Source of the DNA: Dehalococcoidia bacterium
GTDB taxonomy: Bacteria; Chloroflexota; Dehalococcoidia; Bin125
NCBI GenBank assembly: GCA_963662615.2
Contig: CAXXSR010000001.1
Location: 1,216,001-1,280,000 of the forward strand
Reading direction: 5' to 3'
DNA length: 64,000 bases
In this document: piece after piece, positions 1 through 64,000 of the stretch
How the letters are laid out: each line of letters begins with the position of its first letter
How positions within the stretch are numbered: the first letter of the stretch is position 1
The notes under the pieces: generated by a model
What the model was told of the DNA's origin: nothing
Database searches by the model: none
Seen by the model: only the letters and a program-made list of their open reading frames with translations
Made by a program: the position numbers and the translations under genes

Positions 1-204
1 GATCTCGACGTCAATAATGGTGTTGCGGGCGACCGAACGGAAGAGCGAAATCAGTTCGGTATGTGGCGCCTGCACCGACACGGACGCAAGTCCTCGCCCG
101 AAGACGTTGGCAGGCACGATCCCCTGCCGACGAAGGGCCCGGACTTTCTTCCCCGTCACCTGGCGCGGTTCCAATGCGAGGATAGGATTGTCAACCATGG
201 TCAT
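1..204 (-). CDS. rplY: 50S ribosomal protein L25/Ctc, N-terminal part (runs off window start)
   Basis: Manual translation: (MT)MVDNPILALEPRQVTGKKVRALRRQGIVPANVFGRGLASVSVQ..., the typical L25 N-terminus. Start at 204 or 198. Not in the ORF track because it is truncated. Confidence 0.9.
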   Translation of the reverse strand, partial: MTMVDNPILALEPRQVTGKKVRALRRQGIVPANVFGRGLASVSVQAPHTELISLFRSVARNTIIDVEI

Positions 205-381
205 CCCCAGCTTGGGATTCGATTGCCGCTCCCGCGCGGGGGCGGTCGCGAACTCGACGCGGCGCGGGCTGCCATTGACGCTATTCCGCCGGCGCCCGGA
301 GATCAAGCGAAGGCGTTGTCCACTGGGGTGCCCCCTCCACTATGATGCCGACGGGAGGACGCGACGAATGGGATGGGGCGG

Positions 382-1266
382 ATGAGCAGTGCTTTGCCAG
401 CCAACGCATCTCCGGCCGGGGCTGAAGTAGCGCCCCCGCCGCCGCCGTCCAGCGCCCTGCAGGAGCGGCTGGCGCGGCTGCGTACGGTCATCCGCGGCTA
501 CGACGCCGTGGTCGTCGCCTTCAGCGGCGGCGTCGATAGCACCTTGGTCGCCGCGGTCGCTAGTGAGTCGTTGGGCGAGCGAGCACTGGCCGTGACTGGG
601 CGCTCGCCGTCGCTGCCGCAGAGCGAGGATGAGCAGGCGCGGCAAATCGCGGCGGAGATCGGGATCCGGCACGAGATCATCGAGACTCGCGAGCAGGAGC
701 GCCCGGAATACATCGCCAACGCCGGCGACCGCTGTTACCACTGCAAGGAAGAGCTCTATACCCAGCTCGCCCCCGTTGCCCGCAGGATGGGGGCGGTGAT
801 TGCGAACGGTACGAACAGCGACGACCTCGGCGACTACCGGCCGGGGCTCCGTGCGGCCCGGGAGCATGGCGTACGCAGCCCGCTTGTGGAGGTGGGGTGC
901 GGCAAGGCGGATGTCCGAGCGCTGAGCCGCCTGCTCCGCCTTCCCACCTGGGACAAGCCAGCAATGGCGTGCCTCGCCAGCCGGATTCCGGTGGGAACCC
1001 CCGTAACGGTGGCGCTGCTGGGCCAGGTGGAAGCCGCGGAGGCGTCCCTGCGCTCGCTGGGCCTGCGAGAGCTGCGTGTCCGACATCACGGCGATATCGC
1101 CCGCATTGAGACGGACGCGGCCGGCATGGCGATCGTCCAGGAACAGCGCGAACGGATCGTGAGACGGCTCACGACGCTGGGCTACCGTTTCGTCACGCTG
1201 GACTTGGCTGGTTTCCGCTCCGGCTCCCTGAATCCGGCGGCGTCCGAGCGGCGGCCCCCGGGGTGA
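382..1266 (+). CDS. larE: LarE-family ATP-dependent sulfur transferase (PP-loop)
   Basis: SGGVDS PP-loop, RCYHCK, GTNSDDLGDYRPG, WDKPAMACLASRIP, RVRHHG, GFRSGSLN. Start at 373 or 382. Confidence 0.9.
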   Translation: MSSALPANASPAGAEVAPPPPPSSALQERLARLRTVIRGYDAVVVAFSGGVDSTLVAAVASESLGERALAVTGRSPSLPQSEDEQARQIAAEIGIRHEIIETREQERPEYIANAGDRCYHCKEELYTQLAPVARRMGAVIANGTNSDDLGDYRPGLRAAREHGVRSPLVEVGCGKADVRALSRLLRLPTWDKPAMACLASRIPVGTPVTVALLGQVEAAEASLRSLGLRELRVRHHGDIARIETDAAGMAIVQEQRERIVRRLTTLGYRFVTLDLAGFRSGSLNPAASERRPPG

Positions 1267-1496
1267 GCCGCTTCGCCGCGATCAGCGCCGAGTTCGCCGG
1301 CGCCGCGGGCCGGCCCGGCGAGGACAGTCGCGGTCTCCCCCGCGGGAAGGCGTTCCTGGGAAACTCACGCGACGAATGGACCGCCGTCACTGTCTTCGAC
1401 TTGGACGCCACCGCCGCCATGATTCATCTCCTAGCCGACCATACAATTCACCTTGGCGGCGGCAACCTGCCGACGCCACTGGGCACCGCCCCCTAG
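1263..1496 (+). CDS. Possible small hypothetical protein or gene remnant
   Basis: GTGA overlap with the larE stop and coding-like codon pattern (G-rich first, GC-rich third position). No recognisable motif; a competing minus-strand ORF lies at 1193-1420. Confidence 0.3.
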   Translation: MSRFAAISAEFAGAAGRPGEDSRGLPRGKAFLGNSRDEWTAVTVFDLDATAAMIHLLADHTIHLGGGNLPTPLGTAP

Positions 1497-1511
1497 CGGG
1501 CGAACCGGAGC

Positions 1512-3527
1512 ATGGCGGCGCGACGCAGCCCCGGCAAGCGACGCCTGCTCGGCGTTGACGTGGGTGGGACTTTTACCGATTTCCTCTACTGGGACGGCGA
1601 ACGCCTTGAAGTCGCCAAGCGCCCGTCGACGCCACAGGATCCGTCCCGCGCCGTCCTCGACGGCCTCGCCGCTCTGGGCTGGGCGCCGGAGGAAGTCGTC
1701 CACGGCTCCACCGTCGCGACCAACACGCTGCTCACACGGAACGGCGCCAAAACGGCGCTCATTACCACAAAGGGCTTTCGCGACACTCTCGTAATCGGAC
1801 GGCAGGCGCGCCCCCACCTCTACGCCCTGCACCCGACGCGTCCCGATCCCCTCATCCCCGACGCGATGCGCTTCGAAGTGGACGAGCGCATCAGCGCCGA
1901 CGGCCGGATCCTGACGCCCTTAGACGAAGCGGCAGTCCAGGTCCTTCTGGACCGCATCGAGAGGCGCGGTGCGGAGGCGGTGGCCGTCTGCACGCTCTTC
2001 TCCTTCCTCAACCCCGAGCACGAGCACCGCATTGCCGGGGCGGCAGAGGCGCGCGGCTTGGTGACGTCCGTGTCGCACGTGGTCCTGCCGGAACATCGCG
2101 AGTACGAGCGCATGAGCACGACGGTCGCTAACGCCTACGTCGCCCCCGCGATGAGCCGCTACCTGACCCGACTGGAAAAGGGCCTCAACGCCGCCCGGCC
2201 GGTGCGCTTGCGCGTCATGGAATCGAACGGCGGCAGTGTCAGCGCCGAGCGGGCGCGCACGGAGGCCGTGCGAACCGTGCTCTCCGGTCCGGCGGGCGGC
2301 GTCATGGGCGCCTTCGCCGCCGCCGTGCAGAGCGGACGCGCCAACGTCCTCACCTTCGACATGGGCGGCACTTCGGCCGACGTCAGCCTGTGCCCCGGAC
2401 GTCTGCTCGAAGGCGGTGAACACAGCGTGGGCGGCATCCCCATCAAGACGCATGCCCTCGAAGTGCACTCCGTGGGTGCGGGGGGCGGTTCGATCGCCTG
2501 GTTCGACGGCGGCGGCGCCCTGCGGGTGGGGCCGCAAAGCGCCGGCGCCGATCCGGGTCCCGCCGCTTACGGCCGCGGCGCGCAGCCCACCGTCACCGAC
2601 GCGCACATCGTGCTGGGCCGACTGCGGCCCCAGCACTTCCTGGGTGGAGCCATGCCCCTGCACGTCGATCGAGCAGAGCGCGCCGTCGCCACGCTGGCCG
2701 GTCCCTTCGACAGCGACGTGGTTCGCACCGCTCAGGCGATCATCGCCGTCGTGAACGCGAACATGGTGCGGGCGCTCCGAGTCATTTCAGTAGAGCGAGG
2801 ACACGACCCCGCGGAGTTCGCCCTGCTGGCCTTCGGTGGGGCGGGCCCGCTCCACGCCTGCGACCTGGCCCAGCAGTTGGGCATCCCCACGGTGCTTATC
2901 CCACCCACACCCGGCGTCCTCTCAGCCGCGGGCATGCTCCAGGCCGACGTGACCAAGGATGAAGTACAGGGCATGCTCCTGGCCGTCAGCGCTGAAGCGA
3001 AAGGGGCGCTGCCGACGCTGGCGGCCTGCTTCGCGGAGCTGTCGCGCCGCGCCCGCTCCGCCCTGGCCGCCGATGGCTACACGCGCGGCGTGTCCTTGGA
3101 GCGCGCGGCCGATCTGCGCTACAAGGGCCAGTCGCATGAGCTGACGGTTCCGCTGCACCGAGCCCTGACAGCCGCGGCGATTCGTGGAGCGTTGGCACAG
3201 GCGCATCAGCAGCGCTTCGGCCACGTTGACCCATCCCGCACCGTGGAAGTCGTTGTCGCGCGCGTGAAGGCGCGCGCGCCCGGCTTCCGCGTTGGTTCGA
3301 CCGCGGGGCTCTCACGCGACAACCCCTCCTCCGGCGGCGCAACCCAGGCCGCCGTAGTGTGGGAACGCCCCCGTCGCACCCAGATCCGGAAGCGCGCGGG
3401 CCTGGGCCGCGGCGGGATCGCAGGGCCGGCGGTGCTGACACAACTGGACACGACGACGCTGGTGCCGCCCGGCTGGCGCGCCCGTCCGGACGCGCAGGGA
3501 CTGCTCATCCTGCGGAGGACAGCATGA
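1512..3527 (+). CDS. Hydantoinase/oxoprolinase family subunit A (N-methylhydantoinase A-like)
   Basis: GVDVGGTFTD, HGSTVATN, SGPAGG, DMGGTSADV, GAGGGSIA, SAGADPGPA, FGGAGPLHA. Confidence 0.93.
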   Translation: MAARRSPGKRRLLGVDVGGTFTDFLYWDGERLEVAKRPSTPQDPSRAVLDGLAALGWAPEEVVHGSTVATNTLLTRNGAKTALITTKGFRDTLVIGRQARPHLYALHPTRPDPLIPDAMRFEVDERISADGRILTPLDEAAVQVLLDRIERRGAEAVAVCTLFSFLNPEHEHRIAGAAEARGLVTSVSHVVLPEHREYERMSTTVANAYVAPAMSRYLTRLEKGLNAARPVRLRVMESNGGSVSAERARTEAVRTVLSGPAGGVMGAFAAAVQSGRANVLTFDMGGTSADVSLCPGRLLEGGEHSVGGIPIKTHALEVHSVGAGGGSIAWFDGGGALRVGPQSAGADPGPAAYGRGAQPTVTDAHIVLGRLRPQHFLGGAMPLHVDRAERAVATLAGPFDSDVVRTAQAIIAVVNANMVRALRVISVERGHDPAEFALLAFGGAGPLHACDLAQQLGIPTVLIPPTPGVLSAAGMLQADVTKDEVQGMLLAVSAEAKGALPTLAACFAELSRRARSALAADGYTRGVSLERAADLRYKGQSHELTVPLHRALTAAAIRGALAQAHQQRFGHVDPSRTVEVVVARVKARAPGFRVGSTAGLSRDNPSSGGATQAAVVWERPRRTQIRKRAGLGRGGIAGPAVLTQLDTTTLVPPGWRARPDAQGLLILRRTA

Positions 3528-3970
3528 GGGCCGTGGTCGCCATCCGCGGCGCGAATCAGACTGAGGCGGTCGCCCGCACCCTTGCACAGCAGCTCGAGGG
3601 TCCGAGCATCCTGATTCCCTATGACACCCTTCTCAACGACTGGATCATTGCGCCGGGAGACTCGGAGGCGGTGCGAACGGTGACGGCTCAGCAGGTGAAG
3701 CTTCTCACGGCGGGCTACGTGCGAGCCGGCTATCACGTGATCATTCACGGCAGCTTCACACGCGACGGACTTCGCGATGATGTCGCCGGGGACGTGATCT
3801 TGCGGCTCCTGAGGACCGTGCCCGACGTCCGCACGGTCAGTGCAGCCTTGCGAGGCGACGCCGGCACGGGCACGCTCGCGGCGCCCCCGTCCAGCGACGT
3901 CAGCTGCGACTTGGATGCGATCAGCGTGGATCAGGCCGCCACCATCATTCGAGAGGCGCTCCATGGCTAG
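3524..3970 (+). CDS. Hypothetical protein with degenerate small P-loop kinase (AAA_33/NMP-kinase-like) pattern
   Basis: ATGA overlap with subunit A and 8-nt overlap with subunit B. VVAIRG..EAVARTLAQQL and GYHVIIHGSF resemble small P-loop kinases, but there is no GxxGxGKS/T. Confidence 0.7.
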   Translation: MRAVVAIRGANQTEAVARTLAQQLEGPSILIPYDTLLNDWIIAPGDSEAVRTVTAQQVKLLTAGYVRAGYHVIIHGSFTRDGLRDDVAGDVILRLLRTVPDVRTVSAALRGDAGTGTLAAPPSSDVSCDLDAISVDQAATIIREALHG

Positions 3971-5555
3971 ACGGCCGCGCTCCGCCGGCGCCCACGATCC
4001 AGCGCGGCTGGCGATCTTGGACTCGCTGGTCGCGTCCGTCGCCGAGGAGATGGGCGCAACACTGCGCCACACGGCGCTCTCGCCCAACATCAAGGAGCGG
4101 CGCGACTACAGCTGCGCCATCTTCGACGCACAGGGCCAGTTGCTCGCGCAGGCGGCGCACATCCCGGTCCATCTCGGGGCGATGCCCGAATCGGTCGGGG
4201 CGGTCGCCGGCCTGGCCCCGTGGGCGCCCGGCGACATCGCCATTCTCAATGACCCCTTCCTAGGCGGGACGCACCTGCCCGATGTCACCATGGTCTCCCC
4301 GGTCTTCGCGGCGTCGAAACGGGCGCGGCTCGTCGGCTTCGTCGCCAGCCGCGCGCACCAGGCCGATATTGGCGGGATGGCTCCAGGCTCCATGCCCGTC
4401 GCACAGGAGCTGGTCCAAGAAGGCCTCATCATTCCGCCGGTGCGCCTCTACCGGGCGGGCGAGCTGGTGAGTGAGACCCTGGCGCTGATCTTGCGCAATG
4501 TGCGAACGCCGGACGAGCGCCGAGGAGATTTGGACGCGCAAGTCGCGGCCCAGCGAGTGGGAGCGCGACGGCTGGCGGCGCTGCAGGCGCAGCAAGGGCA
4601 GGCCGCATTTGAAAAAGCGGCGCGGGCGCTGCTGGACTACGGCGAGCGGACGACGCGTGCCGCGATCGCGGCTCTCCCAGCCGGCACGTACGTATTCGAG
4701 GACGTGCTCGACGATGACGGCGTGTCAAGCGAGCCCGTCCCCATCCGCCTCAGTCTGCGCATTAGAGCGGACGCCTGGCATTTGGACTTTCGCGGCTCCG
4801 CGCCCCAGCGGGCGGCATCCATCAATGCCGTCGCCGCGGTGACGCGGTCGGCGGCGTATTACGTGCTGCGCTGCCTCCTCCCGCCCGACGCTCCCACCAA
4901 CGCCGGACTCTTCCGCCCTCTCAGCTTCAACCTGCCGGAGGCCAGCGTGGTGAACGCCCGTCCGCCGGTCGCCGTGGCGGCCGGGAACGTGGAGACAAGC
5001 CAACGCATCGTTGACGTGATCTGGGGCGCCCTTGGTCAGGCGATACCCCATCGCATGCCTGCAGCCTCCAGCGGGACCATGAACAACCTCACCGCCGGCG
5101 GGAGCGACCCAGAGACGGGCGAGCCCTGGGCCTACTACGAGACCAGCGGCGGGGGGCTAGGCGGCGGGCCCGACGGCGCCGGCTTGGACGCTACGCACAG
5201 CCATATGACGAACACGCTGAACACGCCCGCGGAGGCGCTGGAACTCGCCTATCCTCTGCGGGTGCTCGAGAACAGCGTGCGGAGAGGCAGCGCAGGCCGG
5301 GGCCGGCACGCGGGCGGCAACGGCCTGGTCCGTCGGACCCAATTTCTCGGCCCCGCCACCGTGACGATCATCAGCGACCGGCGCCGGCGCGCGCCCTGGG
5401 GCGCCAACGGCGGACGAGACGGCAAACCGGGGCGCAACCAGCTAGAGCGCGGGGGGCGGCGCAGCCCTCTTCCCGCCAAGGGGGTGTTCGGAGTGGTGGC
5501 GGGGGACATTGTGCGCTTGGATACCCCCGGAGGCGGCGGCTGGGGCGCCCCCTGA
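3963..5555 (+). CDS. Hydantoinase B/oxoprolinase family subunit
   Basis: SPNIKERRDYSCA, AHIPVHLG, NDPFLGGTHLPD, HQADIGG, GTMNN, HMTNTLNTP, TPGGGGWG. Confidence 0.93.
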   Translation: MARRPRSAGAHDPARLAILDSLVASVAEEMGATLRHTALSPNIKERRDYSCAIFDAQGQLLAQAAHIPVHLGAMPESVGAVAGLAPWAPGDIAILNDPFLGGTHLPDVTMVSPVFAASKRARLVGFVASRAHQADIGGMAPGSMPVAQELVQEGLIIPPVRLYRAGELVSETLALILRNVRTPDERRGDLDAQVAAQRVGARRLAALQAQQGQAAFEKAARALLDYGERTTRAAIAALPAGTYVFEDVLDDDGVSSEPVPIRLSLRIRADAWHLDFRGSAPQRAASINAVAAVTRSAAYYVLRCLLPPDAPTNAGLFRPLSFNLPEASVVNARPPVAVAAGNVETSQRIVDVIWGALGQAIPHRMPAASSGTMNNLTAGGSDPETGEPWAYYETSGGGLGGGPDGAGLDATHSHMTNTLNTPAEALELAYPLRVLENSVRRGSAGRGRHAGGNGLVRRTQFLGPATVTIISDRRRRAPWGANGGRDGKPGRNQLERGGRRSPLPAKGVFGVVAGDIVRLDTPGGGGWGAP

Positions 5556-5611
5556 CGGACGCCGGCCTCGCGCCGCAAGGACCCGCTACACTAAAAGGAC
5601 GGGGGCCCTCC

Positions 5612-6025
5612 ATGGCAGACAAGATTGAACGGGATGTCGAGGAGGTCCTCAGCAAGATTGAGGACTTCGAGTGGCACCGTCGCCAGCGGCGCGGGCCTAG
5701 CAGGGCGCGGCGCGCCTGGAACGACTCCTGGCAGCGCCTCGCGGACCGAGCCTCGTTGAGGCTGGCGCGCTTTTCGGCCGGGCACCTCATGCTTGTGGGT
5801 TTCCTCATCCTGGTCGCCGGCCTGGTCTTCCGCATTCGAGGCCCGGGCTTGTGGTTGATGCTGGGCGGGGTAATCATCTTCTTCCTGGGGCTGGCTTGGA
5901 GCATGCGCAGTGGCGGGAGTCACCCCACCCACAGCGCGCGCGGCGGCTTTTGGCGCGACCGCTACATCACCTACGACGGCGAGCCGGGTGGACCGCGAGG
6001 GTGGTTCCGCCGCTGGCGACGCTGA
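5612..6025 (+). CDS. Small membrane protein (two predicted TM helices)
   Basis: Charged N-terminus MADKIERDVEEVL, two hydrophobic stretches, upstream TACACT -10-like hexamer at 5587-5592. Confidence 0.75.
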   Translation: MADKIERDVEEVLSKIEDFEWHRRQRRGPSRARRAWNDSWQRLADRASLRLARFSAGHLMLVGFLILVAGLVFRIRGPGLWLMLGGVIIFFLGLAWSMRSGGSHPTHSARGGFWRDRYITYDGEPGGPRGWFRRWRR

Positions 6026-6037
6026 CCGTCTCGACTG

Positions 6038-7618
6038 TTGCGCACACCCCTGCCATTCCGAGTGACGCGCGTCGGCGCCATCACTGAGTCGCCCGTCCGT
6101 ACCCGAGTAGGGGCGATCCTGACCTCACTCATCGCTGCCGGCATTATCGTGGCGGCCTGCGGTGGCGACGACGAGGGGCGCGACAAGACTGTGCTGCCGG
6201 AGGCCGCGCCGACGTCCCCCGCGGCGCCAGCATCCCCCACGGCCCCTCCGGCCCCTGCTGCCCCCGCCAACGGGGGCGACGACACTCCCGAGCCAGCGCC
6301 CGCGCCTGTCGAGCCGGCGCCCGTCGCACCAGCGCCCGAGCCGCCCCCGCCCGAAGCGCCCGCCGATGGGGACGCGCAGCCCGAGCGCGACGCCGGCGCC
6401 GCGCCGCTGCCGTACGACAACGACCACGCGCTTAACGTCCTTCGCACTCTCTCGGTGGAGATCGGGCCGCGGGTCCAGGCCACCGCAGGTGAACGCGCGG
6501 CCGCCGACTTTCTTGAGGAGGCGTTCAGCTCGTTTGGCTACCGCGTCGAGCGACAAGAGTTCTCGATCCCGACATTCAGCGTGAGCCGGCTCGTCGTGAC
6601 GGCCGACGGCGAGCCGCTCGATGCCGCCGCCTTCGCGTTTTCGGCCGGAGGAACGGCGGAAGGGCCCTTGGTCGCCGTCCCGGGGTTTGGCACTCCCGCC
6701 GATTTTGACCAAGTTGACGTGAGCGGGGCGATCGCGCTGATCGAGCGCGGCGTGCTCTTTTTCCAGGACAAGGTCAACAACGCCGAAGCGGCCGGCGCCG
6801 TTGGCGTCATCATCTTCAACAATGACGCGGGCGTAGCACAAGGTGGGCTGGGCGACGGATCGAACGTCCCCACCGTGGGGATTCGCCGCGCCGACGGGCT
6901 GGCCCTGAGCGAGGCGGCGCAAGCCGGCGAGGTCGTCGCGTCCATCGCCCTGGAAGGGGGCGCTACCATCGCGCAGTCCGAGAACGTAATCGCGCGCGCG
7001 CCAGACAGCCAGTGTCTGGTCTACGTGGGCGGACACTACGACTCGGTCCCCGGCGTGCCAGGCGCGAACGACAATGCCAGCGGTACCGCGCTGGTAGTGG
7101 AGTTGGCTCGCGCCTTCGCCGAGAGCGCGGGCGTGGAGCTGATTTGCTTCGCGGCGTTCGGCGCGGAAGAGGCAGTGAACGGGAGTAGCGGCATCGCCGG
7201 CAGCCGCGCCCTGGTTCAGGAGCTGGAGGCGAGCGGCGCCGCCGACGCGGTGATCGCCATGCTCAATCTTGACGTCGCCGGCGCCGGCAACGCCCTGGCC
7301 CTTGTGGGCACGCGCGATCTGGTGCAACTGAGCGAGATGATTGCGACCGCGCTCGGCATCGACGCCGGCGGGGGCCGTCTGCCCGCCGGCGCCGGCTCCG
7401 ACCATCTCAACTTCCAGGCGGTCGGTATTCCGGTCATCTTTCCCACTGTCGTGGGCGCACCTATTCACATTCCCAGCGACAACTTCGGAGCGATCGACTC
7501 CGACGTGCTGGAGCAGACGGGGCGGCTCGCTCATGCGACGCTGGCCTGCTTGGTAGTGCTGGCCGGCGGGGCGCTCGATCCGCCGCCCGGCTGCGACGTG
7601 GAGGCCCGCGCGCCCTAA
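6038..7618 (+). CDS. M28 family aminopeptidase lipoprotein with PA domain and Pro/Ala-rich linker
   Basis: Lipobox-like VAACGG; PA domain (GAIALIERG..F.DK..NA..AGA.GVIIFN); metal ligands GHYDS, GANDNASG, AEE, NLD, SDH. Exact start uncertain. Confidence 0.88.
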   Translation: MRTPLPFRVTRVGAITESPVRTRVGAILTSLIAAGIIVAACGGDDEGRDKTVLPEAAPTSPAAPASPTAPPAPAAPANGGDDTPEPAPAPVEPAPVAPAPEPPPPEAPADGDAQPERDAGAAPLPYDNDHALNVLRTLSVEIGPRVQATAGERAAADFLEEAFSSFGYRVERQEFSIPTFSVSRLVVTADGEPLDAAAFAFSAGGTAEGPLVAVPGFGTPADFDQVDVSGAIALIERGVLFFQDKVNNAEAAGAVGVIIFNNDAGVAQGGLGDGSNVPTVGIRRADGLALSEAAQAGEVVASIALEGGATIAQSENVIARAPDSQCLVYVGGHYDSVPGVPGANDNASGTALVVELARAFAESAGVELICFAAFGAEEAVNGSSGIAGSRALVQELEASGAADAVIAMLNLDVAGAGNALALVGTRDLVQLSEMIATALGIDAGGGRLPAGAGSDHLNFQAVGIPVIFPTVVGAPIHIPSDNFGAIDSDVLEQTGRLAHATLACLVVLAGGALDPPPGCDVEARAP

Positions 7619-7641
7619 CGGCAGCCCCCTGGCCGCGCGAT

Positions 7642-7670
7642 TTGTTGGCGTTCAGCTCCGTCGGTACACT
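7642..7670 (+). promoter_or_regulatory. Putative sigma70-type promoter of the LysM lipoprotein gene
   Basis: TTGTTG-N17-TACACT. Confidence 0.45.
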
Positions 7671-7699
7671 TCGCATGGGGGGAGAGGAAGGGGGAGTCC

Positions 7700-8323
7700 G
7701 TGCGCAGGCGCATGCCCGCCGTCGTCTTGGTGGGCGCGGTAGCTCTCCTGGTTGGCTGCGGCGGCGAGAGCGATGGCGCGCCTCCCATGGCGGGCGAAGC
7801 GGCCACACCGGAGCTTGAAGAGATCCCCGTGGAGCCGCTGCCGGACACGCTGCCGGAGCCGTTCATCTTCCGCGGCGATGAGCTGCAGGTGGAAGAGACG
7901 GCGGCGGAAGAGATTATCTACGTCGTGGAGCCGGGCGACTCGCTGGCGCTCATCGCCGAGGCGTTTGGGGTGAGCACCGCCGAACTCCAGCGTCTGAACG
8001 GGATTGCCGATCCGCGATTGCTGCGCGCCGGCGACGAGCTGCGCATTCCCGTCCTCCCCGGGACGGAGGCCGAGCGCATCGCCGCGACTCTTGACGAGGC
8101 GCAAGAGGAGTTCTCCGGCCCGCCACTGGGCGAGGAATATGTTATCCAGCCCGGCGACACGCTTTCCGCCGTCGCCCAACGCTTCGGGCTGGGGTGGCCG
8201 GAACTTGCCACCTATAACCGCCTCTCCGACTTTGAGGCCAACAACCTCACGGTGGGCTCCGTCCTCATCATTCCGCCGCCGAAGGAAGACGAAGAGGAAG
8301 AGGTTCAAGAGCCGCCGGGCTGA
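7700..8323 (+). CDS. LysM peptidoglycan-binding lipoprotein (two LysM domains, acidic)
   Basis: LLVGCGG lipobox; YVVEPGDSLALIAEAFGVS..L.RLNGI..LRAGDELRIP and YVIQPGDTLSAVAQRFG..LATYN..LTVGSVLIIP. Confidence 0.92.
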   Translation: MRRRMPAVVLVGAVALLVGCGGESDGAPPMAGEAATPELEEIPVEPLPDTLPEPFIFRGDELQVEETAAEEIIYVVEPGDSLALIAEAFGVSTAELQRLNGIADPRLLRAGDELRIPVLPGTEAERIAATLDEAQEEFSGPPLGEEYVIQPGDTLSAVAQRFGLGWPELATYNRLSDFEANNLTVGSVLIIPPPKEDEEEEVQEPPG

Positions 8324-8423
8324 TCGCAGGGAGAGGACGCGAGTCTTCCGCTGCCGACAACGGCGGCGCCTCCCCCAACGATCGCCGGAGTCCGGAGTCG
8401 GCTGGCCCCGGATGCGATTTTCA

Positions 8424-8452
8424 TTGCCCGCCCATTGGCGCTGTGCTAGCCT
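8424..8452 (+). promoter_or_regulatory. Putative promoter of the carboxyltransferase gene
   Basis: TTGCCC-N17-TAGCCT with TGn extension. Confidence 0.55.
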
Positions 8453-8573
8453 CCTGCAGATCTTCCTCATGGCCCGCGCGTGGCCTGGGAGCGTCCCCAC
8501 TCCCAGGTGCGGACCCCGGCCGGCGGGAGGCGACCGCAGCAACGCGCGACCCTGGGAGGAGCCACCAACCCTG

Positions 8574-10145
8574 ATGGCCGTGGCAGAGAATCCGGCGAGC
8601 GGCGAAGAGCAACTGGCCGAACTGGACCGTCGCAAGGCCGCGGCTCGCCTGGGCGGCGGGGAAGCGGCCATTGAGCGGCAACATCAACGGGGGAAGCTGA
8701 CCGCGCGCGAGCGGCTGGACACCCTCTTCGACCAGGGGTCATTCCAAGAGTTCGACGCGCTTGTAACCCATCGCGCCACTCGCTTCGGTCTCGCCAAGAA
8801 GAAAGTGCCGGGCGATGCCGTGGTGACGGGGCACGGGACCATTGACGGTCGCACCGTCTTCGCCTACGCACAGGACTTCACCGTCTTCGGCGGCTCTCTC
8901 TCTGAGGCCGTGAGCGAGAAGATCGTCAAAGCGCAGGACCTCTCGCTCAAGGTGGGCGCGCCCATCATCGCCTTGAATGACGGCGGCGGCGCCCGCATCC
9001 AAGAAGGGGTCAGCTCGCTCCGCGGCTACGGCGATATCTTCTTGCGCAACGTCCTGGCCTCCGGCGTGGTCCCCCAACTCGCCGTGAGCTGCGGCCCCAC
9101 CGCCGGGGGCGGCGTCTACTCCCCCGCCATCATGGACTTCATCTTCATGGTGGATGGCGTTGGCCAGATGTACATCACCGGGCCGGACGTGATTCGCGCC
9201 ATCAGCGGCGAAGAGGTCACGCATGAAGAGTTAGGCGGCGCCCAGACGCATGCAACCAAGAGCGGCGTGGCGCAATTCGCGATCACGGGCGAGGAAGAGA
9301 CGCTGCACGCAGTGCGCCACCTGCTCAGCTACCTCCCCGACAACAACATGGAAGACCCGCCAGTCGTCGATACCGATGACGACCCGGAGCGCGCCAATGA
9401 GGAGTTCCTGGACCTGGTGCCCACGGAGACCACGCGCCCGTACGATATCCGCGGCGTGATCCGGGGCATGCTGGACAACAGCGATTTCTTGGAGGTTCAC
9501 GCCCAGTGGGCGCGGAACATCGCCGTGGGCCTTGGCCGGATCGCGGGTCACACGGTGGGCGTTGTAGGAAACTCCCCGGACACGCTGGCGGGAGTCTTGG
9601 ACATCAACGCATCGCGCAAGGCGGCGCGCTTCGTCCGCTTCTGCGACTGCTTCAACATCCCGCTGGTCACACTGGTGGACGTGCCGGGATTCCTGCCGGG
9701 GACGCAGCAGGAACACGGCGGCATCATCACGCACGGGGCCAAGCTCCTCTACGCCTATGCCGAGGCGACCGTTCCCAAGATCGCCGTCACCTTGCGCAAA
9801 TCGTACGGCGGCGCCTATGTCGTCATGAGCAGCAAGCACCTCCGCGCCGACGTGAACCTCGCCTGGCCCGGCGCCGAGATCGCCGTCATGGGCGCGGAGG
9901 GCGCCGTGAACATTATCCATCGCCGCGACTTGGCGCAGGCGACGGATCCCGAACAGGAGCGCAATCGCCTGATCCGCGAATACGAAGCGGAGTTTAATAA
10001 CCCCTACCTTGCGGCTGAACTGGGCTTCATTGATGACGTGATTGAGCCGCGCGACACGCGCCGGGTCGTGGCTCGTGCCCTCCAGATGCTGCGCAACAAG
10101 TCGGACGTCACCCCGCCGAAGAAGCACGGCAATATCCCTCTGTAG
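8574..10145 (+). CDS. Acyl-CoA carboxylase carboxyltransferase subunit (PccB / methylmalonyl-CoA decarboxylase alpha family)
   Basis: GKLTARER, QDFTVFGGSL, GGARIQEG, TGPDV, DVPGFLPG, KKHGNIPL C-terminus. GGAGGAG upstream of ATG 8574; the ORF-track start at 8004 is too far upstream. Confidence 0.93.
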   Translation: MAVAENPASGEEQLAELDRRKAAARLGGGEAAIERQHQRGKLTARERLDTLFDQGSFQEFDALVTHRATRFGLAKKKVPGDAVVTGHGTIDGRTVFAYAQDFTVFGGSLSEAVSEKIVKAQDLSLKVGAPIIALNDGGGARIQEGVSSLRGYGDIFLRNVLASGVVPQLAVSCGPTAGGGVYSPAIMDFIFMVDGVGQMYITGPDVIRAISGEEVTHEELGGAQTHATKSGVAQFAITGEEETLHAVRHLLSYLPDNNMEDPPVVDTDDDPERANEEFLDLVPTETTRPYDIRGVIRGMLDNSDFLEVHAQWARNIAVGLGRIAGHTVGVVGNSPDTLAGVLDINASRKAARFVRFCDCFNIPLVTLVDVPGFLPGTQQEHGGIITHGAKLLYAYAEATVPKIAVTLRKSYGGAYVVMSSKHLRADVNLAWPGAEIAVMGAEGAVNIIHRRDLAQATDPEQERNRLIREYEAEFNNPYLAAELGFIDDVIEPRDTRRVVARALQMLRNKSDVTPPKKHGNIPL

Positions 10146-10240
10146 GCGTACCTCTTAAGGCGCAGTGGCCATTGGCGGCCTCGGCTCGGTGATCCCAAAG
10201 CCCGCGCCCGGCGATCGGACGGGCCAGGAACGTACCGGAT

Positions 10241-10249
10241 TGCTAGAAT
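10241..10249 (+). promoter_or_regulatory. Extended -10 element upstream of acn-mdh-fumC
   Basis: TG-c-TAGAAT about 90 nt before the aconitase ATG. Confidence 0.55.
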
Positions 10250-10339
10250 GGGCCCCTGGCCTGACGCAGGCTGACGAGCCGCCGGCCCGCGCCGCTCGAC
10301 GGAGGCGCGGAGTTGCCGCCGCCCTTGGGGGGAACGCGA

Positions 10340-13673
<3,334 letters not shown>

Positions 13674-13704
13674 GGCCGGAGTGAGCAGAGGGCCGAAGCG
13701 CAGC

Positions 13705-15114
<1,410 letters not shown>

Positions 15115-15209
15115 GGCCAGATGGACCTTGACAGCGGCGCTAGCATCGTTCACGACACCGCGAGGACCGTAAATCTCAAGGAGTGGAGTTTAGGGAGAGG
15201 AGCCGACGG

Positions 15210-15695
15210 ATGAGCCGATCTGAGGAGCTTACCGCGAAGTTTGAGGCGGCGAACGAGCAAGTCATTGCCGCCGTGGAGTCGTGCAGCGACGCCCAGTGGG
15301 GTGCGATCAGCGCGGCCGAGCAGTGGTCCGCTGGAGTGGTGGCGCATCACATCGCGATGGGATACTCCGGGATACTCGGATTCGCGCAGATGATCGCGAC
15401 CGGTCAGACGCTGCCGCCGCTGACAACGGAGATGATCGATGGGATGAACGCCGAGCACGCCCAGCAGTTCGCCAAGGTGACGAAGGCGGAGACGCTCGAC
15501 CTGCTGCGGACCAACGGCTCTGCTGCCGCGGCGATGCTGCGGGGGCTCAGCGACGAGCAGCTCGATCAGACGGCGTCGTCACCCGTGCTTGGCCCCGAGC
15601 CCGTGAGCACCCAGCAAATGATCGAGGGCGCGCTGTTTGGGGGTACTCAGGAGCACCTCGCCAGCTTCCGCCAGGCCTCGGGGCAGGGCGGGTAG
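15210..15695 (+). CDS. DinB/YfiT-like helical-bundle protein
   Basis: WSAGVVAHHIA, NAEHA, LSDEQL, QEHL pattern; GAGGAG RBS. Confidence 0.7.
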   Translation: MSRSEELTAKFEAANEQVIAAVESCSDAQWGAISAAEQWSAGVVAHHIAMGYSGILGFAQMIATGQTLPPLTTEMIDGMNAEHAQQFAKVTKAETLDLLRTNGSAAAAMLRGLSDEQLDQTASSPVLGPEPVSTQQMIEGALFGGTQEHLASFRQASGQGG

Positions 15696-15993
15696 CAGCT
15701 ACGACCTCAACGAACCTGCGGCGCGGCGGAGGCCCTCTGCGCGATCCGGAGCGCGGAGGCCGTAACGGAACACGTCGCGATCACCCACCGGCAGCCAGGC
15801 CGCGCAACCTTCTGCAAGCAATGGGGCTACGCCCTCAGAGGCTCGAAACGTCCACCACCACACGAGGATGCGTGGCCGCCGGCCGTTTCACTTTGTCCGC
15901 AGCAAGGGCCGAAGCCGGCGACCCGCAACGGTTCATCGGCGAGCGAGCGGATACGCTTCGAATACGCGACAGGGTCACGCGTAAGGAGTTGCC

Positions 15994-16461
15994 ATGCCCA
16001 GCCAACGCACCGCCATCACCCTGACCGAGGAAGAGCAGGCGAAGTTCCTGGAGGACGGCTGGACGCTCCAGGTGGCGTCGATCGGGCCGTCGGGGTGGCC
16101 GCACCTGGCGGCGATGTGGTATCGCGTCATCAACGGGCTCGTCCACTTCACCACCTACGCGAAGAGCCAGAAGATCCTGAATCTCAAGCGCGACCCCCGC
16201 GTCACCTGCATGCTGGAGGCCGGCAAGGACTACGCCGACCTCCAGGGCCTGGTGATCCAGGGCGACGCTGAGGTCATTGACGACGACCCGGAGTTGACCT
16301 TGGAGGTCATGCAGGCCGTCAACGCCAAGTATCCCAACTCCCCCATGGCCCAAGCGCCCTTGGAGCAGGTCCGCAAGATGGCGACGAAGCGCGCCACTGT
16401 CCGGATCCACCCCAAGCGCATCTACACCTGGGACCATACGAAGCTTTCCGGGCGTTACTAG
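15994..16461 (+). CDS. Pyridoxamine 5'-phosphate oxidase-like (PPOX class, probably F420-binding) protein
   Basis: ASIGPSGWPH, SQKILNLKRDPRVT, GLVIQGDA, TWDHTKL; AAGGAG RBS. Confidence 0.85.
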   Translation: MPSQRTAITLTEEEQAKFLEDGWTLQVASIGPSGWPHLAAMWYRVINGLVHFTTYAKSQKILNLKRDPRVTCMLEAGKDYADLQGLVIQGDAEVIDDDPELTLEVMQAVNAKYPNSPMAQAPLEQVRKMATKRATVRIHPKRIYTWDHTKLSGRY

Positions 16462-16730
16462 CCCGGCCCTGCACTTCGTCAGCGACTCGCGGCATGTGGC
16501 ATCGCCACCGTCCCCGCGCACCGGGGCTATCAGTCTCGGCGGCAGCGTCTTCAGTTATGTCAAACAACGCAAACCGGCCCCAATCTAGCGGAACCGCCGC
16601 CCCCGAGCGGTCGTTTCTTGTAGTGGAGGGCCATCGTAGAGCGGGACCGCTGCAGTACCGTCACCCCGCCCGCCTCCCCCGCGATTCGCGGGGGAACGCC
16701 AAACCGGCCCCGCCGCCCTCCAAAACGCTG

Positions 16731-16766
16731 AACAGCGCCGCTCCGGTTGCTCGGAGCGGCGCTGTT
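16731..16766. terminator. Strong hairpin between convergent genes, probably a terminator
   Basis: AACAGCGCCGCTCCG / CGGAGCGGCGCTGTT, perfect 15-bp stem with 6-nt loop; weak T tails on both strands. Confidence 0.65.
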
Positions 16767-16831
16767 TCGTCTGCGGTTCCGGAAATCGAGGCGACCCGGT
16801 CACTCCTGAGGAAGGCGCCAGCGCGCGCGCT

Positions 16832-17404
16832 TCATTCCTCCTCAACAAGGGGGGCCGTCCGCAGCGCCAGCGCTTGCAGCAGGACGATCGACTTCGCGTC
16901 CTCAATGCCGCCAGCGGCCACCAACCGCAGCGCCTGCGCCAGCGTATGGTGCTCCACCACGATCCGTTCGTCGGCATCGGCGGGGAGCGCACTCGCCACG
17001 CAGTCGCGCGCAATGAAGCCGTGCAGGTACTCGGTCGCCCAGCCGGGCGCCACGTAGAAGCCGGCGACTCTCTCCAGCGATCCCGGTTTGAGGCGGACCT
17101 CCTCCTGAAGCTCGCGCATTGCGGCGGCCTCCGGCTCTTCTCCCGGATCGACGACGCCGGCCGGCAGCTCCAGGAGCGCGGTGCCCGCCGGCGACCGCCA
17201 CTGCCGCACGAAGACGATGCGCCCCGCGTGGTCCTCCGCCAAGATGACGACGGAGTCGCGGTGCTCGGCGACCTCTCGCACCGCCTCCTCACCATCGCTC
17301 AGGCGAACGGTGTCGCGCCGCAGGCTGACCACACGGCCGTCGTAGATCCGCTCCGACCCTAGCGTCTCTTCGCGGAGATCCTCGGGCGCGATGGGGTCAG
17401 CCAC
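16832..17404 (-). CDS. NUDIX hydrolase, ADP-ribose pyrophosphatase-like
   Basis: Nudix box PAGVVDPGEEPEAAAMRELQEEV, QWRSP, IEDAKS; GTG start overlaps the upstream GNAT gene. Confidence 0.92.
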   Translation of the reverse strand: MADPIAPEDLREETLGSERIYDGRVVSLRRDTVRLSDGEEAVREVAEHRDSVVILAEDHAGRIVFVRQWRSPAGTALLELPAGVVDPGEEPEAAAMRELQEEVRLKPGSLERVAGFYVAPGWATEYLHGFIARDCVASALPADADERIVVEHHTLAQALRLVAAGGIEDAKSIVLLQALALRTAPLVEEE

Positions 17405-17894
17405 GAGCGCGCAGGTCGATGGCGACGGCCACTTCGTCGCAGCGCGAGTACTTGGGGCAGCGGAAACATTCGTTCCACACCTTGCGCGGAAAGGAAGACA
17501 CCGCCGCCTGCTTGAAGCCCAACTTTTCGAAGAAGCGAGGACTCGTGGTGAGCGCGAAGACCGTCTGCAGCTCCAACGCCACGGCCTCGTCAAGGCACGC
17601 CCCGACGATGGTGCGCCCGAGCCCCTGCTCCTGCGAGGTCGGATCGACGACCAGCGATTTAATCTCCGCCAAGTCCTTCCATTCAAGGTGGAGCGCGCCG
17701 GCGGCCAGAATCTGTCCCCCCTCTCGGACCACGAAAAAATCGCGCAAGGTCTCGTAGAGCTCCCCTTCCGGGCGGGGGAGAACGTCGGCCGTCTTGTCCG
17801 CCCAGTATTGAATGAGCCGGTGAATGCTAGGCACGTCCACAACGCGTGCCCGTGCAGCCGGGCGCAGGATGGAAGGAGATTCGGCGGTACTCAT
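17397..17894 (-). CDS. GNAT N-acetyltransferase, short ArgA (N-acetylglutamate synthase)-like
   Basis: ELYETLRDF, LAEIKSLVV, GLGR, VFALT..PRFFEKLGF, PRKVWNECFRCPK..CDE. Confidence 0.85.
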   Translation of the reverse strand: MSTAESPSILRPAARARVVDVPSIHRLIQYWADKTADVLPRPEGELYETLRDFFVVREGGQILAAGALHLEWKDLAEIKSLVVDPTSQEQGLGRTIVGACLDEAVALELQTVFALTTSPRFFEKLGFKQAAVSSFPRKVWNECFRCPKYSRCDEVAVAIDLRARG

Positions 17895-17979
17895 GGCCGT
17901 CCGCGCGCCGCTGTGGCCGCTCACCCCAACGTTCAGCGTGGATCCAGCCTAGCCCATGACGGCGAGCGAGTCGTCGGCG

Positions 17980-18909
17980 CTAGGAACCGTGGGGCTCTTC
18001 CAGGAGAGACTCGTCGGCACCGCCCTGACCCAGGCGGCTCGGACGCACGGCCTTCAAGCGCCGCTCGTCTAGCCAGGTCAGGCGGCGGCTGAGCTGCGCG
18101 GAGAACGGCTTTTCGCCGAAGCGCACGAGCCGCGCGACGAACTCGCTGCGGCGGACGGTGACAGCGTCCCGTGGCCCCAGGGAGGACTGGTCCTGTCCGT
18201 CAACGCTGACCCCCACGCTCTCATCCGATCCAGGGCTCAGTTCAATGACGGCATCCGGAGGCAGGACCAGCGGCGCGGCGGCGGCCAAGTGAGGCGCCAC
18301 CGGCGTGAGGACGAGGCTGCGAGAGAGCGGGTCCAGAATGGGCCCGCCCGCGGAGAGCGAGTAGCCCGTGCTCCCCGTGGCAGTGGCGACCACGACGGCG
18401 TCGGCCCGCAGCAAGCCAATCAACTCTCCGTCCACCCGGACGTTGACATACACCGGCCTGCCCAGGGAATTACGACCGACAATGACGTCGTTGAGCGCAA
18501 CCGCGGAATCCGGCGCCCTGCCCGCAGTGACGCCGGCGCAGCGGACAGCGAGCATGGAGCGCTCCTCGATGCGGTGGTTCCCTGCCAGCAGATCGGGCAA
18601 GCGCTCCCGCAGCTCCTCCGGCCCCAGCTCCGTCAGGAAAGCGTGGCGACCCATGTCGATCCCAAGAATGCGCGTTGGGTTGGGCACCACGGCCCGGGCG
18701 CCGCGTAGGACCGTCCCGTCCCCACCGATACAGATGAGCAGGTCGGTCCCCTGGAGGTCTCTGGTGGAGAGGTCCGGGTCCCAGGCTGATGAGACCCAGA
18801 CCTGCGGCACGCGGTGCGCCAGCGTTGCGGCCAGCTCCACCGCCAAGGCCCGGGCGGCAGGGAGGACCGGGTGATGGTAAATGCCGACCTTCGCGAATGC
18901 CGCTTCCAT
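17980..18909 (-). CDS. nadK: NAD(+) kinase
   Basis: GGDGT, ALND, ATATGSTGYSLSAGGP, VDG. Confidence 0.93.
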   Translation of the reverse strand: MEAAFAKVGIYHHPVLPAARALAVELAATLAHRVPQVWVSSAWDPDLSTRDLQGTDLLICIGGDGTVLRGARAVVPNPTRILGIDMGRHAFLTELGPEELRERLPDLLAGNHRIEERSMLAVRCAGVTAGRAPDSAVALNDVIVGRNSLGRPVYVNVRVDGELIGLLRADAVVVATATGSTGYSLSAGGPILDPLSRSLVLTPVAPHLAAAAPLVLPPDAVIELSPGSDESVGVSVDGQDQSSLGPRDAVTVRRSEFVARLVRFGEKPFSAQLSRRLTWLDERRLKAVRPSRLGQGGADESLLEEPHGS

Positions 18910-19658
18910 TACGGATCGCTGCGCGTGGCCGCTGACGGAGGGCGTAACCAGATCAGAAACTCACGATTGCCCGCAGGGCCGCGCAAGGGAGAGGAGAGGA
19001 CGCCGCCCACACGCCAGTGCCGTTCCAGCGCCCAGAGCGCCACGGATGTGACCGCCGCTGCCCGATCCCGCGGATCCCGCACAACGCCACCCTTGCCAAC
19101 GCTCTCCCGCCCGGCTTCGAACTGCGGCTTGACCAAGACAATCACGTCGGCGCCGGGCGAGACCGCGCCAGCCAGCGCGGGGAGGAGCAACCGGGGCGAG
19201 ATGAACGAGACGTCCATGACCGCCAGGGATGGAGCCGGATCCAGCGGCGGCAGCGCGCGCGCGTTAGTCCGTTCCATCAGTACGACGCGGGGGTCCTGGC
19301 GCAGGGCATAGTCGATCTGGCCGTACCCAACGTCCACGGCGTAGACACGGGCGGCGCCGTGTTGCAACAGGCAGTCCGTGAATCCACCGCCACCGGCTCC
19401 CACGTCCAGGCAAACCGCGTCCTCCACGGCCACGGGCCAGGCCTCCAGGGCGGCCCGGAGCTTGTGCCCGCCACGGGAAACAAACTCGCGGGTGGGCACA
19501 ACGTGGAACTCAGTCTCCACGGCGACGACCTGCCCGGGTTTGGTGTAGAGGCGATCTCGGCCGCGGACGCGACCGGCCCTCACAAGGGCCCGCGCCCTTT
19601 CGCGGCTTGAAACCAGTCCACGATCCACGAGGAGTTGGTCCACACGGCGCTTGGGCAC
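18909..19658 (-). CDS. tlyA: TlyA family rRNA 2'-O-methyltransferase
   Basis: S4-like N-terminus, FVSRGGHKL, GGFTDCLLQ, DVSFIS, LVKPQFE, GNREF. Confidence 0.95.
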   Translation of the reverse strand: MPKRRVDQLLVDRGLVSSRERARALVRAGRVRGRDRLYTKPGQVVAVETEFHVVPTREFVSRGGHKLRAALEAWPVAVEDAVCLDVGAGGGGFTDCLLQHGAARVYAVDVGYGQIDYALRQDPRVVLMERTNARALPPLDPAPSLAVMDVSFISPRLLLPALAGAVSPGADVIVLVKPQFEAGRESVGKGGVVRDPRDRAAAVTSVALWALERHWRVGGVLSSPLRGPAGNREFLIWLRPPSAATRSDP

Positions 19659-19712
19659 GGGACCCAGCCTAGCAGGACCCGGCAGAGGCGTGAGCCCAGC
19701 CGGCGACGGCGG

Positions 19713-21056
19713 CTACGCGCTCTCCTGCTCAAGAGCGGGCGGCTCCAGCCGCTTCACCCGGTCGGGAAGGTCGTGGTATTCCACGGGCGCCCCGGAAGCC
19801 GTCAGCAGTTCGGGCGGGCGGTCTCCCGCCACCGTCTCCGCGGTCACAATGCACTTCTTCACTTCGGGCCGGCTGGGGATCTCGAACATGACGTCCATGA
19901 GGATGTCTTCCAGCACCGTGCGAAGCCCGCGGGCGCCCGTCTTCGTCTTTAACGCGGTCTCCGCGATCGCCTCCACGGCCCCGTCGCGCAAGACCAGCTC
20001 GACATCATCCATGGCGAAGAACTCTTCGAACTGCCGCGCCAGCGCATTCTTCGGTTCGGTGAGGATGCGGACCATGGACTCCGCGTCCAACGCCTCCAGG
20101 GCGACCATCAGCGGAAGCCGGCCCACGAATTCCGGGATCAGGCCGTACTTGAGGAGGTCGTCGTGCGTGACTTGCTTGAGGAGCGATGACTCCCCTTCGG
20201 GCGTGCGCGCGCTGGAGCCAAAACCCAGGCTGCGCTTGCCTTTTCCGATGCGTCGATCGACTATGTCGTCCAGCCCCTCAAAGGCGCCGCCGCAAAGGAA
20301 GAGCACCTTGGACGTGTTGATCTGGATAAAGTCCTGATGCGGGTGCTTGCGGCCGCCTTGAGGCGGCACCGAGGCCACCGTGCCCTCAATAATCTTGAGG
20401 AGCGCCTGCTGCACGCCCTCGCCGGAGACGTCGCGGGTGATGGAGGGGTTGTCGGACTTCCGGGCAATCTTGTCGATCTCGTCGATGTAGATAATGCCGC
20501 GCTCCGCCCGGGCGATGTCGAAGTCAGCCGACTGGATGAGGTGGAGCAGGATGTTCTCCACGTCCTCGCCCACGTACCCGGCCTCGGTGAGCGCCGTGGC
20601 GTCGGCAATGGAAAACGGGACATCCAGAATCTTGGCGAGGGTGCGGGCAAGGAGCGTCTTCCCCGATCCCGTGGGGCCGACGAGCAGGATGTTACTCTTC
20701 TCCAGCTCTACGGCGTCGCTTGAAGAATCGCTGTTGATCCGCTTGTAATGGTTGTAGACGGCCACGGAGAGGACCTTCTTGGCCTCCTCCTGGCCCACGA
20801 CGTACTCCTCCAGCCGTCGGAAGATCTCCTGCGGGGGCAACGGCTTGCCGTCGGTCATATCGCCGGCCGTCGGGCCCGCGGCGGCGCTGGTTGCGCCACT
20901 GGCCTCTTCGGCGATGATCTCGCGGCAGAGATCCACGCACTCGTCGCAGATGTACACGGCGCCCGGGCCCGCGATCAGGCGCTTGACCTGATCTTGGTTC
21001 TTCCCACAGAAGGAGCAGTGGTACTGCACGCGTCCACTGCCACGATTCCCGGCCAC
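19713..21056 (-). CDS. clpX: ATP-dependent Clp protease ATP-binding subunit
   Basis: CSFCGK zinc domain, [31 protein letters not shown] loop. Confidence 0.98.
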
Positions 21057-21105
21057 TGATCCGTCTCCCTGCCGCGCGGCTCAGGCGCGCGGCTGCACTG
21101 GGCCC

Positions 21106-21741
21106 CTACGATGCCGCCGCTACGTCCGCCGTACCGGCCTCCGCTGTGCTCTGGAGCACCTCGTCAATCAGGCCGTAGTCCTTCGCCTGATTGGCGTCCA
21201 GATAGAAGTCCCGGTCCGTGTCCCGCTTGATCACGTCCAGCGGCTGACCGGTGTGCTTCGCTACGATGCGGCGAATGATCTCGTTCTCCCGCAGAATCTC
21301 ACGCGCAGCGATCTCAATGTCGGACGCCTGCCCGCGGGCTCCCCCCAGCGCCTGATGCATATGCATCGTGGAGTTGGGCAGCGCATACCGCTTCCCCCGC
21401 GTCCCAGAGGCGACGATGACGGTCCCGAAGGAGGCCGCCATCCCTACACAGATTGTCGACACTTGGGCGCTGATCAGTTGAATCGTGTCATAAATCGCCA
21501 GGCCGGCGGTAATGGAGCCACCGGGCGAATGAATATACAGCTGGATGTCCCGCTCCGGATCCTCCCGGTCCAGATAGAGCAGTTGCGCCACGATGACGTT
21601 GGCCACCTGGTCATCGATGGGCGTCCCCAAGAAGACAATCCGCTCCCGAAGGAGGAGCGAGTAGATGTCGTAGGCCCGCTCGCCCCGATTGGTGGTCTCC
21701 ACCACCATGGGGATGATCGCCGAGGGATTGACCGGGCTCAT
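21106..21741 (-). CDS. clpP: Clp protease proteolytic subunit
   Basis: [28 protein letters not shown]. Confidence 0.97.
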
Positions 21742-23153
21742 GCCTGTCTCCTTCCTCCACCAGTCTTGTCGGAGGCCGATTCTGAGGGATCTTCCGCGGC
21801 GTCGCCGTCTGCCGCCTCGCCCGCGGATTCGTCGCCCGACGCGGTGTCCACCGCGGGGACGGCGTCACCCCGCGCCCCCACGGCATTCTCCACAGCGATC
21901 TCCCCCAAGCGGTCCAGCGTCGCCCCGGTCAACAGGTTCCGCCGCAGGACGTTCCGGCCGCTTTCGCTGTCGAAAAGCGCACGGACTTGCTCCGCCTGAG
22001 GGCCCGCGCCGGCGACGCTCGCGATCTCGGCATCAATCGCGGCCTCCGCGACCTCAATCTCTTCGTGACGGGCGATCTCGGCAAGGATTAGTCCGCGCAG
22101 GACGCGGGCACTCGCCTGGGGCCGCAGGCTCTCCCGCAGGGCGGCCACGTCTTGCCCCTGCTGGCGGATGTATGCCTCGGCATCTGCGCCAGCCCCGCTC
22201 TGCTGGGCCAGCTCTCGGAGCATCTGATCGATCTCTTGCTCCAACAGTGTGGGCGGGAATTCCACGTTCGCCTGGGCGGTGACCGCATCCAGGAGCGCCT
22301 GGTGGAACCCGTCCCGCGCGCGTCGCTCGGCCGTTGACCGCAGATCGTGAATGACCTGGTCGCGCAAAGCGTCGAACGACTCCAAATCCCCGGCCTCTGC
22401 CGCCAGATCATCGTCCGGTTCCGGCAGGATCTCCCGCTTGATGTCGTGGATGGTCACGAAGAAACGCAGCCGTTTGCCGGCGACGTCGGCGTCGTCCCAA
22501 TCCTCAGGCACGTCGACCTCAAACTCGCGCTCGGGGCCCGTCTCCAGCCCGACGAGCTGCTCGTCGACACCGGGGACGCCGATCGTCATCCCCTCTCGGA
22601 GGCTCAACTCAACCCCCTCCTCCTGGAGGGCGGACTCGCCGTCCACTTCGGCACGGATGTCCAGGCGGAGACGATCGTTGTATTCCACCGGCCGCTCAAC
22701 GGGCTCCAGCACCGCGTGCCGCCGCCGAATCTCCAAGATCGCGTCGGCGATCAGGGCATCCGTCACCTCCACCGGCTCCTTGTCGACGGCGATCGAGCGA
22801 TAATCGCCCAAGTCCACCTCCGGCCGCAGCGGCACGGTGGCCTTAAAGCGGACCGGCTGACGCTCCAGGATCTCCAAATTGGGCGGGCCCAGCGGCTCCA
22901 CCCCCTGCTCCTGCACCGCCTCTTCGTAGACCTGCGGGATCAGCCGTTCGATCGCCTCATCGAAGACGAACTCGGCCCCTAGCGTGCGCTCGACGATGGC
23001 GCGCGGGGCCTTGCCCTTGCGGAAACCGGGGATATCGAAGCGCTGGGCCAGTCGGCGCGACGCCTGGTCCAGCGACTTCTGTACCTGGCCGTCGTCGATC
23101 TCCACCTCGAGGACAAGCTGCGCCTCGGGGACCCGCTCGGCTGTGACTTTCAT
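21738..23153 (-). CDS. tig: Trigger factor
   Basis: [10 protein letters not shown] ribosome-binding motif; tig-clpP-clpX gene order. Confidence 0.95.
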
Positions 23154-23179
23154 GAGGGTGGTGGGGCTCCTGCGGTCCC

Positions 23180-23188
23180 AGTATAGCA
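23180..23188 (-). promoter_or_regulatory. Extended -10 element of tig-clpP-clpX
   Basis: Minus strand TG-c-TATACT, followed by AGGAG and the tig ATG. Confidence 0.6.
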
Positions 23189-23235
23189 GTGCCGTGGCGG
23201 GCCCTTGGGCCCAGGGAATCCGCCAATTCTGGCCG

Positions 23236-24573
23236 CTACCGTCCCCTAGGGTTGACGACGTCGTTGACCGCGTCGCCCACCAGATTGAAAGAGAAGATCA
23301 GCACCGCCACCGTGACGCCCGGCACCAGCAGGAGATGCGGGTGCAGGTTGAAGGTGCTAGAGCCGCCAGCGTCCGCGATCATGGCGCCGAAGGAGGCGGT
23401 GGGCGGCTGAATGCCGAGGCCGAGGAAGGTGAGCCCGACCTCCGCACCCGCCGCGGCCCCCAGCGACGCGCTCACGCCCATGATGATCCAGGGCAGCACG
23501 CCCGGCAGGAGATGGCGGACGAGGATCCGTGGCGTGCCTGCCCCAATGGACTCCGCCGCCAGAATGAACTCCTGTTCCCGCAAGGCGAGCACCTGCGCGC
23601 GCACGAAGCGCGCCGTCAGCACCCACCCCAAGAAGGAAACGGCGACAAATAACAGGCTGATGTGATCGATCCCCTGGTCAATGAGGAAGGTCATGCCGAG
23701 GAAGTCGTCGATGGCGGCGATCCAGTCGGTCCACTGTTCGCGCAAGACAGCGCTGATCACGATCAGAACGAGCAGGCCGGGAATGGCCAGGAAGACGTCA
23801 CCGACGCGCATGATCACGGCGTCAACCCAGCCGCCCCGATACCCCGCCCAAAGTCCCAGCCCCAAGCCAAGGAAGGCATCGCCGAGCAGAAAGGCGAGAA
23901 TGCTGAAGATCAGCGTGGTGCGGGCCGAGAAGAGGGTGCGGCTGAACATGTCGCGGCCGTTGCGGTCGGTGCCGAAGAGGTGGCGCGAGGAGGGCCCTTG
24001 CAGCGTTTCATCCTCGCTGACGACGAGTAAGGTGCCAGCGGGCAGAACCGTCTCCTCGCGGAGGGGACTGAAGCGATCGGAGGGGCCCGGAATCGTGAGG
24101 AGGGTGAGTTCCGGCAGAACGGTCTCCTCCGTGAGCGGGCCGAAGCGATCGGCCACGGTGGGATTGAGCGCCGCGATGACGTCCACCGTGATGCCGTGCC
24201 GGGTGAGGAATGACGCCAGCGGCTCCACTTCCGTGCCCGCGAGCCGGACGGTGTCGCTGGTGCGGCGATTGTTGGCGACGATCTCCTCCAGGGAGGCGTC
24301 GTGGTCCTGGAGGAACGCGCCGATCGTTTCGCCTTCGTCCACGCGGTCGCGCGCGGCGAGATTGTTCGTTGTCGGGTCCTGCAGCCCTGTGGGCGCCCCG
24401 AAGGCGTCCAGCATGGTGTACGACCCCGCCCCATAGATGATGCAGATGAGGATGAGCGAGATCACGGCGAGCCGCTTCCGCAGCAGGCTCCGCAGAGCGC
24501 GCCGCCAGGGCGCCTTCCCGCGCGCCTCGGCCAGAGCGATTTCGATGTCGCCGCTACCGCCGGCGACCGTCAC
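23236..24573 (-). CDS. oppC: Peptide ABC transporter permease OppC/DppC with about 115-aa LysM-like insert
   Basis: HLFGTDRNGRD, EAA loop EFILAAESIGA, RHLLP, FLGLG, FNLVGDA; longer than usual because of an insert at aa ~74-189. Confidence 0.9.
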   Translation of the reverse strand: MTVAGGSGDIEIALAEARGKAPWRRALRSLLRKRLAVISLILICIIYGAGSYTMLDAFGAPTGLQDPTTNNLAARDRVDEGETIGAFLQDHDASLEEIVANNRRTSDTVRLAGTEVEPLASFLTRHGITVDVIAALNPTVADRFGPLTEETVLPELTLLTIPGPSDRFSPLREETVLPAGTLLVVSEDETLQGPSSRHLFGTDRNGRDMFSRTLFSARTTLIFSILAFLLGDAFLGLGLGLWAGYRGGWVDAVIMRVGDVFLAIPGLLVLIVISAVLREQWTDWIAAIDDFLGMTFLIDQGIDHISLLFVAVSFLGWVLTARFVRAQVLALREQEFILAAESIGAGTPRILVRHLLPGVLPWIIMGVSASLGAAAGAEVGLTFLGLGIQPPTASFGAMIADAGGSSTFNLHPHLLLVPGVTVAVLIFSFNLVGDAVNDVVNPRGR

Positions 24574-25556
24574 GAAGGCCTCCGGCCGAAGCGAATCCGG
24601 GGGTCAATGAAGATGTAGAGGATGTCCGTGGCCAAGTTGCCCAGCACGATCAACGTTGAGACAAGCAGAGTGAAGCCAAGCAGGACGTTGAAGTCGCGAT
24701 TGTTGATCGAGCGGAAGAGGAAGCTGCCCACGCCCGGGACGCCGTACAAGGTTTCGACGAAGATCGTGCCGGTGATCACCAAGACGATGCTGAGGACCAC
24801 GAATGTGCTGAGCGGCAGCATGGCGTTGCGGAGGACGTGCCGGTAGATCACCGTGCGCTCGCGCAGCCCTTTGGCTCGGGCCGTGCGGACGTAGTCCTCA
24901 TCCAGCACAGCGAGCACACTGATCCGCACGAAGCGAGCCATCCCCTTCAGCCCAGCCAGGGTCAGCGCGGTGACGGGAATGATGTAGGAGGCGGGGTCAC
25001 CGGGCGTCCAGACGGAGGGGACGGCGAAGCCGAAGAATCGGATCACATCGTCAAGCACGAAGATGGGCAGCCAGATCAGCAGCGGCATCAGCACCACCAC
25101 CGGGATGGCGTCGAAGACCATGAGGACGCCGATCGTAAAGGGGTCTTTCCATCTGCCCCGATTGAGCGCGGCGTACACCCCCAGGGGGATGCCGATTAGA
25201 TAGGTGAGCGCGAGCGAGATGAGGCCGATCTGGGCAGAGATCCAGATGCGCTCGCCGAGCAGTTCCTGAACAGACCGTTGAGGGCTGCGAAAGAAATACG
25301 AAGGGCCCAGGTCGCCCTCCGTGATCAGGTTCTTGGTGTAGCGGCCGAAGCGCTCGAAGAAGCCGCCCTTGAGCCCGAACTCCTCACGGATCGAGTCCGC
25401 GATCTCAGGGTCGGGCGTGCGCGTACCGGTGATGATGCGAACCGGATCCCCGGGGGCGAACTGGGTGAAGGCGAAGGTGATGAAGAGAACAGCGAAGAGA
25501 ATCAGCGGAACGAGCAGTAGCCGCCGCACGATGATGGGGAGCAGCCCGCCGGCCAC
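24570..25556 (-). CDS. oppB: Peptide ABC transporter permease OppB/DppB
   Basis: APGDP, GDLGPS, EDYVRTARAKGL, HVLRNA, IDPRIR. Confidence 0.93.
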   Translation of the reverse strand: MAGGLLPIIVRRLLLVPLILFAVLFITFAFTQFAPGDPVRIITGTRTPDPEIADSIREEFGLKGGFFERFGRYTKNLITEGDLGPSYFFRSPQRSVQELLGERIWISAQIGLISLALTYLIGIPLGVYAALNRGRWKDPFTIGVLMVFDAIPVVVLMPLLIWLPIFVLDDVIRFFGFAVPSVWTPGDPASYIIPVTALTLAGLKGMARFVRISVLAVLDEDYVRTARAKGLRERTVIYRHVLRNAMLPLSTFVVLSIVLVITGTIFVETLYGVPGVGSFLFRSINNRDFNVLLGFTLLVSTLIVLGNLATDILYIFIDPRIRFGRRPS

Positions 25557-25599
25557 CGCAGTCGCCCTCTCAGACCAGCCACCGACCCCCGCGTGAGCG

Positions 25600-27426
25600 C
25601 TAGTCGCTCAGGGTGATGAAGCGCAGGTAGGGGATCACCGAGCGCGGGGGAACGTAACCCTGCACGTACGGCTTCACCACTTCGTTCTTCTGCCCGTGGA
25701 AGAGCAGGAGCCAAGGCGCGTCGTCCACGATGATCCGCTCCACCTGGCGGTAAATCTCGATCCGCCGTTGCGGGTCTTGCTCTACTCGCGCTTGCTCCAG
25801 CAGCGTGTTGACTTCCGCATTGTCGTATGCGGGATTGTTCTGCAGCGAGCGGCCGTGGAAGAGCAGATCCAGGAAGTTTTCCGGATCGGGATAGTCGGCG
25901 CTCCAGCCCAGGCTGAACGCCTGGTAGAGCCCACGGTCCAGCTCAGAGAAGAAGGAGGCCGTTTCCACCTGCTGGATCTCGACCGCCAGCCCGAGATTCT
26001 GCTGCCACATATCCCGGACCGCCTCGATCAGCGCTCCGGGGGTCGCCCCCGCGCCCGAGACGGTCAGGCGGATGCGATCCAGCAGGGGGCTCCCCGCGTA
26101 GCTGGAGCCATCGAGCAGCGCCTTGGCTTGCGTCGGGTCGAAGGGCAGCCCGCGGAAGTCTGGGTCGTAGCCCGGCATGCCCGGGGGCAGGATCCCTTCC
26201 GCCACCACCACGACGTTCTGGAAGGTGATTTCAATAATCGCGCCCTTGTCGACTGCCATGGAGAAGGCCCGCCGCACGTCGCGGTCGTCGAAGGGGGGCT
26301 GATTGACGTTGAAGCCGATGTAGAACGTACTCAACTCGCTGCGGCTGACGAATTCGGCGTTGAGGGTCGAAGCCGGGTCCCTTGCCCGCTCAATGTCGTT
26401 GATGCCGATACCGGCAATATCCACCTCTTCGTTCTCATACTGCGTCAGCCCGCCACCCGCGAAGCGGATGCGGACCTCCTCAAGCTGTGCGGGGCCCAGG
26501 TGGTAGCGGTCCCAGGGAACCAGCGTCAGCCCTTCCCCCAACTCCCAGTTTCTCAACTGGAACGGGCCGGTCCCGATCGGGTCACGCGCCCAGCCTTCGG
26601 GATCGCGCTCCACCTGGTCGCGGTAGAGCACGTAGGCGGTGGGATAGGTGAGCTTCTGCAGGAAGTAGGGCTTGGGCTCGTCGATGGTGATCTCAACGGT
26701 GCGATCGTTGATCACCTGAATACCCGTGACTTCGGTCACGCCGCTGCGGCCGCGCGCGTAGTCCTTCAGCCCCACGATGTCGCCCAGATAGTCAATCGCC
26801 GTGGGCGAGAAGGTGTCCGGGGAGGCGTTGCGCTCAATGCTCCACTTCACGTCCTCCGCGCTGACGCGCGTGCTGCCGTCGTGGTAGAGAGCGTCGGGAC
26901 GGATCACGAACCGGTAGGTGACCGTGCCGTCCGCATTGAAGATCAGCTCCGGGATCTCCTCGGCGAGGTCCGCCACCACGTTGAGGTCCTGGTCCAGGGT
27001 GACGAGCCCGCCGAAGATCTCCACGACGTACTCGGCGGAGGTCACGTCGGTCGTCAGAGCCGGATCGAGCGTCAGCGGCTCTCCGCGGGCGAGCCGCAGC
27101 ACCCCGCTTTCGCGAACGGCCGGCGCCGCCCGCGCGGGTTCTTCCTCTGCACCAGCCGGCGCAGGGGGGGCCACCCCGTTCGCTTCCGCCGGCGCCTCCG
27201 CCGGAGCATCCGCCGGAGCCGCCGCTCCCTCCGCGTCTTCAGCGCGGTCCGCGCGCTCACCGCGCTCGGAGCGGGAATCGGACGTCTCGCTGTCCCCGTC
27301 TGAGTCGTCGCCGCCCCCACCGCAGGCCGCCGCGACCACCGCTACGACGAGCAGGAGGCTGAAGAGGCCCAGCCCCAGGCGGGCCCAATGTCGATCGGTT
27401 CGGAGTTCTCGCCCCAGGACGCTCAT
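25600..27426 (-). CDS. oppA: Peptide/nickel ABC substrate-binding lipoprotein (SBP family 5)
   Basis: AAACGG lipobox, TLDPA, PIGTGPF, PFDDRDVRRA, WSADYPDP. Confidence 0.92.
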   Translation of the reverse strand: MSVLGRELRTDRHWARLGLGLFSLLLVVAVVAAACGGGGDDSDGDSETSDSRSERGERADRAEDAEGAAAPADAPAEAPAEANGVAPPAPAGAEEEPARAAPAVRESGVLRLARGEPLTLDPALTTDVTSAEYVVEIFGGLVTLDQDLNVVADLAEEIPELIFNADGTVTYRFVIRPDALYHDGSTRVSAEDVKWSIERNASPDTFSPTAIDYLGDIVGLKDYARGRSGVTEVTGIQVINDRTVEITIDEPKPYFLQKLTYPTAYVLYRDQVERDPEGWARDPIGTGPFQLRNWELGEGLTLVPWDRYHLGPAQLEEVRIRFAGGGLTQYENEEVDIAGIGINDIERARDPASTLNAEFVSRSELSTFYIGFNVNQPPFDDRDVRRAFSMAVDKGAIIEITFQNVVVVAEGILPPGMPGYDPDFRGLPFDPTQAKALLDGSSYAGSPLLDRIRLTVSGAGATPGALIEAVRDMWQQNLGLAVEIQQVETASFFSELDRGLYQAFSLGWSADYPDPENFLDLLFHGRSLQNNPAYDNAEVNTLLEQARVEQDPQRRIEIYRQVERIIVDDAPWLLLFHGQKNEVVKPYVQGYVPPRSVIPYLRFITLSD

Positions 27427-27490
27427 GCCTCTCCCTCGCTCCCTGCGCCGCGCCGCCTCCAGCCGTCGCGCGTCCGCCCGGTCGCGGTGT

Positions 27491-27499
27491 AGGTTATCA
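27491..27499 (-). promoter_or_regulatory. Extended -10 element upstream of oppA
   Basis: Minus strand TG-a-TAACCT. Confidence 0.5.
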
Positions 27500-27539
27500 C
27501 CGCTACGGGTGAGCCGGCCGGATCACGCCCCGCCTCGAT

Positions 27540-29345
27540 CTAGGAACGGTCGGCGCCGGCGGGCGGTTTTCGTACCATCAGCCCTATTTCCGCCAACTGC
27601 TCCGGCGACACCGGCGCGGGTGCCCCCGTAAGCGGGTCGGTGGCCGACTGGGTCTTCGGGAAGGCGATCACCTCACGAATGTTCTCCCGCCCCGCCAGCA
27701 GCATGGCCAGGCGGTCCAGCCCCACGGCGAAGCCGCCATGGGGAGGCGCGCCGTACTCGAACGCCTCCAGCATGTGCCCGAAGCGGGCCTGCGCCTCCGC
27801 CGGGCTGATGCCCAAGAGCGCAAAAAGACGCTCCTGCAACTCGCGCCGGTAAATCCGGATCGATCCGGACCCCAGTTCGAAACCGTTGGCGACGGTGTCG
27901 TAGGCGCGCGCGAGCACCCGACCCGGATCGCTCTCTAGGTAGGGAAGGTCCTCCTCCCGCGGCGCCGTGAACGGATGGTGGAGCGCGTCCCATCGGCCCT
28001 CATCCTCGATCCACTCCAGGAGCGGGAAATCCGTGATGAAGGCGAGGTGGAGCATGCCCGGGTCGGCCAGATTGAGCCGACGGGCGATCTCGCGGCGTAG
28101 CCCGTCAAGAACCGTGTTCACCACCTTCTCGCTGTCGGCCGCCAGCAGGACCATGTCGCCTGCCTGGGCGTCGCAGCGCTGGCCAATGGCACGAGACGCC
28201 TCCAGTCCCAGATGGCGCAGCATGGGGGCGCGGAGGTCGTCCGCTGTGGCACCGGCCGGCGCCGCGGCGTATTGGATGGAGACTAGGCCCTTCGCGCCCA
28301 TGGTCTTGGCCAGGTCGGTGAGCCCGTCCACTTGCCGGCGAGTTAGCTCCGCGCCGCCCGGGTAAACGACGGCGCGCACCCGTCCGCCGCTCTCCACGGC
28401 CCCGCGAAAGACGCCGAACGCGCTCTCCCGGACCAGATCCGAACAGTCGACCAGCTCCAGCCCGTAGCGGAGGTCGGGCTTATCCGTGCCGAACCGGGTC
28501 ATGGCCTCCACATAGGAGAGCCGCGGGAAGGGCGAAACCAGGCGCATGTCCGGACGCAGTTCGGCGACCAGGCCGGTGAAGAGCTCCTCCAACAGGCCCA
28601 GGACGTCGTCTTCATTGCAGAAGGAAAGCTCCAGGTCCAGCTGCGTGAATTCAGGCTGGCGATCGGCGCGGAGGTCCTCGTCGCGCATGCAGCGGGCGAT
28701 CTGGAAGTACCGCTCCAACCCCGCCACCATCAGCAGCTGCTTGAGCTGCTGCGGCGATTGCGGGAGGGCGTAGAAGGAGCCGGGGTGGAGACGGCTGGGG
28801 ACCAGGTAGTCGCGCGCGCCCTCCGGCGTCGCCGCCACCAGCATGGGCGTCTCCACCTCCAGAAAGCCGCGCTCCGACATGAACGTGCGGATGTGCTGAT
28901 TCATCCGATGCCGCAGCACCAGCGTCCGCAGCATCTCGGGCCGACGCAGATCGATGTAGCGGTGCCGGAGACGGACGATTTCGTCAACTTCGGTCTCTTC
29001 ATTCACGGGGAAGGGCGGTGTCTTGGCGGGATTGAGCACCTCAACGTCGGTCGCCACGACCTCCACTTCGCCGGTGGCCAGGTTGGGGTTCAGCGCTTCC
29101 GGCGCGCGCAACTCGACAGTGCCGGCGACGCGCAACACATACTCGCTGCGGACCGTGGCGGCAAGCTCGTAGGCGCGCTGGTTCCGCTCTGGATGCAGGA
29201 CGATCTGCACGACGCCCGCTCTGTCGCGCAGGTCGATGAAGATGACGCCGCCGTGGTCGCGCCGTCGGTGGACCCAGCCGGCCAGAGAGACATCGGTCCC
29301 AGCGTGTTCGCGTCGCAGGTCGCCGCAGTTGTGGCTCTTGAGCAC
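27540..29345 (-). CDS. aspS: Aspartate--tRNA ligase (probably non-discriminating)
   Basis: RRRDHGG..FIDLRD, TPEGARDYLVP, LPQSPQ, DRQPEFTQLD, GAPPHGG; GGAGG before GTG 29345. Confidence 0.97.
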   Translation of the reverse strand: MLKSHNCGDLRREHAGTDVSLAGWVHRRRDHGGVIFIDLRDRAGVVQIVLHPERNQRAYELAATVRSEYVLRVAGTVELRAPEALNPNLATGEVEVVATDVEVLNPAKTPPFPVNEETEVDEIVRLRHRYIDLRRPEMLRTLVLRHRMNQHIRTFMSERGFLEVETPMLVAATPEGARDYLVPSRLHPGSFYALPQSPQQLKQLLMVAGLERYFQIARCMRDEDLRADRQPEFTQLDLELSFCNEDDVLGLLEELFTGLVAELRPDMRLVSPFPRLSYVEAMTRFGTDKPDLRYGLELVDCSDLVRESAFGVFRGAVESGGRVRAVVYPGGAELTRRQVDGLTDLAKTMGAKGLVSIQYAAAPAGATADDLRAPMLRHLGLEASRAIGQRCDAQAGDMVLLAADSEKVVNTVLDGLRREIARRLNLADPGMLHLAFITDFPLLEWIEDEGRWDALHHPFTAPREEDLPYLESDPGRVLARAYDTVANGFELGSGSIRIYRRELQERLFALLGISPAEAQARFGHMLEAFEYGAPPHGGFAVGLDRLAMLLAGRENIREVIAFPKTQSATDPLTGAPAPVSPEQLAEIGLMVRKPPAGADRS

Positions 29346-29464
29346 TGTGGCCTCCACAGCAGCGCAGGGATGGCGGAAAGGGAGTGCGCCTTCAACTCTT
29401 ACATGCGGCCCGATCGCGATCAAACGTCGCGGCCTGAGCCCGGGTCGGCGGTACACTGACGGCG

Positions 29465-30751
29465 ATGCCTGCCTCTGGATCCGGTCGCAAGGCCACGCCG
29501 ATCGCCATGGACATGAGGCCGCCCGTCAGCCTCTACCTGCACGTCCCGTTCTGCACCGTCAAGTGCGGCTACTGCGACTTCAACTCCTACGCCAGCCTGG
29601 AGGAGCAGATTCCCGCCTGGGAGACCGCCTTGCAAGAGGAGCTGAGTCGCTGGGCCCCAGCCGTGGCCGGACGGCCTGTGGCCACGCTCTTCTTCGGCGG
29701 GGGGACGCCCAGCCTTCTGGACGGCGACGCGGTGGCGCGGATCATGGCGACGGTCCGCTCCCTCTACGCCCTGGACCCGGAGGCTGAAATCACGTTGGAG
29801 GCGAACCCAGAGAGCGTGCGACGGGAGCGGTTGCTGGGATACCGGGCGGCGGGCGTGAATCGTCTGTCGATGGGTGTGCAATCGCTCGACACGGTCGAGC
29901 TGCGCTTCCTGGACCGCGCGCATGACGCTGAACAGGCCCGGACCGCCTTCACGCTGGCCCGCGACGCCGGCTTCGACAACGTCAATGCGGACCTGATCTT
30001 CGGCCTGCCGGAGCAATCGCTGGACGGTTGGCAGCGGTCGCTGGAGGGCGTGCTCGCCTGGGGTCCGGACCACCTCTCGTGCTACGCCCTCACCGTGGAG
30101 GAAGGGACGCCGCTGGCGTGGCGCGTGGCCCGCGGTGAGGTAACGGAGTCGGACCCGGACCTGCTGGCGGCCATGACCGACTGGACCGAGGAGCGGCTCG
30201 GGCAGGCGGGGTATCGCCAATACGAGATCAGCAACTTCGCCCGGCCGGGGCGCGAGTGCCGCCACAACCTCGTCTACTGGCGGCACCAGGAATACGTGGC
30301 GGTGGGCCCGGGCGCCCATGGCTTCGTCGACGGCGTCCGCTACAGCGTGGAGCGGAGCCCCGCGCGGTACATCCAGGCGCTCACAAGGGAACCCGCTCGT
30401 CCTGAGCCTGTCGAAAGGCGCGCTGCCGCTGAATCCGTTCGTCCTGAGCTTGTCGAAGGGCGCGCGGCCTTGGACCTGCCCTCGCCCGCCGCGGTCTCCC
30501 GCGAGGACGTCACGCCAGGGACCGCCGCCATCGATGCCGCCGTGATGGGGCTGCGCCTGAACGATGGCATCGACGAGGGCGAGTTCGCATCGGCGCACGG
30601 CGAGCACTGGGCCGGGCTGCGCCCGGGCCTTGAGTGGGGCATCGATGCGGGGCTGCTGGAACGCGGCGACGGCCGCCTGCGCCTGACCCGTCGCGGCCGG
30701 CGGCTCGCCAACGAAGTCTTTGTGCGCCTGCTGGAGCCGTCGCTGGTGTGA
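29465..30751 (+). CDS. hemW: Radical SAM heme chaperone HemW (HemN-like) with short repeat insert
   Basis: LYLHVPFCTVKCGYCDFNS, GGGTPS, EANP, YEISNFA, HNLVYW. Confidence 0.92.
   Translation: MPASGSGRKATPIAMDMRPPVSLYLHVPFCTVKCGYCDFNSYASLEEQIPAWETALQEELSRWAPAVAGRPVATLFFGGGTPSLLDGDAVARIMATVRSLYALDPEAEITLEANPESVRRERLLGYRAAGVNRLSMGVQSLDTVELRFLDRAHDAEQARTAFTLARDAGFDNVNADLIFGLPEQSLDGWQRSLEGVLAWGPDHLSCYALTVEEGTPLAWRVARGEVTESDPDLLAAMTDWTEERLGQAGYRQYEISNFARPGRECRHNLVYWRHQEYVAVGPGAHGFVDGVRYSVERSPARYIQALTREPARPEPVERRAAAESVRPELVEGRAALDLPSPAAVSREDVTPGTAAIDAAVMGLRLNDGIDEGEFASAHGEHWAGLRPGLEWGIDAGLLERGDGRLRLTRRGRRLANEVFVRLLEPSLV
30393..30465 (+). repeat. Two direct copies of a 31-nt REP-like unit inside hemW
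   Basis: ccgctcgtcctgagcctgtcgaaaggcgcgc (30393) and ccgttcgtcctgagcttgtcgaagggcgcgc (30435), 42 nt apart. Confidence 0.85.
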
Positions 30752-30760
30752 GGAGATGCC

Positions 30761-31090
30761 GTGGCCTACGACGAAGCGCTGGCCCAGCGCGTGCGCGCAC
30801 TGCTCGCAGACGACTCAACAATCGCCGAGCGAAAGATGTTCGGCGGCCTGGCCTTCATGCTGCGGGGCAACATGTGCTGCGGCGTCCAAAACGACGAGCT
30901 GATGGTGCGGGTAGGGCCCGAGGCGTACGACGATGCCGTGGCCCGGCCTCACGCCCGTGAGATGGACTTCACCGGCCGACCGCTTAGAGGCCTCGTCTAC
31001 GTCTCAGCGGCGGGGCTGCGGACGCGAAAGGCGCTCGTCACCTGGGTGGAGCGGGGCGTGCGTTACGCCACCTCCCTGCCGGCGAAGTAG
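30761..31090 (+). CDS. TfoX N-terminal domain protein
   Basis: MAYDEALAQRVR, ERKMFGGLAFM..GNMCCG, MDFTGRP..G.VYV; AGGAG RBS. Confidence 0.88.
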   Translation: MAYDEALAQRVRALLADDSTIAERKMFGGLAFMLRGNMCCGVQNDELMVRVGPEAYDDAVARPHAREMDFTGRPLRGLVYVSAAGLRTRKALVTWVERGVRYATSLPAK

Positions 31091-31144
31091 GGGGACAGGG
31101 ATGACTGAACGTAGTCGAGGTCGCCGCTTTCGAGCCATTCGTCC

Positions 31145-32131
31145 TCACCCACCCGCCACGTCCAGCACGATCTTGCCAAAGTTCCGATTCGCCTCCATGT
31201 ACCGATGCGCCTCGGCCGCCTCCCGCAGCGGGAAGACCCGGTCGATGACGGGGCGCATGCGGCCGTCGGCGAGGGCGGGCTCAAGGTGCTCCTGGTAGTC
31301 GCGGGTGAGGGCGGCGCGCTCCGACAACGGTCGCGCTCGCAGAACCGATCCGAAGACCTGCAAACGACGCCGCAGGAGTGCGCTCAGGTCGACCTCCGTC
31401 GTGGCGCCGCCCAATAACGCGATCAGCACCAGCCGGCCGCCCGTCGCCAGCGAGGCGATGTTGCGCGGCCAGTAGCCCGCACCCACCACGTCGAGGATGA
31501 CGTCCACGCCTCGGCCGTCCGTCCCCGTGCGGACCTCCTCCGCGAAGTCCTGCGTCTTGTAATTGATCGCGACATCCGCGCCCAGGTCGCGCGCCTTCGC
31601 GCACTTCTCCTCGCTGCCGGCCGTGATCCAGGCCTCCCCGCCGATCAGCTTCACGATCTGGATCGCCGCCGTGCCCACGCCGCTGCCGCCGGCATGGATC
31701 AGCGCCCGCTCGCCCGGCTGCAGCCGCCCCAGCGTGCGGATGGCGATGTTCGCCGTAAAAAAGACCTCCGGCAGCGCGGCGGCCTGCTGGTAGTCGAATG
31801 CGTCCGGAATCGGCATCGCCAGCGACTCGTCAATCGTCGCCAGTTCGGCGTACCCACCCCCGCCGCTGAGGCCGTAGACCCGGTCGCCCAGCCGGAACCG
31901 CGTCACGCCTCCACCGACCGCCGCCACATCGCCGGCCAGTTCCAAGCCCAGGATGGCGGACGTGCCCGGTGGCGGCGGATAGCTGCCCTGCCGCTGGAGG
32001 ACGTCGGCCCGGTTGACGGCGCTGGCGTGCACCCGCACCAGCACCTCGCCGTCGCCGACGACGGGGTCCGGCGCGGCGGCAGGGCGAAGCACGCTCGCGT
32101 CTCCGGGCTCGTCGATGACGATCGCTTTCAC
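31145..32131 (-). CDS. NAD(P)H-quinone oxidoreductase (PIG3-like MDR family)
   Basis: VNRADVLQRQGSYPPPPG, HAGGSGVG, NFGKIVL; GTGA-coupled to the HDAC gene. Confidence 0.92.
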   Translation of the reverse strand: MKAIVIDEPGDASVLRPAAAPDPVVGDGEVLVRVHASAVNRADVLQRQGSYPPPPGTSAILGLELAGDVAAVGGGVTRFRLGDRVYGLSGGGGYAELATIDESLAMPIPDAFDYQQAAALPEVFFTANIAIRTLGRLQPGERALIHAGGSGVGTAAIQIVKLIGGEAWITAGSEEKCAKARDLGADVAINYKTQDFAEEVRTGTDGRGVDVILDVVGAGYWPRNIASLATGGRLVLIALLGGATTEVDLSALLRRRLQVFGSVLRARPLSERAALTRDYQEHLEPALADGRMRPVIDRVFPLREAAEAHRYMEANRNFGKIVLDVAGG

Positions 32132-33192
32132 GCGCCCTCCTCCAGTGCATGGATCTTCCGCGCCTTCGCGATAAGCGGCTCGACGTCCGGCGCGCCGCCG
32201 TCGGGCGGCGGGCCCACGGGATCCTCCACCGCGGCGTTGCCCAGGAGCACGTCGACGCAGTGCCGCGCTGCCCACGCGATCGCCTCCAGGTCGTAGCCGC
32301 CCTCCAGGACGTAGACCGTGCCTGCGCCCAGCTCGGCGCCGACGTCCCGCAGCCGCTCCGCGATGGCGCGATAGCCGGGCCCGCTCAGGTTCTCCATCGC
32401 CAGGGGGTCGCGCCAGTGGGCGTCGAAGCCGGCTGACACGAGGATCAGTTCCGGCTTGAAGCGTTGCAGCGCCGGCAGGATCACGGCGTCGAAGCAGCGG
32501 AGGTACTCGGCGTCGCCGCAACCGGCGGGAAGCGGGAGATTTAGCGTCGCGCCCTCCGCGCTGCCGCTGCCCGTGTCCTCCAACTGACCGGTGCCCGGGT
32601 AGTGTGGGAACTGGTGCGTACTGACGTAGAGGACGTCCGCATCGGCGTAGAAGATGTCCTGCGTGCCGTTGCCGTGGTGGACGTCGAAATCGACGATGGC
32701 GACGCGCTCCGCCATGCTCGCGGCGCGAACTTGCGCGGCCGCGACCGCCACGTTGTTGAGCAGGCAGAAGCCCATCGCCCGCTCTCGCGTTGCGTGGTGG
32801 CCGGGCGGCCGCACGAGACAGAACGTCGCCTCCAGCTCCCCCGTCGCGACGAGCACCGCCGCCCGCACGACGCCGCCGGCCGCGAGCCGCGCGGCCCTGA
32901 GGGAGTGCTCCGTCATGACGGTGTCGGGGTCCAGGAAGACGGGCCGTTCGCTCGCCTCTCGCTCGGCCGCCGCGAGCAGCGCCAGCAGGCGGGAGTCGTG
33001 CACCCGTCGGAGCGCCTCGTCCGCCGCCACCTCCGGCTCGATGGCCGCCATGCGGGAGGCGACGCCGCTCTCGTCCAGGAGCGCTTCGATCGCCCGCAGG
33101 CGCTCGGGGCGTTCCGGGTGACTCGACGTCGTCTCGTGATCCTGGAAGCGGCGGTCGCGCAGGAGGCCCACATTCGTCGTCCGCGGCGCCAT
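32128..33192 (-). CDS. Zn-dependent histone-deacetylase-family amidohydrolase
   Basis: HPERPER, RPPGHH, GFC, DFDVHHGNGTQ, SAGFDAH, LEGGY. Confidence 0.95.
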   Translation of the reverse strand: MAPRTTNVGLLRDRRFQDHETTSSHPERPERLRAIEALLDESGVASRMAAIEPEVAADEALRRVHDSRLLALLAAAEREASERPVFLDPDTVMTEHSLRAARLAAGGVVRAAVLVATGELEATFCLVRPPGHHATRERAMGFCLLNNVAVAAAQVRAASMAERVAIVDFDVHHGNGTQDIFYADADVLYVSTHQFPHYPGTGQLEDTGSGSAEGATLNLPLPAGCGDAEYLRCFDAVILPALQRFKPELILVSAGFDAHWRDPLAMENLSGPGYRAIAERLRDVGAELGAGTVYVLEGGYDLEAIAWAARHCVDVLLGNAAVEDPVGPPPDGGAPDVEPLIAKARKIHALEEGA

Positions 33193-33229
33193 GCCGGCGA
33201 TGCTACCACCTGCTGATATCCTGCCCTCG
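33193..33229. promoter_or_regulatory. Divergent pair of extended -10 leaderless promoters
   Basis: Plus strand: TG-a-TATCCT-7nt-ATG (selB). Minus strand: TG-g-TAGCAT-7nt-ATG (HDAC). Confidence 0.75.
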
Positions 33230-35101
33230 ATGTACGTCATCGGCACGGCCGGGCACGTCGATCACGGCAAGAGCCGCCTGGTGCTGGCCCTGACCGGCAT
33301 CGACCCCGACCGCCTCCGCGAGGAGAAGGAGCGCGGCCTCACCATCGACCTTGGCTTCGCCTGGTTCGATCTCCCCAGCGGCCGCGAGGTCAGCATCGTC
33401 GACGTGCCCGGCCACGAACGCTTCATCAAGAACATGCTCGCCGGCGTGGGCGGGATCGATCTGGCGCTGTTCGTCGTGGCGGCGGACGAAGGCGTCATGC
33501 CCCAAACGCGCGAGCATCTGGCCATCCTCGACCTGCTGCAAGTCAGGCAGGGCGTGGTGGCGCTGACGAAGAGCGACTTGGTCGACGAGGACTGGCTGGA
33601 GCTCGTCACGGCCGACGTCGAGGAGCTGTTGACGGAGACGTCGTTGGTTGGCGCGCCCGTCGTACCATGCTCGGCCGTGAGCGGCGACGGCTTGGATGCG
33701 CTTCGCACCGCCCTCGACGGGGCGCTGGACGGGCTGCCCCCGGTGCGGGACGTCGGCCGCCCTCGACTACCGGTGGACCGTGTCTTCACCATCACCGGCT
33801 TCGGCACCGTCGTCACCGGCACCCTCATCGACGGCAGTCTGCACGTGAGCGATCAGGTGGCGATTGAGCCGGGAGGACGGTTGGCCCGCATCCGCGGTCT
33901 GCAAAACCACCAGAAGAAGGTGGAGGCGTCGCAACCCGGCACGCGCACCGCGATCAATTTGAGCGGCATCGCGCCGGAGGAGCTTGACCGCGGGGTGGTC
34001 GTGACCACGCCCGGCTGGCTCCAGCCGACGCGGGCAGTGGACGTGCGCCTGCGGGCACTCGCCTCGCTCCCGCGGTCAATCAAGCACAACGCTTCCGTCA
34101 CGGCCCACACGGGCGCCGCCGAGGTCCCGGCGCGGGTGCGCCTTCTTGAGGGCGAGGCGCTGGAGCCGGGCCATGAGGCCTGGGCGCAGCTGCGGCTCGA
34201 CCAGCCCGTGGCCGTCGCGCGCGGTGATTTCTTCGTCATTCGCAACAGCGTCACGACGATGGGCGGGGGCCGCGTCGTCGACACCCGGCCCCGCCGCCAC
34301 AAGCGCAATGAAGCGGAGACGCTGGCGGCGCTGGGCCGGCTGCTCGAGGGCAGCCCGGACGACACCGTTCTGACCGTGCTCCAGCGCCTGGAGCCGGCGT
34401 CCCTGGCCGACGTTCGACGCCGCGCGGAACTTGACGACCGGGTCGCGCGCGAGGCCGTCGAGCGCCAGGTCGATGAGGGCGCCATCGTCGTCTTGGACGA
34501 GGGCGGTCTGAGCGACGGCAGCGTGCTCACCACCGCCGCCGGCGTGGAGGGACTCGGCGCCAAAGCCGTGGCGTACACGTCGGAGTTCGTCAGCGAGCAT
34601 CCCCTCCGCAGGGGGATTGCCAAAGAAGAGCTGCGCAGCCGTCTGGGCCTCCCGGCGAAGGCCTTCAGCGCCTTGGAGCGCCGCCTGGTCGCCGAGGGAC
34701 GCCTGGCCGCCCACCAGGGCGCGCTGGACCTGCCCGACCGGCACGTCACCCTGACGGTGGAGCAGCAGAGCGCCGCGGACCAGCTCGTGGAGCGATTGAA
34801 GGCCGCCGGGCGCAGGCCGGAATCGACGGGCCGCGTCGACCCGGAGCTGGCGACCTACCTGGAAGCGCAAGGGTCAATCGTGCGGCTGGGGGACGGGGTC
34901 TATCTTGAAGCCGGCACGCGCGCCGCCATGGCGGATGACGTCGTGTCGGCCCTGCGCGAGCGCGAGAAGATCACGCTGGCGGAGGTCCGCGACCTTCTGG
35001 GCACGAGCCGCAAGATCGCCCAGGCCTTGCTGGAGGACCTGGACCAGCGCCGCGTCACCCGTCGCGTCGGCGACGCCCGCGTCCTGCGGGGCGCCGGCTA
35101 G
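33230..35101 (+). CDS. selB: Selenocysteine-specific elongation factor
   Basis: GTAGHVDHGKS, EEKERGLTIDLGF, DVPGHERF, C-terminal winged helices ending GTSRK..LEDLD..TRRVGDAR. Confidence 0.96.
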   Translation: MYVIGTAGHVDHGKSRLVLALTGIDPDRLREEKERGLTIDLGFAWFDLPSGREVSIVDVPGHERFIKNMLAGVGGIDLALFVVAADEGVMPQTREHLAILDLLQVRQGVVALTKSDLVDEDWLELVTADVEELLTETSLVGAPVVPCSAVSGDGLDALRTALDGALDGLPPVRDVGRPRLPVDRVFTITGFGTVVTGTLIDGSLHVSDQVAIEPGGRLARIRGLQNHQKKVEASQPGTRTAINLSGIAPEELDRGVVVTTPGWLQPTRAVDVRLRALASLPRSIKHNASVTAHTGAAEVPARVRLLEGEALEPGHEAWAQLRLDQPVAVARGDFFVIRNSVTTMGGGRVVDTRPRRHKRNEAETLAALGRLLEGSPDDTVLTVLQRLEPASLADVRRRAELDDRVAREAVERQVDEGAIVVLDEGGLSDGSVLTTAAGVEGLGAKAVAYTSEFVSEHPLRRGIAKEELRSRLGLPAKAFSALERRLVAEGRLAAHQGALDLPDRHVTLTVEQQSAADQLVERLKAAGRRPESTGRVDPELATYLEAQGSIVRLGDGVYLEAGTRAAMADDVVSALREREKITLAEVRDLLGTSRKIAQALLEDLDQRRVTRRVGDARVLRGAG

Positions 35102-36290
35102 GGCGCGACCCGGCCGGCTGCCGACGTCTGCCAAAGCGACGCTGGATGGACCCTTCCTCCCACAGCACGACGATCTGCGCGGCCACGGCGATGGACGAGT
35201 AGGTGCCGGCGATCGCGCCCACCAGCAGCACCAGGACGAGGGGCCGCACCGTCACGCCGCCAATCAGCATCAGCGCCACCAGCGCCAGGATCAGGGTGAT
35301 GGACGTGTTCAGCGAGCGCCCCAGCGACTGCGTGATCGCGGCGTTCACCGTGGGCCGCAGGCGGGAGCCGGGGTCTTGCAGCTGGTTCTCGCGGATGCGG
35401 TCGAATACCACGATGGTGTCGTTGACGCTGTAGCCGATGATCGCCAGCAGGCCCGTCACGAACATCGCGTTGACTTCCACCTCCGCCACCTGCCCCAGGA
35501 TCGAGAACACCCCCACGACGATAGTGATGTCGTGCAGCAGCGCGACGATGGCGGCCGCGCCGTACAGCAGCGGATTGGGCAGGCGCCGGAACGCCAGGCT
35601 GATGTAGATCAGGATCGCCACGGCCGCGATGCTCAAGGCGATGCCGGCGTCCTTCGCGATCTCGCTGCTCAGGATCCCAGACACTGTCGCCGACTGCAGC
35701 ACGAAAATCGGCCCGACCTCCGTCCGCAGGGCCTCGGCAATCTCCGGCCGCAGGGCCTCGGCAATCTCTGGCCGCAGCGCCTCCGAATCCCCGTCGTCTG
35801 GCACCTGGGCGCGCAGCTTGAACGTCGATTCGCCGGTCGCTTGAATGCGCGCATCCCCCAGGCCGATGCCGCGGAGGGCGTCGCGGACGTCGTCCTGCGA
35901 CACGTCGGCCGGGAACCAGACTTCCAGTTCAACGCCGTCCTCCCCAACGTCCGAGTCCACGGTCTGAATCTCCCCGACGTTCGCTTCAAGGGCCGCCTGC
36001 ACATCGTCCAACGGGGGGCCGGCGCCTTCCGCGTCAGGCTGGCCAACGCGCACCACGAAGGTCGCGTCCTCGGTCGCCTCCACGGCCACGTCGTCAAACC
36101 CGGCCCCGCGGACGGCGCCCGCGACGTCCTCTTCCGTCACGTCGTTGAGAAAGCGCGCCTCCAGCTCGATCCCGCCCTCGAAGTCGATGCCGGGATCGAG
36201 CTGCCAGATCGACAGCGCCACGAGGCAGGGCACGAGCAGCCCGAGCGAGATGAGAGCGAAATACCGCCGCAAGCCGACGAAGTTGATCAT
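35055..36290 (-). CDS. secF: Protein translocase subunit SecF with duplicated extracytoplasmic domain
   Basis: GIDFEGG, ALLHD, GYSVNDTIVVFDRIREN, RSLNTS, GTYSSI. Confidence 0.95.
   Translation of the reverse strand: MINFVGLRRYFALISLGLLVPCLVALSIWQLDPGIDFEGGIELEARFLNDVTEEDVAGAVRGAGFDDVAVEATEDATFVVRVGQPDAEGAGPPLDDVQAALEANVGEIQTVDSDVGEDGVELEVWFPADVSQDDVRDALRGIGLGDARIQATGESTFKLRAQVPDDGDSEALRPEIAEALRPEIAEALRTEVGPIFVLQSATVSGILSSEIAKDAGIALSIAAVAILIYISLAFRRLPNPLLYGAAAIVALLHDITIVVGVFSILGQVAEVEVNAMFVTGLLAIIGYSVNDTIVVFDRIRENQLQDPGSRLRPTVNAAITQSLGRSLNTSITLILALVALMLIGGVTVRPLVLVLLVGAIAGTYSSIAVAAQIVVLWEEGSIQRRFGRRRQPAGSRPSRRPAGRGRRRRDG
35724..35783 (-). repeat. 24-nt in-frame tandem repeat (2.5 copies) in secF
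   Basis: ccgcagggcctcggcaatctc(c/t)gg x2 plus a partial copy; encodes EALRPEIA repeats. Confidence 0.9.
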
Positions 36291-38035
36291 CGGTCGCCGC
36301 CTCTGGAACCGGCGGCCGGCTCCGCGCTCCGGCGCGGCCGCCCCGGGGTGGGCGCGTCGTCCTCCGGCATCTCGCGGATGCCGAAGAGCCAGGGCCTGCG
36401 GGCGAGACCGAGGCCCACGGTGAGATTGAGGAACGTGCGCGTCACGAAGATGGCGGTGACCATGCTGAACACGGTCCCCACGAAGAGAGCGATGGCGAAG
36501 GACTTGATCAAGTTGGCGTTGAGCTGGTCGGCAAAGAACCAGAGGATGCCCACCGTGATCAGGGTGGAGACGTTGGCGTCGCGAATGGCGGGCCAGGCGC
36601 GACTCCAGCCGACCTCAATGGCCCCCTGCAGCCCGCGGCCCAAGCGCAGCTCCTCCTTCATGCGCTCGAAAATGAGGATGTTGGCGTCGACCGCCAGCCC
36701 CACCGCGAGCACGAAGCCGGCGATCCCGGCCAGGGTCAGCGTGATGGGCACCAGCTTGAATGTGGCCATCACGACAGAGGCGTACACGATCAGCGCCAAC
36801 GCCGCCATCACCCCGGGCAGCCGGTAATAGAGGACCATGAACAGCGTGATGGCCAGATAGGCCACCAGTCCCGCCTGAACGGTGTCAATCACCGAGTCCT
36901 CGCCCAAGGTGGCGGCGACTTCCGTCTGCTGGATGGTCTGGAAGTTGATCGGCAGTGCCCCGGCGCGGAGTTGGCGGCGCAGAGTGCGCGCCTCCTGGTC
37001 GCTGATGCCGGTAATGATGCCCCGATCGCTGATCACCGCCTGCACCCGCGGCTGGCTGATCAGTAGGCGGTCCACGAAGATGCCCAGCGGGGCCTGATTC
37101 ACAGCGAGACGCTCCGTGAGCTGCTCAAACAGGCGCGCGCCCTCGCTGTCGAACTCGAACGAGAGCGCCGTCTGCCCGCTCTGGTCGATGGTGCGGGAAA
37201 TCGAGTCCGCGATGAGGAAGTCGCCCGTGAGCTGCACCTCCTCCCCCCGGCGGTCGCGGGCGCGGGCCGGAATCCAGCGAACGCCGTCAACCACGATGAC
37301 GTCCTCCGTGGCGTCCCCCAGCGGGAATTCGGCGAGACGCGGCGTCTCGGTATCCAGCGGCTCGATCAGCTGCGGATCGAAGGCGTCCTCCAGCGTCTGC
37401 TCAACGGCGAACGGATCAACGGGTGGCGGCACGAAGCGAAAGAACGGATCGATCTCGCGAAACTCCAGCAGGGCTGTGGAGCCCACCAGGTCGGCCGCTT
37501 CTTCCGCGGTGACGCCGGGGATCTGCGCGCTGATGCGAGTGTCGCCCACGGTCGTGACTTCCGCCTCCGACACGCCGAAGCCGCTCACGCGCTCCGCGAT
37601 GATGTCGCGCGCCTCGGCGATCGCCTCGTTCAAGTCCTCGCCTTCGATGTCCAGCGGCAGGACGAGGCTCTGAATGGTGTCTGGAAGCGGGCGGTCGATC
37701 TCCTCCGGACCCAAGTCCTCCAGCTCCGGGTTGAGATCCAGCAAAGTGGGGATGTCCACACGGTTGCGCTGTGCGAACGCCTCCAGGACCTCCCCGCGCC
37801 GCACCTGCGCCGACTTGCCGGAGGCCTCCAACGTGACGGAGACGCCGCCGGCCAGGTCCAAGCCCAGGCGGAACTCGTCCCGGTCGAAGTTGCCGATATT
37901 CAGTCCGCCGCCGCCGGGCCAGGGGATGAAATCGGGCAGGTACTTATCCGGGTTCCCCGGCCAGGTCACGAACATGCTGAAGCCCGTCACCACGAGGATG
38001 GCGAGCAGCGCGATCTGGTTCTTTCGTCTATGCAC
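36287..38035 (-). CDS. secD: Protein translocase subunit SecD with LysM-like insert
   Basis: LGLDLAGG, GVSE, AGALP, ATLG, AVDANILIFERMKEE, IRDAN. Confidence 0.95.
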   Translation of the reverse strand: MHRRKNQIALLAILVVTGFSMFVTWPGNPDKYLPDFIPWPGGGGLNIGNFDRDEFRLGLDLAGGVSVTLEASGKSAQVRRGEVLEAFAQRNRVDIPTLLDLNPELEDLGPEEIDRPLPDTIQSLVLPLDIEGEDLNEAIAEARDIIAERVSGFGVSEAEVTTVGDTRISAQIPGVTAEEAADLVGSTALLEFREIDPFFRFVPPPVDPFAVEQTLEDAFDPQLIEPLDTETPRLAEFPLGDATEDVIVVDGVRWIPARARDRRGEEVQLTGDFLIADSISRTIDQSGQTALSFEFDSEGARLFEQLTERLAVNQAPLGIFVDRLLISQPRVQAVISDRGIITGISDQEARTLRRQLRAGALPINFQTIQQTEVAATLGEDSVIDTVQAGLVAYLAITLFMVLYYRLPGVMAALALIVYASVVMATFKLVPITLTLAGIAGFVLAVGLAVDANILIFERMKEELRLGRGLQGAIEVGWSRAWPAIRDANVSTLITVGILWFFADQLNANLIKSFAIALFVGTVFSMVTAIFVTRTFLNLTVGLGLARRPWLFGIREMPEDDAPTPGRPRRSAEPAAGSRGGDR

Positions 38036-38175
38036 TGGCTCCCGCGACCCGGACCCGTTCGCCGACCGGAACGGATGCTGCGGCCCTCGACAGCATCATA
38101 CGGGGCAGTCCCGTCCGGGTCATCAGAACGCCGGAGGGCACAAAGAGGGGCATTTCGAACGGCCTCACGCGTCCG

Positions 38176-38625
38176 TCAGCGCCGACGGGCGGGCGACTCT
38201 TCGTCCGCTCCGCTGTCGCCGGCGTCGGAACCGACGCCGCCCGTACGCGCCTCGCCGTTCGCATCCCACTCCCGATCACCCTCACCCCCTGCCACGTCCT
38301 CCGGCCCAGCGTCGCTCGCATTCGTGCCCGCAGAACTCGGCGAAGGTGACCGCGGGGGCGGGAGCCGCTTCGCGATCGCATCGGGATGCGCTTTCACTAC
38401 CACTCCCTCCGCCAGTTCGAGATACAGGATCATGGGCCCGTCCGGTTGGGATTCCACGTCGGTCACGGTGGCAATCAGGCCACCGCTGGTCAGGACCTTG
38501 TCGCCAATTGAGAGCGCATTGAGGTCTCGCCGACGACGGCTTTGCTCCGCGCGCGCCGGGCGGACAAAAAAGATATAGAAGAGCACGACCAGCACGATGG
38601 CGATGCTCAGGACCTCGAACACCAT
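38176..38625 (-). CDS. yajC: Preprotein translocase subunit YajC with acidic C-terminal tail
   Basis: N-terminal TM, FFVRP, GDKVLTSGGLIATV; upstream of secDF; GGAGG RBS. Confidence 0.9.
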   Translation of the reverse strand: MVFEVLSIAIVLVVLFYIFFVRPARAEQSRRRRDLNALSIGDKVLTSGGLIATVTDVESQPDGPMILYLELAEGVVVKAHPDAIAKRLPPPRSPSPSSAGTNASDAGPEDVAGGEGDREWDANGEARTGGVGSDAGDSGADEESPARRR

Positions 38626-38706
38626 TCGCCTCCGGCCTGGAACGGGCCGCCGAGAGAACTCTGGACCATGCTAGCGAGCGGCCGGCGCGCCGTCGTGGGG
38701 CCCGCA

Positions 38707-40275
38707 TCAGGCGCCGGGCGGTGGGCGTTGGGTTCGGGGCGGGTCGCCGGCCGCACTTTCGTTGTCGCGCGCCATTGATCGCGCCAAGGACAGGGCGTCT
38801 TCCTCGCTGCCGAGTTCCCCGGCCGCGGCGCCTTCCTCCACGGCCGCCAGAATGCGCCCGACCAGCGGCCCCGGCCCAAGGCCGGTTGCGGCCATCACGG
38901 CGTGCCCGTCAACCAGCTGCGCGACCGTCGCAGCGGCCTGGGACGGTTGCCAGGTCACAATGCCGTGCACGTGCTCCACATAGGCGGGCCAGCGAGGCAG
39001 CAACCGCTCCGGCCCCACAGTGGCAAGCGAATCGGCGAGGAAGAGCCAGCAGAGGTCCGGCACCGCGTCGCCCAGGGCCTTGTGAAAGCGATGGAGCGAC
39101 CGCGCCGTCGGGGGCTGGCCCGGCGCGCTGATCTGGCCGGGTCGCAGGTGCTGCTCAATGAGCAGCGCCACCCGCTCCACGACCGACCCAGGAAACCGCC
39201 AGCGCTCGAGCGCGTCGCGCGCGGTCAGCGCGCCCAGGGGGGCGTGCCCGAAGAAGCGCGTGCGACCGTCTTCCGTGACGCTACGAGTCGCCGGCTTGCC
39301 CACGTCGTGCAAGAGCACGGCGATGCGCAGAGCTTCCTGGTGCCGTCGCAGCTGCTCGCGTACATCCCCCCAGCGGGACCGGCTCCAATCCCGCCTGCAC
39401 CAAAGCGCCGACCACGCGGTCGCCCCCTCCCAATCGGGCGGCGGCTGCGACGCCAGCAGCGTGTCCGCCCACCGCAGCGCGGCCAGCTGGTGCTCGAAGA
39501 CGTCATAGCAGTGCTGCGGGCGCTGCTCGACCCCACGGCCCGCATCAAGCTCGGGGAAACAGGCACGAAGCAGACCCGTCGCCTCCATCAAGGCGATCCC
39601 CGTCGACGCCCGTTCCGCTGTGAAGATCCGCCGCAACTCCGCGCCAACGCGCTCCGCCGCCACGGCCCGGACCTGGGGCGCCACGTCCCTGATCCCGGCC
39701 TCCGTCGCCGGCTCCAGGCGATAGCCCAATTCGGCGGCGAGGCGGACCCCGCGCAACGCCCGCAGGGGGTCATCGCGAAGAACTCCCGGAGCGGGGATGC
39801 GGATCACGCCCTCGTCGAGATCCGCCAAGCCCGCGTGCTGATCAATGATCCGCTCTCGCCCGATCGCCGCCGGGCCGCCCGGCGGCAGCTCGGCAAGCGG
39901 ATAGGCGAGAGCGTTGATAGTGAAATCGCGGCGGGCGAGATCGGAACGGAGGTCGCCCACCATCTGCACAATGTCGATGTGCCCGGCCGCGAGCGGAAGA
40001 CGGTCGACGCCGATGCGTTCGTCAAGCCGGACCGCGCGCGTCTGCAGGCATTCGGCGGCGAGGCGGGCGAACGCGGCCGCATCGCCGGGGATCGTGAGGT
40101 CGGCCTCCGCCACCGGGCGACCGAGGAGAGCGTCGCGCACGGCGCCGCCTATCAGCAGCGGTCGCGCTTCGCCCTCCCAACGCATCTGGCGGCTGAGCGC
40201 CGCCAGTCGCTGCAACGCGTCCGCCACGGCGGTCACCGCGGACAAGGCGGCGGAGCGCGTCATGGCCCTCCCCAT
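38707..40275 (-). CDS. Class II tRNA nucleotidyltransferase with HD domain (CC-adding-like)
   Basis: GGAVRD, DLARRDFTINA, DDPLRALR, ERV..EL, LLHDVGKP, FFGH. Start at 40275 or 40263. Confidence 0.88.
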   Translation of the reverse strand: MGRAMTRSAALSAVTAVADALQRLAALSRQMRWEGEARPLLIGGAVRDALLGRPVAEADLTIPGDAAAFARLAAECLQTRAVRLDERIGVDRLPLAAGHIDIVQMVGDLRSDLARRDFTINALAYPLAELPPGGPAAIGRERIIDQHAGLADLDEGVIRIPAPGVLRDDPLRALRGVRLAAELGYRLEPATEAGIRDVAPQVRAVAAERVGAELRRIFTAERASTGIALMEATGLLRACFPELDAGRGVEQRPQHCYDVFEHQLAALRWADTLLASQPPPDWEGATAWSALWCRRDWSRSRWGDVREQLRRHQEALRIAVLLHDVGKPATRSVTEDGRTRFFGHAPLGALTARDALERWRFPGSVVERVALLIEQHLRPGQISAPGQPPTARSLHRFHKALGDAVPDLCWLFLADSLATVGPERLLPRWPAYVEHVHGIVTWQPSQAAATVAQLVDGHAVMAATGLGPGPLVGRILAAVEEGAAAGELGSEEDALSLARSMARDNESAAGDPPRTQRPPPGA

Positions 40276-40781
40276 GCCTCGCCACCTTCTTCCTCCGGCG
40301 GCAGATCTGGGATCCGATGCAGCTGCTCCGACGCCTCCAGGTGATCGATGTAGAGGATGCCGTTCACGTGGTTGATCTCGTGTTCGAGAGCCTGGGCCAG
40401 AAGATCGTCCTCAGCGCGGATGCGAATCTCCTTGCCATTCAGCGCCATGCCTTTGGCCACCACCTTGATGGACCGCATGATCTCGCCGCGATAGCCCGGC
40501 ACGCTGAGGCACCCCTCCGTGACAGGACGCACCCCCGACGCCTTCACGATCTCCGGATTGATCATCGCGAAGGGCTCCTCCTCCGGCATCGCGATGGCGA
40601 TCACGCGCAGCGAGACTCCGATCTGCGGCGCCGCGATGCCGACGCCGCTGGCCGCCTGCATCGAGTCAATCATGTCCGCCACGAGCCGGTGGACGGACGA
40701 ATCCACACGGCGGATGCGCTTCGCCTTGGCGCGCAGCACGCCCTGGTCCCGAGGAACGACGGCAATGGCGCGGACAGCCAT
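40260..40781 (-). CDS. def: Peptide deformylase
   Basis: GVGIAAPQIG, EGCLS, HEINH. Confidence 0.95.
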   Translation of the reverse strand: MAVRAIAVVPRDQGVLRAKAKRIRRVDSSVHRLVADMIDSMQAASGVGIAAPQIGVSLRVIAIAMPEEEPFAMINPEIVKASGVRPVTEGCLSVPGYRGEIMRSIKVVAKGMALNGKEIRIRAEDDLLAQALEHEINHVNGILYIDHLEASEQLHRIPDLPPEEEGGEAWGGP

Positions 40782-40885
40782 GACCAGGCTCCCTGCGGGC
40801 GAGCGCGCCGCTGCCGCTTGCCCGTCGCTCCCGCATTCTGGCGCGGCGTTCGCCGAGATGCGAATCGCCGTCTTTGCTGGAGCAG

Positions 40886-43648
40886 CTAGAGCAGGCTGAC
40901 GGGATCGATGTCGACCGTCCAGCCGCGGCCGAAGTCCACCGGGCGCAGCAGCGGCAAGGGATCCGCGCCGCGGAGCGTGATCTGCCAGCGATAGAGGCCG
41001 CGCCGTCGCGCGAGAAAGGCGGGCGTTGGGCCCAGGACCTCGGGGCCCAGCAGCCCCCGCCGGTCCCGATCCTCAAGCAGCGACGCCGCCATGTTGGCAG
41101 CCACGTCCCGCGCCCGGGCGGGCTTGCGATCGGCGTATACCAGCCGCGCCAGCCGTCCCAGCGGCGGATAGTCGTGGCGAGATCGCGCAGCGACCTCAGC
41201 CGCGTAGAACGCCTCGTAATCGTGCCCGGCAGCCGCCCTGATGGCGTAGTGCTCGGGTGCGTAGGTCTGCACCACCACCCGCCCGCCCTGCGGGCCGCGC
41301 CCCGCCCGGCCGGTGACCTGCGTGATCAGCTGGAAGGTCCGCTCCGGGCCGGTGTAATCCGGGAGGCGCAAGGATAGGTCCGCGTTGACCACGCCTACGA
41401 CCGTCACCGCCGGCAGATCGAGCCCCTTCGCGATCATCTGCGTCCCCACGAGGACGTTGGCGTCGCCGCGGATGAACTGCTCCAGCACCCGCCGGTGGCC
41501 GTCCTTGCCCGCCACGGTGTCGCGGTCCCAGCGCAGCGGCCGAGCCCGCGGAAACGTCTTGGCCACCTCTTCCTCCACCCGCTGCGTGCCAATGCCCATG
41601 GGCCGCACGCGGTCGCTGCCGCAGTGTGGACAGCGGCCCTCCGGCTGCGCCGTGCGGCCGCATTCGTGGCATCGCAAGATATCGCCCACACCCGGCGGCC
41701 CCGGCGCCAGACCCGGCAGCGCCCTGTGGTAGGTGAAGGGGATGGAACAGCGATCGCACCCGCGCGCCTCACCGCACGTGCGACAGACGAACGTCGCCAC
41801 GCCACGACGGTTGAGGAACAGGATCACCTGCTCATCGCGCTCCAGCGCCGTCGTCATCGCCGCCGCCAGCGGCTCGCTGAAGATCGAACGGTTTCCCCGC
41901 ACGAGCTCCTCACGCATGTCGACGATCTCGACACTCGGGAGGGCGGCCGTCTCCAACGGCGATGCCGGATCGGCGGGGTCGGTGCGACGGACGCGCTCGG
42001 GCAGCTCCAGGTAGCGATACTGCCCCGCCCTGGCCCGCGTCGCCGTGACCACGTCGGGGGTCGCGGAGCCCAAGACCGCCACCGCCCCGGTGAGGCGACA
42101 GTATTCCTCCACCACCTCCCGGACGCGATAGCGGGGCGCCGGATCGGTCTGCTTATACGTCCATTCGTGCTCCTCATCGACGATTATCAGAGCCAGATGC
42201 AACCCCCTCTCAGCGCCGCCGCCCGACCCCGGCAGCGGGTGGGGCGCGAAGAGCGCTGAGCGCGACCCGATCACGACGTCCGCGTCGCCGCTGCGAACGC
42301 GCTCCCATTGGTCGTGCAGCTCGCCCGCAGAGAGGCCCGAGTGCAGCACGGCGACGCGGCCGGGCAGACGAGCCAGGAAGCGGTCCACTGTCTGAGGCGT
42401 CAGGGCGATCTCCGGGACAAGAACGATCGCCCACCCGCCTTGATCACGAGCGTGCTCCACCGCCGCGAGATACACTTCGGTCTTGCCGCTTCCGGTGACG
42501 CCGTGCAGAAGAAAGATCGGGCCCTCCTTGCGGTGCTGCGGCCGCGTCTCCACGGCGCGGTCCAGCGCCTCGGCGATGGCTTCATAGGCCCGGCCCTGAT
42601 CCTCAGTGAGCGCCGGTGCCGCGACGATCGGGACGGCCCGCCCCGCCAGGGGATCGCGCGCCACGACGCGCGTCTGGCGCCGGACCAGGCCGTCGGCGAT
42701 CAGCGCGTCGACATCAGCGCCCGTGGCGTTGGCCTCCTGCCGCGCGGGCGCATCCGCGCGCGGCCCGGGAAGCAGCGCTTCCAGCAGCGCCACTTGGCGG
42801 CGCTCCGGGCCCGTCCGTCGCAGGCTCGCAATGGCGCTATCGACGGCGGCCGGGTCAACCGCGAGCCGCACGCAGTCGCCGTCGGGGACCATCAGGCGGC
42901 CCTGGCGCAGCCAGCGCTCCAGCGAGTCCCGCGCCCCGGCAAGGCGGCGGGCCTCATCACGGGGCGCCGCACCCACCTGCAAGCGCTCCAGCAGGTCGGC
43001 CTGGCGGGAGCGGCGGGAACGCGGCCAGGCGGCGATGGCGGCGCGGGCCGTTCCCTCCTCGATCGCCAGCGAGAGCAGCGTCTCCGTCTTCGGGCCCACG
43101 GTCGGCCGGCTCAGAGCGTAGCGCTCTTCCACCAGCCCTTTTTTGACGAGGCTCCGAACGGTGGGAGCAATGGCGCCGTCCTTGAGGGCCGCCTGCAGCG
43201 CGTCGGCCTCCACGGAGCGCCGCGCCGTGATGGCGTCCAGCACCGTGCGCTCCCGTTCGCTCAGATGTTGTAGCGCGGAGGCATCACTCAGTGGGGCCGG
43301 GCGCAGCAGCCGCTCGGGCTTCCGCTCGAAACCGGGGGGCAAGAACAGTGCCGCGGCAGCAAACGCCGGCGCCAGGTAGGCGTCGCCAATCCAGCGCACC
43401 AGCGCAGTCTGCTCAGGCCCCAGGAGCCGCTCTTCGCCAAGGAGTGCGAGGATCGGGCGCGGCGCGGCGACGGCCGGGCTCTCCGTCAGCGCCAGCACGA
43501 TGCCCTGGAGCACCTGCCTGCCGAACGGCACGAAGACGCCGTCGCCCACCCGCACAGCCAAGAGGGGCGGGATCGCGTAGGTGAACGTGCCGCGCTGAGG
43601 CCGGCCCGAGTTCACCGCAACTTCGACATACCGCGGAGCCGCCGGCAT
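40886..43648 (-). CDS. priA: Primosomal protein N'
   Basis: GVTGSGKTEVY, VPEIALTPQ, DEEHE, four CxxC pairs, GTQMIAKGLD, GRAGR. Confidence 0.96.
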   Translation of the reverse strand: MPAAPRYVEVAVNSGRPQRGTFTYAIPPLLAVRVGDGVFVPFGRQVLQGIVLALTESPAVAAPRPILALLGEERLLGPEQTALVRWIGDAYLAPAFAAAALFLPPGFERKPERLLRPAPLSDASALQHLSERERTVLDAITARRSVEADALQAALKDGAIAPTVRSLVKKGLVEERYALSRPTVGPKTETLLSLAIEEGTARAAIAAWPRSRRSRQADLLERLQVGAAPRDEARRLAGARDSLERWLRQGRLMVPDGDCVRLAVDPAAVDSAIASLRRTGPERRQVALLEALLPGPRADAPARQEANATGADVDALIADGLVRRQTRVVARDPLAGRAVPIVAAPALTEDQGRAYEAIAEALDRAVETRPQHRKEGPIFLLHGVTGSGKTEVYLAAVEHARDQGGWAIVLVPEIALTPQTVDRFLARLPGRVAVLHSGLSAGELHDQWERVRSGDADVVIGSRSALFAPHPLPGSGGGAERGLHLALIIVDEEHEWTYKQTDPAPRYRVREVVEEYCRLTGAVAVLGSATPDVVTATRARAGQYRYLELPERVRRTDPADPASPLETAALPSVEIVDMREELVRGNRSIFSEPLAAAMTTALERDEQVILFLNRRGVATFVCRTCGEARGCDRCSIPFTYHRALPGLAPGPPGVGDILRCHECGRTAQPEGRCPHCGSDRVRPMGIGTQRVEEEVAKTFPRARPLRWDRDTVAGKDGHRRVLEQFIRGDANVLVGTQMIAKGLDLPAVTVVGVVNADLSLRLPDYTGPERTFQLITQVTGRAGRGPQGGRVVVQTYAPEHYAIRAAAGHDYEAFYAAEVAARSRHDYPPLGRLARLVYADRKPARARDVAANMAASLLEDRDRRGLLGPEVLGPTPAFLARRRGLYRWQITLRGADPLPLLRPVDFGRGWTVDIDPVSLL

Positions 43649-43666
43649 GTCACCACTCCCTCTCGC

Positions 43667-43707
43667 CACGCCCCGCGACACACGCCCCGCGACGCACGCC
43701 CCGGCCG
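43667..43707. repeat. 14-nt tandem repeat (about 3 copies) upstream of priA
   Basis: cacgccccgcgaca / cacgccccgcgacg / cacgccccggccg. Confidence 0.8.
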
Positions 43708-43830
43708 CGCTTCCGCTTTGGCTTGAGTGTACGGAGATCCCGCCGGCCCCCAGACGGTGCGCGACAGAAGGAGGAGAGGCGCCGCGGTTCAGCGGCATTC
43801 GCCTCGCGTAGTCAAGACAGGAATCCCGCG

Positions 43831-44199
43831 TTAGAAGCCGTGAATCGCGCGCTTCGAGTTGCGCGGGCGCTCGGGAATGCGAGCGGCCCGCCCGGTGCGC
43901 CCGCGCAGGTAATAGAGCCGAGCCCGTCGCGTCCGCCCCCGGCGGCGTACTTCGACCTTTTCCACGCGCGGCGAATGCACGAGAAACGTGCGCTCCACAC
44001 CAACGCCCTGGCTGACACGGCGGACAGTGAAATTGCTGGAGCTGCCCTTGCGCTTCAGCCGGATCACCACCCCCTCAAACTGCTGCGTCCGCTCCCGCTC
44101 GCCCTCTACCACCTTGGCGTACACGCGCACCGTGTCGCCCGGCTGGAAGTCGACGATCTCGGGATTGCGCTCTAGCTCGAGTAGGTCGCTGCGGTCCAT
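43831..44199 (-). CDS. rplS: 50S ribosomal protein L19
   Basis: [41 protein letters not shown]. Confidence 0.97.
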
Positions 44200-44334
44200 C
44201 CCTCTGCCCTTCGCGATTGCGAGCCGGAGCCGGCGCCGCGCGGGCCCCTCGCGGGCGCCTGCGTCCATTCTACGGAGTCCGGCGACGAAGGCGCGAGCCT
44301 CTCCAGCAAACGCGATCGCGTCGCGGTGCGGGGA

Positions 44335-45066
44335 TCAGCCCTCCGCTGAGGCGGGGAGCCAGCGCCGCCGCTCCTGCGGCGTGAGATCGGCTTTCTCCAG
44401 GAGGTCCGGGCGCCGCGCGGCCGTGCGATCAAGTTGCTGCTCTCGCCGCCACTTCGCGATGGCGCCGTGATTGCCGCCGAGGAGCACGTCGGGCACCCGC
44501 CAGCCGCGGAAGTCGGGCGGCCGCGTGTAGTGGGGATACTCCAGCAAGCCGCCTTCATGCGACTCCTCCGCCAGCGACTCCGCCGCGCCTAACGCACCCG
44601 GGAGCAGCCGCACGATCGCCTCAACGAGCACCATCGCCGCGACCTCGCCGCCGCTCAAGACGTAATCACCGATTGAGATCTCGTCGTCCACCAGGTGCTC
44701 GCGAACCCGCTCATCGACGCCCTCGTAGCGACCGCAGAGGAGGATCAGCCGCTCTTCCGCGGCCAGCTCTCGGGTCACGTTCCGGGTCAGGACGCGCCCC
44801 TGGGGAGTAAGCAGGGTCGCGCGGCCGGGGGGCGCGTCGGCCCGCAGCGCTTCCAGCGCCCGGAACCACGGCTCGGGCTGCATCACCATGCCGGCGCCAC
44901 CGCCGTATGGCGCATCGTCCACGCTGCGGTGCTTGTCGTCGGTCCACTCCCGCAGGTCGTACGCCGCCAACGTGACGAGACCGGCCTCCTGCGCCCGCCG
45001 CGCGATGCCGACCTGGAACAGGCCGGCAAAGATCTCGGGAAAGATCGTGAGGATGTCTATTCGCAC
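44335..45066 (-). CDS. trmD: tRNA (guanine37-N1)-methyltransferase
   Basis: [37 protein letters not shown]. Confidence 0.97.
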
Positions 45067-45109
45067 GTGCGTAGCCTACGGCGGCAAGCGCGAGGCGCGG
45101 CCGCAACAC

Positions 45110-45613
45110 TTAGCCATCGTCAGGGTGCTGCGCTGTCTCCCCGTGGATCATTTCCAGGGCGTGCGGCAAGACGGGCAAGATGGCCTCCAGATTTTCCCGC
45201 ACCGCCTTCTCCGAGCCGGGAAGATTGATGATGAGCGTGCGCCGCGCGACGCCAACCAGGCCGCGACTGAGCGCGGCGAGGCGCGTCCGCTCAAGCCCGT
45301 GCAGCCGCATCAGCTCCGCCAGGCCCGGCGCCTCCCGCTCGATCACCGGGCGCGTCGCCTCCGGCGTGTGGTCGCGGGGCCCCAGGCCCGTACCACCTGT
45401 CGTGACGATCACGTTTATCTCGCCGGCATCAACCCAATTGCGGAGCGTCGCGGTGATGCGCTCGGGCTCATCTGGGATGATCGCTTTTGTCACGATCTCG
45501 GGAGCAAGCGGCCCCAGCACGTCCGCAATCGCCGGGCCCGCGGTGTCTTCCATCGCGCCCTGACTCGCCCGATCGCTGACCGTCAGGATGCCAAGCTTTA
45601 GCCGCGTGGCCAT
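45110..45613 (-). CDS. MogA/MoaB molybdenum cofactor biosynthesis protein
   Basis: ILTVSDR, TTGGTGLGPRDHTPEAT, LSRG, INLPGS. Confidence 0.93.
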   Translation of the reverse strand: MATRLKLGILTVSDRASQGAMEDTAGPAIADVLGPLAPEIVTKAIIPDEPERITATLRNWVDAGEINVIVTTGGTGLGPRDHTPEATRPVIEREAPGLAELMRLHGLERTRLAALSRGLVGVARRTLIINLPGSEKAVRENLEAILPVLPHALEMIHGETAQHPDDG

Positions 45614-45709
45614 CTGGATTCGCCCCTGCCCGCGGAGAGCGGCGACCACCCGCGCCGAGGGCGACGCGGCGAGTCAGAATCTTTTTCAAAAAAAGTCTTG
45701 ACGAGTCGG

Positions 45710-45773
45710 TTGACACTGATGGGGACTGGTGGCATGATTGGGTCCGATATGGGGAGAAGTGGGGAACGAGGGG
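45710..45773 (+). promoter_or_regulatory. dcw promoter with MraZ-type TGGGN repeats
   Basis: TTGACA(45710)-N17-CATGAT(45733). TGGGG at 45720, 45750 and 45760, TGGGT at 45739, weaker copies at 45730 and 45769; about 10-nt period. Confidence 0.8.
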
Positions 45774-45847
45774 TCGGCGCCTCCCGCTGAGGAAACGGAG
45801 TCCTCTCTCCCTGAAAGGCGACCAGAAACGGATGCTGCAGGCTCACA

Positions 45848-46282
45848 ATGGCCTTCCGGGGCACGTTCGACCATTCCCTCGACGATCGGGGGCGCCTCGC
45901 CGTCCCGGCTCGCTACCGCGACGCCTTCACGGCCGGCGGAGTGCTCGCGCCCAGTCCCGATGGCTGTCTGGAACTGTATCCGGTGGAGGAGTTCGAGAAC
46001 ACCGCCAACCAGTTGACGGCGGCGGGCGCCAATCTCCAACGGGGCCGACGCCTCCGCCGTGGCCTCTACGCCCGCTCGTGGGAGGTGGACCTGGACCGGC
46101 AGGGGCGCATCCTGATCCCGCAACCGCTGCGGGAGGGGGCGAATCTCGCCGGCTCCGTGGTCCTGGCGGGCCGGCGCGAGTGCCTGGAGATCTGGAGCCG
46201 GGAGCGCTGGCAGCAGGAGCTCGGCATCGTCGAGCGGGAGTACGCAACAAACCTGGAAGCGCAGGAGCTTCAGTGGCAATGA
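45848..46282 (+). CDS. mraZ: Division/cell wall cluster repressor MraZ
   Basis: FRGTFDHSLDDRGRLAVPA, DRQGRILIP, LEIWS. Confidence 0.95.
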   Translation: MAFRGTFDHSLDDRGRLAVPARYRDAFTAGGVLAPSPDGCLELYPVEEFENTANQLTAAGANLQRGRRLRRGLYARSWEVDLDRQGRILIPQPLREGANLAGSVVLAGRRECLEIWSRERWQQELGIVEREYATNLEAQELQWQ

Positions 46283-47178
46283 GCACGACCCCGTCGCACG
46301 AACCGGTCATGGTGGCCGAAGTCCTCGACTACCTCCAAGTCCGGCCGGGCGGTCGCTACATTGACTGCACCGTGGGCGCGGGCGGACACACCGCCGCGAT
46401 TCTGGCGGCGTCGGAGCCGGACGGGCGCGTCCTGGGCCTTGACGCCGACCCGGAGGCCATCGCAGAAGCCGAACACCGCCTCGCGCACGTTCCGGACCGC
46501 GTCACGCTGGTCCGCAGCTATTACGATCGCGTCGCGGACGAGGCGCACGCGGCCTCCATGGTCCCCGCCCACGGTCTCCTCTGCGATCTGGGCATCTCCA
46601 GCTTGCAGTTGGAGCGCCCCCAGCGCGGCTTCTCGTTCCGTGAGGCCGGGCCGCTGGACATGCGCTTCGGGCCGGACGCGGGGATGACCGCGGCCGACAT
46701 TGTCAACCGTTATTCCGAGCAGGACCTTGCACGGGTCCTGTACGAGCAGGGTGAGGAGCGGCGCTCGCGTCGCATCGCCCGTCGAATCGTGGAGCGTCGG
46801 CCGCTGACCTCCACGCGTGATCTCGCCAAAGCCGTCGAGCAGGTCGTGGGGAGGGGCCGTCAACCCAGTGTTAGTAGAGTTCACCCCGCCACCAAAACCT
46901 TCTTGGCCCTTCGCATGGAAGTGAATCAGGAGCTTCGGCGCCTGCGCAGCCTCCTTGCCCTGGCCCACGACCTGCTCGGCTTTGGATCTCGCCTGGTCAT
47001 CATTTCCTTCCACTCGCTTGAGGACCGCATTGTCAAGCAATTCCTGCGGGAGGCCGCAGGCGCGACACCGCCCACATTTCGAAGCCTCACGCGTCACGTC
47101 GTCCGGCCCAGTGCGGACGAAGTGGCGCGCAATCACCGCAGCCGCAGTGCCCGCCTCCGCGCAGCCGAGGCGATCTAG
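46279..47178 (+). CDS. rsmH: 16S rRNA m4C1402 methyltransferase
   Basis: HEPVM, DCTVGAGGH, DLGISSLQL, ISFHSLEDR, SRSARLR. Confidence 0.96.
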   Translation: MSTTPSHEPVMVAEVLDYLQVRPGGRYIDCTVGAGGHTAAILAASEPDGRVLGLDADPEAIAEAEHRLAHVPDRVTLVRSYYDRVADEAHAASMVPAHGLLCDLGISSLQLERPQRGFSFREAGPLDMRFGPDAGMTAADIVNRYSEQDLARVLYEQGEERRSRRIARRIVERRPLTSTRDLAKAVEQVVGRGRQPSVSRVHPATKTFLALRMEVNQELRRLRSLLALAHDLLGFGSRLVIISFHSLEDRIVKQFLREAAGATPPTFRSLTRHVVRPSADEVARNHRSRSARLRAAEAI

Positions 47179-47627
47179 TGACGTCCCGGTCGCTGGCCCT
47201 GCCGGCGCCCCTGGTGCGGCGGGCCGGGGGACGAGTCCGCCCTGTCCAGCGGACGCGGCTTCCCCTCTGGATCTGGGTCGGCCTGGTGGGCCTCACCATC
47301 GCCGCCCTGATGCCGGTGCTCCAGTCCAGTGATGCTGCCGCGACGGGCGCTACCCTCGCCGCGCTCGAGCGCGAGCGGGCGGGCTTACAAGCGGACGTGC
47401 GGCTGCTGGCATCCCAGGTCGGCGAGCTGACCGCGCTCTCACGGATTGAAAAGGTGGCCGGCGAGCGGCTGGGGTTGACCCCCGCCCGCCCCACCACGGT
47501 CCTGGCGGTGGACCAGCCACCGCCCGACCGCCTGCTGCCGGCCCGTTTTCTCCCGCGGCGACAGGCGGCCTTGGAACTGCAGCCACCTTGGTGGCAGCAA
47601 GTGCTAGACGTCCTGATCGTCCGCTGA
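47178..47627 (+). CDS. ftsL: FtsL-like cell division protein
   Basis: Lies between rsmH and the PBP gene; one TM, coiled coil, RIEKVA..RLGL. Confidence 0.75.
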   Translation: MTSRSLALPAPLVRRAGGRVRPVQRTRLPLWIWVGLVGLTIAALMPVLQSSDAAATGATLAALERERAGLQADVRLLASQVGELTALSRIEKVAGERLGLTPARPTTVLAVDQPPPDRLLPARFLPRRQAALELQPPWWQQVLDVLIVR

Positions 47628-47681
47628 GCGCGCCGCCGGCGTGGGCCGGGCGAACTGTGCGGACGTGCAGAACGAGGAGCC

Positions 47682-49679
47682 ATGATCCGGGCCGGCCTGA
47701 GCCCCTGGCGCATGCGCGTAATCACGATAGTGCTCGTGGCCTTCGGCACCCTCCTCATCCTGCGGCTGGTGCAGGTCCAGATCTTGGAGCATCCCCGCTT
47801 CGAGCAGGAAGCCCGCGACATCCATTTTTGGACCCAGGAGATCCGCGGCCCTCGCGGCGCGATCCTCGACCGCAACGGCTTCCCTCTCGTCACCGGCATC
47901 GACACCTTCGAGATCCACGTCGATCGCGACGCCTGGGAACTAGAAGGCGGCAACGAGCGTCTCGCCGTAGAGAAGCTCTCGCACCGCCTGGGCGCCTCGC
48001 AAGAGCAGATCCGGGCGATCGTCGACTCCGGCGGCGGTCGCGACGTCCTGCTGGCGCTGAACGTCCCGTACGGCCTGGGCGAGGCCATCATCGCGGAGGG
48101 CCTGCCAGGCGTGAAGGTGACTTCCGCAAGCCTAAGACGCTATGGCGAAGGCGCCTTGGCCAGCCAGATTCTCGGCTTTGTGGGCCGGGACAACGTGGGC
48201 CTGGCCGGCGTGGAGTTCAACTTCGACTCCGTCCTCAGTGGGAAGCCCGGCCGCCTCGTCTACGAACGCGACAGTCTGGGCAACCCCATCCCCTTCGGCG
48301 CGCGGGGGATGGAGCCCGTGCAGCCGGGCGCCGACCTCGTCCTCACCATCGATCGCACGCTGCAGCGTATCGCGGAGGAGCACCTCGCCGCCGCCCTGGA
48401 GAAGACCGGCGCTCGCGGCGGCGCCATCCTGATGATGGAGCCGCACACAGGCGACATTCTCGCCATCGCCTCCTCTCCCTCGTTTGACGTCACGAACCCG
48501 AACCTGGGCGATCCGGCCCTGGACCTCTCCCTCTTCCGCAATCGCACCGTCACGGACGTGTATGAACCCGGATCGGTGTTCAAGGTCGTGACGATGGCAG
48601 CCGCCATCGACGCTGGCGTGGTCACACCGGACACCACCTTCGTGGACACCGGCGCCATCGTCGTCGGCGCCAGCACCATCCGAAATTTCGACCTCTCCTT
48701 CCACGGCCGCCAGACCATGACGCAGGTCCTGCAACGATCGCTGAACACGGGCGCCGCCTGGGTCACGCAGCAGTTAGGCGCCGATCTCTTCTACTGGTAT
48801 CTGCGGCAGTTCGGCTTCAACAAGTCAACCAACTCCGGCTTCGCCGGGGAGGCGAGCGGGATCGTCAAAGAGCCCGGGAACCTGTTCTGGTCGCCGGTGG
48901 ACCTGGCGACGAACTCCTATGGCCAGGGGATCTCTGTGACCCCTCTCCAAATCGTGCGGGCCATGGCGGTGATCGCGAACGGCGGCGACCTGGTCCGGCC
49001 ACGCATCGTCCGGGCGGTGATCACGCAAGAGGGGGTCCGGGCGGTGCCCACGGTGATCGAGGGCCGGGCTATCCGCGAGGACACTGCCGCGCAGCTGCGT
49101 GTGATGATGCAGGCTGTCGTGGACGGCGTGGCCGGGCATCCCGCCCAGACGCCCGGCTGGCCGGTGGCCGGCAAATCCGGCACGTCCGATGTGGCGGAGG
49201 ACGGCGCGTACCTGGAAGGGGAGTCGATCGCCTCCTTCACGGGCTTCGCCCCCGCCGACGATCCTCGCGTGGTCGTCCTGGTGAAGCTGGACCGGCCACA
49301 GGGCGAGATCTTCGGTGGAATTATCGCCGCGCCGGTCTTCTCCGCCGTGCTCCGTGACGCGCTCCCCTACTTGGGCGTGCCGCCGTCGGCGTATGTGGCG
49401 GAGCCGAGCCTGTTCGAGCCCGTCCCGGAAGAGACCGGGAGCGCCGACGACGCGGCCGCGCCCACCGACGCGGCGGGCGCGGCGCCGGACGCCGATGCCG
49501 GTGAGGCCGACGCCGGGGAGGCGGACGCCGCCGTCGAACCGGTCGCCGAGAGCGAAGCCGCCGGCACGCCCATCGACGCCCTCGAAGACGCCCCCGCTCT
49601 CGATCTCCAGCTCGCCGAGCCGATCGACGCCGCAACTGTGGAGGACACGGCGCCGATCGAGAGTGCAGGGACTCAATGA
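47682..49679 (+). CDS. ftsI: Class B penicillin-binding protein (FtsI-like) with acidic C-terminal tail
   Basis: RGAILDRNG, YEPGSVFK (SxxK), SLN (SxN), KSGT. Confidence 0.93.
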   Translation: MIRAGLSPWRMRVITIVLVAFGTLLILRLVQVQILEHPRFEQEARDIHFWTQEIRGPRGAILDRNGFPLVTGIDTFEIHVDRDAWELEGGNERLAVEKLSHRLGASQEQIRAIVDSGGGRDVLLALNVPYGLGEAIIAEGLPGVKVTSASLRRYGEGALASQILGFVGRDNVGLAGVEFNFDSVLSGKPGRLVYERDSLGNPIPFGARGMEPVQPGADLVLTIDRTLQRIAEEHLAAALEKTGARGGAILMMEPHTGDILAIASSPSFDVTNPNLGDPALDLSLFRNRTVTDVYEPGSVFKVVTMAAAIDAGVVTPDTTFVDTGAIVVGASTIRNFDLSFHGRQTMTQVLQRSLNTGAAWVTQQLGADLFYWYLRQFGFNKSTNSGFAGEASGIVKEPGNLFWSPVDLATNSYGQGISVTPLQIVRAMAVIANGGDLVRPRIVRAVITQEGVRAVPTVIEGRAIREDTAAQLRVMMQAVVDGVAGHPAQTPGWPVAGKSGTSDVAEDGAYLEGESIASFTGFAPADDPRVVVLVKLDRPQGEIFGGIIAAPVFSAVLRDALPYLGVPPSAYVAEPSLFEPVPEETGSADDAAAPTDAAGAAPDADAGEADAGEADAAVEPVAESEAAGTPIDALEDAPALDLQLAEPIDAATVEDTAPIESAGTQ

Positions 49680-51043
49680 TCAGCCCGCGCGCCCTGGCAC
49701 TGGCGCTCAACGGTCTCCTCAAGAATCCGTGCGCCGATCTCTCCGCCGCGCCCTACAACGACATCGTCATGGACTCCCGCAAGGTCAAGCCTGGCGACCT
49801 GTTCGTGGCCCTGCGCGGCGAACACACCGACGGGCACAAGTTCCTGGACGACGCCGTCCAGCGCGGTGCCACCGGGCTGCTGACGCGCGCCGCCCCCCCG
49901 ACCTTGCCTGCGTCCGTCACGGCCTTCCTGGTGTACGACACCTTGCAGGCCCTGCAAGAGGCCGCCAGGCAATGGCGTGCGACCCTTCCTGCCAAGGTCG
50001 TGGGGATCACCGGCAGCGTGGGCAAGACAACCGTGCGCGAGGCCCTCAGCCAGGTGCTCCGCCGTCGCTATGCCACCTTTGAAAGTCCACGCAACTTCAA
50101 CAGTGAGATCGGCCTGCCGCTGGCGCTGCTGGGCTTGAGTCCCCAGCATGAATGGGCCGTCGTGGAACTCGGTCCCTACGACCTCCAGGAGATGCAGCTG
50201 CTCTGCGACATCGCCCGGCCGGATGTCGGTGTCGTCACCAACGTCGGGCCCACACATCTGGAGCGGTACGGATCGCTGGACGCCATTGAAGAGGCGAAGG
50301 GCACGTTGCCCGCGTCGCTGGGGCCAAACGGGCTCGCCGTGCTCAATGCCGACGACGAGCGGACGCTGCGTATGCGCCGCCGTACCCAGGCGCGGGTGCT
50401 CACGTTCGGGCTGGGCCGGGACGCGGACGTGCGCGCCGACGACGTGCAGGCACACGGCCTGGACGGACTGACCTTCACCCTCCACGTGCACAAAGAGGCC
50501 GTCGCCGTGCGCACGCCGCTCGCCGGCGCGCACCACGTGATCACCGCGCTGGCGGCGGCGACCGTCGCAGCGGGCGCCGGCTTCAACGCCACCGAGATCG
50601 CGGAGGCGCTGGCGACGCTCCGTGCGGGGAGTCGGCTGAAGCCGCGCCGCTCCTTCTCCGGCGCCCTCATCTTGGACGACACCTATAACGCCGCGCCCGT
50701 CTCCATGAAGGCCGCGCTCGATTTCCTGGCGCAGATCCCAGGGCGCCGCGTCGCCGTGCTGGGCGACATGCTGGAGCTGGGTAGCGAGGAAGAGGCCGGT
50801 CACCGCGAGGTGGGCGCCTACGCCGTGGGCCGTTGCGACCGCATCGTCGCCGTGGGCGAGCGGGCGCGCACCATCGCCAACGGCGCCTGGGACGCCGGCC
50901 ACACCCAAATTCAGTGGTTCCAGGACAAGGAGAGCGCCACCGCCACTCTGCTTCAGGAGGTCGGCGCGGACGATGTCGTCCTCATCAAAGCATCGCACGG
51001 TCTCGCCTTGGAGACGGTGGTGGAAGCGCTGGTGAATCCATGA
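49676..51043 (+). CDS. murF: UDP-MurNAc-tripeptide--D-Ala-D-Ala ligase
   Basis: DSR, ITGSVGKTT, NFNSEIGLP, DDTYNA, LGDMLELG, KASHG. Confidence 0.95.
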   Translation: MISPRALALALNGLLKNPCADLSAAPYNDIVMDSRKVKPGDLFVALRGEHTDGHKFLDDAVQRGATGLLTRAAPPTLPASVTAFLVYDTLQALQEAARQWRATLPAKVVGITGSVGKTTVREALSQVLRRRYATFESPRNFNSEIGLPLALLGLSPQHEWAVVELGPYDLQEMQLLCDIARPDVGVVTNVGPTHLERYGSLDAIEEAKGTLPASLGPNGLAVLNADDERTLRMRRRTQARVLTFGLGRDADVRADDVQAHGLDGLTFTLHVHKEAVAVRTPLAGAHHVITALAAATVAAGAGFNATEIAEALATLRAGSRLKPRRSFSGALILDDTYNAAPVSMKAALDFLAQIPGRRVAVLGDMLELGSEEEAGHREVGAYAVGRCDRIVAVGERARTIANGAWDAGHTQIQWFQDKESATATLLQEVGADDVVLIKASHGLALETVVEALVNP

Positions 51044-52002
51044 CGGCCTTCTCCCTCACCACCGCCGGCTTGGCCTTTCTGCTGGCGCTGGCTATTGGGC
51101 GGCCGCTCATCATCTGGCTGCGTGCGCGTGACATGGGCAAAGCCATCAGTGACGAAGGGCCGGCGACGCATCATCGCAAGGCCGGCACGCCCACCATGGG
51201 CGGCCTCATGATCTTCGTCGTCGTCGCCATCCTGACCCTGGCCACCAACGTGGTTGGACGAGAATCGATCCTGCTGCCGCTAGCTGGAATCGTCGTGCTG
51301 GGCGGGATCGGCGCGCTGGACGACCTGGGCAGCATCGTGGGGCGCGCCCCCGGGGGGCTCAGTTGGCGGCTGAAGGTGGTCCTGCTGCTGCTCTTCGCGC
51401 TGGGGGCGGCGCTGGTCCTGTATTTCGCGCTGGATGTCAAGAGCGTCAACGTGCCCTGGGCCGGCCGGTTCTCCTTGGGTCCCGGCTACATCGTCATCGC
51501 GGTCGTCACCATCTTCGCCACGACCGTCTCCGTCGCCATCTCTGACGGCCTCGACACGCTGGCGGGCGGCACCGTGGCTATCGCCTTCGCTGCCTTCGGC
51601 GTCATCGCGGTCGGGCAGGAGCAGGACTTCTTGGTACGGTTCTGCTTCACGACGGTCGGCGCCGTCCTGGGCTTCCTCTGGTACAACGCGCATCCGGCGC
51701 AGCTCTTCATGGGCGACATGGGCGCGCTGGCGCTCGGCGGCACGCTCGGCATCGTTGCGCTGATGACGGGACACTGGCTGCTGCTGCCCGTGATCGGCAT
51801 CGTCTTCCTGATCGAGGCGCTGAGTGACGTCATTCAAGTCGGCTATTTCAAGCTCTCGGGTGGCAAGCGGGTGTTCCGCATGGCGCCCATTCACAACCAC
51901 TTCGAGCTGATCGGTTGGTCGGAGCCTCAGGTGGTCACCCGATTTTGGCTGCTGGGCATTGCGGGCGCGATCGTGGGCGTGGCCTTGGCGCTGCAGGTCT
52001 AG
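51040..52002 (+). CDS. mraY: Phospho-MurNAc-pentapeptide transferase
   Basis: KAGTPTMGG, DGLD, FMGD, MAPIHNHFE. Confidence 0.96.
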   Translation: MTAFSLTTAGLAFLLALAIGRPLIIWLRARDMGKAISDEGPATHHRKAGTPTMGGLMIFVVVAILTLATNVVGRESILLPLAGIVVLGGIGALDDLGSIVGRAPGGLSWRLKVVLLLLFALGAALVLYFALDVKSVNVPWAGRFSLGPGYIVIAVVTIFATTVSVAISDGLDTLAGGTVAIAFAAFGVIAVGQEQDFLVRFCFTTVGAVLGFLWYNAHPAQLFMGDMGALALGGTLGIVALMTGHWLLLPVIGIVFLIEALSDVIQVGYFKLSGGKRVFRMAPIHNHFELIGWSEPQVVTRFWLLGIAGAIVGVALALQV

Positions 52003-52028
52003 CGGGTTCGCGGAGGTGAAGAGCCGTG

Positions 52029-53480
52029 ATGAGCGCACCGTCCACCAAACATGAACCGCGGTCGTTCCGCGGGCTCCGCGCCGGCGTCGTGGGGCTGGGC
52101 CTAGAGGGGCAGGACATCGTGCGCTTCCTGCATCGGGAGGGCGCCACCGAGATCGTGGTCTCGGACCGGAAACCGGCGGACGCGCTGCAAAGCCAAGTCC
52201 AGGCCCTGGCCGGCATCCCCTTCGTCCTGGAGGCCGGCGGCAACGACACGAGCCTGGCCGAGCGTGTCGATGTGCTCTTCGTGAGTCAGGGCGTCCCCGC
52301 GAATCTGCCGCTGCTGCAGGAGGCGCAAGCGCGCGCCCTCCCCGTGACCGCGATGATGCGGCTGTTCCTCCAACGCTGTCCCGCGCCCGTGACGGGCATC
52401 ACGGGGAGCGCCGGTAAGACGACCACGACCGCGCTAGTGGGCGAGATTCTTCGCGCCGCCGGCACTCCGGTGTTTGTGGGCGGCAACATTGGCGTGGGCC
52501 TGCTCGAAGCGCTGCCGCAGATCACAGCGAAGATGACCGTCGTCGTGGAGATCAGTCACACACAGCTGGCGCGCACGGACCGCAGTCCCCACGTGGCCGC
52601 CGTGCTCAACGTGACGCCCAACCACCTTGACCAGTTCCGCTGGGATGCCTACGTGGACCTCAAGCGGAATCTCGTGCGGTACCAAACCACCGACGACATC
52701 GTGGTGCTCCCCATCGACAACGAGACGGCATACGCGCTCGGGGCCGACACGCCTGCGCGGCCGTACTTCTTCGGACTGGAGGCGCTGCCGGGGCCGGGCG
52801 CCACCGTCCGCGACGGCGCCATTGTCTGGGAGCCGGCCGGGGGCGGCGGCGGCTCCCAGAACGTGCTGCCGATCGCTGCCGTGCAACTGCCGGGCGAACA
52901 CAACCTGCGCAACATCCTGGCGGCTGTGGCGATTTGCGGCGCCGGGGGCGCTCCGCCGCAGGCGATGGCCGCCGCGATCGCCGGATTCACGGGCGTTCCC
53001 CATCGCCTCCAAACCGTGGCGGTGGCCGCCGGCGTGCGCTTCGTGGACGACTCCATCGCTACGGCGCCGGAGCGCACCGTGGCCGCCCTCCGCGCGATCG
53101 CGGGGCCAATCGTGCTGCTGCTCGGGGGGCGTGAGAAGCGCCTGCCGCTGCAGCCGCTGGCGCGCGAGGCGCTAGGCACGGTCCGAACGGTCATCTGCTT
53201 CGGCGAGGCCGGCCCTGGCTTCGCCGCATTCCTGCGTGGGGAATGGTCCGGTCGCGCCGACGCGCCGTCGATCCGAGAAACCTCCGACCTGCCCGAGGCC
53301 GTTGAGGTGGCCCGCCGTGCGTCCCAGCCGGGCGATGCCGTCCTCCTCTCGCCGGCCGCCACCTCGTTCGACGCCTATGAGAATTTCGTCGCACGCGGCG
53401 ACCATTTTGCGGCGCTGGTGGCAGCCCTGCCGTCCGCTCGCAGCGGCGCCAGACGGGAGGCCGATGATGGCCCGCGCTGA
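52029..53480 (+). CDS. murD: UDP-MurNAc-L-Ala--D-Glu ligase
   Basis: ITGSAGKTTTT, GGNIG, PNHLD, HRL, DDSIAT, LSPAATSFD. Confidence 0.94.
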   Translation: MSAPSTKHEPRSFRGLRAGVVGLGLEGQDIVRFLHREGATEIVVSDRKPADALQSQVQALAGIPFVLEAGGNDTSLAERVDVLFVSQGVPANLPLLQEAQARALPVTAMMRLFLQRCPAPVTGITGSAGKTTTTALVGEILRAAGTPVFVGGNIGVGLLEALPQITAKMTVVVEISHTQLARTDRSPHVAAVLNVTPNHLDQFRWDAYVDLKRNLVRYQTTDDIVVLPIDNETAYALGADTPARPYFFGLEALPGPGATVRDGAIVWEPAGGGGGSQNVLPIAAVQLPGEHNLRNILAAVAICGAGGAPPQAMAAAIAGFTGVPHRLQTVAVAAGVRFVDDSIATAPERTVAALRAIAGPIVLLLGGREKRLPLQPLAREALGTVRTVICFGEAGPGFAAFLRGEWSGRADAPSIRETSDLPEAVEVARRASQPGDAVLLSPAATSFDAYENFVARGDHFAALVAALPSARSGARREADDGPR

Positions 53481-54708
53481 CGTCCTGAGCGTCCCCATCA
53501 TTGGCCGGCGGCGTGAAGAGACGGGCCGACACATCGCCGGCGCGCCCGACTGGCCCCTGATCGCCACGGCTGTCGCGTTGACGCTTCTCGGCCTGATCTT
53601 CGTCTTCAGCTCCTCGTTCGCCGTCGGCGAGCGCCTCCACGGCGACCCGCACCACTTCGCCATCCGGCAGCTCGCCGGCGCCGGGCTGGGCCTTCTGGCG
53701 TTCGTCTTCTTCGCCTCGATCGACTATCGGCGGCTGCGCGCTTGGAGCCCGCTGCTGATGGCGCTGGCCATCCTGGGGTTGCTGGCGGTGCTCGTGCCCG
53801 GCATTGGCGTGGAGCAGAACGGCGCGCGACGCTGGGTGACCGTGGTGGGCTCGCTCCCGCCGGTGCAGCCGTCGGAGTTCGCCAAACTGGCGATCGTGAT
53901 CTACGTGGCCGCCTGGCTGGCCTCGCGGGGCGACGCGATTCGTCACGTCACCCTTGTCGTGGTGCCGTTTTCCATCGTCGTCGGGCTGGTCGGTTTTCTC
54001 ATCATGGCGGAGCCGGATCTGGGCACCGCAATCATGATCTCTCTTCTCGCCGGCGCCATGTTCTTTGTGGCCGGCGCCGCCCTGCGGCACATCTTCGTGC
54101 TGACCGTGCTGGGCGGAAGCGTGCTGTTTGGCATCATTGCCATCTTCGGTTACGGGCTGAACCGCTTCACCCAGTTCATCTCGGCGGAATCCAACCCGGA
54201 AGCGGGCGGCTTCCAAATCCTGCAGCTGCTCATCGCCCTGGGCAGCGGTGGCTTGAGCGGCGTCGGACTGGGCGAGAGCCGGCAGAAGTTCTTCTACGTT
54301 CCCTCCGCCCACACCGACGGCGTCTTCGCCATCATCGGCGAAGAGATCGGCTTCGTCGGCGCCGTGCTCGTCCTTCTCCTGTTTGCGTTCTTTGCCTACC
54401 GCGGCATTCGCACCGCGCAGCGCGCCCCCGACACCTTCGGCGCCCTCCTAGCCACTGGCGTCGTCTGTTGGATCAGCTTGCAGGCGTTCCTCAACATCGG
54501 CGGGATCACCCGCACCATTCCGCTGACCGGCATCCCCTTGCCGTTCGTGTCGTTTGGTGGTTCCGCTCTCGTCGCCACACTCGCGGCGACGGGCCTGTTA
54601 GTCAGCGTCTCTCGCTTCGCTCTACAGGAGGAGCCAAAGGAAAAGAAGCCGCAACAGCGCAAGCGCGACTACGTAGAGCAAGCGCCTCAATGGGAGGAAG
54701 CGGATTGA
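53464..54708 (+). CDS. ftsW: SEDS peptidoglycan polymerase FtsW
   Basis: NGARRW, QPSEFAK, EPDLGT, HTD, GEEIG, TGIPLPFVSFGGS. Confidence 0.95.
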   Translation: MMARADVLSVPIIGRRREETGRHIAGAPDWPLIATAVALTLLGLIFVFSSSFAVGERLHGDPHHFAIRQLAGAGLGLLAFVFFASIDYRRLRAWSPLLMALAILGLLAVLVPGIGVEQNGARRWVTVVGSLPPVQPSEFAKLAIVIYVAAWLASRGDAIRHVTLVVVPFSIVVGLVGFLIMAEPDLGTAIMISLLAGAMFFVAGAALRHIFVLTVLGGSVLFGIIAIFGYGLNRFTQFISAESNPEAGGFQILQLLIALGSGGLSGVGLGESRQKFFYVPSAHTDGVFAIIGEEIGFVGAVLVLLLFAFFAYRGIRTAQRAPDTFGALLATGVVCWISLQAFLNIGGITRTIPLTGIPLPFVSFGGSALVATLAATGLLVSVSRFALQEEPKEKKPQQRKRDYVEQAPQWEEAD

Positions 54709-54751
54709 TGGGCGGCGTCTGTCGGGGTGTGCAGGCTGCGGAGGGCCTGGA

Positions 54752-55843
54752 ATGAGGCTCCTCTTGGGCGGCGGCGGGAGCGGCGGGCACGTCTTTCCTG
54801 CGCTGGCGGTTGCCAGCGCGCTCAAGGAAGGGATCTCGGAGAGCTTGGATCTGCTGTTCGTGGGAACCGACACCGGCATGGAGGCCGGCTTGGCGCGCGA
54901 GGCCGGCGTGCCCTACCGCGCGGTGGCATCGCGCCCCCTGCGCGGCCGCCTTCCCTTCAGTCAGGCGTGGTCCGCTTTGACCATCGTCGCAGGCGTGTGG
55001 GAGGCGCTTCGCATCACGCGCCGGTTCCGGCCCAACGTCATCTTCGTGACCGGCGGTCACGTCAGCGTGCCCATCGGCATCGCCGCGGCGCTGACACGGC
55101 GGCCCCTCGTCCTCTTCCAGCCCGACGTCGATCCGGGCTGGGCGACCCGCTTGCTGGTCCCCATCGCCACGCGCGTCTGCGCGACCGACGCCGGCTCCCT
55201 CAGGCGGCTGCCCGCGCGCAAATCCGTGGCCACCGGCTATCCCTTGCGCCCCATCTTCTACGATCTTGACCGGCCCATGGCCCGGGCGCGCTTCCAGCTG
55301 AACGGCAGCCCGGCCATCCTCGTGGCCGGCGCCGTCCAGGGGGCGCGCCGCATCAACGACGCAATTGACCGCGACCTGGAGCGCTGGCTCGCCCTCGCCC
55401 AGATCCTGCACGTGACTGGACCTCTCGATGCGCGGCGGATGAACGAGCGCCGCGAGGCCCTGCCGGCGGCCCTGCAGCATCGCTATCAGGTCTATGAGTA
55501 CTTGGGCGATGACTTGCCTGTGGCGATGGCCGCGTGCGACCTGGCGGTGTCCCGAGCGGGCGCCTCCGTACTGGGCGAGTACCCCGCCGCGAAGCTGCCG
55601 GCCATCTTGGTGCCGCTCCCGAGCGCCGGCGCCCACCAGCGCGACAACGCCGCGGTCTTGGAACGGGCCGGCGCGGCCTTGATCGTGGAGGACACAGAGC
55701 TGCCCCAGCGGCTCCTGTCCACGGCCACCGCGCTGCTCGCAGATCGCGCCGGTCTCGAGAAGATGCGTGACAACGCCGCCGCGATCGCGCACCCGGACGC
55801 CGCGCGCCGGATCGCCCAAGTGCTGTGGGAGGTCCGGCGATGA
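54752..55843 (+). CDS. murG: Lipid II GlcNAc transferase
   Basis: GGGSGGHVFP, TGGHVS, SRAGAS, HQRDNA. Confidence 0.95.
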   Translation: MRLLLGGGGSGGHVFPALAVASALKEGISESLDLLFVGTDTGMEAGLAREAGVPYRAVASRPLRGRLPFSQAWSALTIVAGVWEALRITRRFRPNVIFVTGGHVSVPIGIAAALTRRPLVLFQPDVDPGWATRLLVPIATRVCATDAGSLRRLPARKSVATGYPLRPIFYDLDRPMARARFQLNGSPAILVAGAVQGARRINDAIDRDLERWLALAQILHVTGPLDARRMNERREALPAALQHRYQVYEYLGDDLPVAMAACDLAVSRAGASVLGEYPAAKLPAILVPLPSAGAHQRDNAAVLERAGAALIVEDTELPQRLLSTATALLADRAGLEKMRDNAAAIAHPDAARRIAQVLWEVRR

Positions 55844-57219
55844 CGGCGCCACAGCACGTGCACTTTGTCGGCATCGGCGGCATCCATATGAGCGCCGTCG
55901 CCGCCATCCTCCTCGCCGACGGCGTCCGCGTCAGCGGATCGGATCTGACCGCCGGCCACCTGGTCGAGGCGCTGCGCGCGGAGGGCGCCCAGATCAACAT
56001 CGGGCATGACGCCGCCCACGGCGCCGGCGCAGACCTCGTGGTTCGCAGCTTCGCCGTCCCAGACGACAACCCCGAAGTTCTCGCGGCGAAGCGGGGCGGG
56101 GTCGAGGTGCTGACGCGCGCGCAGATGGTGGCGCGCATCGCCGCGCCCCGTAGCGCGCTCACCGTGGCCGGCAGCCACGGCAAGAGCACCAGCGCCACCA
56201 TGCTCACCCTGATCCTGCGCGAGGCCGGTCTCGACCCGACCTACATCCTGGGCGCTGAATGCGCCGACCTGGAACAGCACGGGGCCCGGGGGCGGGGCCC
56301 GCACATCGTCCTGGAGGCCGACGAGTACGGCCGCGCCTTCCACGAATACCGACCCGGCGTCGCCGTGATCACCAACGTGGAGCGCGATCACCTGGACTAC
56401 TACGGCACGGACGCGGCCCTGACCGACGCATTTCTTCACTATGCGCAGACGCTCACGCCGGGCGGGTCGCTAATCGTCGGGGCTGAGTCGCCGTGTGCGG
56501 TTCGCGTCGCCGACCGCGCCGCCGCGGACCGCAGCGACGTCAAGGTACAGTCATTCGGGTTAGGCCCGGATCGGGATTGGGGCGCGCTCGATCTGCAGGA
56601 ACAGACCGAGGCGACGGTGTTCCGTCCCGTCCATGAGGAGGAGGAGCTGGGGGTCATCCGCCTTCGCGTTCCCGGCGCGTACAACGTGCGGAACGCCTTG
56701 GCCGCCATGGCGGCCGCGCACGAGGTGGGCGCCGGCTTCGCCGCGGCGCAGCAAGCCTTGGAACACTTCGGCGGCGTCCGTCGTCGCTTCGAGCTGCAAG
56801 GCGAAGCCCGCGGCATCGCCGTCGTGGACGATTACGCCCATCATCCCACGGAGATCGCGGCGACACTCGCGGCAGCGCGTTCGCGCTACCCCGGGCGCCG
56901 GCGCGTAGTTCTCTTTCAGCCCCATACGTACAGCCGCTCGTCCTATCTCCTCGCCGATTTTCGCCGCTGCTTCCACGACGCTGATGCGCTCTTCGTCACC
57001 GATACGTACGCGGCCCGTGAAGAGCCCGGCGCGGGCCTTACCGCCGCGGACCTCGCTGCACAGATCGACGACCCCCAGGCGATCCACGCCGGCTCGCTGG
57101 GTGAGGCGGTGACCCAGGTGGCCAAGGCGCTCCGCGCCGGTGATCTGCTCATCACCATGGGCGCCGGCGACGTGGAGAAGACGGGGCCGCAGGTGCTCGC
57201 ACGGCTGGAGGCCTCATGA
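55840..57219 (+). CDS. murC: UDP-MurNAc--L-Ala ligase
   Basis: HFVGIGGIHMS, AGSHGKST, EADE, DHLD, DDYAHHP, FQPH. Confidence 0.96.
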   Translation: MTAPQHVHFVGIGGIHMSAVAAILLADGVRVSGSDLTAGHLVEALRAEGAQINIGHDAAHGAGADLVVRSFAVPDDNPEVLAAKRGGVEVLTRAQMVARIAAPRSALTVAGSHGKSTSATMLTLILREAGLDPTYILGAECADLEQHGARGRGPHIVLEADEYGRAFHEYRPGVAVITNVERDHLDYYGTDAALTDAFLHYAQTLTPGGSLIVGAESPCAVRVADRAAADRSDVKVQSFGLGPDRDWGALDLQEQTEATVFRPVHEEEELGVIRLRVPGAYNVRNALAAMAAAHEVGAGFAAAQQALEHFGGVRRRFELQGEARGIAVVDDYAHHPTEIAATLAAARSRYPGRRRVVLFQPHTYSRSSYLLADFRRCFHDADALFVTDTYAAREEPGAGLTAADLAAQIDDPQAIHAGSLGEAVTQVAKALRAGDLLITMGAGDVEKTGPQVLARLEAS

Positions 57220-58151
57220 AGCTGGGAGAGGGGCTGCGACGGCTTGCCCACAGCCAGCCGCAGGTCGCGCTGCGGGAGCACGAGCCGTTGGCCAACCACA
57301 CCACGTTTGGCATCGGCGGGCCGGCCGACTATTTCACCACCGCGCACGATGCCTCCACACTGCGGCAGCTCGTTCAGATCGCCCGCGAGGCGGGCGCTCC
57401 GCTCCTGCTCTTGGGCTCTGGCTCCAACATTCTCGTGGGCGATGGCGGCATCCGCGGTCTGGTCGTGGAGAACAAGGTGGCGGCCATCGCCGTGCCGGAC
57501 GTCAGCGGCGACTCCGTCCGCCTGACCGCCGACGCCGGCGTGTCCTTCGCCCACCTCGCCCGCTGGACGGCCCGACGGGGGCTGCGCGGCCTCGAATGGG
57601 CCGCCGGCATTCCCGGGACCCTGGGTGGCGCTGTCGTCTACAACGCCGGCGCCTACGGTGGCTGCTTGGCCGACGTGCTCACCGCGATCCATGCACTGGG
57701 TCCCGACGGCCGCGAGCGCGAACTCCCCGCCGCTGATCTGAGCCTGGCCTACCGCTCCAGCGCCTTCACCCGCGGCCTCTTGCGGGACCGCGTCATCCTG
57801 GACCTCACGTTCGCCCTCCGGCGCGGCGACCCCGAACGGGCGCAGGCGCGAATCCGAGAGCTGGAGACCAAGCGCAAGGCGTCCACTCCCCGCGGACGCA
57901 ACGCCGGCTCGGTCTTCAAGAATCCGCGCCAGCATCCCGCCTGGTGGCTCATGGAACAGGTGGGCTTGCGCGGCCACCGGATTGGCGGCGCCCAGGTCAG
58001 CGAGAGACACGCAAACTACATCCTCAACGTCAACGCCGCCCGCGCTGCGGACGTGGCCGCGCTCCTGGCCTTGGCCCGCCGGCGGGTGCGCGACGCCTAC
58101 GCGATTGAGTTGGACGCGGAAGTGTCGCTAGTAGGGGAGGGGTTCGAATGA
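57216..58151 (+). CDS. murB: UDP-MurNAc dehydrogenase
   Basis: TTFGIGGPA, GSGSN, GIPGTLGGA..NAGAYG, GSVFKNP, HAN. Confidence 0.96.
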   Translation: MKLGEGLRRLAHSQPQVALREHEPLANHTTFGIGGPADYFTTAHDASTLRQLVQIAREAGAPLLLLGSGSNILVGDGGIRGLVVENKVAAIAVPDVSGDSVRLTADAGVSFAHLARWTARRGLRGLEWAAGIPGTLGGAVVYNAGAYGGCLADVLTAIHALGPDGRERELPAADLSLAYRSSAFTRGLLRDRVILDLTFALRRGDPERAQARIRELETKRKASTPRGRNAGSVFKNPRQHPAWWLMEQVGLRGHRIGGAQVSERHANYILNVNAARAADVAALLALARRRVRDAYAIELDAEVSLVGEGFE

Positions 58152-59245
58152 GCACCTCCCGGGCCCGCTTGCAGCTGGCCGTCGTCTTCGGCGGGGCATC
58201 AACGGAGCACGAAATCTCCGTGGGCTCCGCGCGCGCAGTGCTCGCCGCCCTCGATCGCGAGCGCTACGAGCCGATGCCCCTCGGCGTCACGCCCGAGGGG
58301 GTCTGGCTGTCCCCGCCGGAAACGGCGCTCCTGCTGGACACGATCGAAGCCGGCGCGCCTGCGCGTGTCGCCAGCCCCGAAGAGCACGGCCCCCGCATCC
58401 GATCCCAAATCATGGAAGCGCTCGCCGGCGCCGACGTCGTCTTCCCCTTGATTCACGGCCGCGGCGGTGAGGACGGGAGCGTGCAGGGCCTGCTGGAGCT
58501 GGCGGGCCTGCCGTACGTCGGCGCCGGCGTGGCGGCATCGGCAACCGGAATGGACAAGGAACTCACGAAGGCGGTCCTGCTCCGTGCCGGCCTGCCCGTC
58601 CCCGCCTACTGCCGGGTGACTGAGCATGCCTGGCGCGCGGACCCCGGCAGGGTCCTGCAGCAGGTGGCACACCTGCCCTGCCCGCTCTTCGTCAAGCCGG
58701 CCAACGGCGGAAGCAGCGTGGGTACCAGCAAGGTCCGTTCACAGGACGCCATCGCCGCAGCGATCGACGAAGCCCTCCGCCACGATGGCAAGGCGCTGGT
58801 CGAGCAGGCCATCAGCGGGCGCGAGATCGAGTGTGGCGTCCTGGGCAACGCGGCGCCACAGGGGTCGGCGCTGGGGGAGATCCGCTATCGGCGCGAGTTT
58901 TACGACTACATCGCCAAATACGACGATCCCTCCACGGAGCTCATCGTCCCGGCTGATATCCCCGCGCGCGTCGGCCGGCGGATGACGGAGATGGCCTGCG
59001 CCGCCTTCCAGGCGATTGGCTGCGCTGGCATGGCCCGCGTGGACTTCTTCTTGGAAGAGGGCCCGAGCAGCAACGACGGCATCTGGTTGAGCGAGATCAA
59101 CACGATTCCCGGTTTCACCAGCGTGAGCATGTTCCCGCGTGTCTGGGAGGCGGCCGGGCTGTCCTTCCCGGCGCTGATCGATCGGCTCGTGCAACTGGCG
59201 CTGGAACGGCATACGGAGGGACGACAGCGTGCCCGTCGACCCTGA
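58148..59245 (+). CDS. ddl: D-alanine--D-alanine ligase
   Basis: FGGASTEHEIS, HGRGGEDG, GSSVG, FYDYIAKY, EINTIPGFT. Confidence 0.96.
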   Translation: MSTSRARLQLAVVFGGASTEHEISVGSARAVLAALDRERYEPMPLGVTPEGVWLSPPETALLLDTIEAGAPARVASPEEHGPRIRSQIMEALAGADVVFPLIHGRGGEDGSVQGLLELAGLPYVGAGVAASATGMDKELTKAVLLRAGLPVPAYCRVTEHAWRADPGRVLQQVAHLPCPLFVKPANGGSSVGTSKVRSQDAIAAAIDEALRHDGKALVEQAISGREIECGVLGNAAPQGSALGEIRYRREFYDYIAKYDDPSTELIVPADIPARVGRRMTEMACAAFQAIGCAGMARVDFFLEEGPSSNDGIWLSEINTIPGFTSVSMFPRVWEAAGLSFPALIDRLVQLALERHTEGRQRARRP

Positions 59246-60107
59246 TCCGTCTGAACGAGCGCTCTCCCCGCAAAGCGATCACGCGGCGGCGGCGCCTGTG
59301 AACGAGCCGGGCACGCGCCTGCCGCTCGCGCGCCCGCGCTGGCGCACCCTGATCGCCATCATGGCCGCACTCGCGCTGATCGCCGCCGCGCTGGTCGTCC
59401 TGAGCTCGCCAATGTTGGAGGTGCGGACCGTGAACGTGAGCGGCGCGCAGCACCTTTCCGAGGATGCGCTGGCCCAACTCGCCGGGCTGCGCGGCGAGAA
59501 CATCCTCCTCGCCGACCTGGGTGCGGCGCGGGCGCGCCTCCTCAGCCAACCGCTCGTCAAAGACGCAGCGGTCAGCCGTGAGTGGCCCGACCGCATCGAC
59601 ATCGTCATCCAGGAGCGCGTCCCTTGGGCGCGTTGGCAAGTGGGCGACGAGATCTGGGCCATCGACGCCCAAGGCGTCGTCCTCGAAGGCCGGCAGGCGC
59701 CGGCCGACAGCACCCTGGTTCGCCAGGTTTCGTCGCTGCCGGCGATTCGCGGCGGCGCCCACGTTGACGTTGATGCCGTGGACCTGATCCGCCGTCTTGA
59801 GGAACGCGGCCCGCCTAGTGGCGGGCCGGACATTCTCGCTTTCGAGTGGTCACTGAAGACAGGGCTGACCGTCGTGACCCAGCACGGCCGCGTCACCTTC
59901 GGTGACACCGCCGGTTTCGACTTCAAGTACCAAGTTTGGGAGCAGCTGGAGTGGGAAGCGCGGGGGCGGGGGGAGCCGCTGCTGGACGCCGACCTCCGCT
60001 TCGGCACCCGCCCAGCGGTGGAGATGGGCCTGGGCATGGGCCGGGCCACGCGCATTCTGGAACCGGAGCCGCCGCCCCAACGGACGGCCGCACGGGGAGG
60101 TGACTGA
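59229..60107 (+). CDS. ftsQ: FtsQ/DivIB-type POTRA protein
   Basis: Single TM, POTRA (V.VSG..WPD.I.I.IQER), DLRF motif; lies between ddl and ftsA. Confidence 0.88.
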   Translation: MPVDPDPSERALSPQSDHAAAAPVNEPGTRLPLARPRWRTLIAIMAALALIAAALVVLSSPMLEVRTVNVSGAQHLSEDALAQLAGLRGENILLADLGAARARLLSQPLVKDAAVSREWPDRIDIVIQERVPWARWQVGDEIWAIDAQGVVLEGRQAPADSTLVRQVSSLPAIRGGAHVDVDAVDLIRRLEERGPPSGGPDILAFEWSLKTGLTVVTQHGRVTFGDTAGFDFKYQVWEQLEWEARGRGEPLLDADLRFGTRPAVEMGLGMGRATRILEPEPPPQRTAARGGD

Positions 60108-61357
60108 TGGCAAAAAGCACTGCGTTTGCCGCGATTGACGTGGGCAGCACCAAGATCGCGACGGTCGTGGGAGACACGAACGATCGCGGCGCGGTGCGCG
60201 TGCAAGGTGTAGGGCTGGCGCCGTCCGCCGGCGTTGAGAAGGGGCAGATCAGCAATATCGCCGAGGCGACGGAGACGATTGGCGCCTCCATCGAAAAGGC
60301 GGAGCGTTCCAGCGGCACGCGCATCCTCTCGGCCGGTGTCAGCCTCTCCGGCGCGCACCTGTCCTGTCTGAACAATCGCGGCATCGTCGCGGTCCCCGAC
60401 GTCGATCGCCCCATCAGCGCCGACGATGCGCAGCGCGTCATTGACGCCGCCCGCACGATCAGCCTGAAGAGCAATCGCGAGATGGTGCACGCCCTGCCGC
60501 GCTACTTCGTGGTGGACGGCCAAGACCGGGTCAGTGACCCGGAGGGGATGCACGGTCAGCGGCTGGACGTGGAGATGCACATCGTCACGGGCGGCGCCAA
60601 CGCCATGCAGAACCTGATGAAGTGCGTGGAGGGAGCCGGCGTCCAGGTCGACACCCTGATCGCCACTCCCGTCGCCACGGCCGCCGCGGTCCTGCAGACG
60701 GACGAGATGCGCGAAGGGGTGGTGCTGCTGGACATCGGCGGTGGCACCACCGACCTCGCCGTCTACCAGGAAGGCTCTATCGTCCACTCCGCCTCCCTGC
60801 CCGTCGGCGGCATCAACGTGACACGTGACCTCGTCGCGGGGTTGCGCTGTGCCTACGCCGTCGCGGAGGAGGCGAAGACCACGCATGGGCACGCGCTCCA
60901 CAGCGCCGTGGACGCGGACCAGACCGTCGCCTTGCGCGCGTTCGGTCAGGACGACCGCAGCGAAGTGCATCGCCAGCTCATCGCCGAGATCGTGGAGGCG
61001 CGCGTGGAGGAGATCCTCTCCATGGCGCTCGTGGAGCTCAAGCACGCCGTCCACATCGACACGATCGCCGCCGGGCTGGTGCTCACGGGCGGCACGGCGG
61101 AGCTGGAAGCCATCTCGACCTTGGCCGAGCAGTTCACCGGCCTGCCCGCTCGCGTCGGCACGGTGGAGGAAGTCTACGGGCTCACCGACCAAGTGTCGGG
61201 ACCCACCTACGTGACCACCCTGGGCCTCCTGCGCTGGATGGCCGACGCCTACGATCCGGCCGGCCAGGCGGTGCGCTTGCGCGTGCCGCGGGCGCCCAGC
61301 GTGCTCAACATGGTGCGAGGCGTGGGCCGCATTGGCCGCGTCTTTCTGCCGCAGTAA
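60107..61357 (+). CDS. ftsA: Cell division protein FtsA
   Basis: IDVGSTKI, DIGGGTTD, VLTGG, C-terminal amphipathic helix. Confidence 0.96.
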   Translation: MAKSTAFAAIDVGSTKIATVVGDTNDRGAVRVQGVGLAPSAGVEKGQISNIAEATETIGASIEKAERSSGTRILSAGVSLSGAHLSCLNNRGIVAVPDVDRPISADDAQRVIDAARTISLKSNREMVHALPRYFVVDGQDRVSDPEGMHGQRLDVEMHIVTGGANAMQNLMKCVEGAGVQVDTLIATPVATAAAVLQTDEMREGVVLLDIGGGTTDLAVYQEGSIVHSASLPVGGINVTRDLVAGLRCAYAVAEEAKTTHGHALHSAVDADQTVALRAFGQDDRSEVHRQLIAEIVEARVEEILSMALVELKHAVHIDTIAAGLVLTGGTAELEAISTLAEQFTGLPARVGTVEEVYGLTDQVSGPTYVTTLGLLRWMADAYDPAGQAVRLRVPRAPSVLNMVRGVGRIGRVFLPQ

Positions 61358-61449
61358 GGGGGAATCTCCGCTCGACCGCCGAGGTGCCGGCCGAGCGGTT
61401 CAATGTCCACGCACCCATCTGGTGGTGGGGGAGAAGGGAAGGAAACCGG

Positions 61450-62529
61450 ATGATGAAAAATCGTGAACCAACGGGGCTGCCCCCTATCAAGGTCGTGGGG
61501 GTAGGCGGCGGAGGCTGCAACGCGGTCAACCGCATGATTGAGGAGGGCATAAACGGCGTCCACTTCTTAGCCGTCAACACGGACGCCCAACAATTGGAGC
61601 ACAGTCTGGCGCCGGAGCGGATGCGCATTGGCGACAAGGTCTCGCGCGGGCTCGGGGTCGGCGGCGACCCCCAGCTGGGCTACAAAGCCGCCGACGAGAG
61701 CCGCGACGAGCTGCTACACGCGCTCAAAGGCATGGACATGGTCTTCGTGGCGGTGGGAATGGGCGGCGGCACGGGCACCGGCGCCGCCCCAGTGGTGGCC
61801 GAGGTGGCCAAGATTGCCGGGGCGCTCGCCATTGCCGTGGCGACGAAACCGTTCGCCTTCGAGGGCAGCGTCCGGCGCGGCGTTGCGGAGGCGGGGATCG
61901 CCCGCCTGCAGGAGCACGCCGACACGGTGATCACGATCCCCAACGACCGCCTCCTCTCCTTCATTCAAGACGAAGTCTCGGTCAGGGCAGCCTTCCGAAT
62001 GGCGGACGACGTCCTCCGGCAAGGCATCTCCGGCATCTCTGACGTCATCACGGTTCCGGGAGAGGTCAACCTGGACTTCAACGACGTCAAGAAAGTGATG
62101 GGCGAAGGCGGTCAGGCCCTGATGGCCATCGGTCGCGGCCGAGGCGACAACCGCGCCGTGGACGCCGCCCAGGAGGCCATCGCCAGCCCCTTGCTGGAAA
62201 CGGACATCACCGGCGCCCGCAAAGTGCTCTTCAACGTCACGTCGTCGGGGGACCTAGGGCTCGGCGAACTGAACATGGCGGCCAAAGTCATTCAGGAGAT
62301 GATCGACCCCGACGCCGAGATCATCTTCGGCACGGCCGTAGACCCCGCGATGGAAGATGAAGTGAAGTTGACCGTCATCGCCACCGGCTTCCGTGAGGGC
62401 GCCCTCCAGCGAGAGCGCCAGACGGAGGTCGAGCGCTGGTCCACCGAGATCCTGGACGAGATCGGTCTGCCCGGCGATGACGTGGACTTGCCTGCCTTCC
62501 TGCGTAAGCGTCGCGTGACCGCGCAGTAG
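61450..62529 (+). CDS. ftsZ: Cell division protein FtsZ
   Basis: GVGGGGCNAV, GGGTGTG, NLDFND, C-terminal DLPAFLR. Confidence 0.98.
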   Translation: MMKNREPTGLPPIKVVGVGGGGCNAVNRMIEEGINGVHFLAVNTDAQQLEHSLAPERMRIGDKVSRGLGVGGDPQLGYKAADESRDELLHALKGMDMVFVAVGMGGGTGTGAAPVVAEVAKIAGALAIAVATKPFAFEGSVRRGVAEAGIARLQEHADTVITIPNDRLLSFIQDEVSVRAAFRMADDVLRQGISGISDVITVPGEVNLDFNDVKKVMGEGGQALMAIGRGRGDNRAVDAAQEAIASPLLETDITGARKVLFNVTSSGDLGLGELNMAAKVIQEMIDPDAEIIFGTAVDPAMEDEVKLTVIATGFREGALQRERQTEVERWSTEILDEIGLPGDDVDLPAFLRKRRVTAQ

Positions 62530-62612
62530 TACCGGCAGGAGGAGAGATCTAGAAAGGAGGGCCGGACTCGCCGAACACTTTTTGGCTCCTCATGGAGAGC
62601 TAGCACGACCAA

Positions 62613-62657
62613 GGGAGGGCGACGGGTCTGGGAGATACCGTCGCCCTTCCGCCTTTT
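62613..62657 (+). terminator. Intrinsic terminator after ftsZ
   Basis: GGGAGGGCGACGG / CCGTCGCCCTTCC stem followed by GCCTTTT. Confidence 0.7.
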
Positions 62658-62794
62658 CCCTACCCCACGCCCTCAAGCCGGCTGCGAGCAGGATCGCGTC
62701 ACACATCGCAATGCGGCGCGGCGTAGCGAGGCGTGCAAACGGCGACCGCTCCGTACGACGACGGCGCTCCGCCAGGCTGGACTACCATACCCCC

Positions 62795-63328
62795 ATGCGC
62801 TGCCCCCACTGTCCCGCGACGACCCGCGTGATCGACTCCCGCGCAGCGGCGGGCGCCATTCGCCGTCGCCGCAAGTGCCAGGGCTGTGGCCGTCGCTTCA
62901 CCACGTTCGAGCGCGTCGCGGAGCAGGAACCGGCCATCGTCAAACGGGACGGCCGGCGCGAGCGCTTCCAGTACGAGAAGCTGCTCAAGAGCATCCGCTT
63001 GGCCTGCGCCAAGCGCACATTCCCCGAGGAGCAGCGCACCGCCATTGCCGAGGCGGTGCGCACCCGCGCGATGCAAAGCGATCGCGCTGAGGTCAGCAGC
63101 CGCGAGATCGGCGAATGGGTGCTGGAGCGGCTGCGTCCCCTGGACCCGGTGGCGGGGTTTCGCTTCGCGGCCGTGTTTCGCCGCCCGGAGGGCACGGAGG
63201 CCCTTCGCCGTGAACTGGCGGCGGTCGAGACGGCCGTTCCCAACCCTTCCGGCGAGGCGCGTGACTCCTCACAACCGCGGCTGCCGGGGCTCGCAACCGG
63301 CGGCGACGGCCACCACCTCGCCGACTGA
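62795..63328 (+). CDS. nrdR: Transcriptional repressor NrdR
   Basis: MRCPHC..VIDSR..IRRRRKCQGCGRRFTTFE zinc ribbon, ATP cone KRDGRRERF; directly upstream of the RNR gene. Confidence 0.92.
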   Translation: MRCPHCPATTRVIDSRAAAGAIRRRRKCQGCGRRFTTFERVAEQEPAIVKRDGRRERFQYEKLLKSIRLACAKRTFPEEQRTAIAEAVRTRAMQSDRAEVSSREIGEWVLERLRPLDPVAGFRFAAVFRRPEGTEALRRELAAVETAVPNPSGEARDSSQPRLPGLATGGDGHHLAD

Positions 63329-63351
63329 GCAGCGCTTGCGGGAGATCGACC

Positions 63352-64000
63352 ATGGCCGCGCCTGATTCGATCCCACTCACGGAGGCCGGCCAACTCGTTC
63401 TGCGCCGCCGCTATCAGCAGCGGGATGATCAGCGCAACACCGTTGAGGGCCCGGAAGAGCTTTTTCGCCGCGTCGCTAGCAACGTCGCCCAAGCGGAAGC
63501 CCGCTACGGCGACGATCCGGCGGCGTTCGCGGACCGCGCCTACGGGATGATGGCGCGGCTGGAGTTTCTTCCCAACTCTCCCACCCTCATGAACGCCGGC
63601 CTGGGCATCCAGCAGCTCGCGGCCTGCTTCGTCTTGCCCGTGGACGACTCCCTGCCGGGCATCTTCGATGCGCTCAAGGTCACCGCGCTGATCCACCAGA
63701 GCGGGGGCGGCACCGGCTTCGCCTTCTCCCGCCTGCGCCCCGCCAACGACATTGTCCAATCCACGCATGGCGTGGCCAGCGGGCCCGTCTCCTTCATGCG
63801 CGTCTTCGACGCCGCCACCGACGCCATCAAGCAGGGCGGCGCTCGCCGCGGCGCCAACATGGCGATCCTCAACGTGGACCACCCTGACATCGACGGCTTC
63901 ATCCGCGCCAAGGCGAACGGCGACAGCCTCACGAACTTCAACCTGTCCGTCGCCGTCACGGATGAGTTCTTGGAAGCCGTGGACACCGGGCGCGACTACG
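63352..64000 (+). CDS. nrdJ: Ribonucleotide reductase, class II (B12-dependent) type; N-terminal part, runs off window end
   Basis: Manual translation: ..FLPNSPTLMNAG..QLAACFVLPVDDS..GGGTGFAFSRLRP..SGPVSFM..KQGGARRGANM..HPDI..NFNLSV. Confidence 0.9.
   Translation, partial: MAAPDSIPLTEAGQLVLRRRYQQRDDQRNTVEGPEELFRRVASNVAQAEARYGDDPAAFADRAYGMMARLEFLPNSPTLMNAGLGIQQLAACFVLPVDDSLPGIFDALKVTALIHQSGGGTGFAFSRLRPANDIVQSTHGVASGPVSFMRVFDAATDAIKQGGARRGANMAILNVDHPDIDGFIRAKANGDSLTNFNLSVAVTDEFLEAVDTGRDY

Follow-up and report, generated by a model that had tools for sequence, protein, structure and literature searches.

The window analysed here, 64,000 nucleotides from an uncultured Dehalococcoidia (Chloroflexota) metagenome-assembled genome (labelled G000; 93.6% complete), contains an operon for an ABC importer with the following genes:

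25600..27426, minus strand: family-5 solute-binding protein (SBP), 608 aa; Pfam SBP_bac_5, E 1.3e-71
24570..25556, minus strand: OppB-like permease partner, 328 aa; Pfam BPD_transp_1, E 2.4e-35, and BPD_transp_1_N
23236..24573, minus strand: OppC-type (PepT-family) ABC importer permease, 445 aa; ORF list, Pfam and PDB sequence matches

The original prediction of an OppC permease is borne out by Pfam matches to BPD_transp_1 (residues 236-443; E 3.8e-31; 108.7 bits, cut-off 26.4) and OppC_N (residues 22-47; 26.1 bits, cut-off 23.9), and by solved OppC/DppC chains recovered in a PDB sequence search (8z21_B at 4.9e-34, 8j5q_C at 1.4e-33). The gene starts with a GTG that overlaps the stop codon of the OppB-like gene upstream of it. 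Among NCBIfam models the best match to the permease was Opp4C, with 220.9 bits against a cut-off of 350, and all 15 listed models fell below their cut-offs; since no named equivalog (OppC, DppC, NikC, GsiD and others) was reached, NCBIfam leaves the substrate without assignment. The OppA/DppA models of the same collection scored far under their cut-offs on the SBP, which has a lipoprotein-like N-terminus ('...AAACGGGG') and, behind it, a long acidic linker rich in Ala and Pro.

The partners required of an Opp importer are present: the OppB-like and SBP_bac_5 genes are adjacent, and two oligo_HPY ATPase matches are located elsewhere (G000 C1:855831-857317), about 380 kb from the permease gene. 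The permease appears to be part of the only Opp/Dpp-type ABC importer of this genome. A relative shows the same order of genes, SBP, OppB and OppC, followed by three ORFs that resemble tig, clpP and clpX as judged by ORF size alone.

An insert in the outer loop of the permease

The N-terminal part of the permease and its loop comprise the following features:

24412..24474, minus strand: TM1, residues about 34-54 (hydropathy segment 26-60; OppC_N at 22-47)
24256..24351, minus strand: N1, extra N-half, residues 75-106; strand 1 and two helices of a LysM-like unit
24088..24255, minus strand: N2+Ca, inner complete module, residues 107-162; strand, two helices, extra short helix, strand
24007..24078, minus strand: Cb, extra C-half, residues 166-189; the conserved OppC flank 'TLQGPSS' follows directly
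24025..24152, no strand: direct DNA repeat encoding both C-halves, 24025-24080 versus 24097-24152, period 72 nt

TM1 is preceded by a cytoplasmic N-terminus and followed by the outer loop. Charge distribution (7 K+R in the N-terminal 33 residues; 9 K+R versus 23 D+E in the loop) and the location of the equivalent segment of solved OppCs, which follows TM1 and precedes TM2 in sequence alignments to 8z21_B and 8j5q_C, agree with the earlier placement of the insert in the first outer loop. The distance from TM1 (query about 16-48) to the 'GTD..GRD' block (query 190-195 onward) is about 140 residues, compared with 20-29 in the solved chains. The claim that about 115 extra residues separate normally adjacent flanks was likewise confirmed, as the flanking motifs are only about 5-6 residues apart in 6/6 of the top OppC matches that the class offers outside this family (e.g. 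'...DPNAQNLSVESRLQGPSWEHLLGTD'). Further downstream, the permease carries a second insertion relative to 8j5q_C, at residues about 277-303; a link to the LysM-like module was rejected for this segment because the non-family OppCs of the class carry the same insertion.

Translation of 23989-24384 on the minus strand yields exactly the four strings that had been given for the pieces, in the order N1, N2, C, C. With the single-module HMM, residues 78-103 of N1 matched profile positions 8-34 (16.0 bits), residues 109-160 of the inner module positions 5-56 (53.6 bits), and residues 167-189 of Cb positions 39-61 (16.4 bits). The complementary break points of these hits (8-34 / 5-56 / 39-61) give a half-whole-half order, and by this measure the loop is an N-half, a complete module and a C-half, nested in sequence. 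The single-module loop of orthologues aligned contiguously with window positions 24085-24264, and residues 48-79 of that loop also aligned with window positions 23986-24081 at 66% identity; judged by alignment and profile, the inner module N2+Ca is the counterpart of the relatives' single module.

Relationship to LysM and predicted fold

The insert scored 14.2 bits (E 0.045) against Pfam LysM (PF01476), under the cut-off of 20.9, and the permease gene is missing from the list of a genome-wide PF01476 scan. Standard annotation is thus blind to the module, and the proteins are labelled only 'ABC transporter permease'. Among eleven single modules of relatives, three matched LysM (E up to 10, best 0.0055) and four Phage_tail_X. 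When a profile of 29 single modules was compared with one of 29 genuine LysM units, hhalign returned a probability of 96.4% (P 1.4e-9, score 43.9), and 91.1% with two insertions in an end-to-end alignment; the controls failed, with scores of 6.8 for the reversed profile and 12.6 for the best of 20 column shuffles. A search of the insert against 1.84 billion representatives gave eight matches, four of them multi-LysM proteins with 3-11 Pfam LysM units each, while three (P0013, P0014, P0020) were judged spurious as long repetitive proteins. LysM signature positions are kept in the module (Glu 42/42, Leu 43/44, Asn 44/44, Pro 44/44).

The module profile gave non-significant matches to PDB sequences (the unrelated HtsA at E 0.27, MltD LysM at 0.36, chitinase LysM at 0.37), the only chains retrieved with the inner module were two LysM chains of Volvox chitinase (E about 1), and N1 plus the shared strand had 0 matches at E <= 10. 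In the ESM Atlas there was no usable match for the doubled insert or for the single module of P0003.

In an AF2 model of the loop the inner module was predicted with moderate confidence (pLDDT 67-81), with strands at loop positions 45-48 and 96-99 and helices at 57-64, 68-74 and 76-82. The beta-alpha-alpha-beta fold of LysM was found in the inner module only. Compared with canonical LysM it has about four extra residues after strand 1 and, before strand 2, an extension of 7-11 residues that is predicted as a short helix. LysM domains occupied the top rows of a VIA-align search with this module (model residues 42-102; Z 4.7-5.5, rmsd 1.9-2.8), as follows:

4lzh_A: Z 5.5, rmsd 2.3 over 52 residues
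4xcm_B: Z 4.9, rmsd 1.9 over 49 residues
2mkx: Z 4.8, 51/51
5k2l: Z 4.7, 49/49

With at most 5.5, these Z-scores stay short of what the tool terms distinctive, which is no surprise for a fold of 50 residues. Foldseek against the PDB listed no match at E <= 0.001, and LysM entries fill much of its weak list. The LysM-like pieces of the original prediction are therefore borne out by profile-profile comparison, library matches and the AF2 fold of the inner module, and on sequence profile and predicted model the module is a divergent LysM.

The outer halves were modelled differently. N1 and Cb had pLDDT values of 52-64 and no strand pairing: helices were predicted for N1 at loop positions 22-29 and 33-43 (pLDDT 52-58), and no strand was called in Cb (pLDDT about 63). 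Because the alignment put the C-halves of orthologues on Cb and not on Ca, AF2 is no clean test of N1-Cb pairing. Co-folding of N1 (loop 11-45) with Cb (101-135), run without controls, scored 0.20 and 0.19, where the mark was 0.32, and has no weight for or against pairing; an AF2 model of the whole permease from an 11-row alignment was unusable (mean pLDDT 39.6). Of the proposal that one LysM lies within another, the sequence order N-half/whole/C-half stood in the HMM analysis; the nested fold is a candidate for which AF2 pairs no outer strands.

Distribution and duplication history

A single-module loop was matched in 64/65 genomes of this Dehalococcoidia family, the one miss being 79% complete, and another 22 loci from Dehalococcoidia/Chloroflexota metagenome-assembled genomes also carry a single module. 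Outside the family, the top OppC matches within the class lack the module in 6/6 cases. Loop length was taken from 60 loci, of which 52 gave a loop by pattern (two of the eight misses were single-module on inspection); it was 75-84 aa in 51/52 loci and 135 aa in G000 only. By genus, nine of the ten scored have one module and one has the doubled form, so that the comparison of orthologues for zero, one or two copies gave a series. In a permease-core tree of 245 columns, with the loop excluded, G000 was nested among single-module genera (SH-aLRT 86; family clade 100), which makes the doubled form the derived state. By this distribution and tree, one module is the ancestral state of the whole family and the doubling is special to this genus.

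The 90%-identity cluster of the permease has three full-length 445-aa members from several contigs. In one of them, P0022 (90% identical), all four pieces are in frame; N1 differs from it at 2/30 residues and N2 at 12/33. As far as sequence comparison reaches, the doubled form is demonstrably derived and maintained. Intermediates of the types N-N-C and N-C-C were sought by a loop scan of metagenome contigs, and none was confirmed among 412 pattern matches.

The C-halves had been described as alike at the DNA level, and this holds with 75% identity over 56 nt at a spacing of 72 nt, or 24 codons. Over the full period the C-halves share 42/72 nt, whereas up to 5000 random in-frame 24-codon pairs from the same gene average 0.317 and peak at 0.542. 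The N-halves, offset by 35 codons, share 52/105 nt (up to 2000 random in-frame pairs: 0.319 +/- 0.044, maximum 0.457). An origin of N1 from another LysM gene was set aside, since its first 13 residues match the start of the orthologous single module in the nearest genera, and is also disfavoured by an N1-N2 nucleotide identity above that of every random in-frame pair.

We consider it probable, with clear reservations, that the locus reflects an ancestral gain of LysM, a doubling within the genus and glycan binding by the loop of the OppC-type permease. The short outward TM1-TM2 loop of the family ancestor would have gained one divergent LysM module; in this genus the module would then have been duplicated internally, into an order that would fit one copy placed in the helix-2/strand-2 loop of another.

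A serious contender, which we nevertheless think more probably wrong than right, is that only the inner module folds and that N1 and Cb are leftovers of two partial tandem duplications, of 35 and 24 codons, serving at most as linkers or as an added strand or helix, with no second nested domain. Such short repeats arise most commonly by tandem duplication. Confident AF2 structure is limited to residues about 107-162, and codon by codon the agreement is closer for the C-halves (first 18 codons: 40/54 nt, 14/18 aa) than for the N-halves (39/69 nt, 8/23 aa), which would suit a younger age of the C-halves. This difference in nucleotide identity is, however, non-significant (Fisher p 0.058), and identity at third positions (11/18 for the C pair, 11/23 for the N pair, 0.40 by chance) is near saturation in both. 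The N repeat also ends, to within about three residues, where the C repeat begins, with complementary profile matches (8-34, 39-61); a nested copy demands this coincidence, whereas two independent events would produce it by luck only. Moreover, of all the pieces N1 has changed least between the two lineages known, a poor fit to decay.

Alignment of N1 plus 'TSDTVRLAGTEV' with whole canonical LysM units suggests a different pairing and keeps an overlapping tandem alive as an alternative, albeit an unlikely one. Here N1 would borrow its final strand from the first strand region of N2, 'TVRLAGTEVEP', and form a near-canonical 42-residue LysM; the family-type module would come next, and Cb would be a surplus strand. 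In phmmer, loop 13-54, with N1 in it, matched a whole canonical LysM unit of P0018 (101-142) and likewise units of P0016 and P0019, and 'TSDT' is common to the loop and these units. Loop 16-48 also corresponds to positions 3-35 of the LysM HMM, and in AF2 the second N1 helix continues directly into the strand concerned. On the other hand, P0022 has Arg ('VRLARAEV') in place of the Gly that aligns with the Gly/Gln-type turn in those units, the segment in question is a clear orthologue of single-module strand 1, and the retention of Cb is left without explanation. Nothing was found in favour of an assembly or frame artefact, which can be dismissed with near certainty: the frame is open, and several contigs contributed three cluster members of the same 445-aa architecture, including P0022 with only 90% identity and its four pieces in frame.

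Possible roles and comparison with known systems

LysM is a wall- or chitin-binding unit of secreted enzymes, adhesins and receptors, and OppC is a plain membrane subunit. In our favoured scheme of gain, doubling and glycan binding, the module would lie just outside the membrane, under the wall, and would bind GlcNAc-containing glycan in peptidoglycan or its fragments, which would anchor the importer at the wall or wherever the wall is turned over; a doubled module would have greater avidity, as with extra LysM units in wall hydrolases. Wall or glycan binding is plausible in view of the outward loop, the kept LysM signature residues and the peptidoglycan-synthesis genes of the genome, which has MraY, five transpeptidase matches and 24 canonical LysM matches over cut-off. 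In a study of LysM in AtlA, a single module binds peptidoglycan, and binding increases with more modules (PMC4083421).

The suggestion of muropeptide recycling gains nothing from the genome. LdcA (Peptidase_S66) had 0 matches in this 93.6% complete assembly, and the best match to Mpl (TIGR01081) reached 190.8 bits against a cut-off of 388.7; several TIGR01081 matches lie next to mraY and a transpeptidase gene and are for that reason read as Mur ligase paralogues. We consider it doubtful that a true LysM-inside-LysM fold tethers the apparently only peptide importer of the cell to peptidoglycan and captures wall-turnover peptides or muropeptides at source.

The two family-specific extensions of the module presumably sit in the loops that line the sugar groove of canonical LysM, so that ligand binding could be altered or lost. 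A changed ligand would be consistent with an alternative in which the cognate SBP docks on the module, by analogy with MalF P2, and the module is not a wall binder. Such a platform would help a membrane-tethered lipoprotein SBP to find the only Opp-type translocator of the cell; both the platform and this benefit strike us as improbable. The SBP is encoded in the same operon, is lipoprotein-like and has a long linker, and the order SBP, OppB, OppC with tig/clpP/clpX-sized ORFs recurs in a relative. The insert also occupies an outward loop beside the site where SBPs dock on PepT-type permeases. However, the invariant or near-invariant positions of the module are the LysM signature positions, and we know of no LysM domain that serves as a protein-docking module in importers.

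If the module binds wall under the preferred reading, a LysM in an importer loop would let the transporter itself grip the wall or substrates that bear glycan. The organisms are uncultured and function is inferred, which limits the weight of the finding. There is a natural series, with no module in other families, one in nine of ten genera and a doubled one in one genus, that could serve to probe the role of the module in transport. Insertion of a domain into its own copy is a rare route of protein evolution, and the half-whole-half order makes this loop a clean candidate for it. In the text portions covered by a full-text literature search, no report was found of LysM in an outward loop of an ABC importer; a LysM in the outer loop of OppC, doubled as half-whole-half, seems undescribed, while the parts themselves are known.

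With solved OppC/DppC proteins (E. coli OppC 8z21_B and DppC 8z1v_B; M. tuberculosis Rv1282c 8j5q_C and DppC 8wd9_C) the permease shares the six-helix core, the OppC_N first helix, the 'GTD..GRD' block and the OppB-like and family-5 SBP operon partners. It differs in its TM1-TM2 loop, about 20-29 residues in those proteins and about 140 with LysM-like modules here, and in ATPase genes that lie about 380 kb away. Long-loop OppC-type loci of Rhodocyclales, Caldilineaceae and Anaerolineae (L086-L095, L097, L103) have inserts of about 100 residues that are unlike the LysM module, as judged by eye alone, and show that OppC outer loops are insertion hot spots.

The AF2 model of the module has the beta-alpha-alpha-beta arrangement of LysM from wall hydrolases and glycan receptors (AtlA of E. 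faecalis, 2mkx; NlpC/P60 of T. thermophilus, 4uz2/4xcm; E. coli MltD, 1e0g; Volvox chitinase, 5k2l), with an rmsd of 1.9-2.6 A over 47-51 residues, and profile-profile homology also relates it to LysM. It shares with canonical LysM an acidic-Thr-Leu start of helix 1 and an Asn after helix 2. In contrast to LysM of wall hydrolases, it resides in a loop of a polytopic membrane protein and is not strung on a secreted enzyme, and its doubled copy is interleaved, unlike the beads on a string described for AtlA (PMC4083421).

The list of VIA-align matches also contained 5c8o (Z 4.5). This entry is MoCVNH3, a lectin with LysM as a guest inside a CVNH domain. The ends of LysM lie side by side, and MoCVNH3 illustrates that LysM tolerates insertion into a loop of another domain; its host is soluble and of a different fold, whereas the hosts here would be a membrane permease and possibly another LysM. 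MalF P2 of the maltose importer, a large periplasmic loop domain that grips the maltose-binding protein, is likewise a large folded domain within the permease of an ABC importer, in a loop that faces outward, but it is not LysM, belongs to a different loop and a different permease family, and has gripping of the binding protein as its role. The E. coli MppA-OppBCDF system takes up murein tripeptide and is a precedent for an Opp importer of wall-derived peptides. There, specificity comes from a dedicated SBP and not from the permease, and LdcA and Mpl, markers of recycling of the E. coli type, were not found in the present genome.

The permease and its outward loop

The loop under study belongs to an OppC-type permease, upstream of which two further transport genes lie on the same strand:

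23236-24573 (-), OppC-type permease, ORF of 445 residues (ORF list)
24570-25556 (-), OppB-like permease (Pfam)
25600-27426 (-), family-5 solute-binding protein, SBP (Pfam)

Pfam places BPD_transp_1 (E 3.8e-31) and OppC_N (26.1 bits against a cut-off of 23.9) on the 445-residue product, and a PDB sequence search matches it to the solved chains of E. coli OppC (8z21_B, 4.9e-34) and M. tuberculosis Rv1282c (8j5q_C, 1.4e-33); NCBIfam models assign it no substrate. Its GTG start and the OppB stop share four bases (GTGA, 24570-24573), an arrangement typical of translational coupling, and by coordinates the locus of a relative (L065) has a 4-base OppB/OppC overlap as well. Judged from its ORFs, a relative shares the order SBP, OppB, OppC, followed by three ORFs that resemble tig, clpP and clpX in size. 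Within the N-terminal 110 residues of the SBP, a lipoprotein-like signal ('AAACGGGG') precedes about 75 acidic, Ala/Pro-rich residues, which may form a long tether through the wall.

A profile search of the genome holding the window (G000) returned a single OppC_N match and a single OppD/F-type ATPase pair, the latter at 855831-857317 of contig C1, at a distance of about 380 kb from the genes for the permeases. This genome thus appears to encode no OppC other than the module-bearing one and seems, judging by gene content, to retain just one Opp-type importer; family relatives have 6 to 74 matches to the permease.

In PDB sequence alignments, about 140 residues lie between TM1 and the 'GTD..GRD' block, compared with 20-29 in solved OppC/DppC chains. 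Translation of 23989-24384 recovered all four LysM-like strings of the original prediction in the order it gave, namely two N-halves (N1, N2) followed by two C-halves (Ca, Cb). Its placement of the loop outside the membrane is borne out by homology to the solved OppCs and by charge distribution, with 7 Lys+Arg in the N-terminal 33 residues and 9 Lys+Arg versus 23 Asp+Glu in the loop.

Distribution and origin of the doubled module

A region-restricted protein search gave only 11 clusters, ten of them 388-residue permeases (about 58% overall identity) whose loop is 31 + 24 residues shorter than that of the 445-residue form. Among 65 genomes of the family, 64 matched the single-module loop over its full length, the lone miss being 79% complete. 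A pattern located the loop in 52 of 60 fetched loci, with a length of 75-84 residues in 51 and of 135 only in G000; among the eight misses, two were single-module on inspection and six were the best-matching OppCs of other families in the class. The module was absent from all six of these, their flanking motifs lying 5-6 residues apart. A separate scan added 22 single-module loci, with record titles 'MAG: Dehalococcoidia bacterium' or 'Chloroflexota bacterium'. One 3439-nt contig titled as a Gammaproteobacteria MAG (L062) carries an orthologue 61% identical to this Dehalococcoidia permease and is probably mis-binned.

Maximum-likelihood analysis of the permease core (49 distinct rows, 245 columns, loop excluded, three module-less OppCs as root) recovered the family as one clade (SH-aLRT 100), inside which G000 grouped with three single-module genera (SH-aLRT 86). 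Copy number, which the original prediction proposed to compare, is thus zero in the six non-family OppCs, one in family relatives and doubled in G000, and this distribution and the core tree together indicate that the module was gained once, at the family base, and that the doubling is derived in the genus of G000.

Searching the G000 loop with the single-module profile gave three matches.

Matches of the single-module profile to the G000 loop
N1: protein 78-103, profile 8-34, 16.0 bits
N2+Ca: protein 109-160, profile 5-56, 53.6 bits
Cb: protein 167-189, profile 39-61, 16.4 bits

In agreement, the orthologue loop aligns without a break to window 24085-24264, and its C-terminal third also matches 23986-24081. 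The split of the profile and these matches show, at the sequence level, a complete module flanked by an N-half and a C-half whose break points complement each other. Exactly this order would follow if one module copy had entered the loop between helix 2 and strand 2 of another. The alternative, tandem duplication on two occasions (35 and 24 codons), would require ends that coincide within about 3 residues. As for the fold, N1 could borrow the first strand of N2, since N1 plus 'TSDTVRLAGTEV' matches entire canonical LysM units in the multi-LysM proteins P0018, P0016 and P0019.

The predicted DNA repeat of the C-halves was recovered as 24025-24080 versus 24097-24152 (75% identity over 56 nt, spacing 72 nt). 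Both repeats exceed the background of random in-frame pairs from the same gene (C-halves 42/72 nt, maximum 0.542; N-halves 52/105 nt, maximum 0.457). The C-halves agree at 40/54 nt and 14/18 amino acids and the N-halves at 39/69 nt and 8/23, a nucleotide difference that is not significant (Fisher p 0.058); as third codon positions (11/18 and 11/23) are also near the chance level of 0.40, unequal ages of the two pairs are unsupported. The 90% cluster has three 445-residue members on several contigs. P0022, a permease with 90% overall identity, retains all four pieces, with changes (counted from the alignment) at 2/30 positions in N1, 12/33 in N2, 2/24 in Ca and 4/24 in Cb. These comparisons show that the doubled form is genuine and has been maintained, and that N1 is not decaying.

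Relationship to LysM

Pfam alone does not identify the module: its LysM model scored 14.2 bits on the insert, below its cut-off of 20.9, and at permissive E-values three of 11 single modules touched LysM and four Phage_tail_X, while the module profile reached MltD and chitinase LysM chains among PDB sequences at E ~0.36 only. A phmmer search of 1.84 billion representatives with the insert gave eight matches at E ≤ 0.001, comprising four proteins with 3, 6, 9 and 11 Pfam LysM units and one OppC; the remaining three were repetitive proteins and were discounted. An hhalign comparison of 29 aligned single modules with the 29 LysM units cut from the four multi-LysM proteins gave a probability of 96.4% (P 1.4e-9, score 43.9), against scores of 6.8 for the reversed module alignment and at most 12.6 for 20 column shuffles. 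Forced end to end, the alignment covered LysM positions 1-45 at 91% probability; relative to LysM, the module is longer by about 4 residues behind strand 1 and by 11 (in most members 7) ahead of strand 2. Conservation within the family is strongest (Glu 42/42, Leu 43/44, Asn 44/44, Pro 44/44) where LysM has the 'G-D/E-T-L' motif that opens helix 1 and the Asn that follows helix 2.

AF2 gave a mean pLDDT of 39.6 for the whole protein (11 rows) and 60.5 for the 135-residue loop (45 rows). Loop residues 45-100 (protein 107-162) were modelled at pLDDT 67-81 as strand, helix, helix, short helix and strand. The sequence order and complementary breaks fit the nested arrangement originally suggested, and a nested fold is one candidate. 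In the model N1 has two helices (pLDDT 52-58) and Cb (~63) no strand; the loop alignment set orthologue C-halves on Cb, not Ca, which may have blurred the signal. Foldseek of the loop model gave no match at E ≤ 0.001. In VIA-align, a Foldseek-independent pass over 48,161 chains, nearly all the top rows were LysM domains, each aligned within model residues 42-102.

VIA-align matches of the loop model (Z-scores low in absolute terms, per the tool's own warning)
4lzh_A: Z 5.5, rmsd 2.3 over 52
4xcm_B: Z 4.9, rmsd 1.9 over 49
AtlA 2mkx: Z 4.8, 51/51 residues
Volvox chitinase 5k2l: Z 4.7, 49/49 residues
MltD 1e0g: Z 3.3, 47/48 residues

That the list is so consistent, and that small targets are covered in full, accords with the sequence evidence. 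The predicted LysM-like nature of the pieces is upheld by the hhalign result, its failing controls and the VIA-align list; judged by profiles and model, the module is a divergent LysM.

Possible function and comparison with other permeases

Profile searches of G000 gave MraY, five transpeptidase-domain matches and 24 canonical LysM matches over cut-off; it thus has genes for making peptidoglycan. Part of the window (about 48400-57200, +) contains cell-wall synthesis genes that probably form a cluster for division and the cell wall:

48420-49352 (+), transpeptidase match (profile)
49997-50761, 52884-53105 and 55855-57207 (+), Mpl-model matches, read as Mur-ligase paralogues
51277-51768 (+), MraY (profile)

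About a dozen LysM-bearing frames occur in this small genome. One, at 7700-8323 (+), encodes a predicted lipoprotein of 207 residues ('LVGCGG'), in which two canonical LysM domains score above the Pfam cut-off. Beyond the window, at C1:100481-100609 (+), a strong LysM match (58.8 bits) falls in a frame with one in-frame TAG, which may represent a broken gene or a pair of neighbouring genes.

According to PMC4083421, a single LysM module binds peptidoglycan, with binding rising with module number, and the recognised motif is GlcNAc-X-GlcNAc. Given these statements and the peptidoglycan genes of G000, the most likely inferred role of the loop is glycan or wall binding at the outer face of the membrane, where doubling would raise avidity. 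The muropeptide recycling first proposed is not helped by the gene content, as Peptidase_S66 (LdcA) had no match and Mpl none over cut-off in G000 (93.6% complete). The family-specific extensions fall in the two loops that line the LysM sugar groove, and this counts against glycan binding. The main functional rival, by analogy, is that the loop may dock the solute-binding protein; the P2 loop of MalF is a docking precedent for a binding protein.

In the full-text literature, from which subscription journals are largely absent, no report of a LysM in an OppC or permease outer loop was found among the papers listed, judged by titles and abstract starts, nor of a LysM with a nested domain insertion. 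As far as we can tell, a LysM in an OppC outer loop is new, its component parts being known. Loci L086-L095, L097 and L103 (Rhodocyclales, Uliginosibacterium, Caldilineaceae, Anaerolineae) have a conserved TM1-TM2 insert of about 100 residues in OppC-type permeases ('...HPPQ.IHLFD...F.PYV...DP.TL...'), unlike LysM by eye. Such loops in the OppCs of Rhodocyclales and Caldilineaceae show that OppC outer loops accept insertions.

Follow-up and report, generated by a model that had tools for sequence, protein, structure and literature searches.

The window analysed here is a stretch of 64,000 nucleotides from the genome of a Dehalococcoidia bacterium (assembly GCA_963662615.2, contig CAXXSR010000001.1, positions 1,216,001 to 1,280,000), and it encodes two unrelated membrane proteins, SecD and an OppC-type ABC permease, about 13 kb apart, each with an extra segment resembling a LysM domain on its outward side (Table 1). 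LysM domains are usually placed as terminal repeats on secreted wall enzymes. A first-pass annotation had pointed to LysM-like inserts in both proteins, and also to a LysM lipoprotein and a peptidoglycan operon in the window; the lipoprotein and the mur/fts cluster are both there, the lineage has peptidoglycan-synthesis genes, and the two inserts found support in profile comparisons and their controls, as described below.

Table 1. Insert-bearing proteins, the parts of their inserts and related genes
Feature	Position	Strand	Length	Basis or remark
secD, first insert host	36287..38035	minus	582 aa	TIGR01129; Pfam SecD_1st, SecDF_P1_head, SecD_SecF_C
Long-loop LysM-like insert in SecD P1 domain, residues 74-130	37646..37816	minus	57 aa	profiles, AF2, Foldseek
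secF, partner of SecD	35055..36290	minus	411 aa	PF02355 E 1.5e-49, aligned only from residue 195
OppC/DppC-type ABC permease, second insert host	23236..24573	minus	445 aa	PF00528 E 3.8e-31, PF12911 E 8.2e-06
Whole insert in first outward (TM1-TM2) loop of OppC, residues 75-189	24007..24351	minus	115 aa	part order A-A-B-B
OppC unit 1, strand-helix-helix only, residues 75-108	24250..24351	minus		insert HMM and AF2
OppC unit 2, complete long-loop LysM-like unit, residues 109-163	24085..24249	minus		insert HMM, hhalign, superposition
OppC tail, second long loop and last strand, residues 164-189	24007..24084	minus		sequence alignment
oppB-type permease, operon of OppC-type host	24570-25556	minus		PF00528 with PF19300
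Family-5 solute-binding protein, operon of OppC-type host	25600-27426	minus		PF00496
Lipoprotein with two canonical LysM domains	7700..8323	plus		PF01476 E 8e-26, two stretches; lipobox LVGC
mraZ-ftsI-mur-ftsW-murG-murC-murB-ddl-ftsQAZ cluster	45848..62529	plus		Pfam matches
RseP-type site-2 protease, outside the window	G000:C1:338699-340888			M50, two PDZ, two LysM

The identity of the first host is clear from its match to TIGR01129 (319.5 bits against a cut-off of 244.4) and from matches to both the P1 and the membrane domains (PF21760, PF22599 and PF02355). The second host belongs to the OppC/DppC family, given its BPD_transp_1 core and OppC_N first helix. No NCBIfam equivalog reaches its cut-off with this protein; the best match, Opp4C, scores 220.9 bits against a cut-off of 350 and thus does not fix the substrate as peptide, nickel or opine. 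SecF is unusually long and is free of LysM; it was considered as a further host and rejected, since on direct reading of the sequence its added part resembles a repeated P4-type segment.

The SecD insert lies in the loop after the first P1 strand, between the strand carrying the GG motif and the SecD_1st helix. It starts about 50 residues past TM1, within the P1 domain, while the OppC insert starts about 20 residues past TM1, so that the earlier description of both inserts as lying just after TM1 holds for the permease but not for SecD. On alignment, the inserted segment is absent from all 12 correctly framed SecDs of other Chloroflexota with which it was compared (14 were taken and two wrong-frame sequences left out). 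The SecDF of Thermus thermophilus (PDB 3AQP) and other SecDs share the domain order and membrane domain of our protein, and the host parts align with an E value of 1e-45, but in T. thermophilus SecDF the first P1 strand leads directly into the next helix where 57 residues intervene here. Elsewhere SecD has a short loop at this site, and a second variable insert (residues 197-265) lies close by.

An AF2 model of the SecD insert (pLDDT 87.6) consists of a strand, two helices, a short helix and a final strand, and all 15 of the entries listed to rank 18 in a Foldseek search with this model are LysM-bearing (probability up to 0.99, TM 0.52-0.62, E 0.07-0.4). The Foldseek E values (0.07 or worse) and VIA Z scores (at most 3.9) are individually non-significant, and the weight of these comparisons lies in LysM consistently topping the lists. 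As modelled, the SecD insert is thus predicted to have the LysM strand-helix-helix-strand fold plus a short extra helix.

The OppC insert is more elaborate. Alignment with single-unit orthologues reveals two additional segments in the permease of the window, from which its A-A-B-B order was deduced. The first unit is picked up by an HMM built from the inserts at about residues 77-102 (i-E 0.15) and forms two helices in a low-confidence AF2 model, while the second unit scores an i-E of 1.6e-16; the tail duplicates the last part of unit 2 and lines up with the last strand of the single-unit orthologues. The pLDDT of the modelled loop is only 48.7. LysM chains nevertheless fit residues ~60-118 of this low-confidence model over 45-48 residues (rmsd 1.8-2.0 A, Z 3.0-3.7), which is suggestive of the LysM strand-helix-helix-strand order in unit 2.

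Several lines of sequence evidence show that both inserts descend from LysM domains. The Pfam LysM model (PF01476) is the only family that matches either excised insert, although the scores of 16.5 bits (SecD, E 0.0085, model positions 2-29 of 43) and 13.7 bits (OppC, E 0.061, positions 14-29) are below the gathering threshold of 20.9. Profile-profile alignment with hhalign gave probabilities of 95.9% for the SecD insert and 94.3% for the OppC insert against 24 LysM domains of the same genome, and 97% for the two inserts against each other, in keeping with the first-pass proposal that they are LysM-derived and mutually related. Reversed or column-shuffled controls reached at most 4.3% (at most 1.6% for the SecD insert), and their scores of 14.5 or less fall far below the 35-50 of the real pairs, which argues against a chance resemblance. 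In the opposite direction, the insert HMM ranks SecD and OppC at the top in this genome, with bona fide multi-LysM proteins next, and an insert profile searched against 1.84 billion proteins yielded 1319 matches at E<=0.001. A Pfam scan of 30 of the best 150 of these identified 26 canonical LysM proteins, two SecDs, one OppC and one protein without a family, the last being a frameshifted SecD fragment. The SecD insert as a lone query likewise retrieves a canonical multi-LysM peptidase. With homology at the profile level in both directions, the two inserts are diverged LysM domains. That a small strand-helix-helix-strand unit came to resemble LysM by accident or convergent evolution, as the weak single-domain statistics of Pfam and Foldseek might suggest, deserves almost no credence given the failure of the hhalign controls, the bulk return of LysM proteins by the reverse profile search and by the lone SecD query, and the LysM proteins that come next in this genome.

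The inserts depart from the canonical domain in consistent ways. [quoted passage not shown] The canonical G-D-[ST]-L motif reads G-E-[ST]-L and, on alignment, the I-A pair of helix 1 is replaced by F, while the L-N that closes helix 2 is kept. Four residues (E9, R17, N29 and L44) are invariant across the inserts of both hosts. Mean pairwise identity is 52% for the insert, compared with 68-93% for the core domains and 34% for an unconstrained tail, and the SecD and OppC inserts of the window are only 26% identical.

Compared with canonical LysM domains (PF01476 or CBM50, as in E. faecalis AtlA, MltD, T. thermophilus NlpC/P60 and B. subtilis YkuD), the inserts share the predicted fold, the G-[DE]-[ST]-L and L-N motifs, profile homology and an extracytoplasmic site, and canonical LysM domains are their top structural matches. 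They differ in scoring below the Pfam threshold, in the E-for-D and F-for-I-A replacements, and in being nested in a polytopic membrane protein, whereas canonical LysM domains form rows of repeats at the ends of secreted enzymes. Outside the two hosts, long-loop LysM repeats occur in a protein (loci L127 and L128) from another family of the class, described on direct sequence reading as a cytochrome c/multi-LysM/cupredoxin-like protein. These have the same L-N-P and extended loop and are sister to the insert clade in a tree; unlike the inserts, they keep the canonical G-D-T-L and I-A and sit among further repeats in a protein of another type.

A third LysM-bearing membrane protein, which lies outside the window, is by its sequence an RseP-type peptidase of family M50: it matches PF02163 with 177 bits, carries a readable HELGH (HExxH) motif and two PDZ domains, and has LysM domains scoring 28.7 bits, above the 20.9 cut-off. 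All 17 family genomes examined have this LysM-bearing RseP/M50 protein, and LysM is also present in M50 proteins from one or more other families. Like the inserts, the RseP LysM domains are nested in the outward part of a polytopic membrane enzyme and are fixed in the family; unlike them, they have a loop of normal length, pass the Pfam cut-off as a pair, span more families of the class and are not picked up by the insert HMM. Counting RseP, no fewer than three unrelated membrane machines (SecD, an OppC-type permease and RseP) have received LysM grafts in this lineage, one more than the two from which the first-pass annotation had proposed such grafting. In the literature searched, judged by titles and abstract openings, we found no description of LysM in SecD, in an oligopeptide permease/OppC or in RseP.

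Further long-loop hosts, which had been anticipated, did not emerge. Among all six-frame ORFs of the genome the insert HMM found SecD and OppC and then ordinary LysM proteins, and of the other 11 LysM-bearing ORFs, two encode M23 peptidases and one an SNase-LysM protein, the rest being LysM-only; no polytopic machine is among them. A search of 5.8 billion proteins, with scoring limited to the 8000 candidates sharing the most words, returned 77 matches (57 SecD, 4 OppC and 16 ordinary LysM proteins) and no new host. Nor was there one in the best 150 of the 1319 matches from the 1.84 billion proteins; these are mostly multi-LysM proteins, so a lower-scoring host with a single insert would stay hidden.

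The distribution of the inserts follows taxonomy. The SecD insert was found in 23 of 24 genomes of the family (the exception, G010, is 84% complete and in 440 contigs) and, in a further search, in 17 of 17; the OppC insert was found by profile in 16 of those 17 and by direct reading of the orthologue in all five further genera. By contrast, neither SecD nor OppC carries an insert in any of 283 Dehalococcoidia genomes outside the family, where seven weak matches all proved on reading to be ordinary LysM proteins, and the SecD insert is absent from all 80 other Chloroflexota SecD loci. The lineage specificity proposed in the first-pass annotation is thereby upheld: the inserts appear to be confined to one Dehalococcoidia family, for which they would serve as a lineage marker. 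In the tree the inserts of each host are monophyletic (SecD 94/94, OppC 93/71), and the two clades join apart from the LysM domains of this genome with moderate support on 57 columns (91/82), which makes them, on present sequences, each other's closest relatives.

One clade per host points to old, vertically inherited grafts and away from a mobile cassette; each insert was acquired once, before the family diversified. A LysM cassette hopping among the outer loops of membrane proteins, the other possibility raised at first pass, would explain why mutual closest relatives sit in two unrelated hosts 13 kb apart and why units have been duplicated locally. It is very improbable all the same, because both inserts occur across the family's genera, those of the window have diverged to 26% identity, and no additional host appeared in this genome or in either large protein search within the limits given above. 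Taken alone, this account of the identity and history of the inserts is one we hold with high confidence. As for wall synthesis, murG, used here as a marker of peptidoglycan synthesis, is present in 17 of 17 family genomes searched and in the present genome, but the co-occurrence is weak evidence because it reflects a single evolutionary event in one lineage, and 107 genomes outside the family have murG without the inserts.

What the inserts do is less certain. Our preferred reading, to which we give a probability of roughly 0.55 as a whole, is that they are LysM-descended grafts with a vertical history which probably bind glycan as a wall tether or sensor; the wall-binding function by itself is close to an even bet. 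Probably one graft gave rise to the other, or else the two derive from a long-loop LysM that the class already possessed. In LysM the opening strand pairs with the closing one, which brings its two ends close together, and the domain could therefore fit a host loop and leave the host fold undisturbed. Local duplications came later, giving the tandem pair of insert units in the SecD of one genus and the A-A-B-B arrangement of the OppC in the window. The modules would most likely bind GlcNAc-containing glycan, as peptidoglycan strands or fragments, just above the membrane, and in this way may tether SecDF and the permease to the wall, set their place there or signal the state of the wall. The two LysM domains of the RseP protease may have a like role.

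Short linkers near the membrane mean that reach to the mature sacculus is not assured. According to PMC4083421, LysM binds GlcNAc-X-GlcNAc in a groove formed by the strand1-helix1 and helix2-strand2 loops; with extra residues in the second of these, canonical sugar binding may be lost or changed, and the altered loop may shift the choice of ligand. Consistent with such loss, the inserts could be LysM-descended and yet bind no sugar. On the outside of their hosts they would then act as spacers, whether structural or simply tolerated, or as surfaces for contact with other proteins. The scores below the Pfam threshold, the replacement of the canonical D and I-A, the ~9 residues added to the groove-forming loop, an insert identity lower than that of the host cores, and a SecD site that is a short loop elsewhere and has a variable insert nearby all fit this alternative. 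We nonetheless consider it less likely than our preferred reading, given that E9, R17, N29 and L44 do not vary between the two hosts, that the inserts are kept in all genera examined and have been repeatedly duplicated instead of lost, and that a third machine of the lineage has LysM above the Pfam threshold.

A bolder version of the glycan-binding reading, which we regard as a long shot, is that nested LysM domains connect SecDF (export), the peptide-type ABC importer and RseP (signalling) to the condition of the wall. The long-loop form would in that case recognise something other than mature peptidoglycan, e.g. newly made glycan, glycan that lacks cross-links or muropeptides set free from the wall, and the places where the wall is built or turned over would be where export, the import of wall-derived peptides and regulated proteolysis are located or gated.

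The inserts represent a distinct long-loop LysM nested in the outer working parts of housekeeping machines and retained family-wide. If they bind wall glycan, they would offer a simple, testable case of a single-membrane bacterium coupling its secretion and transport complexes to the wall, and would show that the base of SecD P1 tolerates a whole inserted domain. If they do not, they would illustrate cleanly how a fold for sugar binding can be put to new use as a structural insert. With or without binding, they mark this family of Dehalococcoidia.

Two membrane proteins of the window carry an extra segment after their first helix. In SecD, the NCBIfam profile covers residues 57–536 with about 83 residues surplus, of which 57 form residues 74–130, after the GG-motif strand and before the SecD_1st helix. 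We aligned 14 SecDs from other Chloroflexota and ignored two in the wrong frame; in all 12 correctly framed sequences strand and helix lie within a few residues of each other, and the T. thermophilus SecDF sequence has the same direct junction. In the OppC-type permease, TM1 ends near residue 55, the core of the permease begins around residue 190, and residues 75–189 are extra. The inserts are predicted to face outward because sequence reading places positively charged N-termini ahead of TM1 in both proteins and the topology of both host families is known. The permease missed every NCBIfam equivalog cut-off (the top profile, Opp4C, scored 220.9 vs 350 bits), and we therefore use only the generic name and assign no substrate.

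Features of the window (64–72% G+C in 2-kb steps) and of the surrounding 2.66-Mb, two-contig genome; window positions unless marked C1 (contig positions)
Feature	Position	Strand	Remarks
Lipoprotein	7700-8323		two canonical LysM domains
ABC permease, OppC-type	23236-24573	-	BPD_transp_1 core E 3.8e-31; OppC_N first helix E 8.2e-06
SelB-type selenocysteine elongation factor	33191-35101	+	between deacetylase gene and secF
SecF	35055-36290	-	411 aa
SecD	36287-38035	-	TIGR01129, 319.5 vs 244.4 bits; SecF comes next
SecD residues 197-265	37241-37447	-	second variable P1 stretch, between SecD_1st and P1 head
mraZ to ftsZ cluster	45848-62529		includes mur genes
Mur-ligase-type ORFs	49676-51043, 52026-53480, 55825-57219		within 49676-57219
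RseP-type M50 site-2 protease	C1:338699-340888 (L144:700-2889)	-	outside window; two PDZ and two LysM, nested in outward-facing part
LysM plus staphylococcal-nuclease protein	C1:70610-71764 (L167)		both domains in one protein

The permease gene is preceded by those for an OppB-type permease and a family-5 binding protein; a trigger factor gene follows directly, and no ABC ATPase gene adjoins the permease genes (21738-27426). The Pfam core match of SecF starts only at residue 195; in what is extra, sequence reading shows two stretches of roughly 40 residues that resemble each other, and a short tandem repeat (EALRPEIA, repeated) immediately ahead of the membrane domain. The LysM lipoprotein and the peptidoglycan operon reported by the first-pass annotation were both confirmed. 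The wall cluster showed no more than three Mur-ligase-type ORFs, and murE or murF may therefore sit elsewhere.

We hold with high confidence that the inserts, described in the first-pass annotation as LysM-like, are LysM-derived, with a history of one acquisition per host. In a permissive Pfam scan of the excised segments LysM was the sole family matched by each, below the 20.9-bit cut-off in both cases (SecD, 16.5 bits, model positions 2–29 of 43; OppC, 13.7 bits, positions 14–29). Using hhalign, the insert alignments matched the genome's 24 LysM domains with probabilities of 95.9% (SecD) and 94.3% (OppC) and each other with 97%; the real pairs scored 35–50, whereas neither reversed alignments nor 30 column shuffles exceeded 4.3% or a score of 14.5. 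An HMM built from the two inserts and run over all ORFs of the genome recovered SecD (E 1.6e-25) and OppC (E 2.4e-21), followed in third rank by a 908-aa multi-LysM M23 peptidase (E 7.4e-8). Against 1.84 billion proteins, a 27-row insert profile gave 1319 matches at E<=0.001; a Pfam scan of 30 of the best 150 returned 26 canonical LysM proteins, two SecDs, one OppC and one protein with no family, which is a frameshifted SecD fragment. The LNP followed by a longer loop noted at first pass was also borne out, since the distance from N to the last strand is about 20–21 residues, compared with about 12 for the canonical domains of this genome.

An AlphaFold2 model from the 27-row alignment (pLDDT 87.6) has the order strand, two helices, short extra helix, strand. 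In a Foldseek search of the PDB, all 15 rows listed to rank 18 were LysM-bearing entries (probability up to 0.99, TM 0.52–0.62), with E values of only 0.07–0.4, as expected for about 50 residues. The model of the OppC loop is poor (pLDDT 48.7), and the superposition of LysM chains on its residues ~60–118, the complete long-loop unit 2 (1.8–2.0 A over 45–48 residues, Z 3.0–3.7), is suggestive only.

The inserts appear confined to one family of the class Dehalococcoidia (Chloroflexota). Word-indexed searches found them common to 13 SecDs and six OppCs. Of 24 genomes of the host family, 23 have the SecD insert, the sole miss being a genome 84% complete in 440 contigs. The insert was not found in any of 16 genomes, each representing a different other family, or in any of 80 SecD loci of other Chloroflexota. 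By profile search it occurs in 17/17 family genomes and the OppC unit in 16 of these; OppC orthologues read directly in five genera, including the one missed by the profile, each have one unit (5/5). Outside the family, weak insert-profile matches arose in 7 of 283 genomes, all of them due to LysM repeats, of the ordinary or the long-loop kind, in proteins other than SecD and OppC. When longer proteins were searched with a profile, 77 matched (57 SecD, 4 OppC and 16 ordinary LysM proteins), with no third long-loop host among them and two tandem units in six SecDs. The SecD of one genus carries two LysM-like units in tandem, not one (loci L022 and L024, genus g2; proteins P0174-P0177, P0183 and P0027); each copy groups with its sister-genome counterpart, so the g2 duplication is older than the split of those genomes.

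We built a tree from 22 SecD units, 12 OppC units, 23 of the genome's own LysM domains (one with a stop codon was excluded) and one long-loop LysM of another family. The SecD units are monophyletic (94/94), as are the OppC units (93/71); jointly the two clades split from the genome's canonical LysM domains (91/82), and the other-family long-loop LysM is their sister. On an alignment of 57 columns, this support is moderate. With one clade per host, the tree does not fit a still-moving cassette, the mobile element offered as one explanation at first pass; it fits a single acquisition by each host, which would have preceded diversification of the family. Most OppC orthologues have one unit, and the window's OppC and that of one relative show an A-A-B-B order, two strand-helix-helix parts and then two loop-strand parts. 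The two hosts share four invariant positions: the E of G-E-x-L, an R of helix 1, the N of L-N, and an L that precedes the last strand. Mean pairwise identity among SecDs is 52% in the insert, 68–93% in the core domains and 34% in the tail; the second variable stretch, which the SecDs of other Chloroflexota lack or have in a different form, is poorly conserved at 43%.

A LysM match below threshold, outside the window, led to a third host, the RseP-type protease; its LysM scores 28.7 bits, over the cut-off, and the pair is present in 17/17 family genomes. The combination of M50, PDZ and two LysM-like units was also read in two loci, both of one other family of the class. We found murG in 125 of 301 genomes, a tally including one unpublished genome. 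Among the 30 families itemised in both tallies, the RseP LysM query, counting LysM in any protein, matched 12 of the 16 families that have murG (the family of the window not counted) and none of the 13 without a murG match (62 genomes). The SecD and OppC inserts are absent from all 107 murG-bearing genomes outside the family. Proteins of 585–651 aa with several apparent LysM repeats, one of them long-loop, were seen in another family of the class (L127 in G229, L128 in G169); from sequence reading only, they have an apparent N-terminal cytochrome c motif and a cupredoxin-like C-terminus, and such a protein could be a wall-held electron carrier.

The groove by which LysM binds GlcNAc-X-GlcNAc is described as formed by the strand1-helix1 and helix2-strand2 loops (PMC4083421); by comparison, the inserts retain the first element and have a longer second one. 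We infer, at about even odds, that just above the membrane the inserts attach to glycan of the wall or to fragments of that glycan, and would thereby position SecDF and the permease or keep them informed. The leading alternative is that the inserts persist as structural remnants and have lost their binding.

Among the articles listed by full-text searches, no title or abstract opening describes a LysM inside SecD, OppC or RseP. Both the LysM domain and what it generally does are well known; what is new is the long-loop form and the way it is nested within these machines.

Follow-up and report, generated by a model that had tools for sequence, protein, structure and literature searches.

The SecD protein encoded in the window, by which we mean the entire 64,000-nucleotide stretch of Dehalococcoidia DNA analyzed here, carries one diverged LysM module within a surface loop of its P1 base, and this arrangement is family-wide. 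The inserted module (SGKSAQVRRGEVL...SLVLPL; 37652..37822 on the minus strand) was delineated from the sequence itself, Pfam, profile searches, AF2 modeling and Foldseek comparisons.

The host gene, secD (36287..38035, minus strand), was defined by its open reading frame and translation, and it specifies a protein of 582 aa from a GTG start. This protein scores 319.5 bits with TIGR01129, for which the cut-off is 244.4, and its residues 57-536 cover the model completely (positions 1-397 of 397). Pfam places SecD_1st at aa 140-196, SecDF_P1_head at aa 267-363 and SecD_SecF_C at aa 364-536, while Sec_GG at aa 55-72 reaches 17.8 bits and stays under its cut-off of 20.3. The GG motif, the P1 base, the P1 head and the C-terminal six-helix domain are present in the expected order, and the Thermus thermophilus SecDF (3AQP) matches the window SecD with an E-value of 1e-45 in a phmmer search against the PDB. 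Directly upstream and in the same orientation lies yajC (38176..38625, minus strand; identified as an open reading frame with 56.2 bits for PF02699 YajC), and the secD stop is overlapped by secF (35055..36290, minus strand; 411 aa by translation, with 168.4 bits for PF02355), the row yajC-secD-secF being located entirely on the minus strand. When a second SecD outer domain was sought in the window's genome, no paralogue besides secD was found.

The insert is bordered by the base strand VSVTLEA on one side, and by DIEGEDL and the first P1-base helix on the other. A LysM-like module had originally been predicted at 37652-37813, and the residues quoted for it are exact: the minus-strand translation of this interval is SAQVRRGEVLEAFAQRNRVDIPTLLDLNPELEDLGPEEIDRPLPDTIQSLVLPL, which corresponds to SecD aa 75-128 and is preceded by LGLDLAGGVSVTLEA and followed by DIEGEDLNEAIAEARDIIAERVSGFGVSE. 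A plus-strand reading of the same interval was discarded as an unrelated frame, the gene being located on the minus strand. In the window SecD, the distance between the beginning of the GG motif (LGLDLAGG) and the RVxGxGVxE motif (RVSGFGVSE) is 92 residues, compared to 34-42 residues over the span from the GG motif to RVNxxGVxE in 51 of the 54 other SecD loci in which both motifs are present. These 54 loci belong to a control set of 80 other SecD loci among the matches listed (from Chloroflexota, Patescibacteria, cyanobacteria and others), which were found with conserved membrane-domain patterns; the best of them are at most 42% identical and lack the insert, and they were not treated as relatives. 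In the T. thermophilus SecDF, IVLEADVENPTLDD runs directly into a helix, and HMMER pairs LVLPLDIEGEDLNEAIAEARDII of the window SecD with IVLEADVENPTLDD-LEKARTVL of 3AQP. Based on the short spans in the other SecD loci and on the alignment with 3AQP, the extra piece therefore consists of aa 72-128, which is about 57 residues. The earlier assertion that SecD usually possesses no more than a short linker at this point is supported by these counts, and the location of the module is confirmed, but its boundaries had to be set slightly wider.

The Pfam LysM profile (PF01476) detects the insert below its own threshold. It aligns aa 77-105 with profile positions 2-29 of 43, and gives 12.8 bits for the full SecD, 16.5 bits (E 0.0083) for an 86-aa excerpt and 16.6 bits in a scan of the whole genome, which in each case misses the gathering cut-off of 20.9 bits. 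When the same profile was applied to an alignment of 21 homologues (A1), 7 of these gave a match at E<=10 (best E 0.0082) and none exceeded the cut-off. A PF01476 match is thus indeed present where the original prediction had pointed, but at 16.5 bits it does not attain the cut-off, and the insert is not a canonical member of the Pfam LysM family. The protein encoded at 7700..8323, which had served as the LysM pattern for that prediction, is a true LysM protein with two PF01476 stretches (90.2 bits). The inserts of 20 family members were also aligned by themselves (A2), and this alignment was used for profile searches and for AF2 modeling. Among 177,635 PDB sequences, the best match of the A2 profile is the LysM of Escherichia coli MltD (1E0G; E 7.1e-5, 26.1 bits), and the alignment sets pvRrGEsLnqFleRegveldellelN opposite RVRKGDSLSSIAKRHGVNIKDVMRWN. 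Another LysM protein, 8RHE, ranks second (E 0.0011), and 4UZ2 follows at E 0.87; between these two, the search matched designed helical repeats and a single hydrolase (E 0.016-0.11). A search of 1.84 billion representative proteins with the A2 profile yielded 465 matches at E<=0.001. Ten of the top matches from this library were scanned with Pfam; one proved to be an N-terminal fragment of SecD, and each of the 9 others carries 4-10 PF01476 stretches. The E-values of these matches are very low (down to 8.5e-33) because the scores sum over the repeats.

Structure prediction led to the same domain family. The AF2 model of the insert, computed from A2, has a mean pLDDT of 81.1 and a beta-alpha-alpha-beta topology with the elements E7-10, H17-23, H28-34, the short helices H36-40 and H43-46, and E56-59. 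The LysM-like fold is retained in a model of the full-length SecD (mean pLDDT 71.9), in which the insert forms E75-77, H84-90, H95-101, H110-114 and E123-125, with pLDDT values of 77-85 over aa 71-130. In a Foldseek search of the PDB with the insert model, the ten best matches are chains of LysM-bearing proteins, with probabilities of up to 0.99. The top matches include Bacillus subtilis YkuD/Ldt, which we take to be a LysM carrier, Pseudomonas aeruginosa MltD, the LysM of a Volvox chitinase and the LysM region of intimin; further down are T. thermophilus NlpC/P60 LysMs, CEBiP, Ecp6, CERK1-type receptors and chain CJ of the trypanosome mitoribosome. TM-scores normalized to LysM-only chains range from 0.65 to 0.72. 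The Foldseek E-values are not significant by themselves (best 0.028, none <=0.001) because the domain is so small. With its approximately 57 residues, the insert is longer than the 43-50 residues that are quoted for LysM in PMC4083421. The presence of a LysM-like module inside the extracytoplasmic domain of SecD is borne out by profile, fold and reciprocal search, with the qualifier that it is diverged, and we consider it very probable that the insert is a true LysM homologue.

At E<=0.001, a search with SecD aa 40-200 identified 158 homologues. Of these, 120 were listed, nearly all of them 557-594 aa long, and every listed homologue that has the GG motif also has the insert; those with names are labeled as SecD of Chloroflexota or Dehalococcoidia, apart from one fragment labeled Acidobacteriota. 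To this we added a sample of 401 genomes of the class, consisting of the window's genome, 25 others of its family and 375 from outside the family. The insert is present in all 25 other genomes of the family, and none of the 375 class genomes outside it gave a firm match to the insert; three marginal matches (E ~0.009) were rejected as loci without SecD motifs. Likewise, no SecD-plus-LysM combination from outside the family occurs among the 150 library matches listed, only one of which has the SecD membrane core, a result that concerns this particular insert profile and is still compatible with a canonical LysM being fused to SecD elsewhere. Among the genomes searched, the insert is confined to one Chloroflexota family. 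A tandem double insert, as judged from reading the sequences, occurs in 8 homologues of 639-656 aa among the 120 listed, and other variants are two with a longer helix1-helix2 loop and one with a shorter tail. The insert evolves faster than the remainder of SecD, the mean pairwise identity being 46.5% in the insert versus 66.8% in the rest of the protein (136 pairs).

These data bear on the possibility that the insert is a lineage-specific expansion of the linker whose likeness to LysM is accidental and which serves no separate function. Such a view could draw on the sub-threshold Pfam score, on the comparatively low conservation of the insert within SecD, and on the unrelated insertions that the same loop has taken up in 3 of the 54 other SecD loci. 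However, three independent lines lead to LysM (the PDB profile search, Foldseek, and the library search combined with Pfam), AF2 predicts a compact fold with confidence, the insert is kept with invariant positions in 25 of 25 family genomes, and some relatives have duplicated it in tandem. A chance resemblance is already disfavored by these observations, and we regard it as very improbable.

Within the LysM-like module, conservation is distributed in a way that bears on its possible ligand. [quoted passage not shown] V78, R79, G81, E82 and L84 are conserved at >=90% in A1, and R12, G14, E15 and L17 are invariant in the 20 sequences of A2. This gives the pattern V-R-R-G-E-(S/V)-L-x-x-F, whose G, E and L do not vary in any of the 20 sequences; compared to the GD(T/S)L of LysM, the D is replaced by E in the insert, and the S by V in the window SecD. 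Elsewhere in the insert, little or no variation is seen at R90, N102, P116 and P127, the two prolines being invariant in A1. [quoted passage not shown] The segment N102-P127 of the insert spans 25 residues, whereas the corresponding span is about 17 residues in the LNP-type canonical LysMs that this genome encodes. This loop is approximately 8-11 residues longer than in a canonical LysM, with the extra helical turns H36-40 and H43-46 in the AF2 model, and the insert therefore departs from the short helix2-strand2 loop of LysM. In the glycan site of the AtlA LysM, as set out in PMC4083421, the sugar is met by the strand1-helix1 loop with the start of helix 1 and by the helix2-strand2 loop. Measured against that canonical groove, the first wall is kept in the insert and the second wall is remodeled.

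The search of the class genomes also matched an OppC-like ABC permease, which nine genomes encode in an ORF of 398-499 aa at about 12 kb from secD. The permease of the window (445 aa; 23236..24573, minus strand) is encoded 13 kb from secD, and Pfam assigns to it only BPD_transp_1 and OppC_N. Its outer loop (aa ~60-200; 23974..24396, minus strand), which reads ...VDEGETIGAFLQDH...VRLAGTEVEPLASFLTRHGITVDVIAALNPTVADRFGPLTEETVLPELTLLTIP..., contains modules of the LysM-like subtype as judged by HMM searches and hhalign. The A2 HMM matched this permease at E 1.9e-4 and a combined HMM, built from the SecD and OppC-like modules together, did so at E 2.9e-17, and in the window's genome the combined HMM matched only SecD, the OppC-like permease and canonical LysM proteins. 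A profile of the OppC-like outer loop built from 15 family genomes (A3) was aligned to the SecD insert by hhalign with a probability of 96.1% (E 3.6e-9) over 53 columns that include the long loop. When A3 alone was compared to the PDB, 1E0G ranked fourth (E 0.9); since LysM is found unconvincingly in this way, the link of the OppC-like loop to LysM runs only via the SecD insert. The loop sequence of the window's permease matches 50 of the 60 other family genomes at E<=0.001. The features common to the SecD and OppC-like modules are E-L-x-x-F-x-x-R, LNP, PL, LP and the long loop, and the strand1-helix1 loop is 4-5 residues longer in most OppC-like copies. Whatever function the two modules have in common, it need not be sugar binding.

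This comparison is relevant for a second explanation, according to which the module is derived from LysM but blind to sugars, and acts as a protein-protein docking or bracing element. It could, for example, dock onto a lineage-specific partner common to SecDF and the Opp-type permease, or serve as a strut of the P1 base. A role of this kind would fit the second wall of the groove, which has given way to a longer loop carrying P-L-P and L-P as invariant motifs, and it would also fit the finding that the residues common to the SecD and OppC-like modules lie mostly in the core and in the new loop rather than in the strand1-helix1 loop; the sub-threshold Pfam score of the insert is likewise consistent with it. 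On the other hand, a pure strut would have no need for VRRGE(S)L to be the most conserved stretch of the SecD insert, the candidate partner is of a purely hypothetical kind, and the subtype was detected by the combined HMM in only two proteins of the genome, canonical LysM proteins aside. We rate docking or bracing as possible, but on the doubtful side.

In the genome of the window, transpeptidase domains give 5 matches and Mur ligases give 6, with several of these located within this window together with a cluster of division and cell-wall genes, and canonical LysMs give 24 matches over the cut-off. From these matches we conclude that the cell makes peptidoglycan and uses LysM proteins. The insert resembles the latter in its acidity, with a pI of 4.4 compared to a median of 4.3 for the 24 canonical LysMs of the genome. 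The acidic charge was considered as an argument against wall binding and dismissed, 19 of these 24 LysMs being net negative as well. According to PMC4083421, LysM recognizes GlcNAc-X-GlcNAc in several polymers, and binding adds up over the modules, so that one LysM alone binds weakly.

On this basis we propose that the module in SecD would face the wall side of the membrane, where it would keep the canonical strand1-helix1 loop for sugar contact and would bind, weakly and in the manner of a single LysM, to the glycan backbone (GlcNAc-X-GlcNAc) of the cell's own peptidoglycan. Such a contact would keep the fixed base of SecDF in place at the wall, or position it there, during the movements of the P1 head; alternatively, it would serve to concentrate the export machine where the wall is exposed or being made. 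The module of the same subtype in the OppC-like permease suggests that the lineage employs it generally to hook membrane transporters onto the wall. That the strand1-helix1 loop is best conserved and that peptidoglycan is made render a wall contact plausible, and the retention of the insert in 25 of 25 family genomes, the tandem copies and the invariant residues also count in favor of this mechanism. It is disfavored by the remodeled and longer helix2-strand2 loop, by the altered strand1-helix1 loop of the OppC-like sister module, by the Pfam score below the cut-off and the fast evolution of the insert, and by the weakness of single LysMs described in PMC4083421. Considering these points together, the mechanism as a whole, in which the insert would weakly bind wall glycan and thereby position or tether SecDF, and likewise the permease, seems to us quite possible, although we stop short of calling it probable.

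A variant that has to be considered is that the ligand of the module contains GlcNAc but is not the mature wall, with candidates such as nascent uncross-linked strands, lipid-linked precursors, released muropeptides or another surface polysaccharide. The recognition of GlcNAc-X-GlcNAc in several polymers by LysM, which is reported in PMC4083421, leaves room for such ligands, and the altered second loop could shift the specificity. Moreover, a muropeptide ligand would suit a peptide permease that recycles wall fragments; the same subtype is present on an Opp-type permease, and a division and cell-wall cluster is located within the window. This variant is nevertheless a pure inference that is here indistinguishable from plain wall binding, and we consider it improbable.

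Returning to binding of the wall itself, the broadest form of the proposal is that a monoderm Chloroflexota family evolved a long-loop, LysM-derived "wall hook" and copied it into SecD and an Opp-type permease, thus coupling these transporters to peptidoglycan. We advance this only tentatively and rate it as rather unlikely. The same degree of doubt attaches to the view that such a hook, with its tandem duplication in some relatives and its occurrence in at least two unrelated polytopic machines, may represent an undescribed envelope organization.

SecDF draws exported proteins out of the SecYEG channel by means of a mobile outer domain. To our knowledge, the relation of SecDF to the overlying wall has barely been studied, especially in single-membrane bacteria. 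If the module binds the wall, its presence in the fixed base of SecD would amount to direct genetic evidence that the translocon and the wall are in contact, and a small module that can be isolated would offer a simple handle for testing this contact; its occurrence in a peptide permease as well suggests that a wider rule applies in the lineage. In a literature search that covered titles and abstracts outside the subscription journals, no description of a LysM inside SecD was found, and the precomputed PF01476 flag was absent from all 120 listed homologues. Within these searches, the original view that no example of this architecture has been described still stands. The lack of flags in the 120 homologues also means that architecture catalogues based on Pfam miss this LysM subtype.

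Compared to the canonical SecD and SecDF proteins (TIGR01129; T. thermophilus 3AQP/5YHF and Deinococcus radiodurans 5XAM), the window SecD has the full core and the yajC-secD-secF row in common, but it differs by about 57 extra residues that separate the second base strand from the first base helix. With the LysM family (PF01476/CBM50), as represented by MltD 1E0G, P. aeruginosa MltD 8RHE and the Enterococcus faecalis AtlA LysM, the insert shares the fold and the extracytoplasmic side, and it is acidic like the LysMs encoded in its own genome. Its N-terminal two thirds match the MltD LysM 1E0G residue by residue (VRRGESLnqFleRegv...LN versus RVRKGDSLSSIAKRHGV...WN). However, the insert is a single module nested in a polytopic membrane protein, whereas the canonical LysM is a terminal repeat of a wall hydrolase. 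The closest parallels for a LysM near the membrane are the periplasmic LysM of intimin (2MPW), B. subtilis YkuD/Ldt (4A1I) and MltD, which are among the best Foldseek matches. In these three proteins, which are wall enzymes or adhesins, the LysM forms a terminal domain by itself and touches the wall, whereas in SecD it is internal and resides within a transport machine.

The diverged LysM-like module inserted in SecD has a counterpart in the same window, in the outer loop (23974..24396) of an OppC-like ABC permease of 445 aa (23236..24573, minus strand). [quoted passage not shown] Pfam returned no LysM match in the permease loop, the tail of which is partly repeated (DRFGPLTEETVLPELTLLTIP and DRFSPLREETVLPAGTLLVVS).

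Among the 120 listed SecD homologues, P0052, P0058, P0062, P0093, P0102, P0109, P0112 and P0119 carry the LysM-like module twice in tandem at the SecD insertion site, giving proteins of 639-656 aa in which the region between helices 1 and 2 is longer in the first module copy. At other Chloroflexota/Dehalococcoidia SecD loci, the loop between the GG motif and RVNxxGVxE spans 125 (L013), 103 (L037) and 227 (L039) residues, and its inserts do not look like LysM. This stretch of SecD seems to be an insertion hot spot. The neighbouring SecF is long (411 aa; 35055..36290, minus strand); its outer domain apparently comprises two similar units (ARFLNDVTEEDVAGAVRGAGFDDVAVEATEDATFVVRV and VWFPADVSQDDVRDALRGIGLGDARIQATGESTFKLRA) together with a short repeat, PEIAEAL(R), in tandem copies.

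Canonical LysM proteins are encoded in the same genome. The exported protein of 207 aa at 7700..8323 (plus strand), which the original prediction had used as its LysM reference, indeed has two canonical LysM domains (PF01476, 90.2 bits). Outside the window, a 908-aa ORF with many LysM repeats (G000:C1:465883-468606, minus strand), several of them of the 'LNP' type, was the top non-self match within the genome of the profile HMM built from the SecD inserts, and it is a possible source of the SecD module.

A division and cell-wall gene cluster lies at about 48420..56720 (plus strand), and includes one PBP transpeptidase domain (about 48420-49352) as well as Mur-ligase domains in three places (about 50006-50569, 52398-52934 and 56164-56718; the window positions of all these domains are genome coordinates minus 1216000). 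Elsewhere in the window, a 970-aa ORF (40886..43798, minus strand) shows helicase-like motifs and a four-cysteine cluster; judged by eye it presumably resembles PriA, and it would be long for a member of the PriA family.
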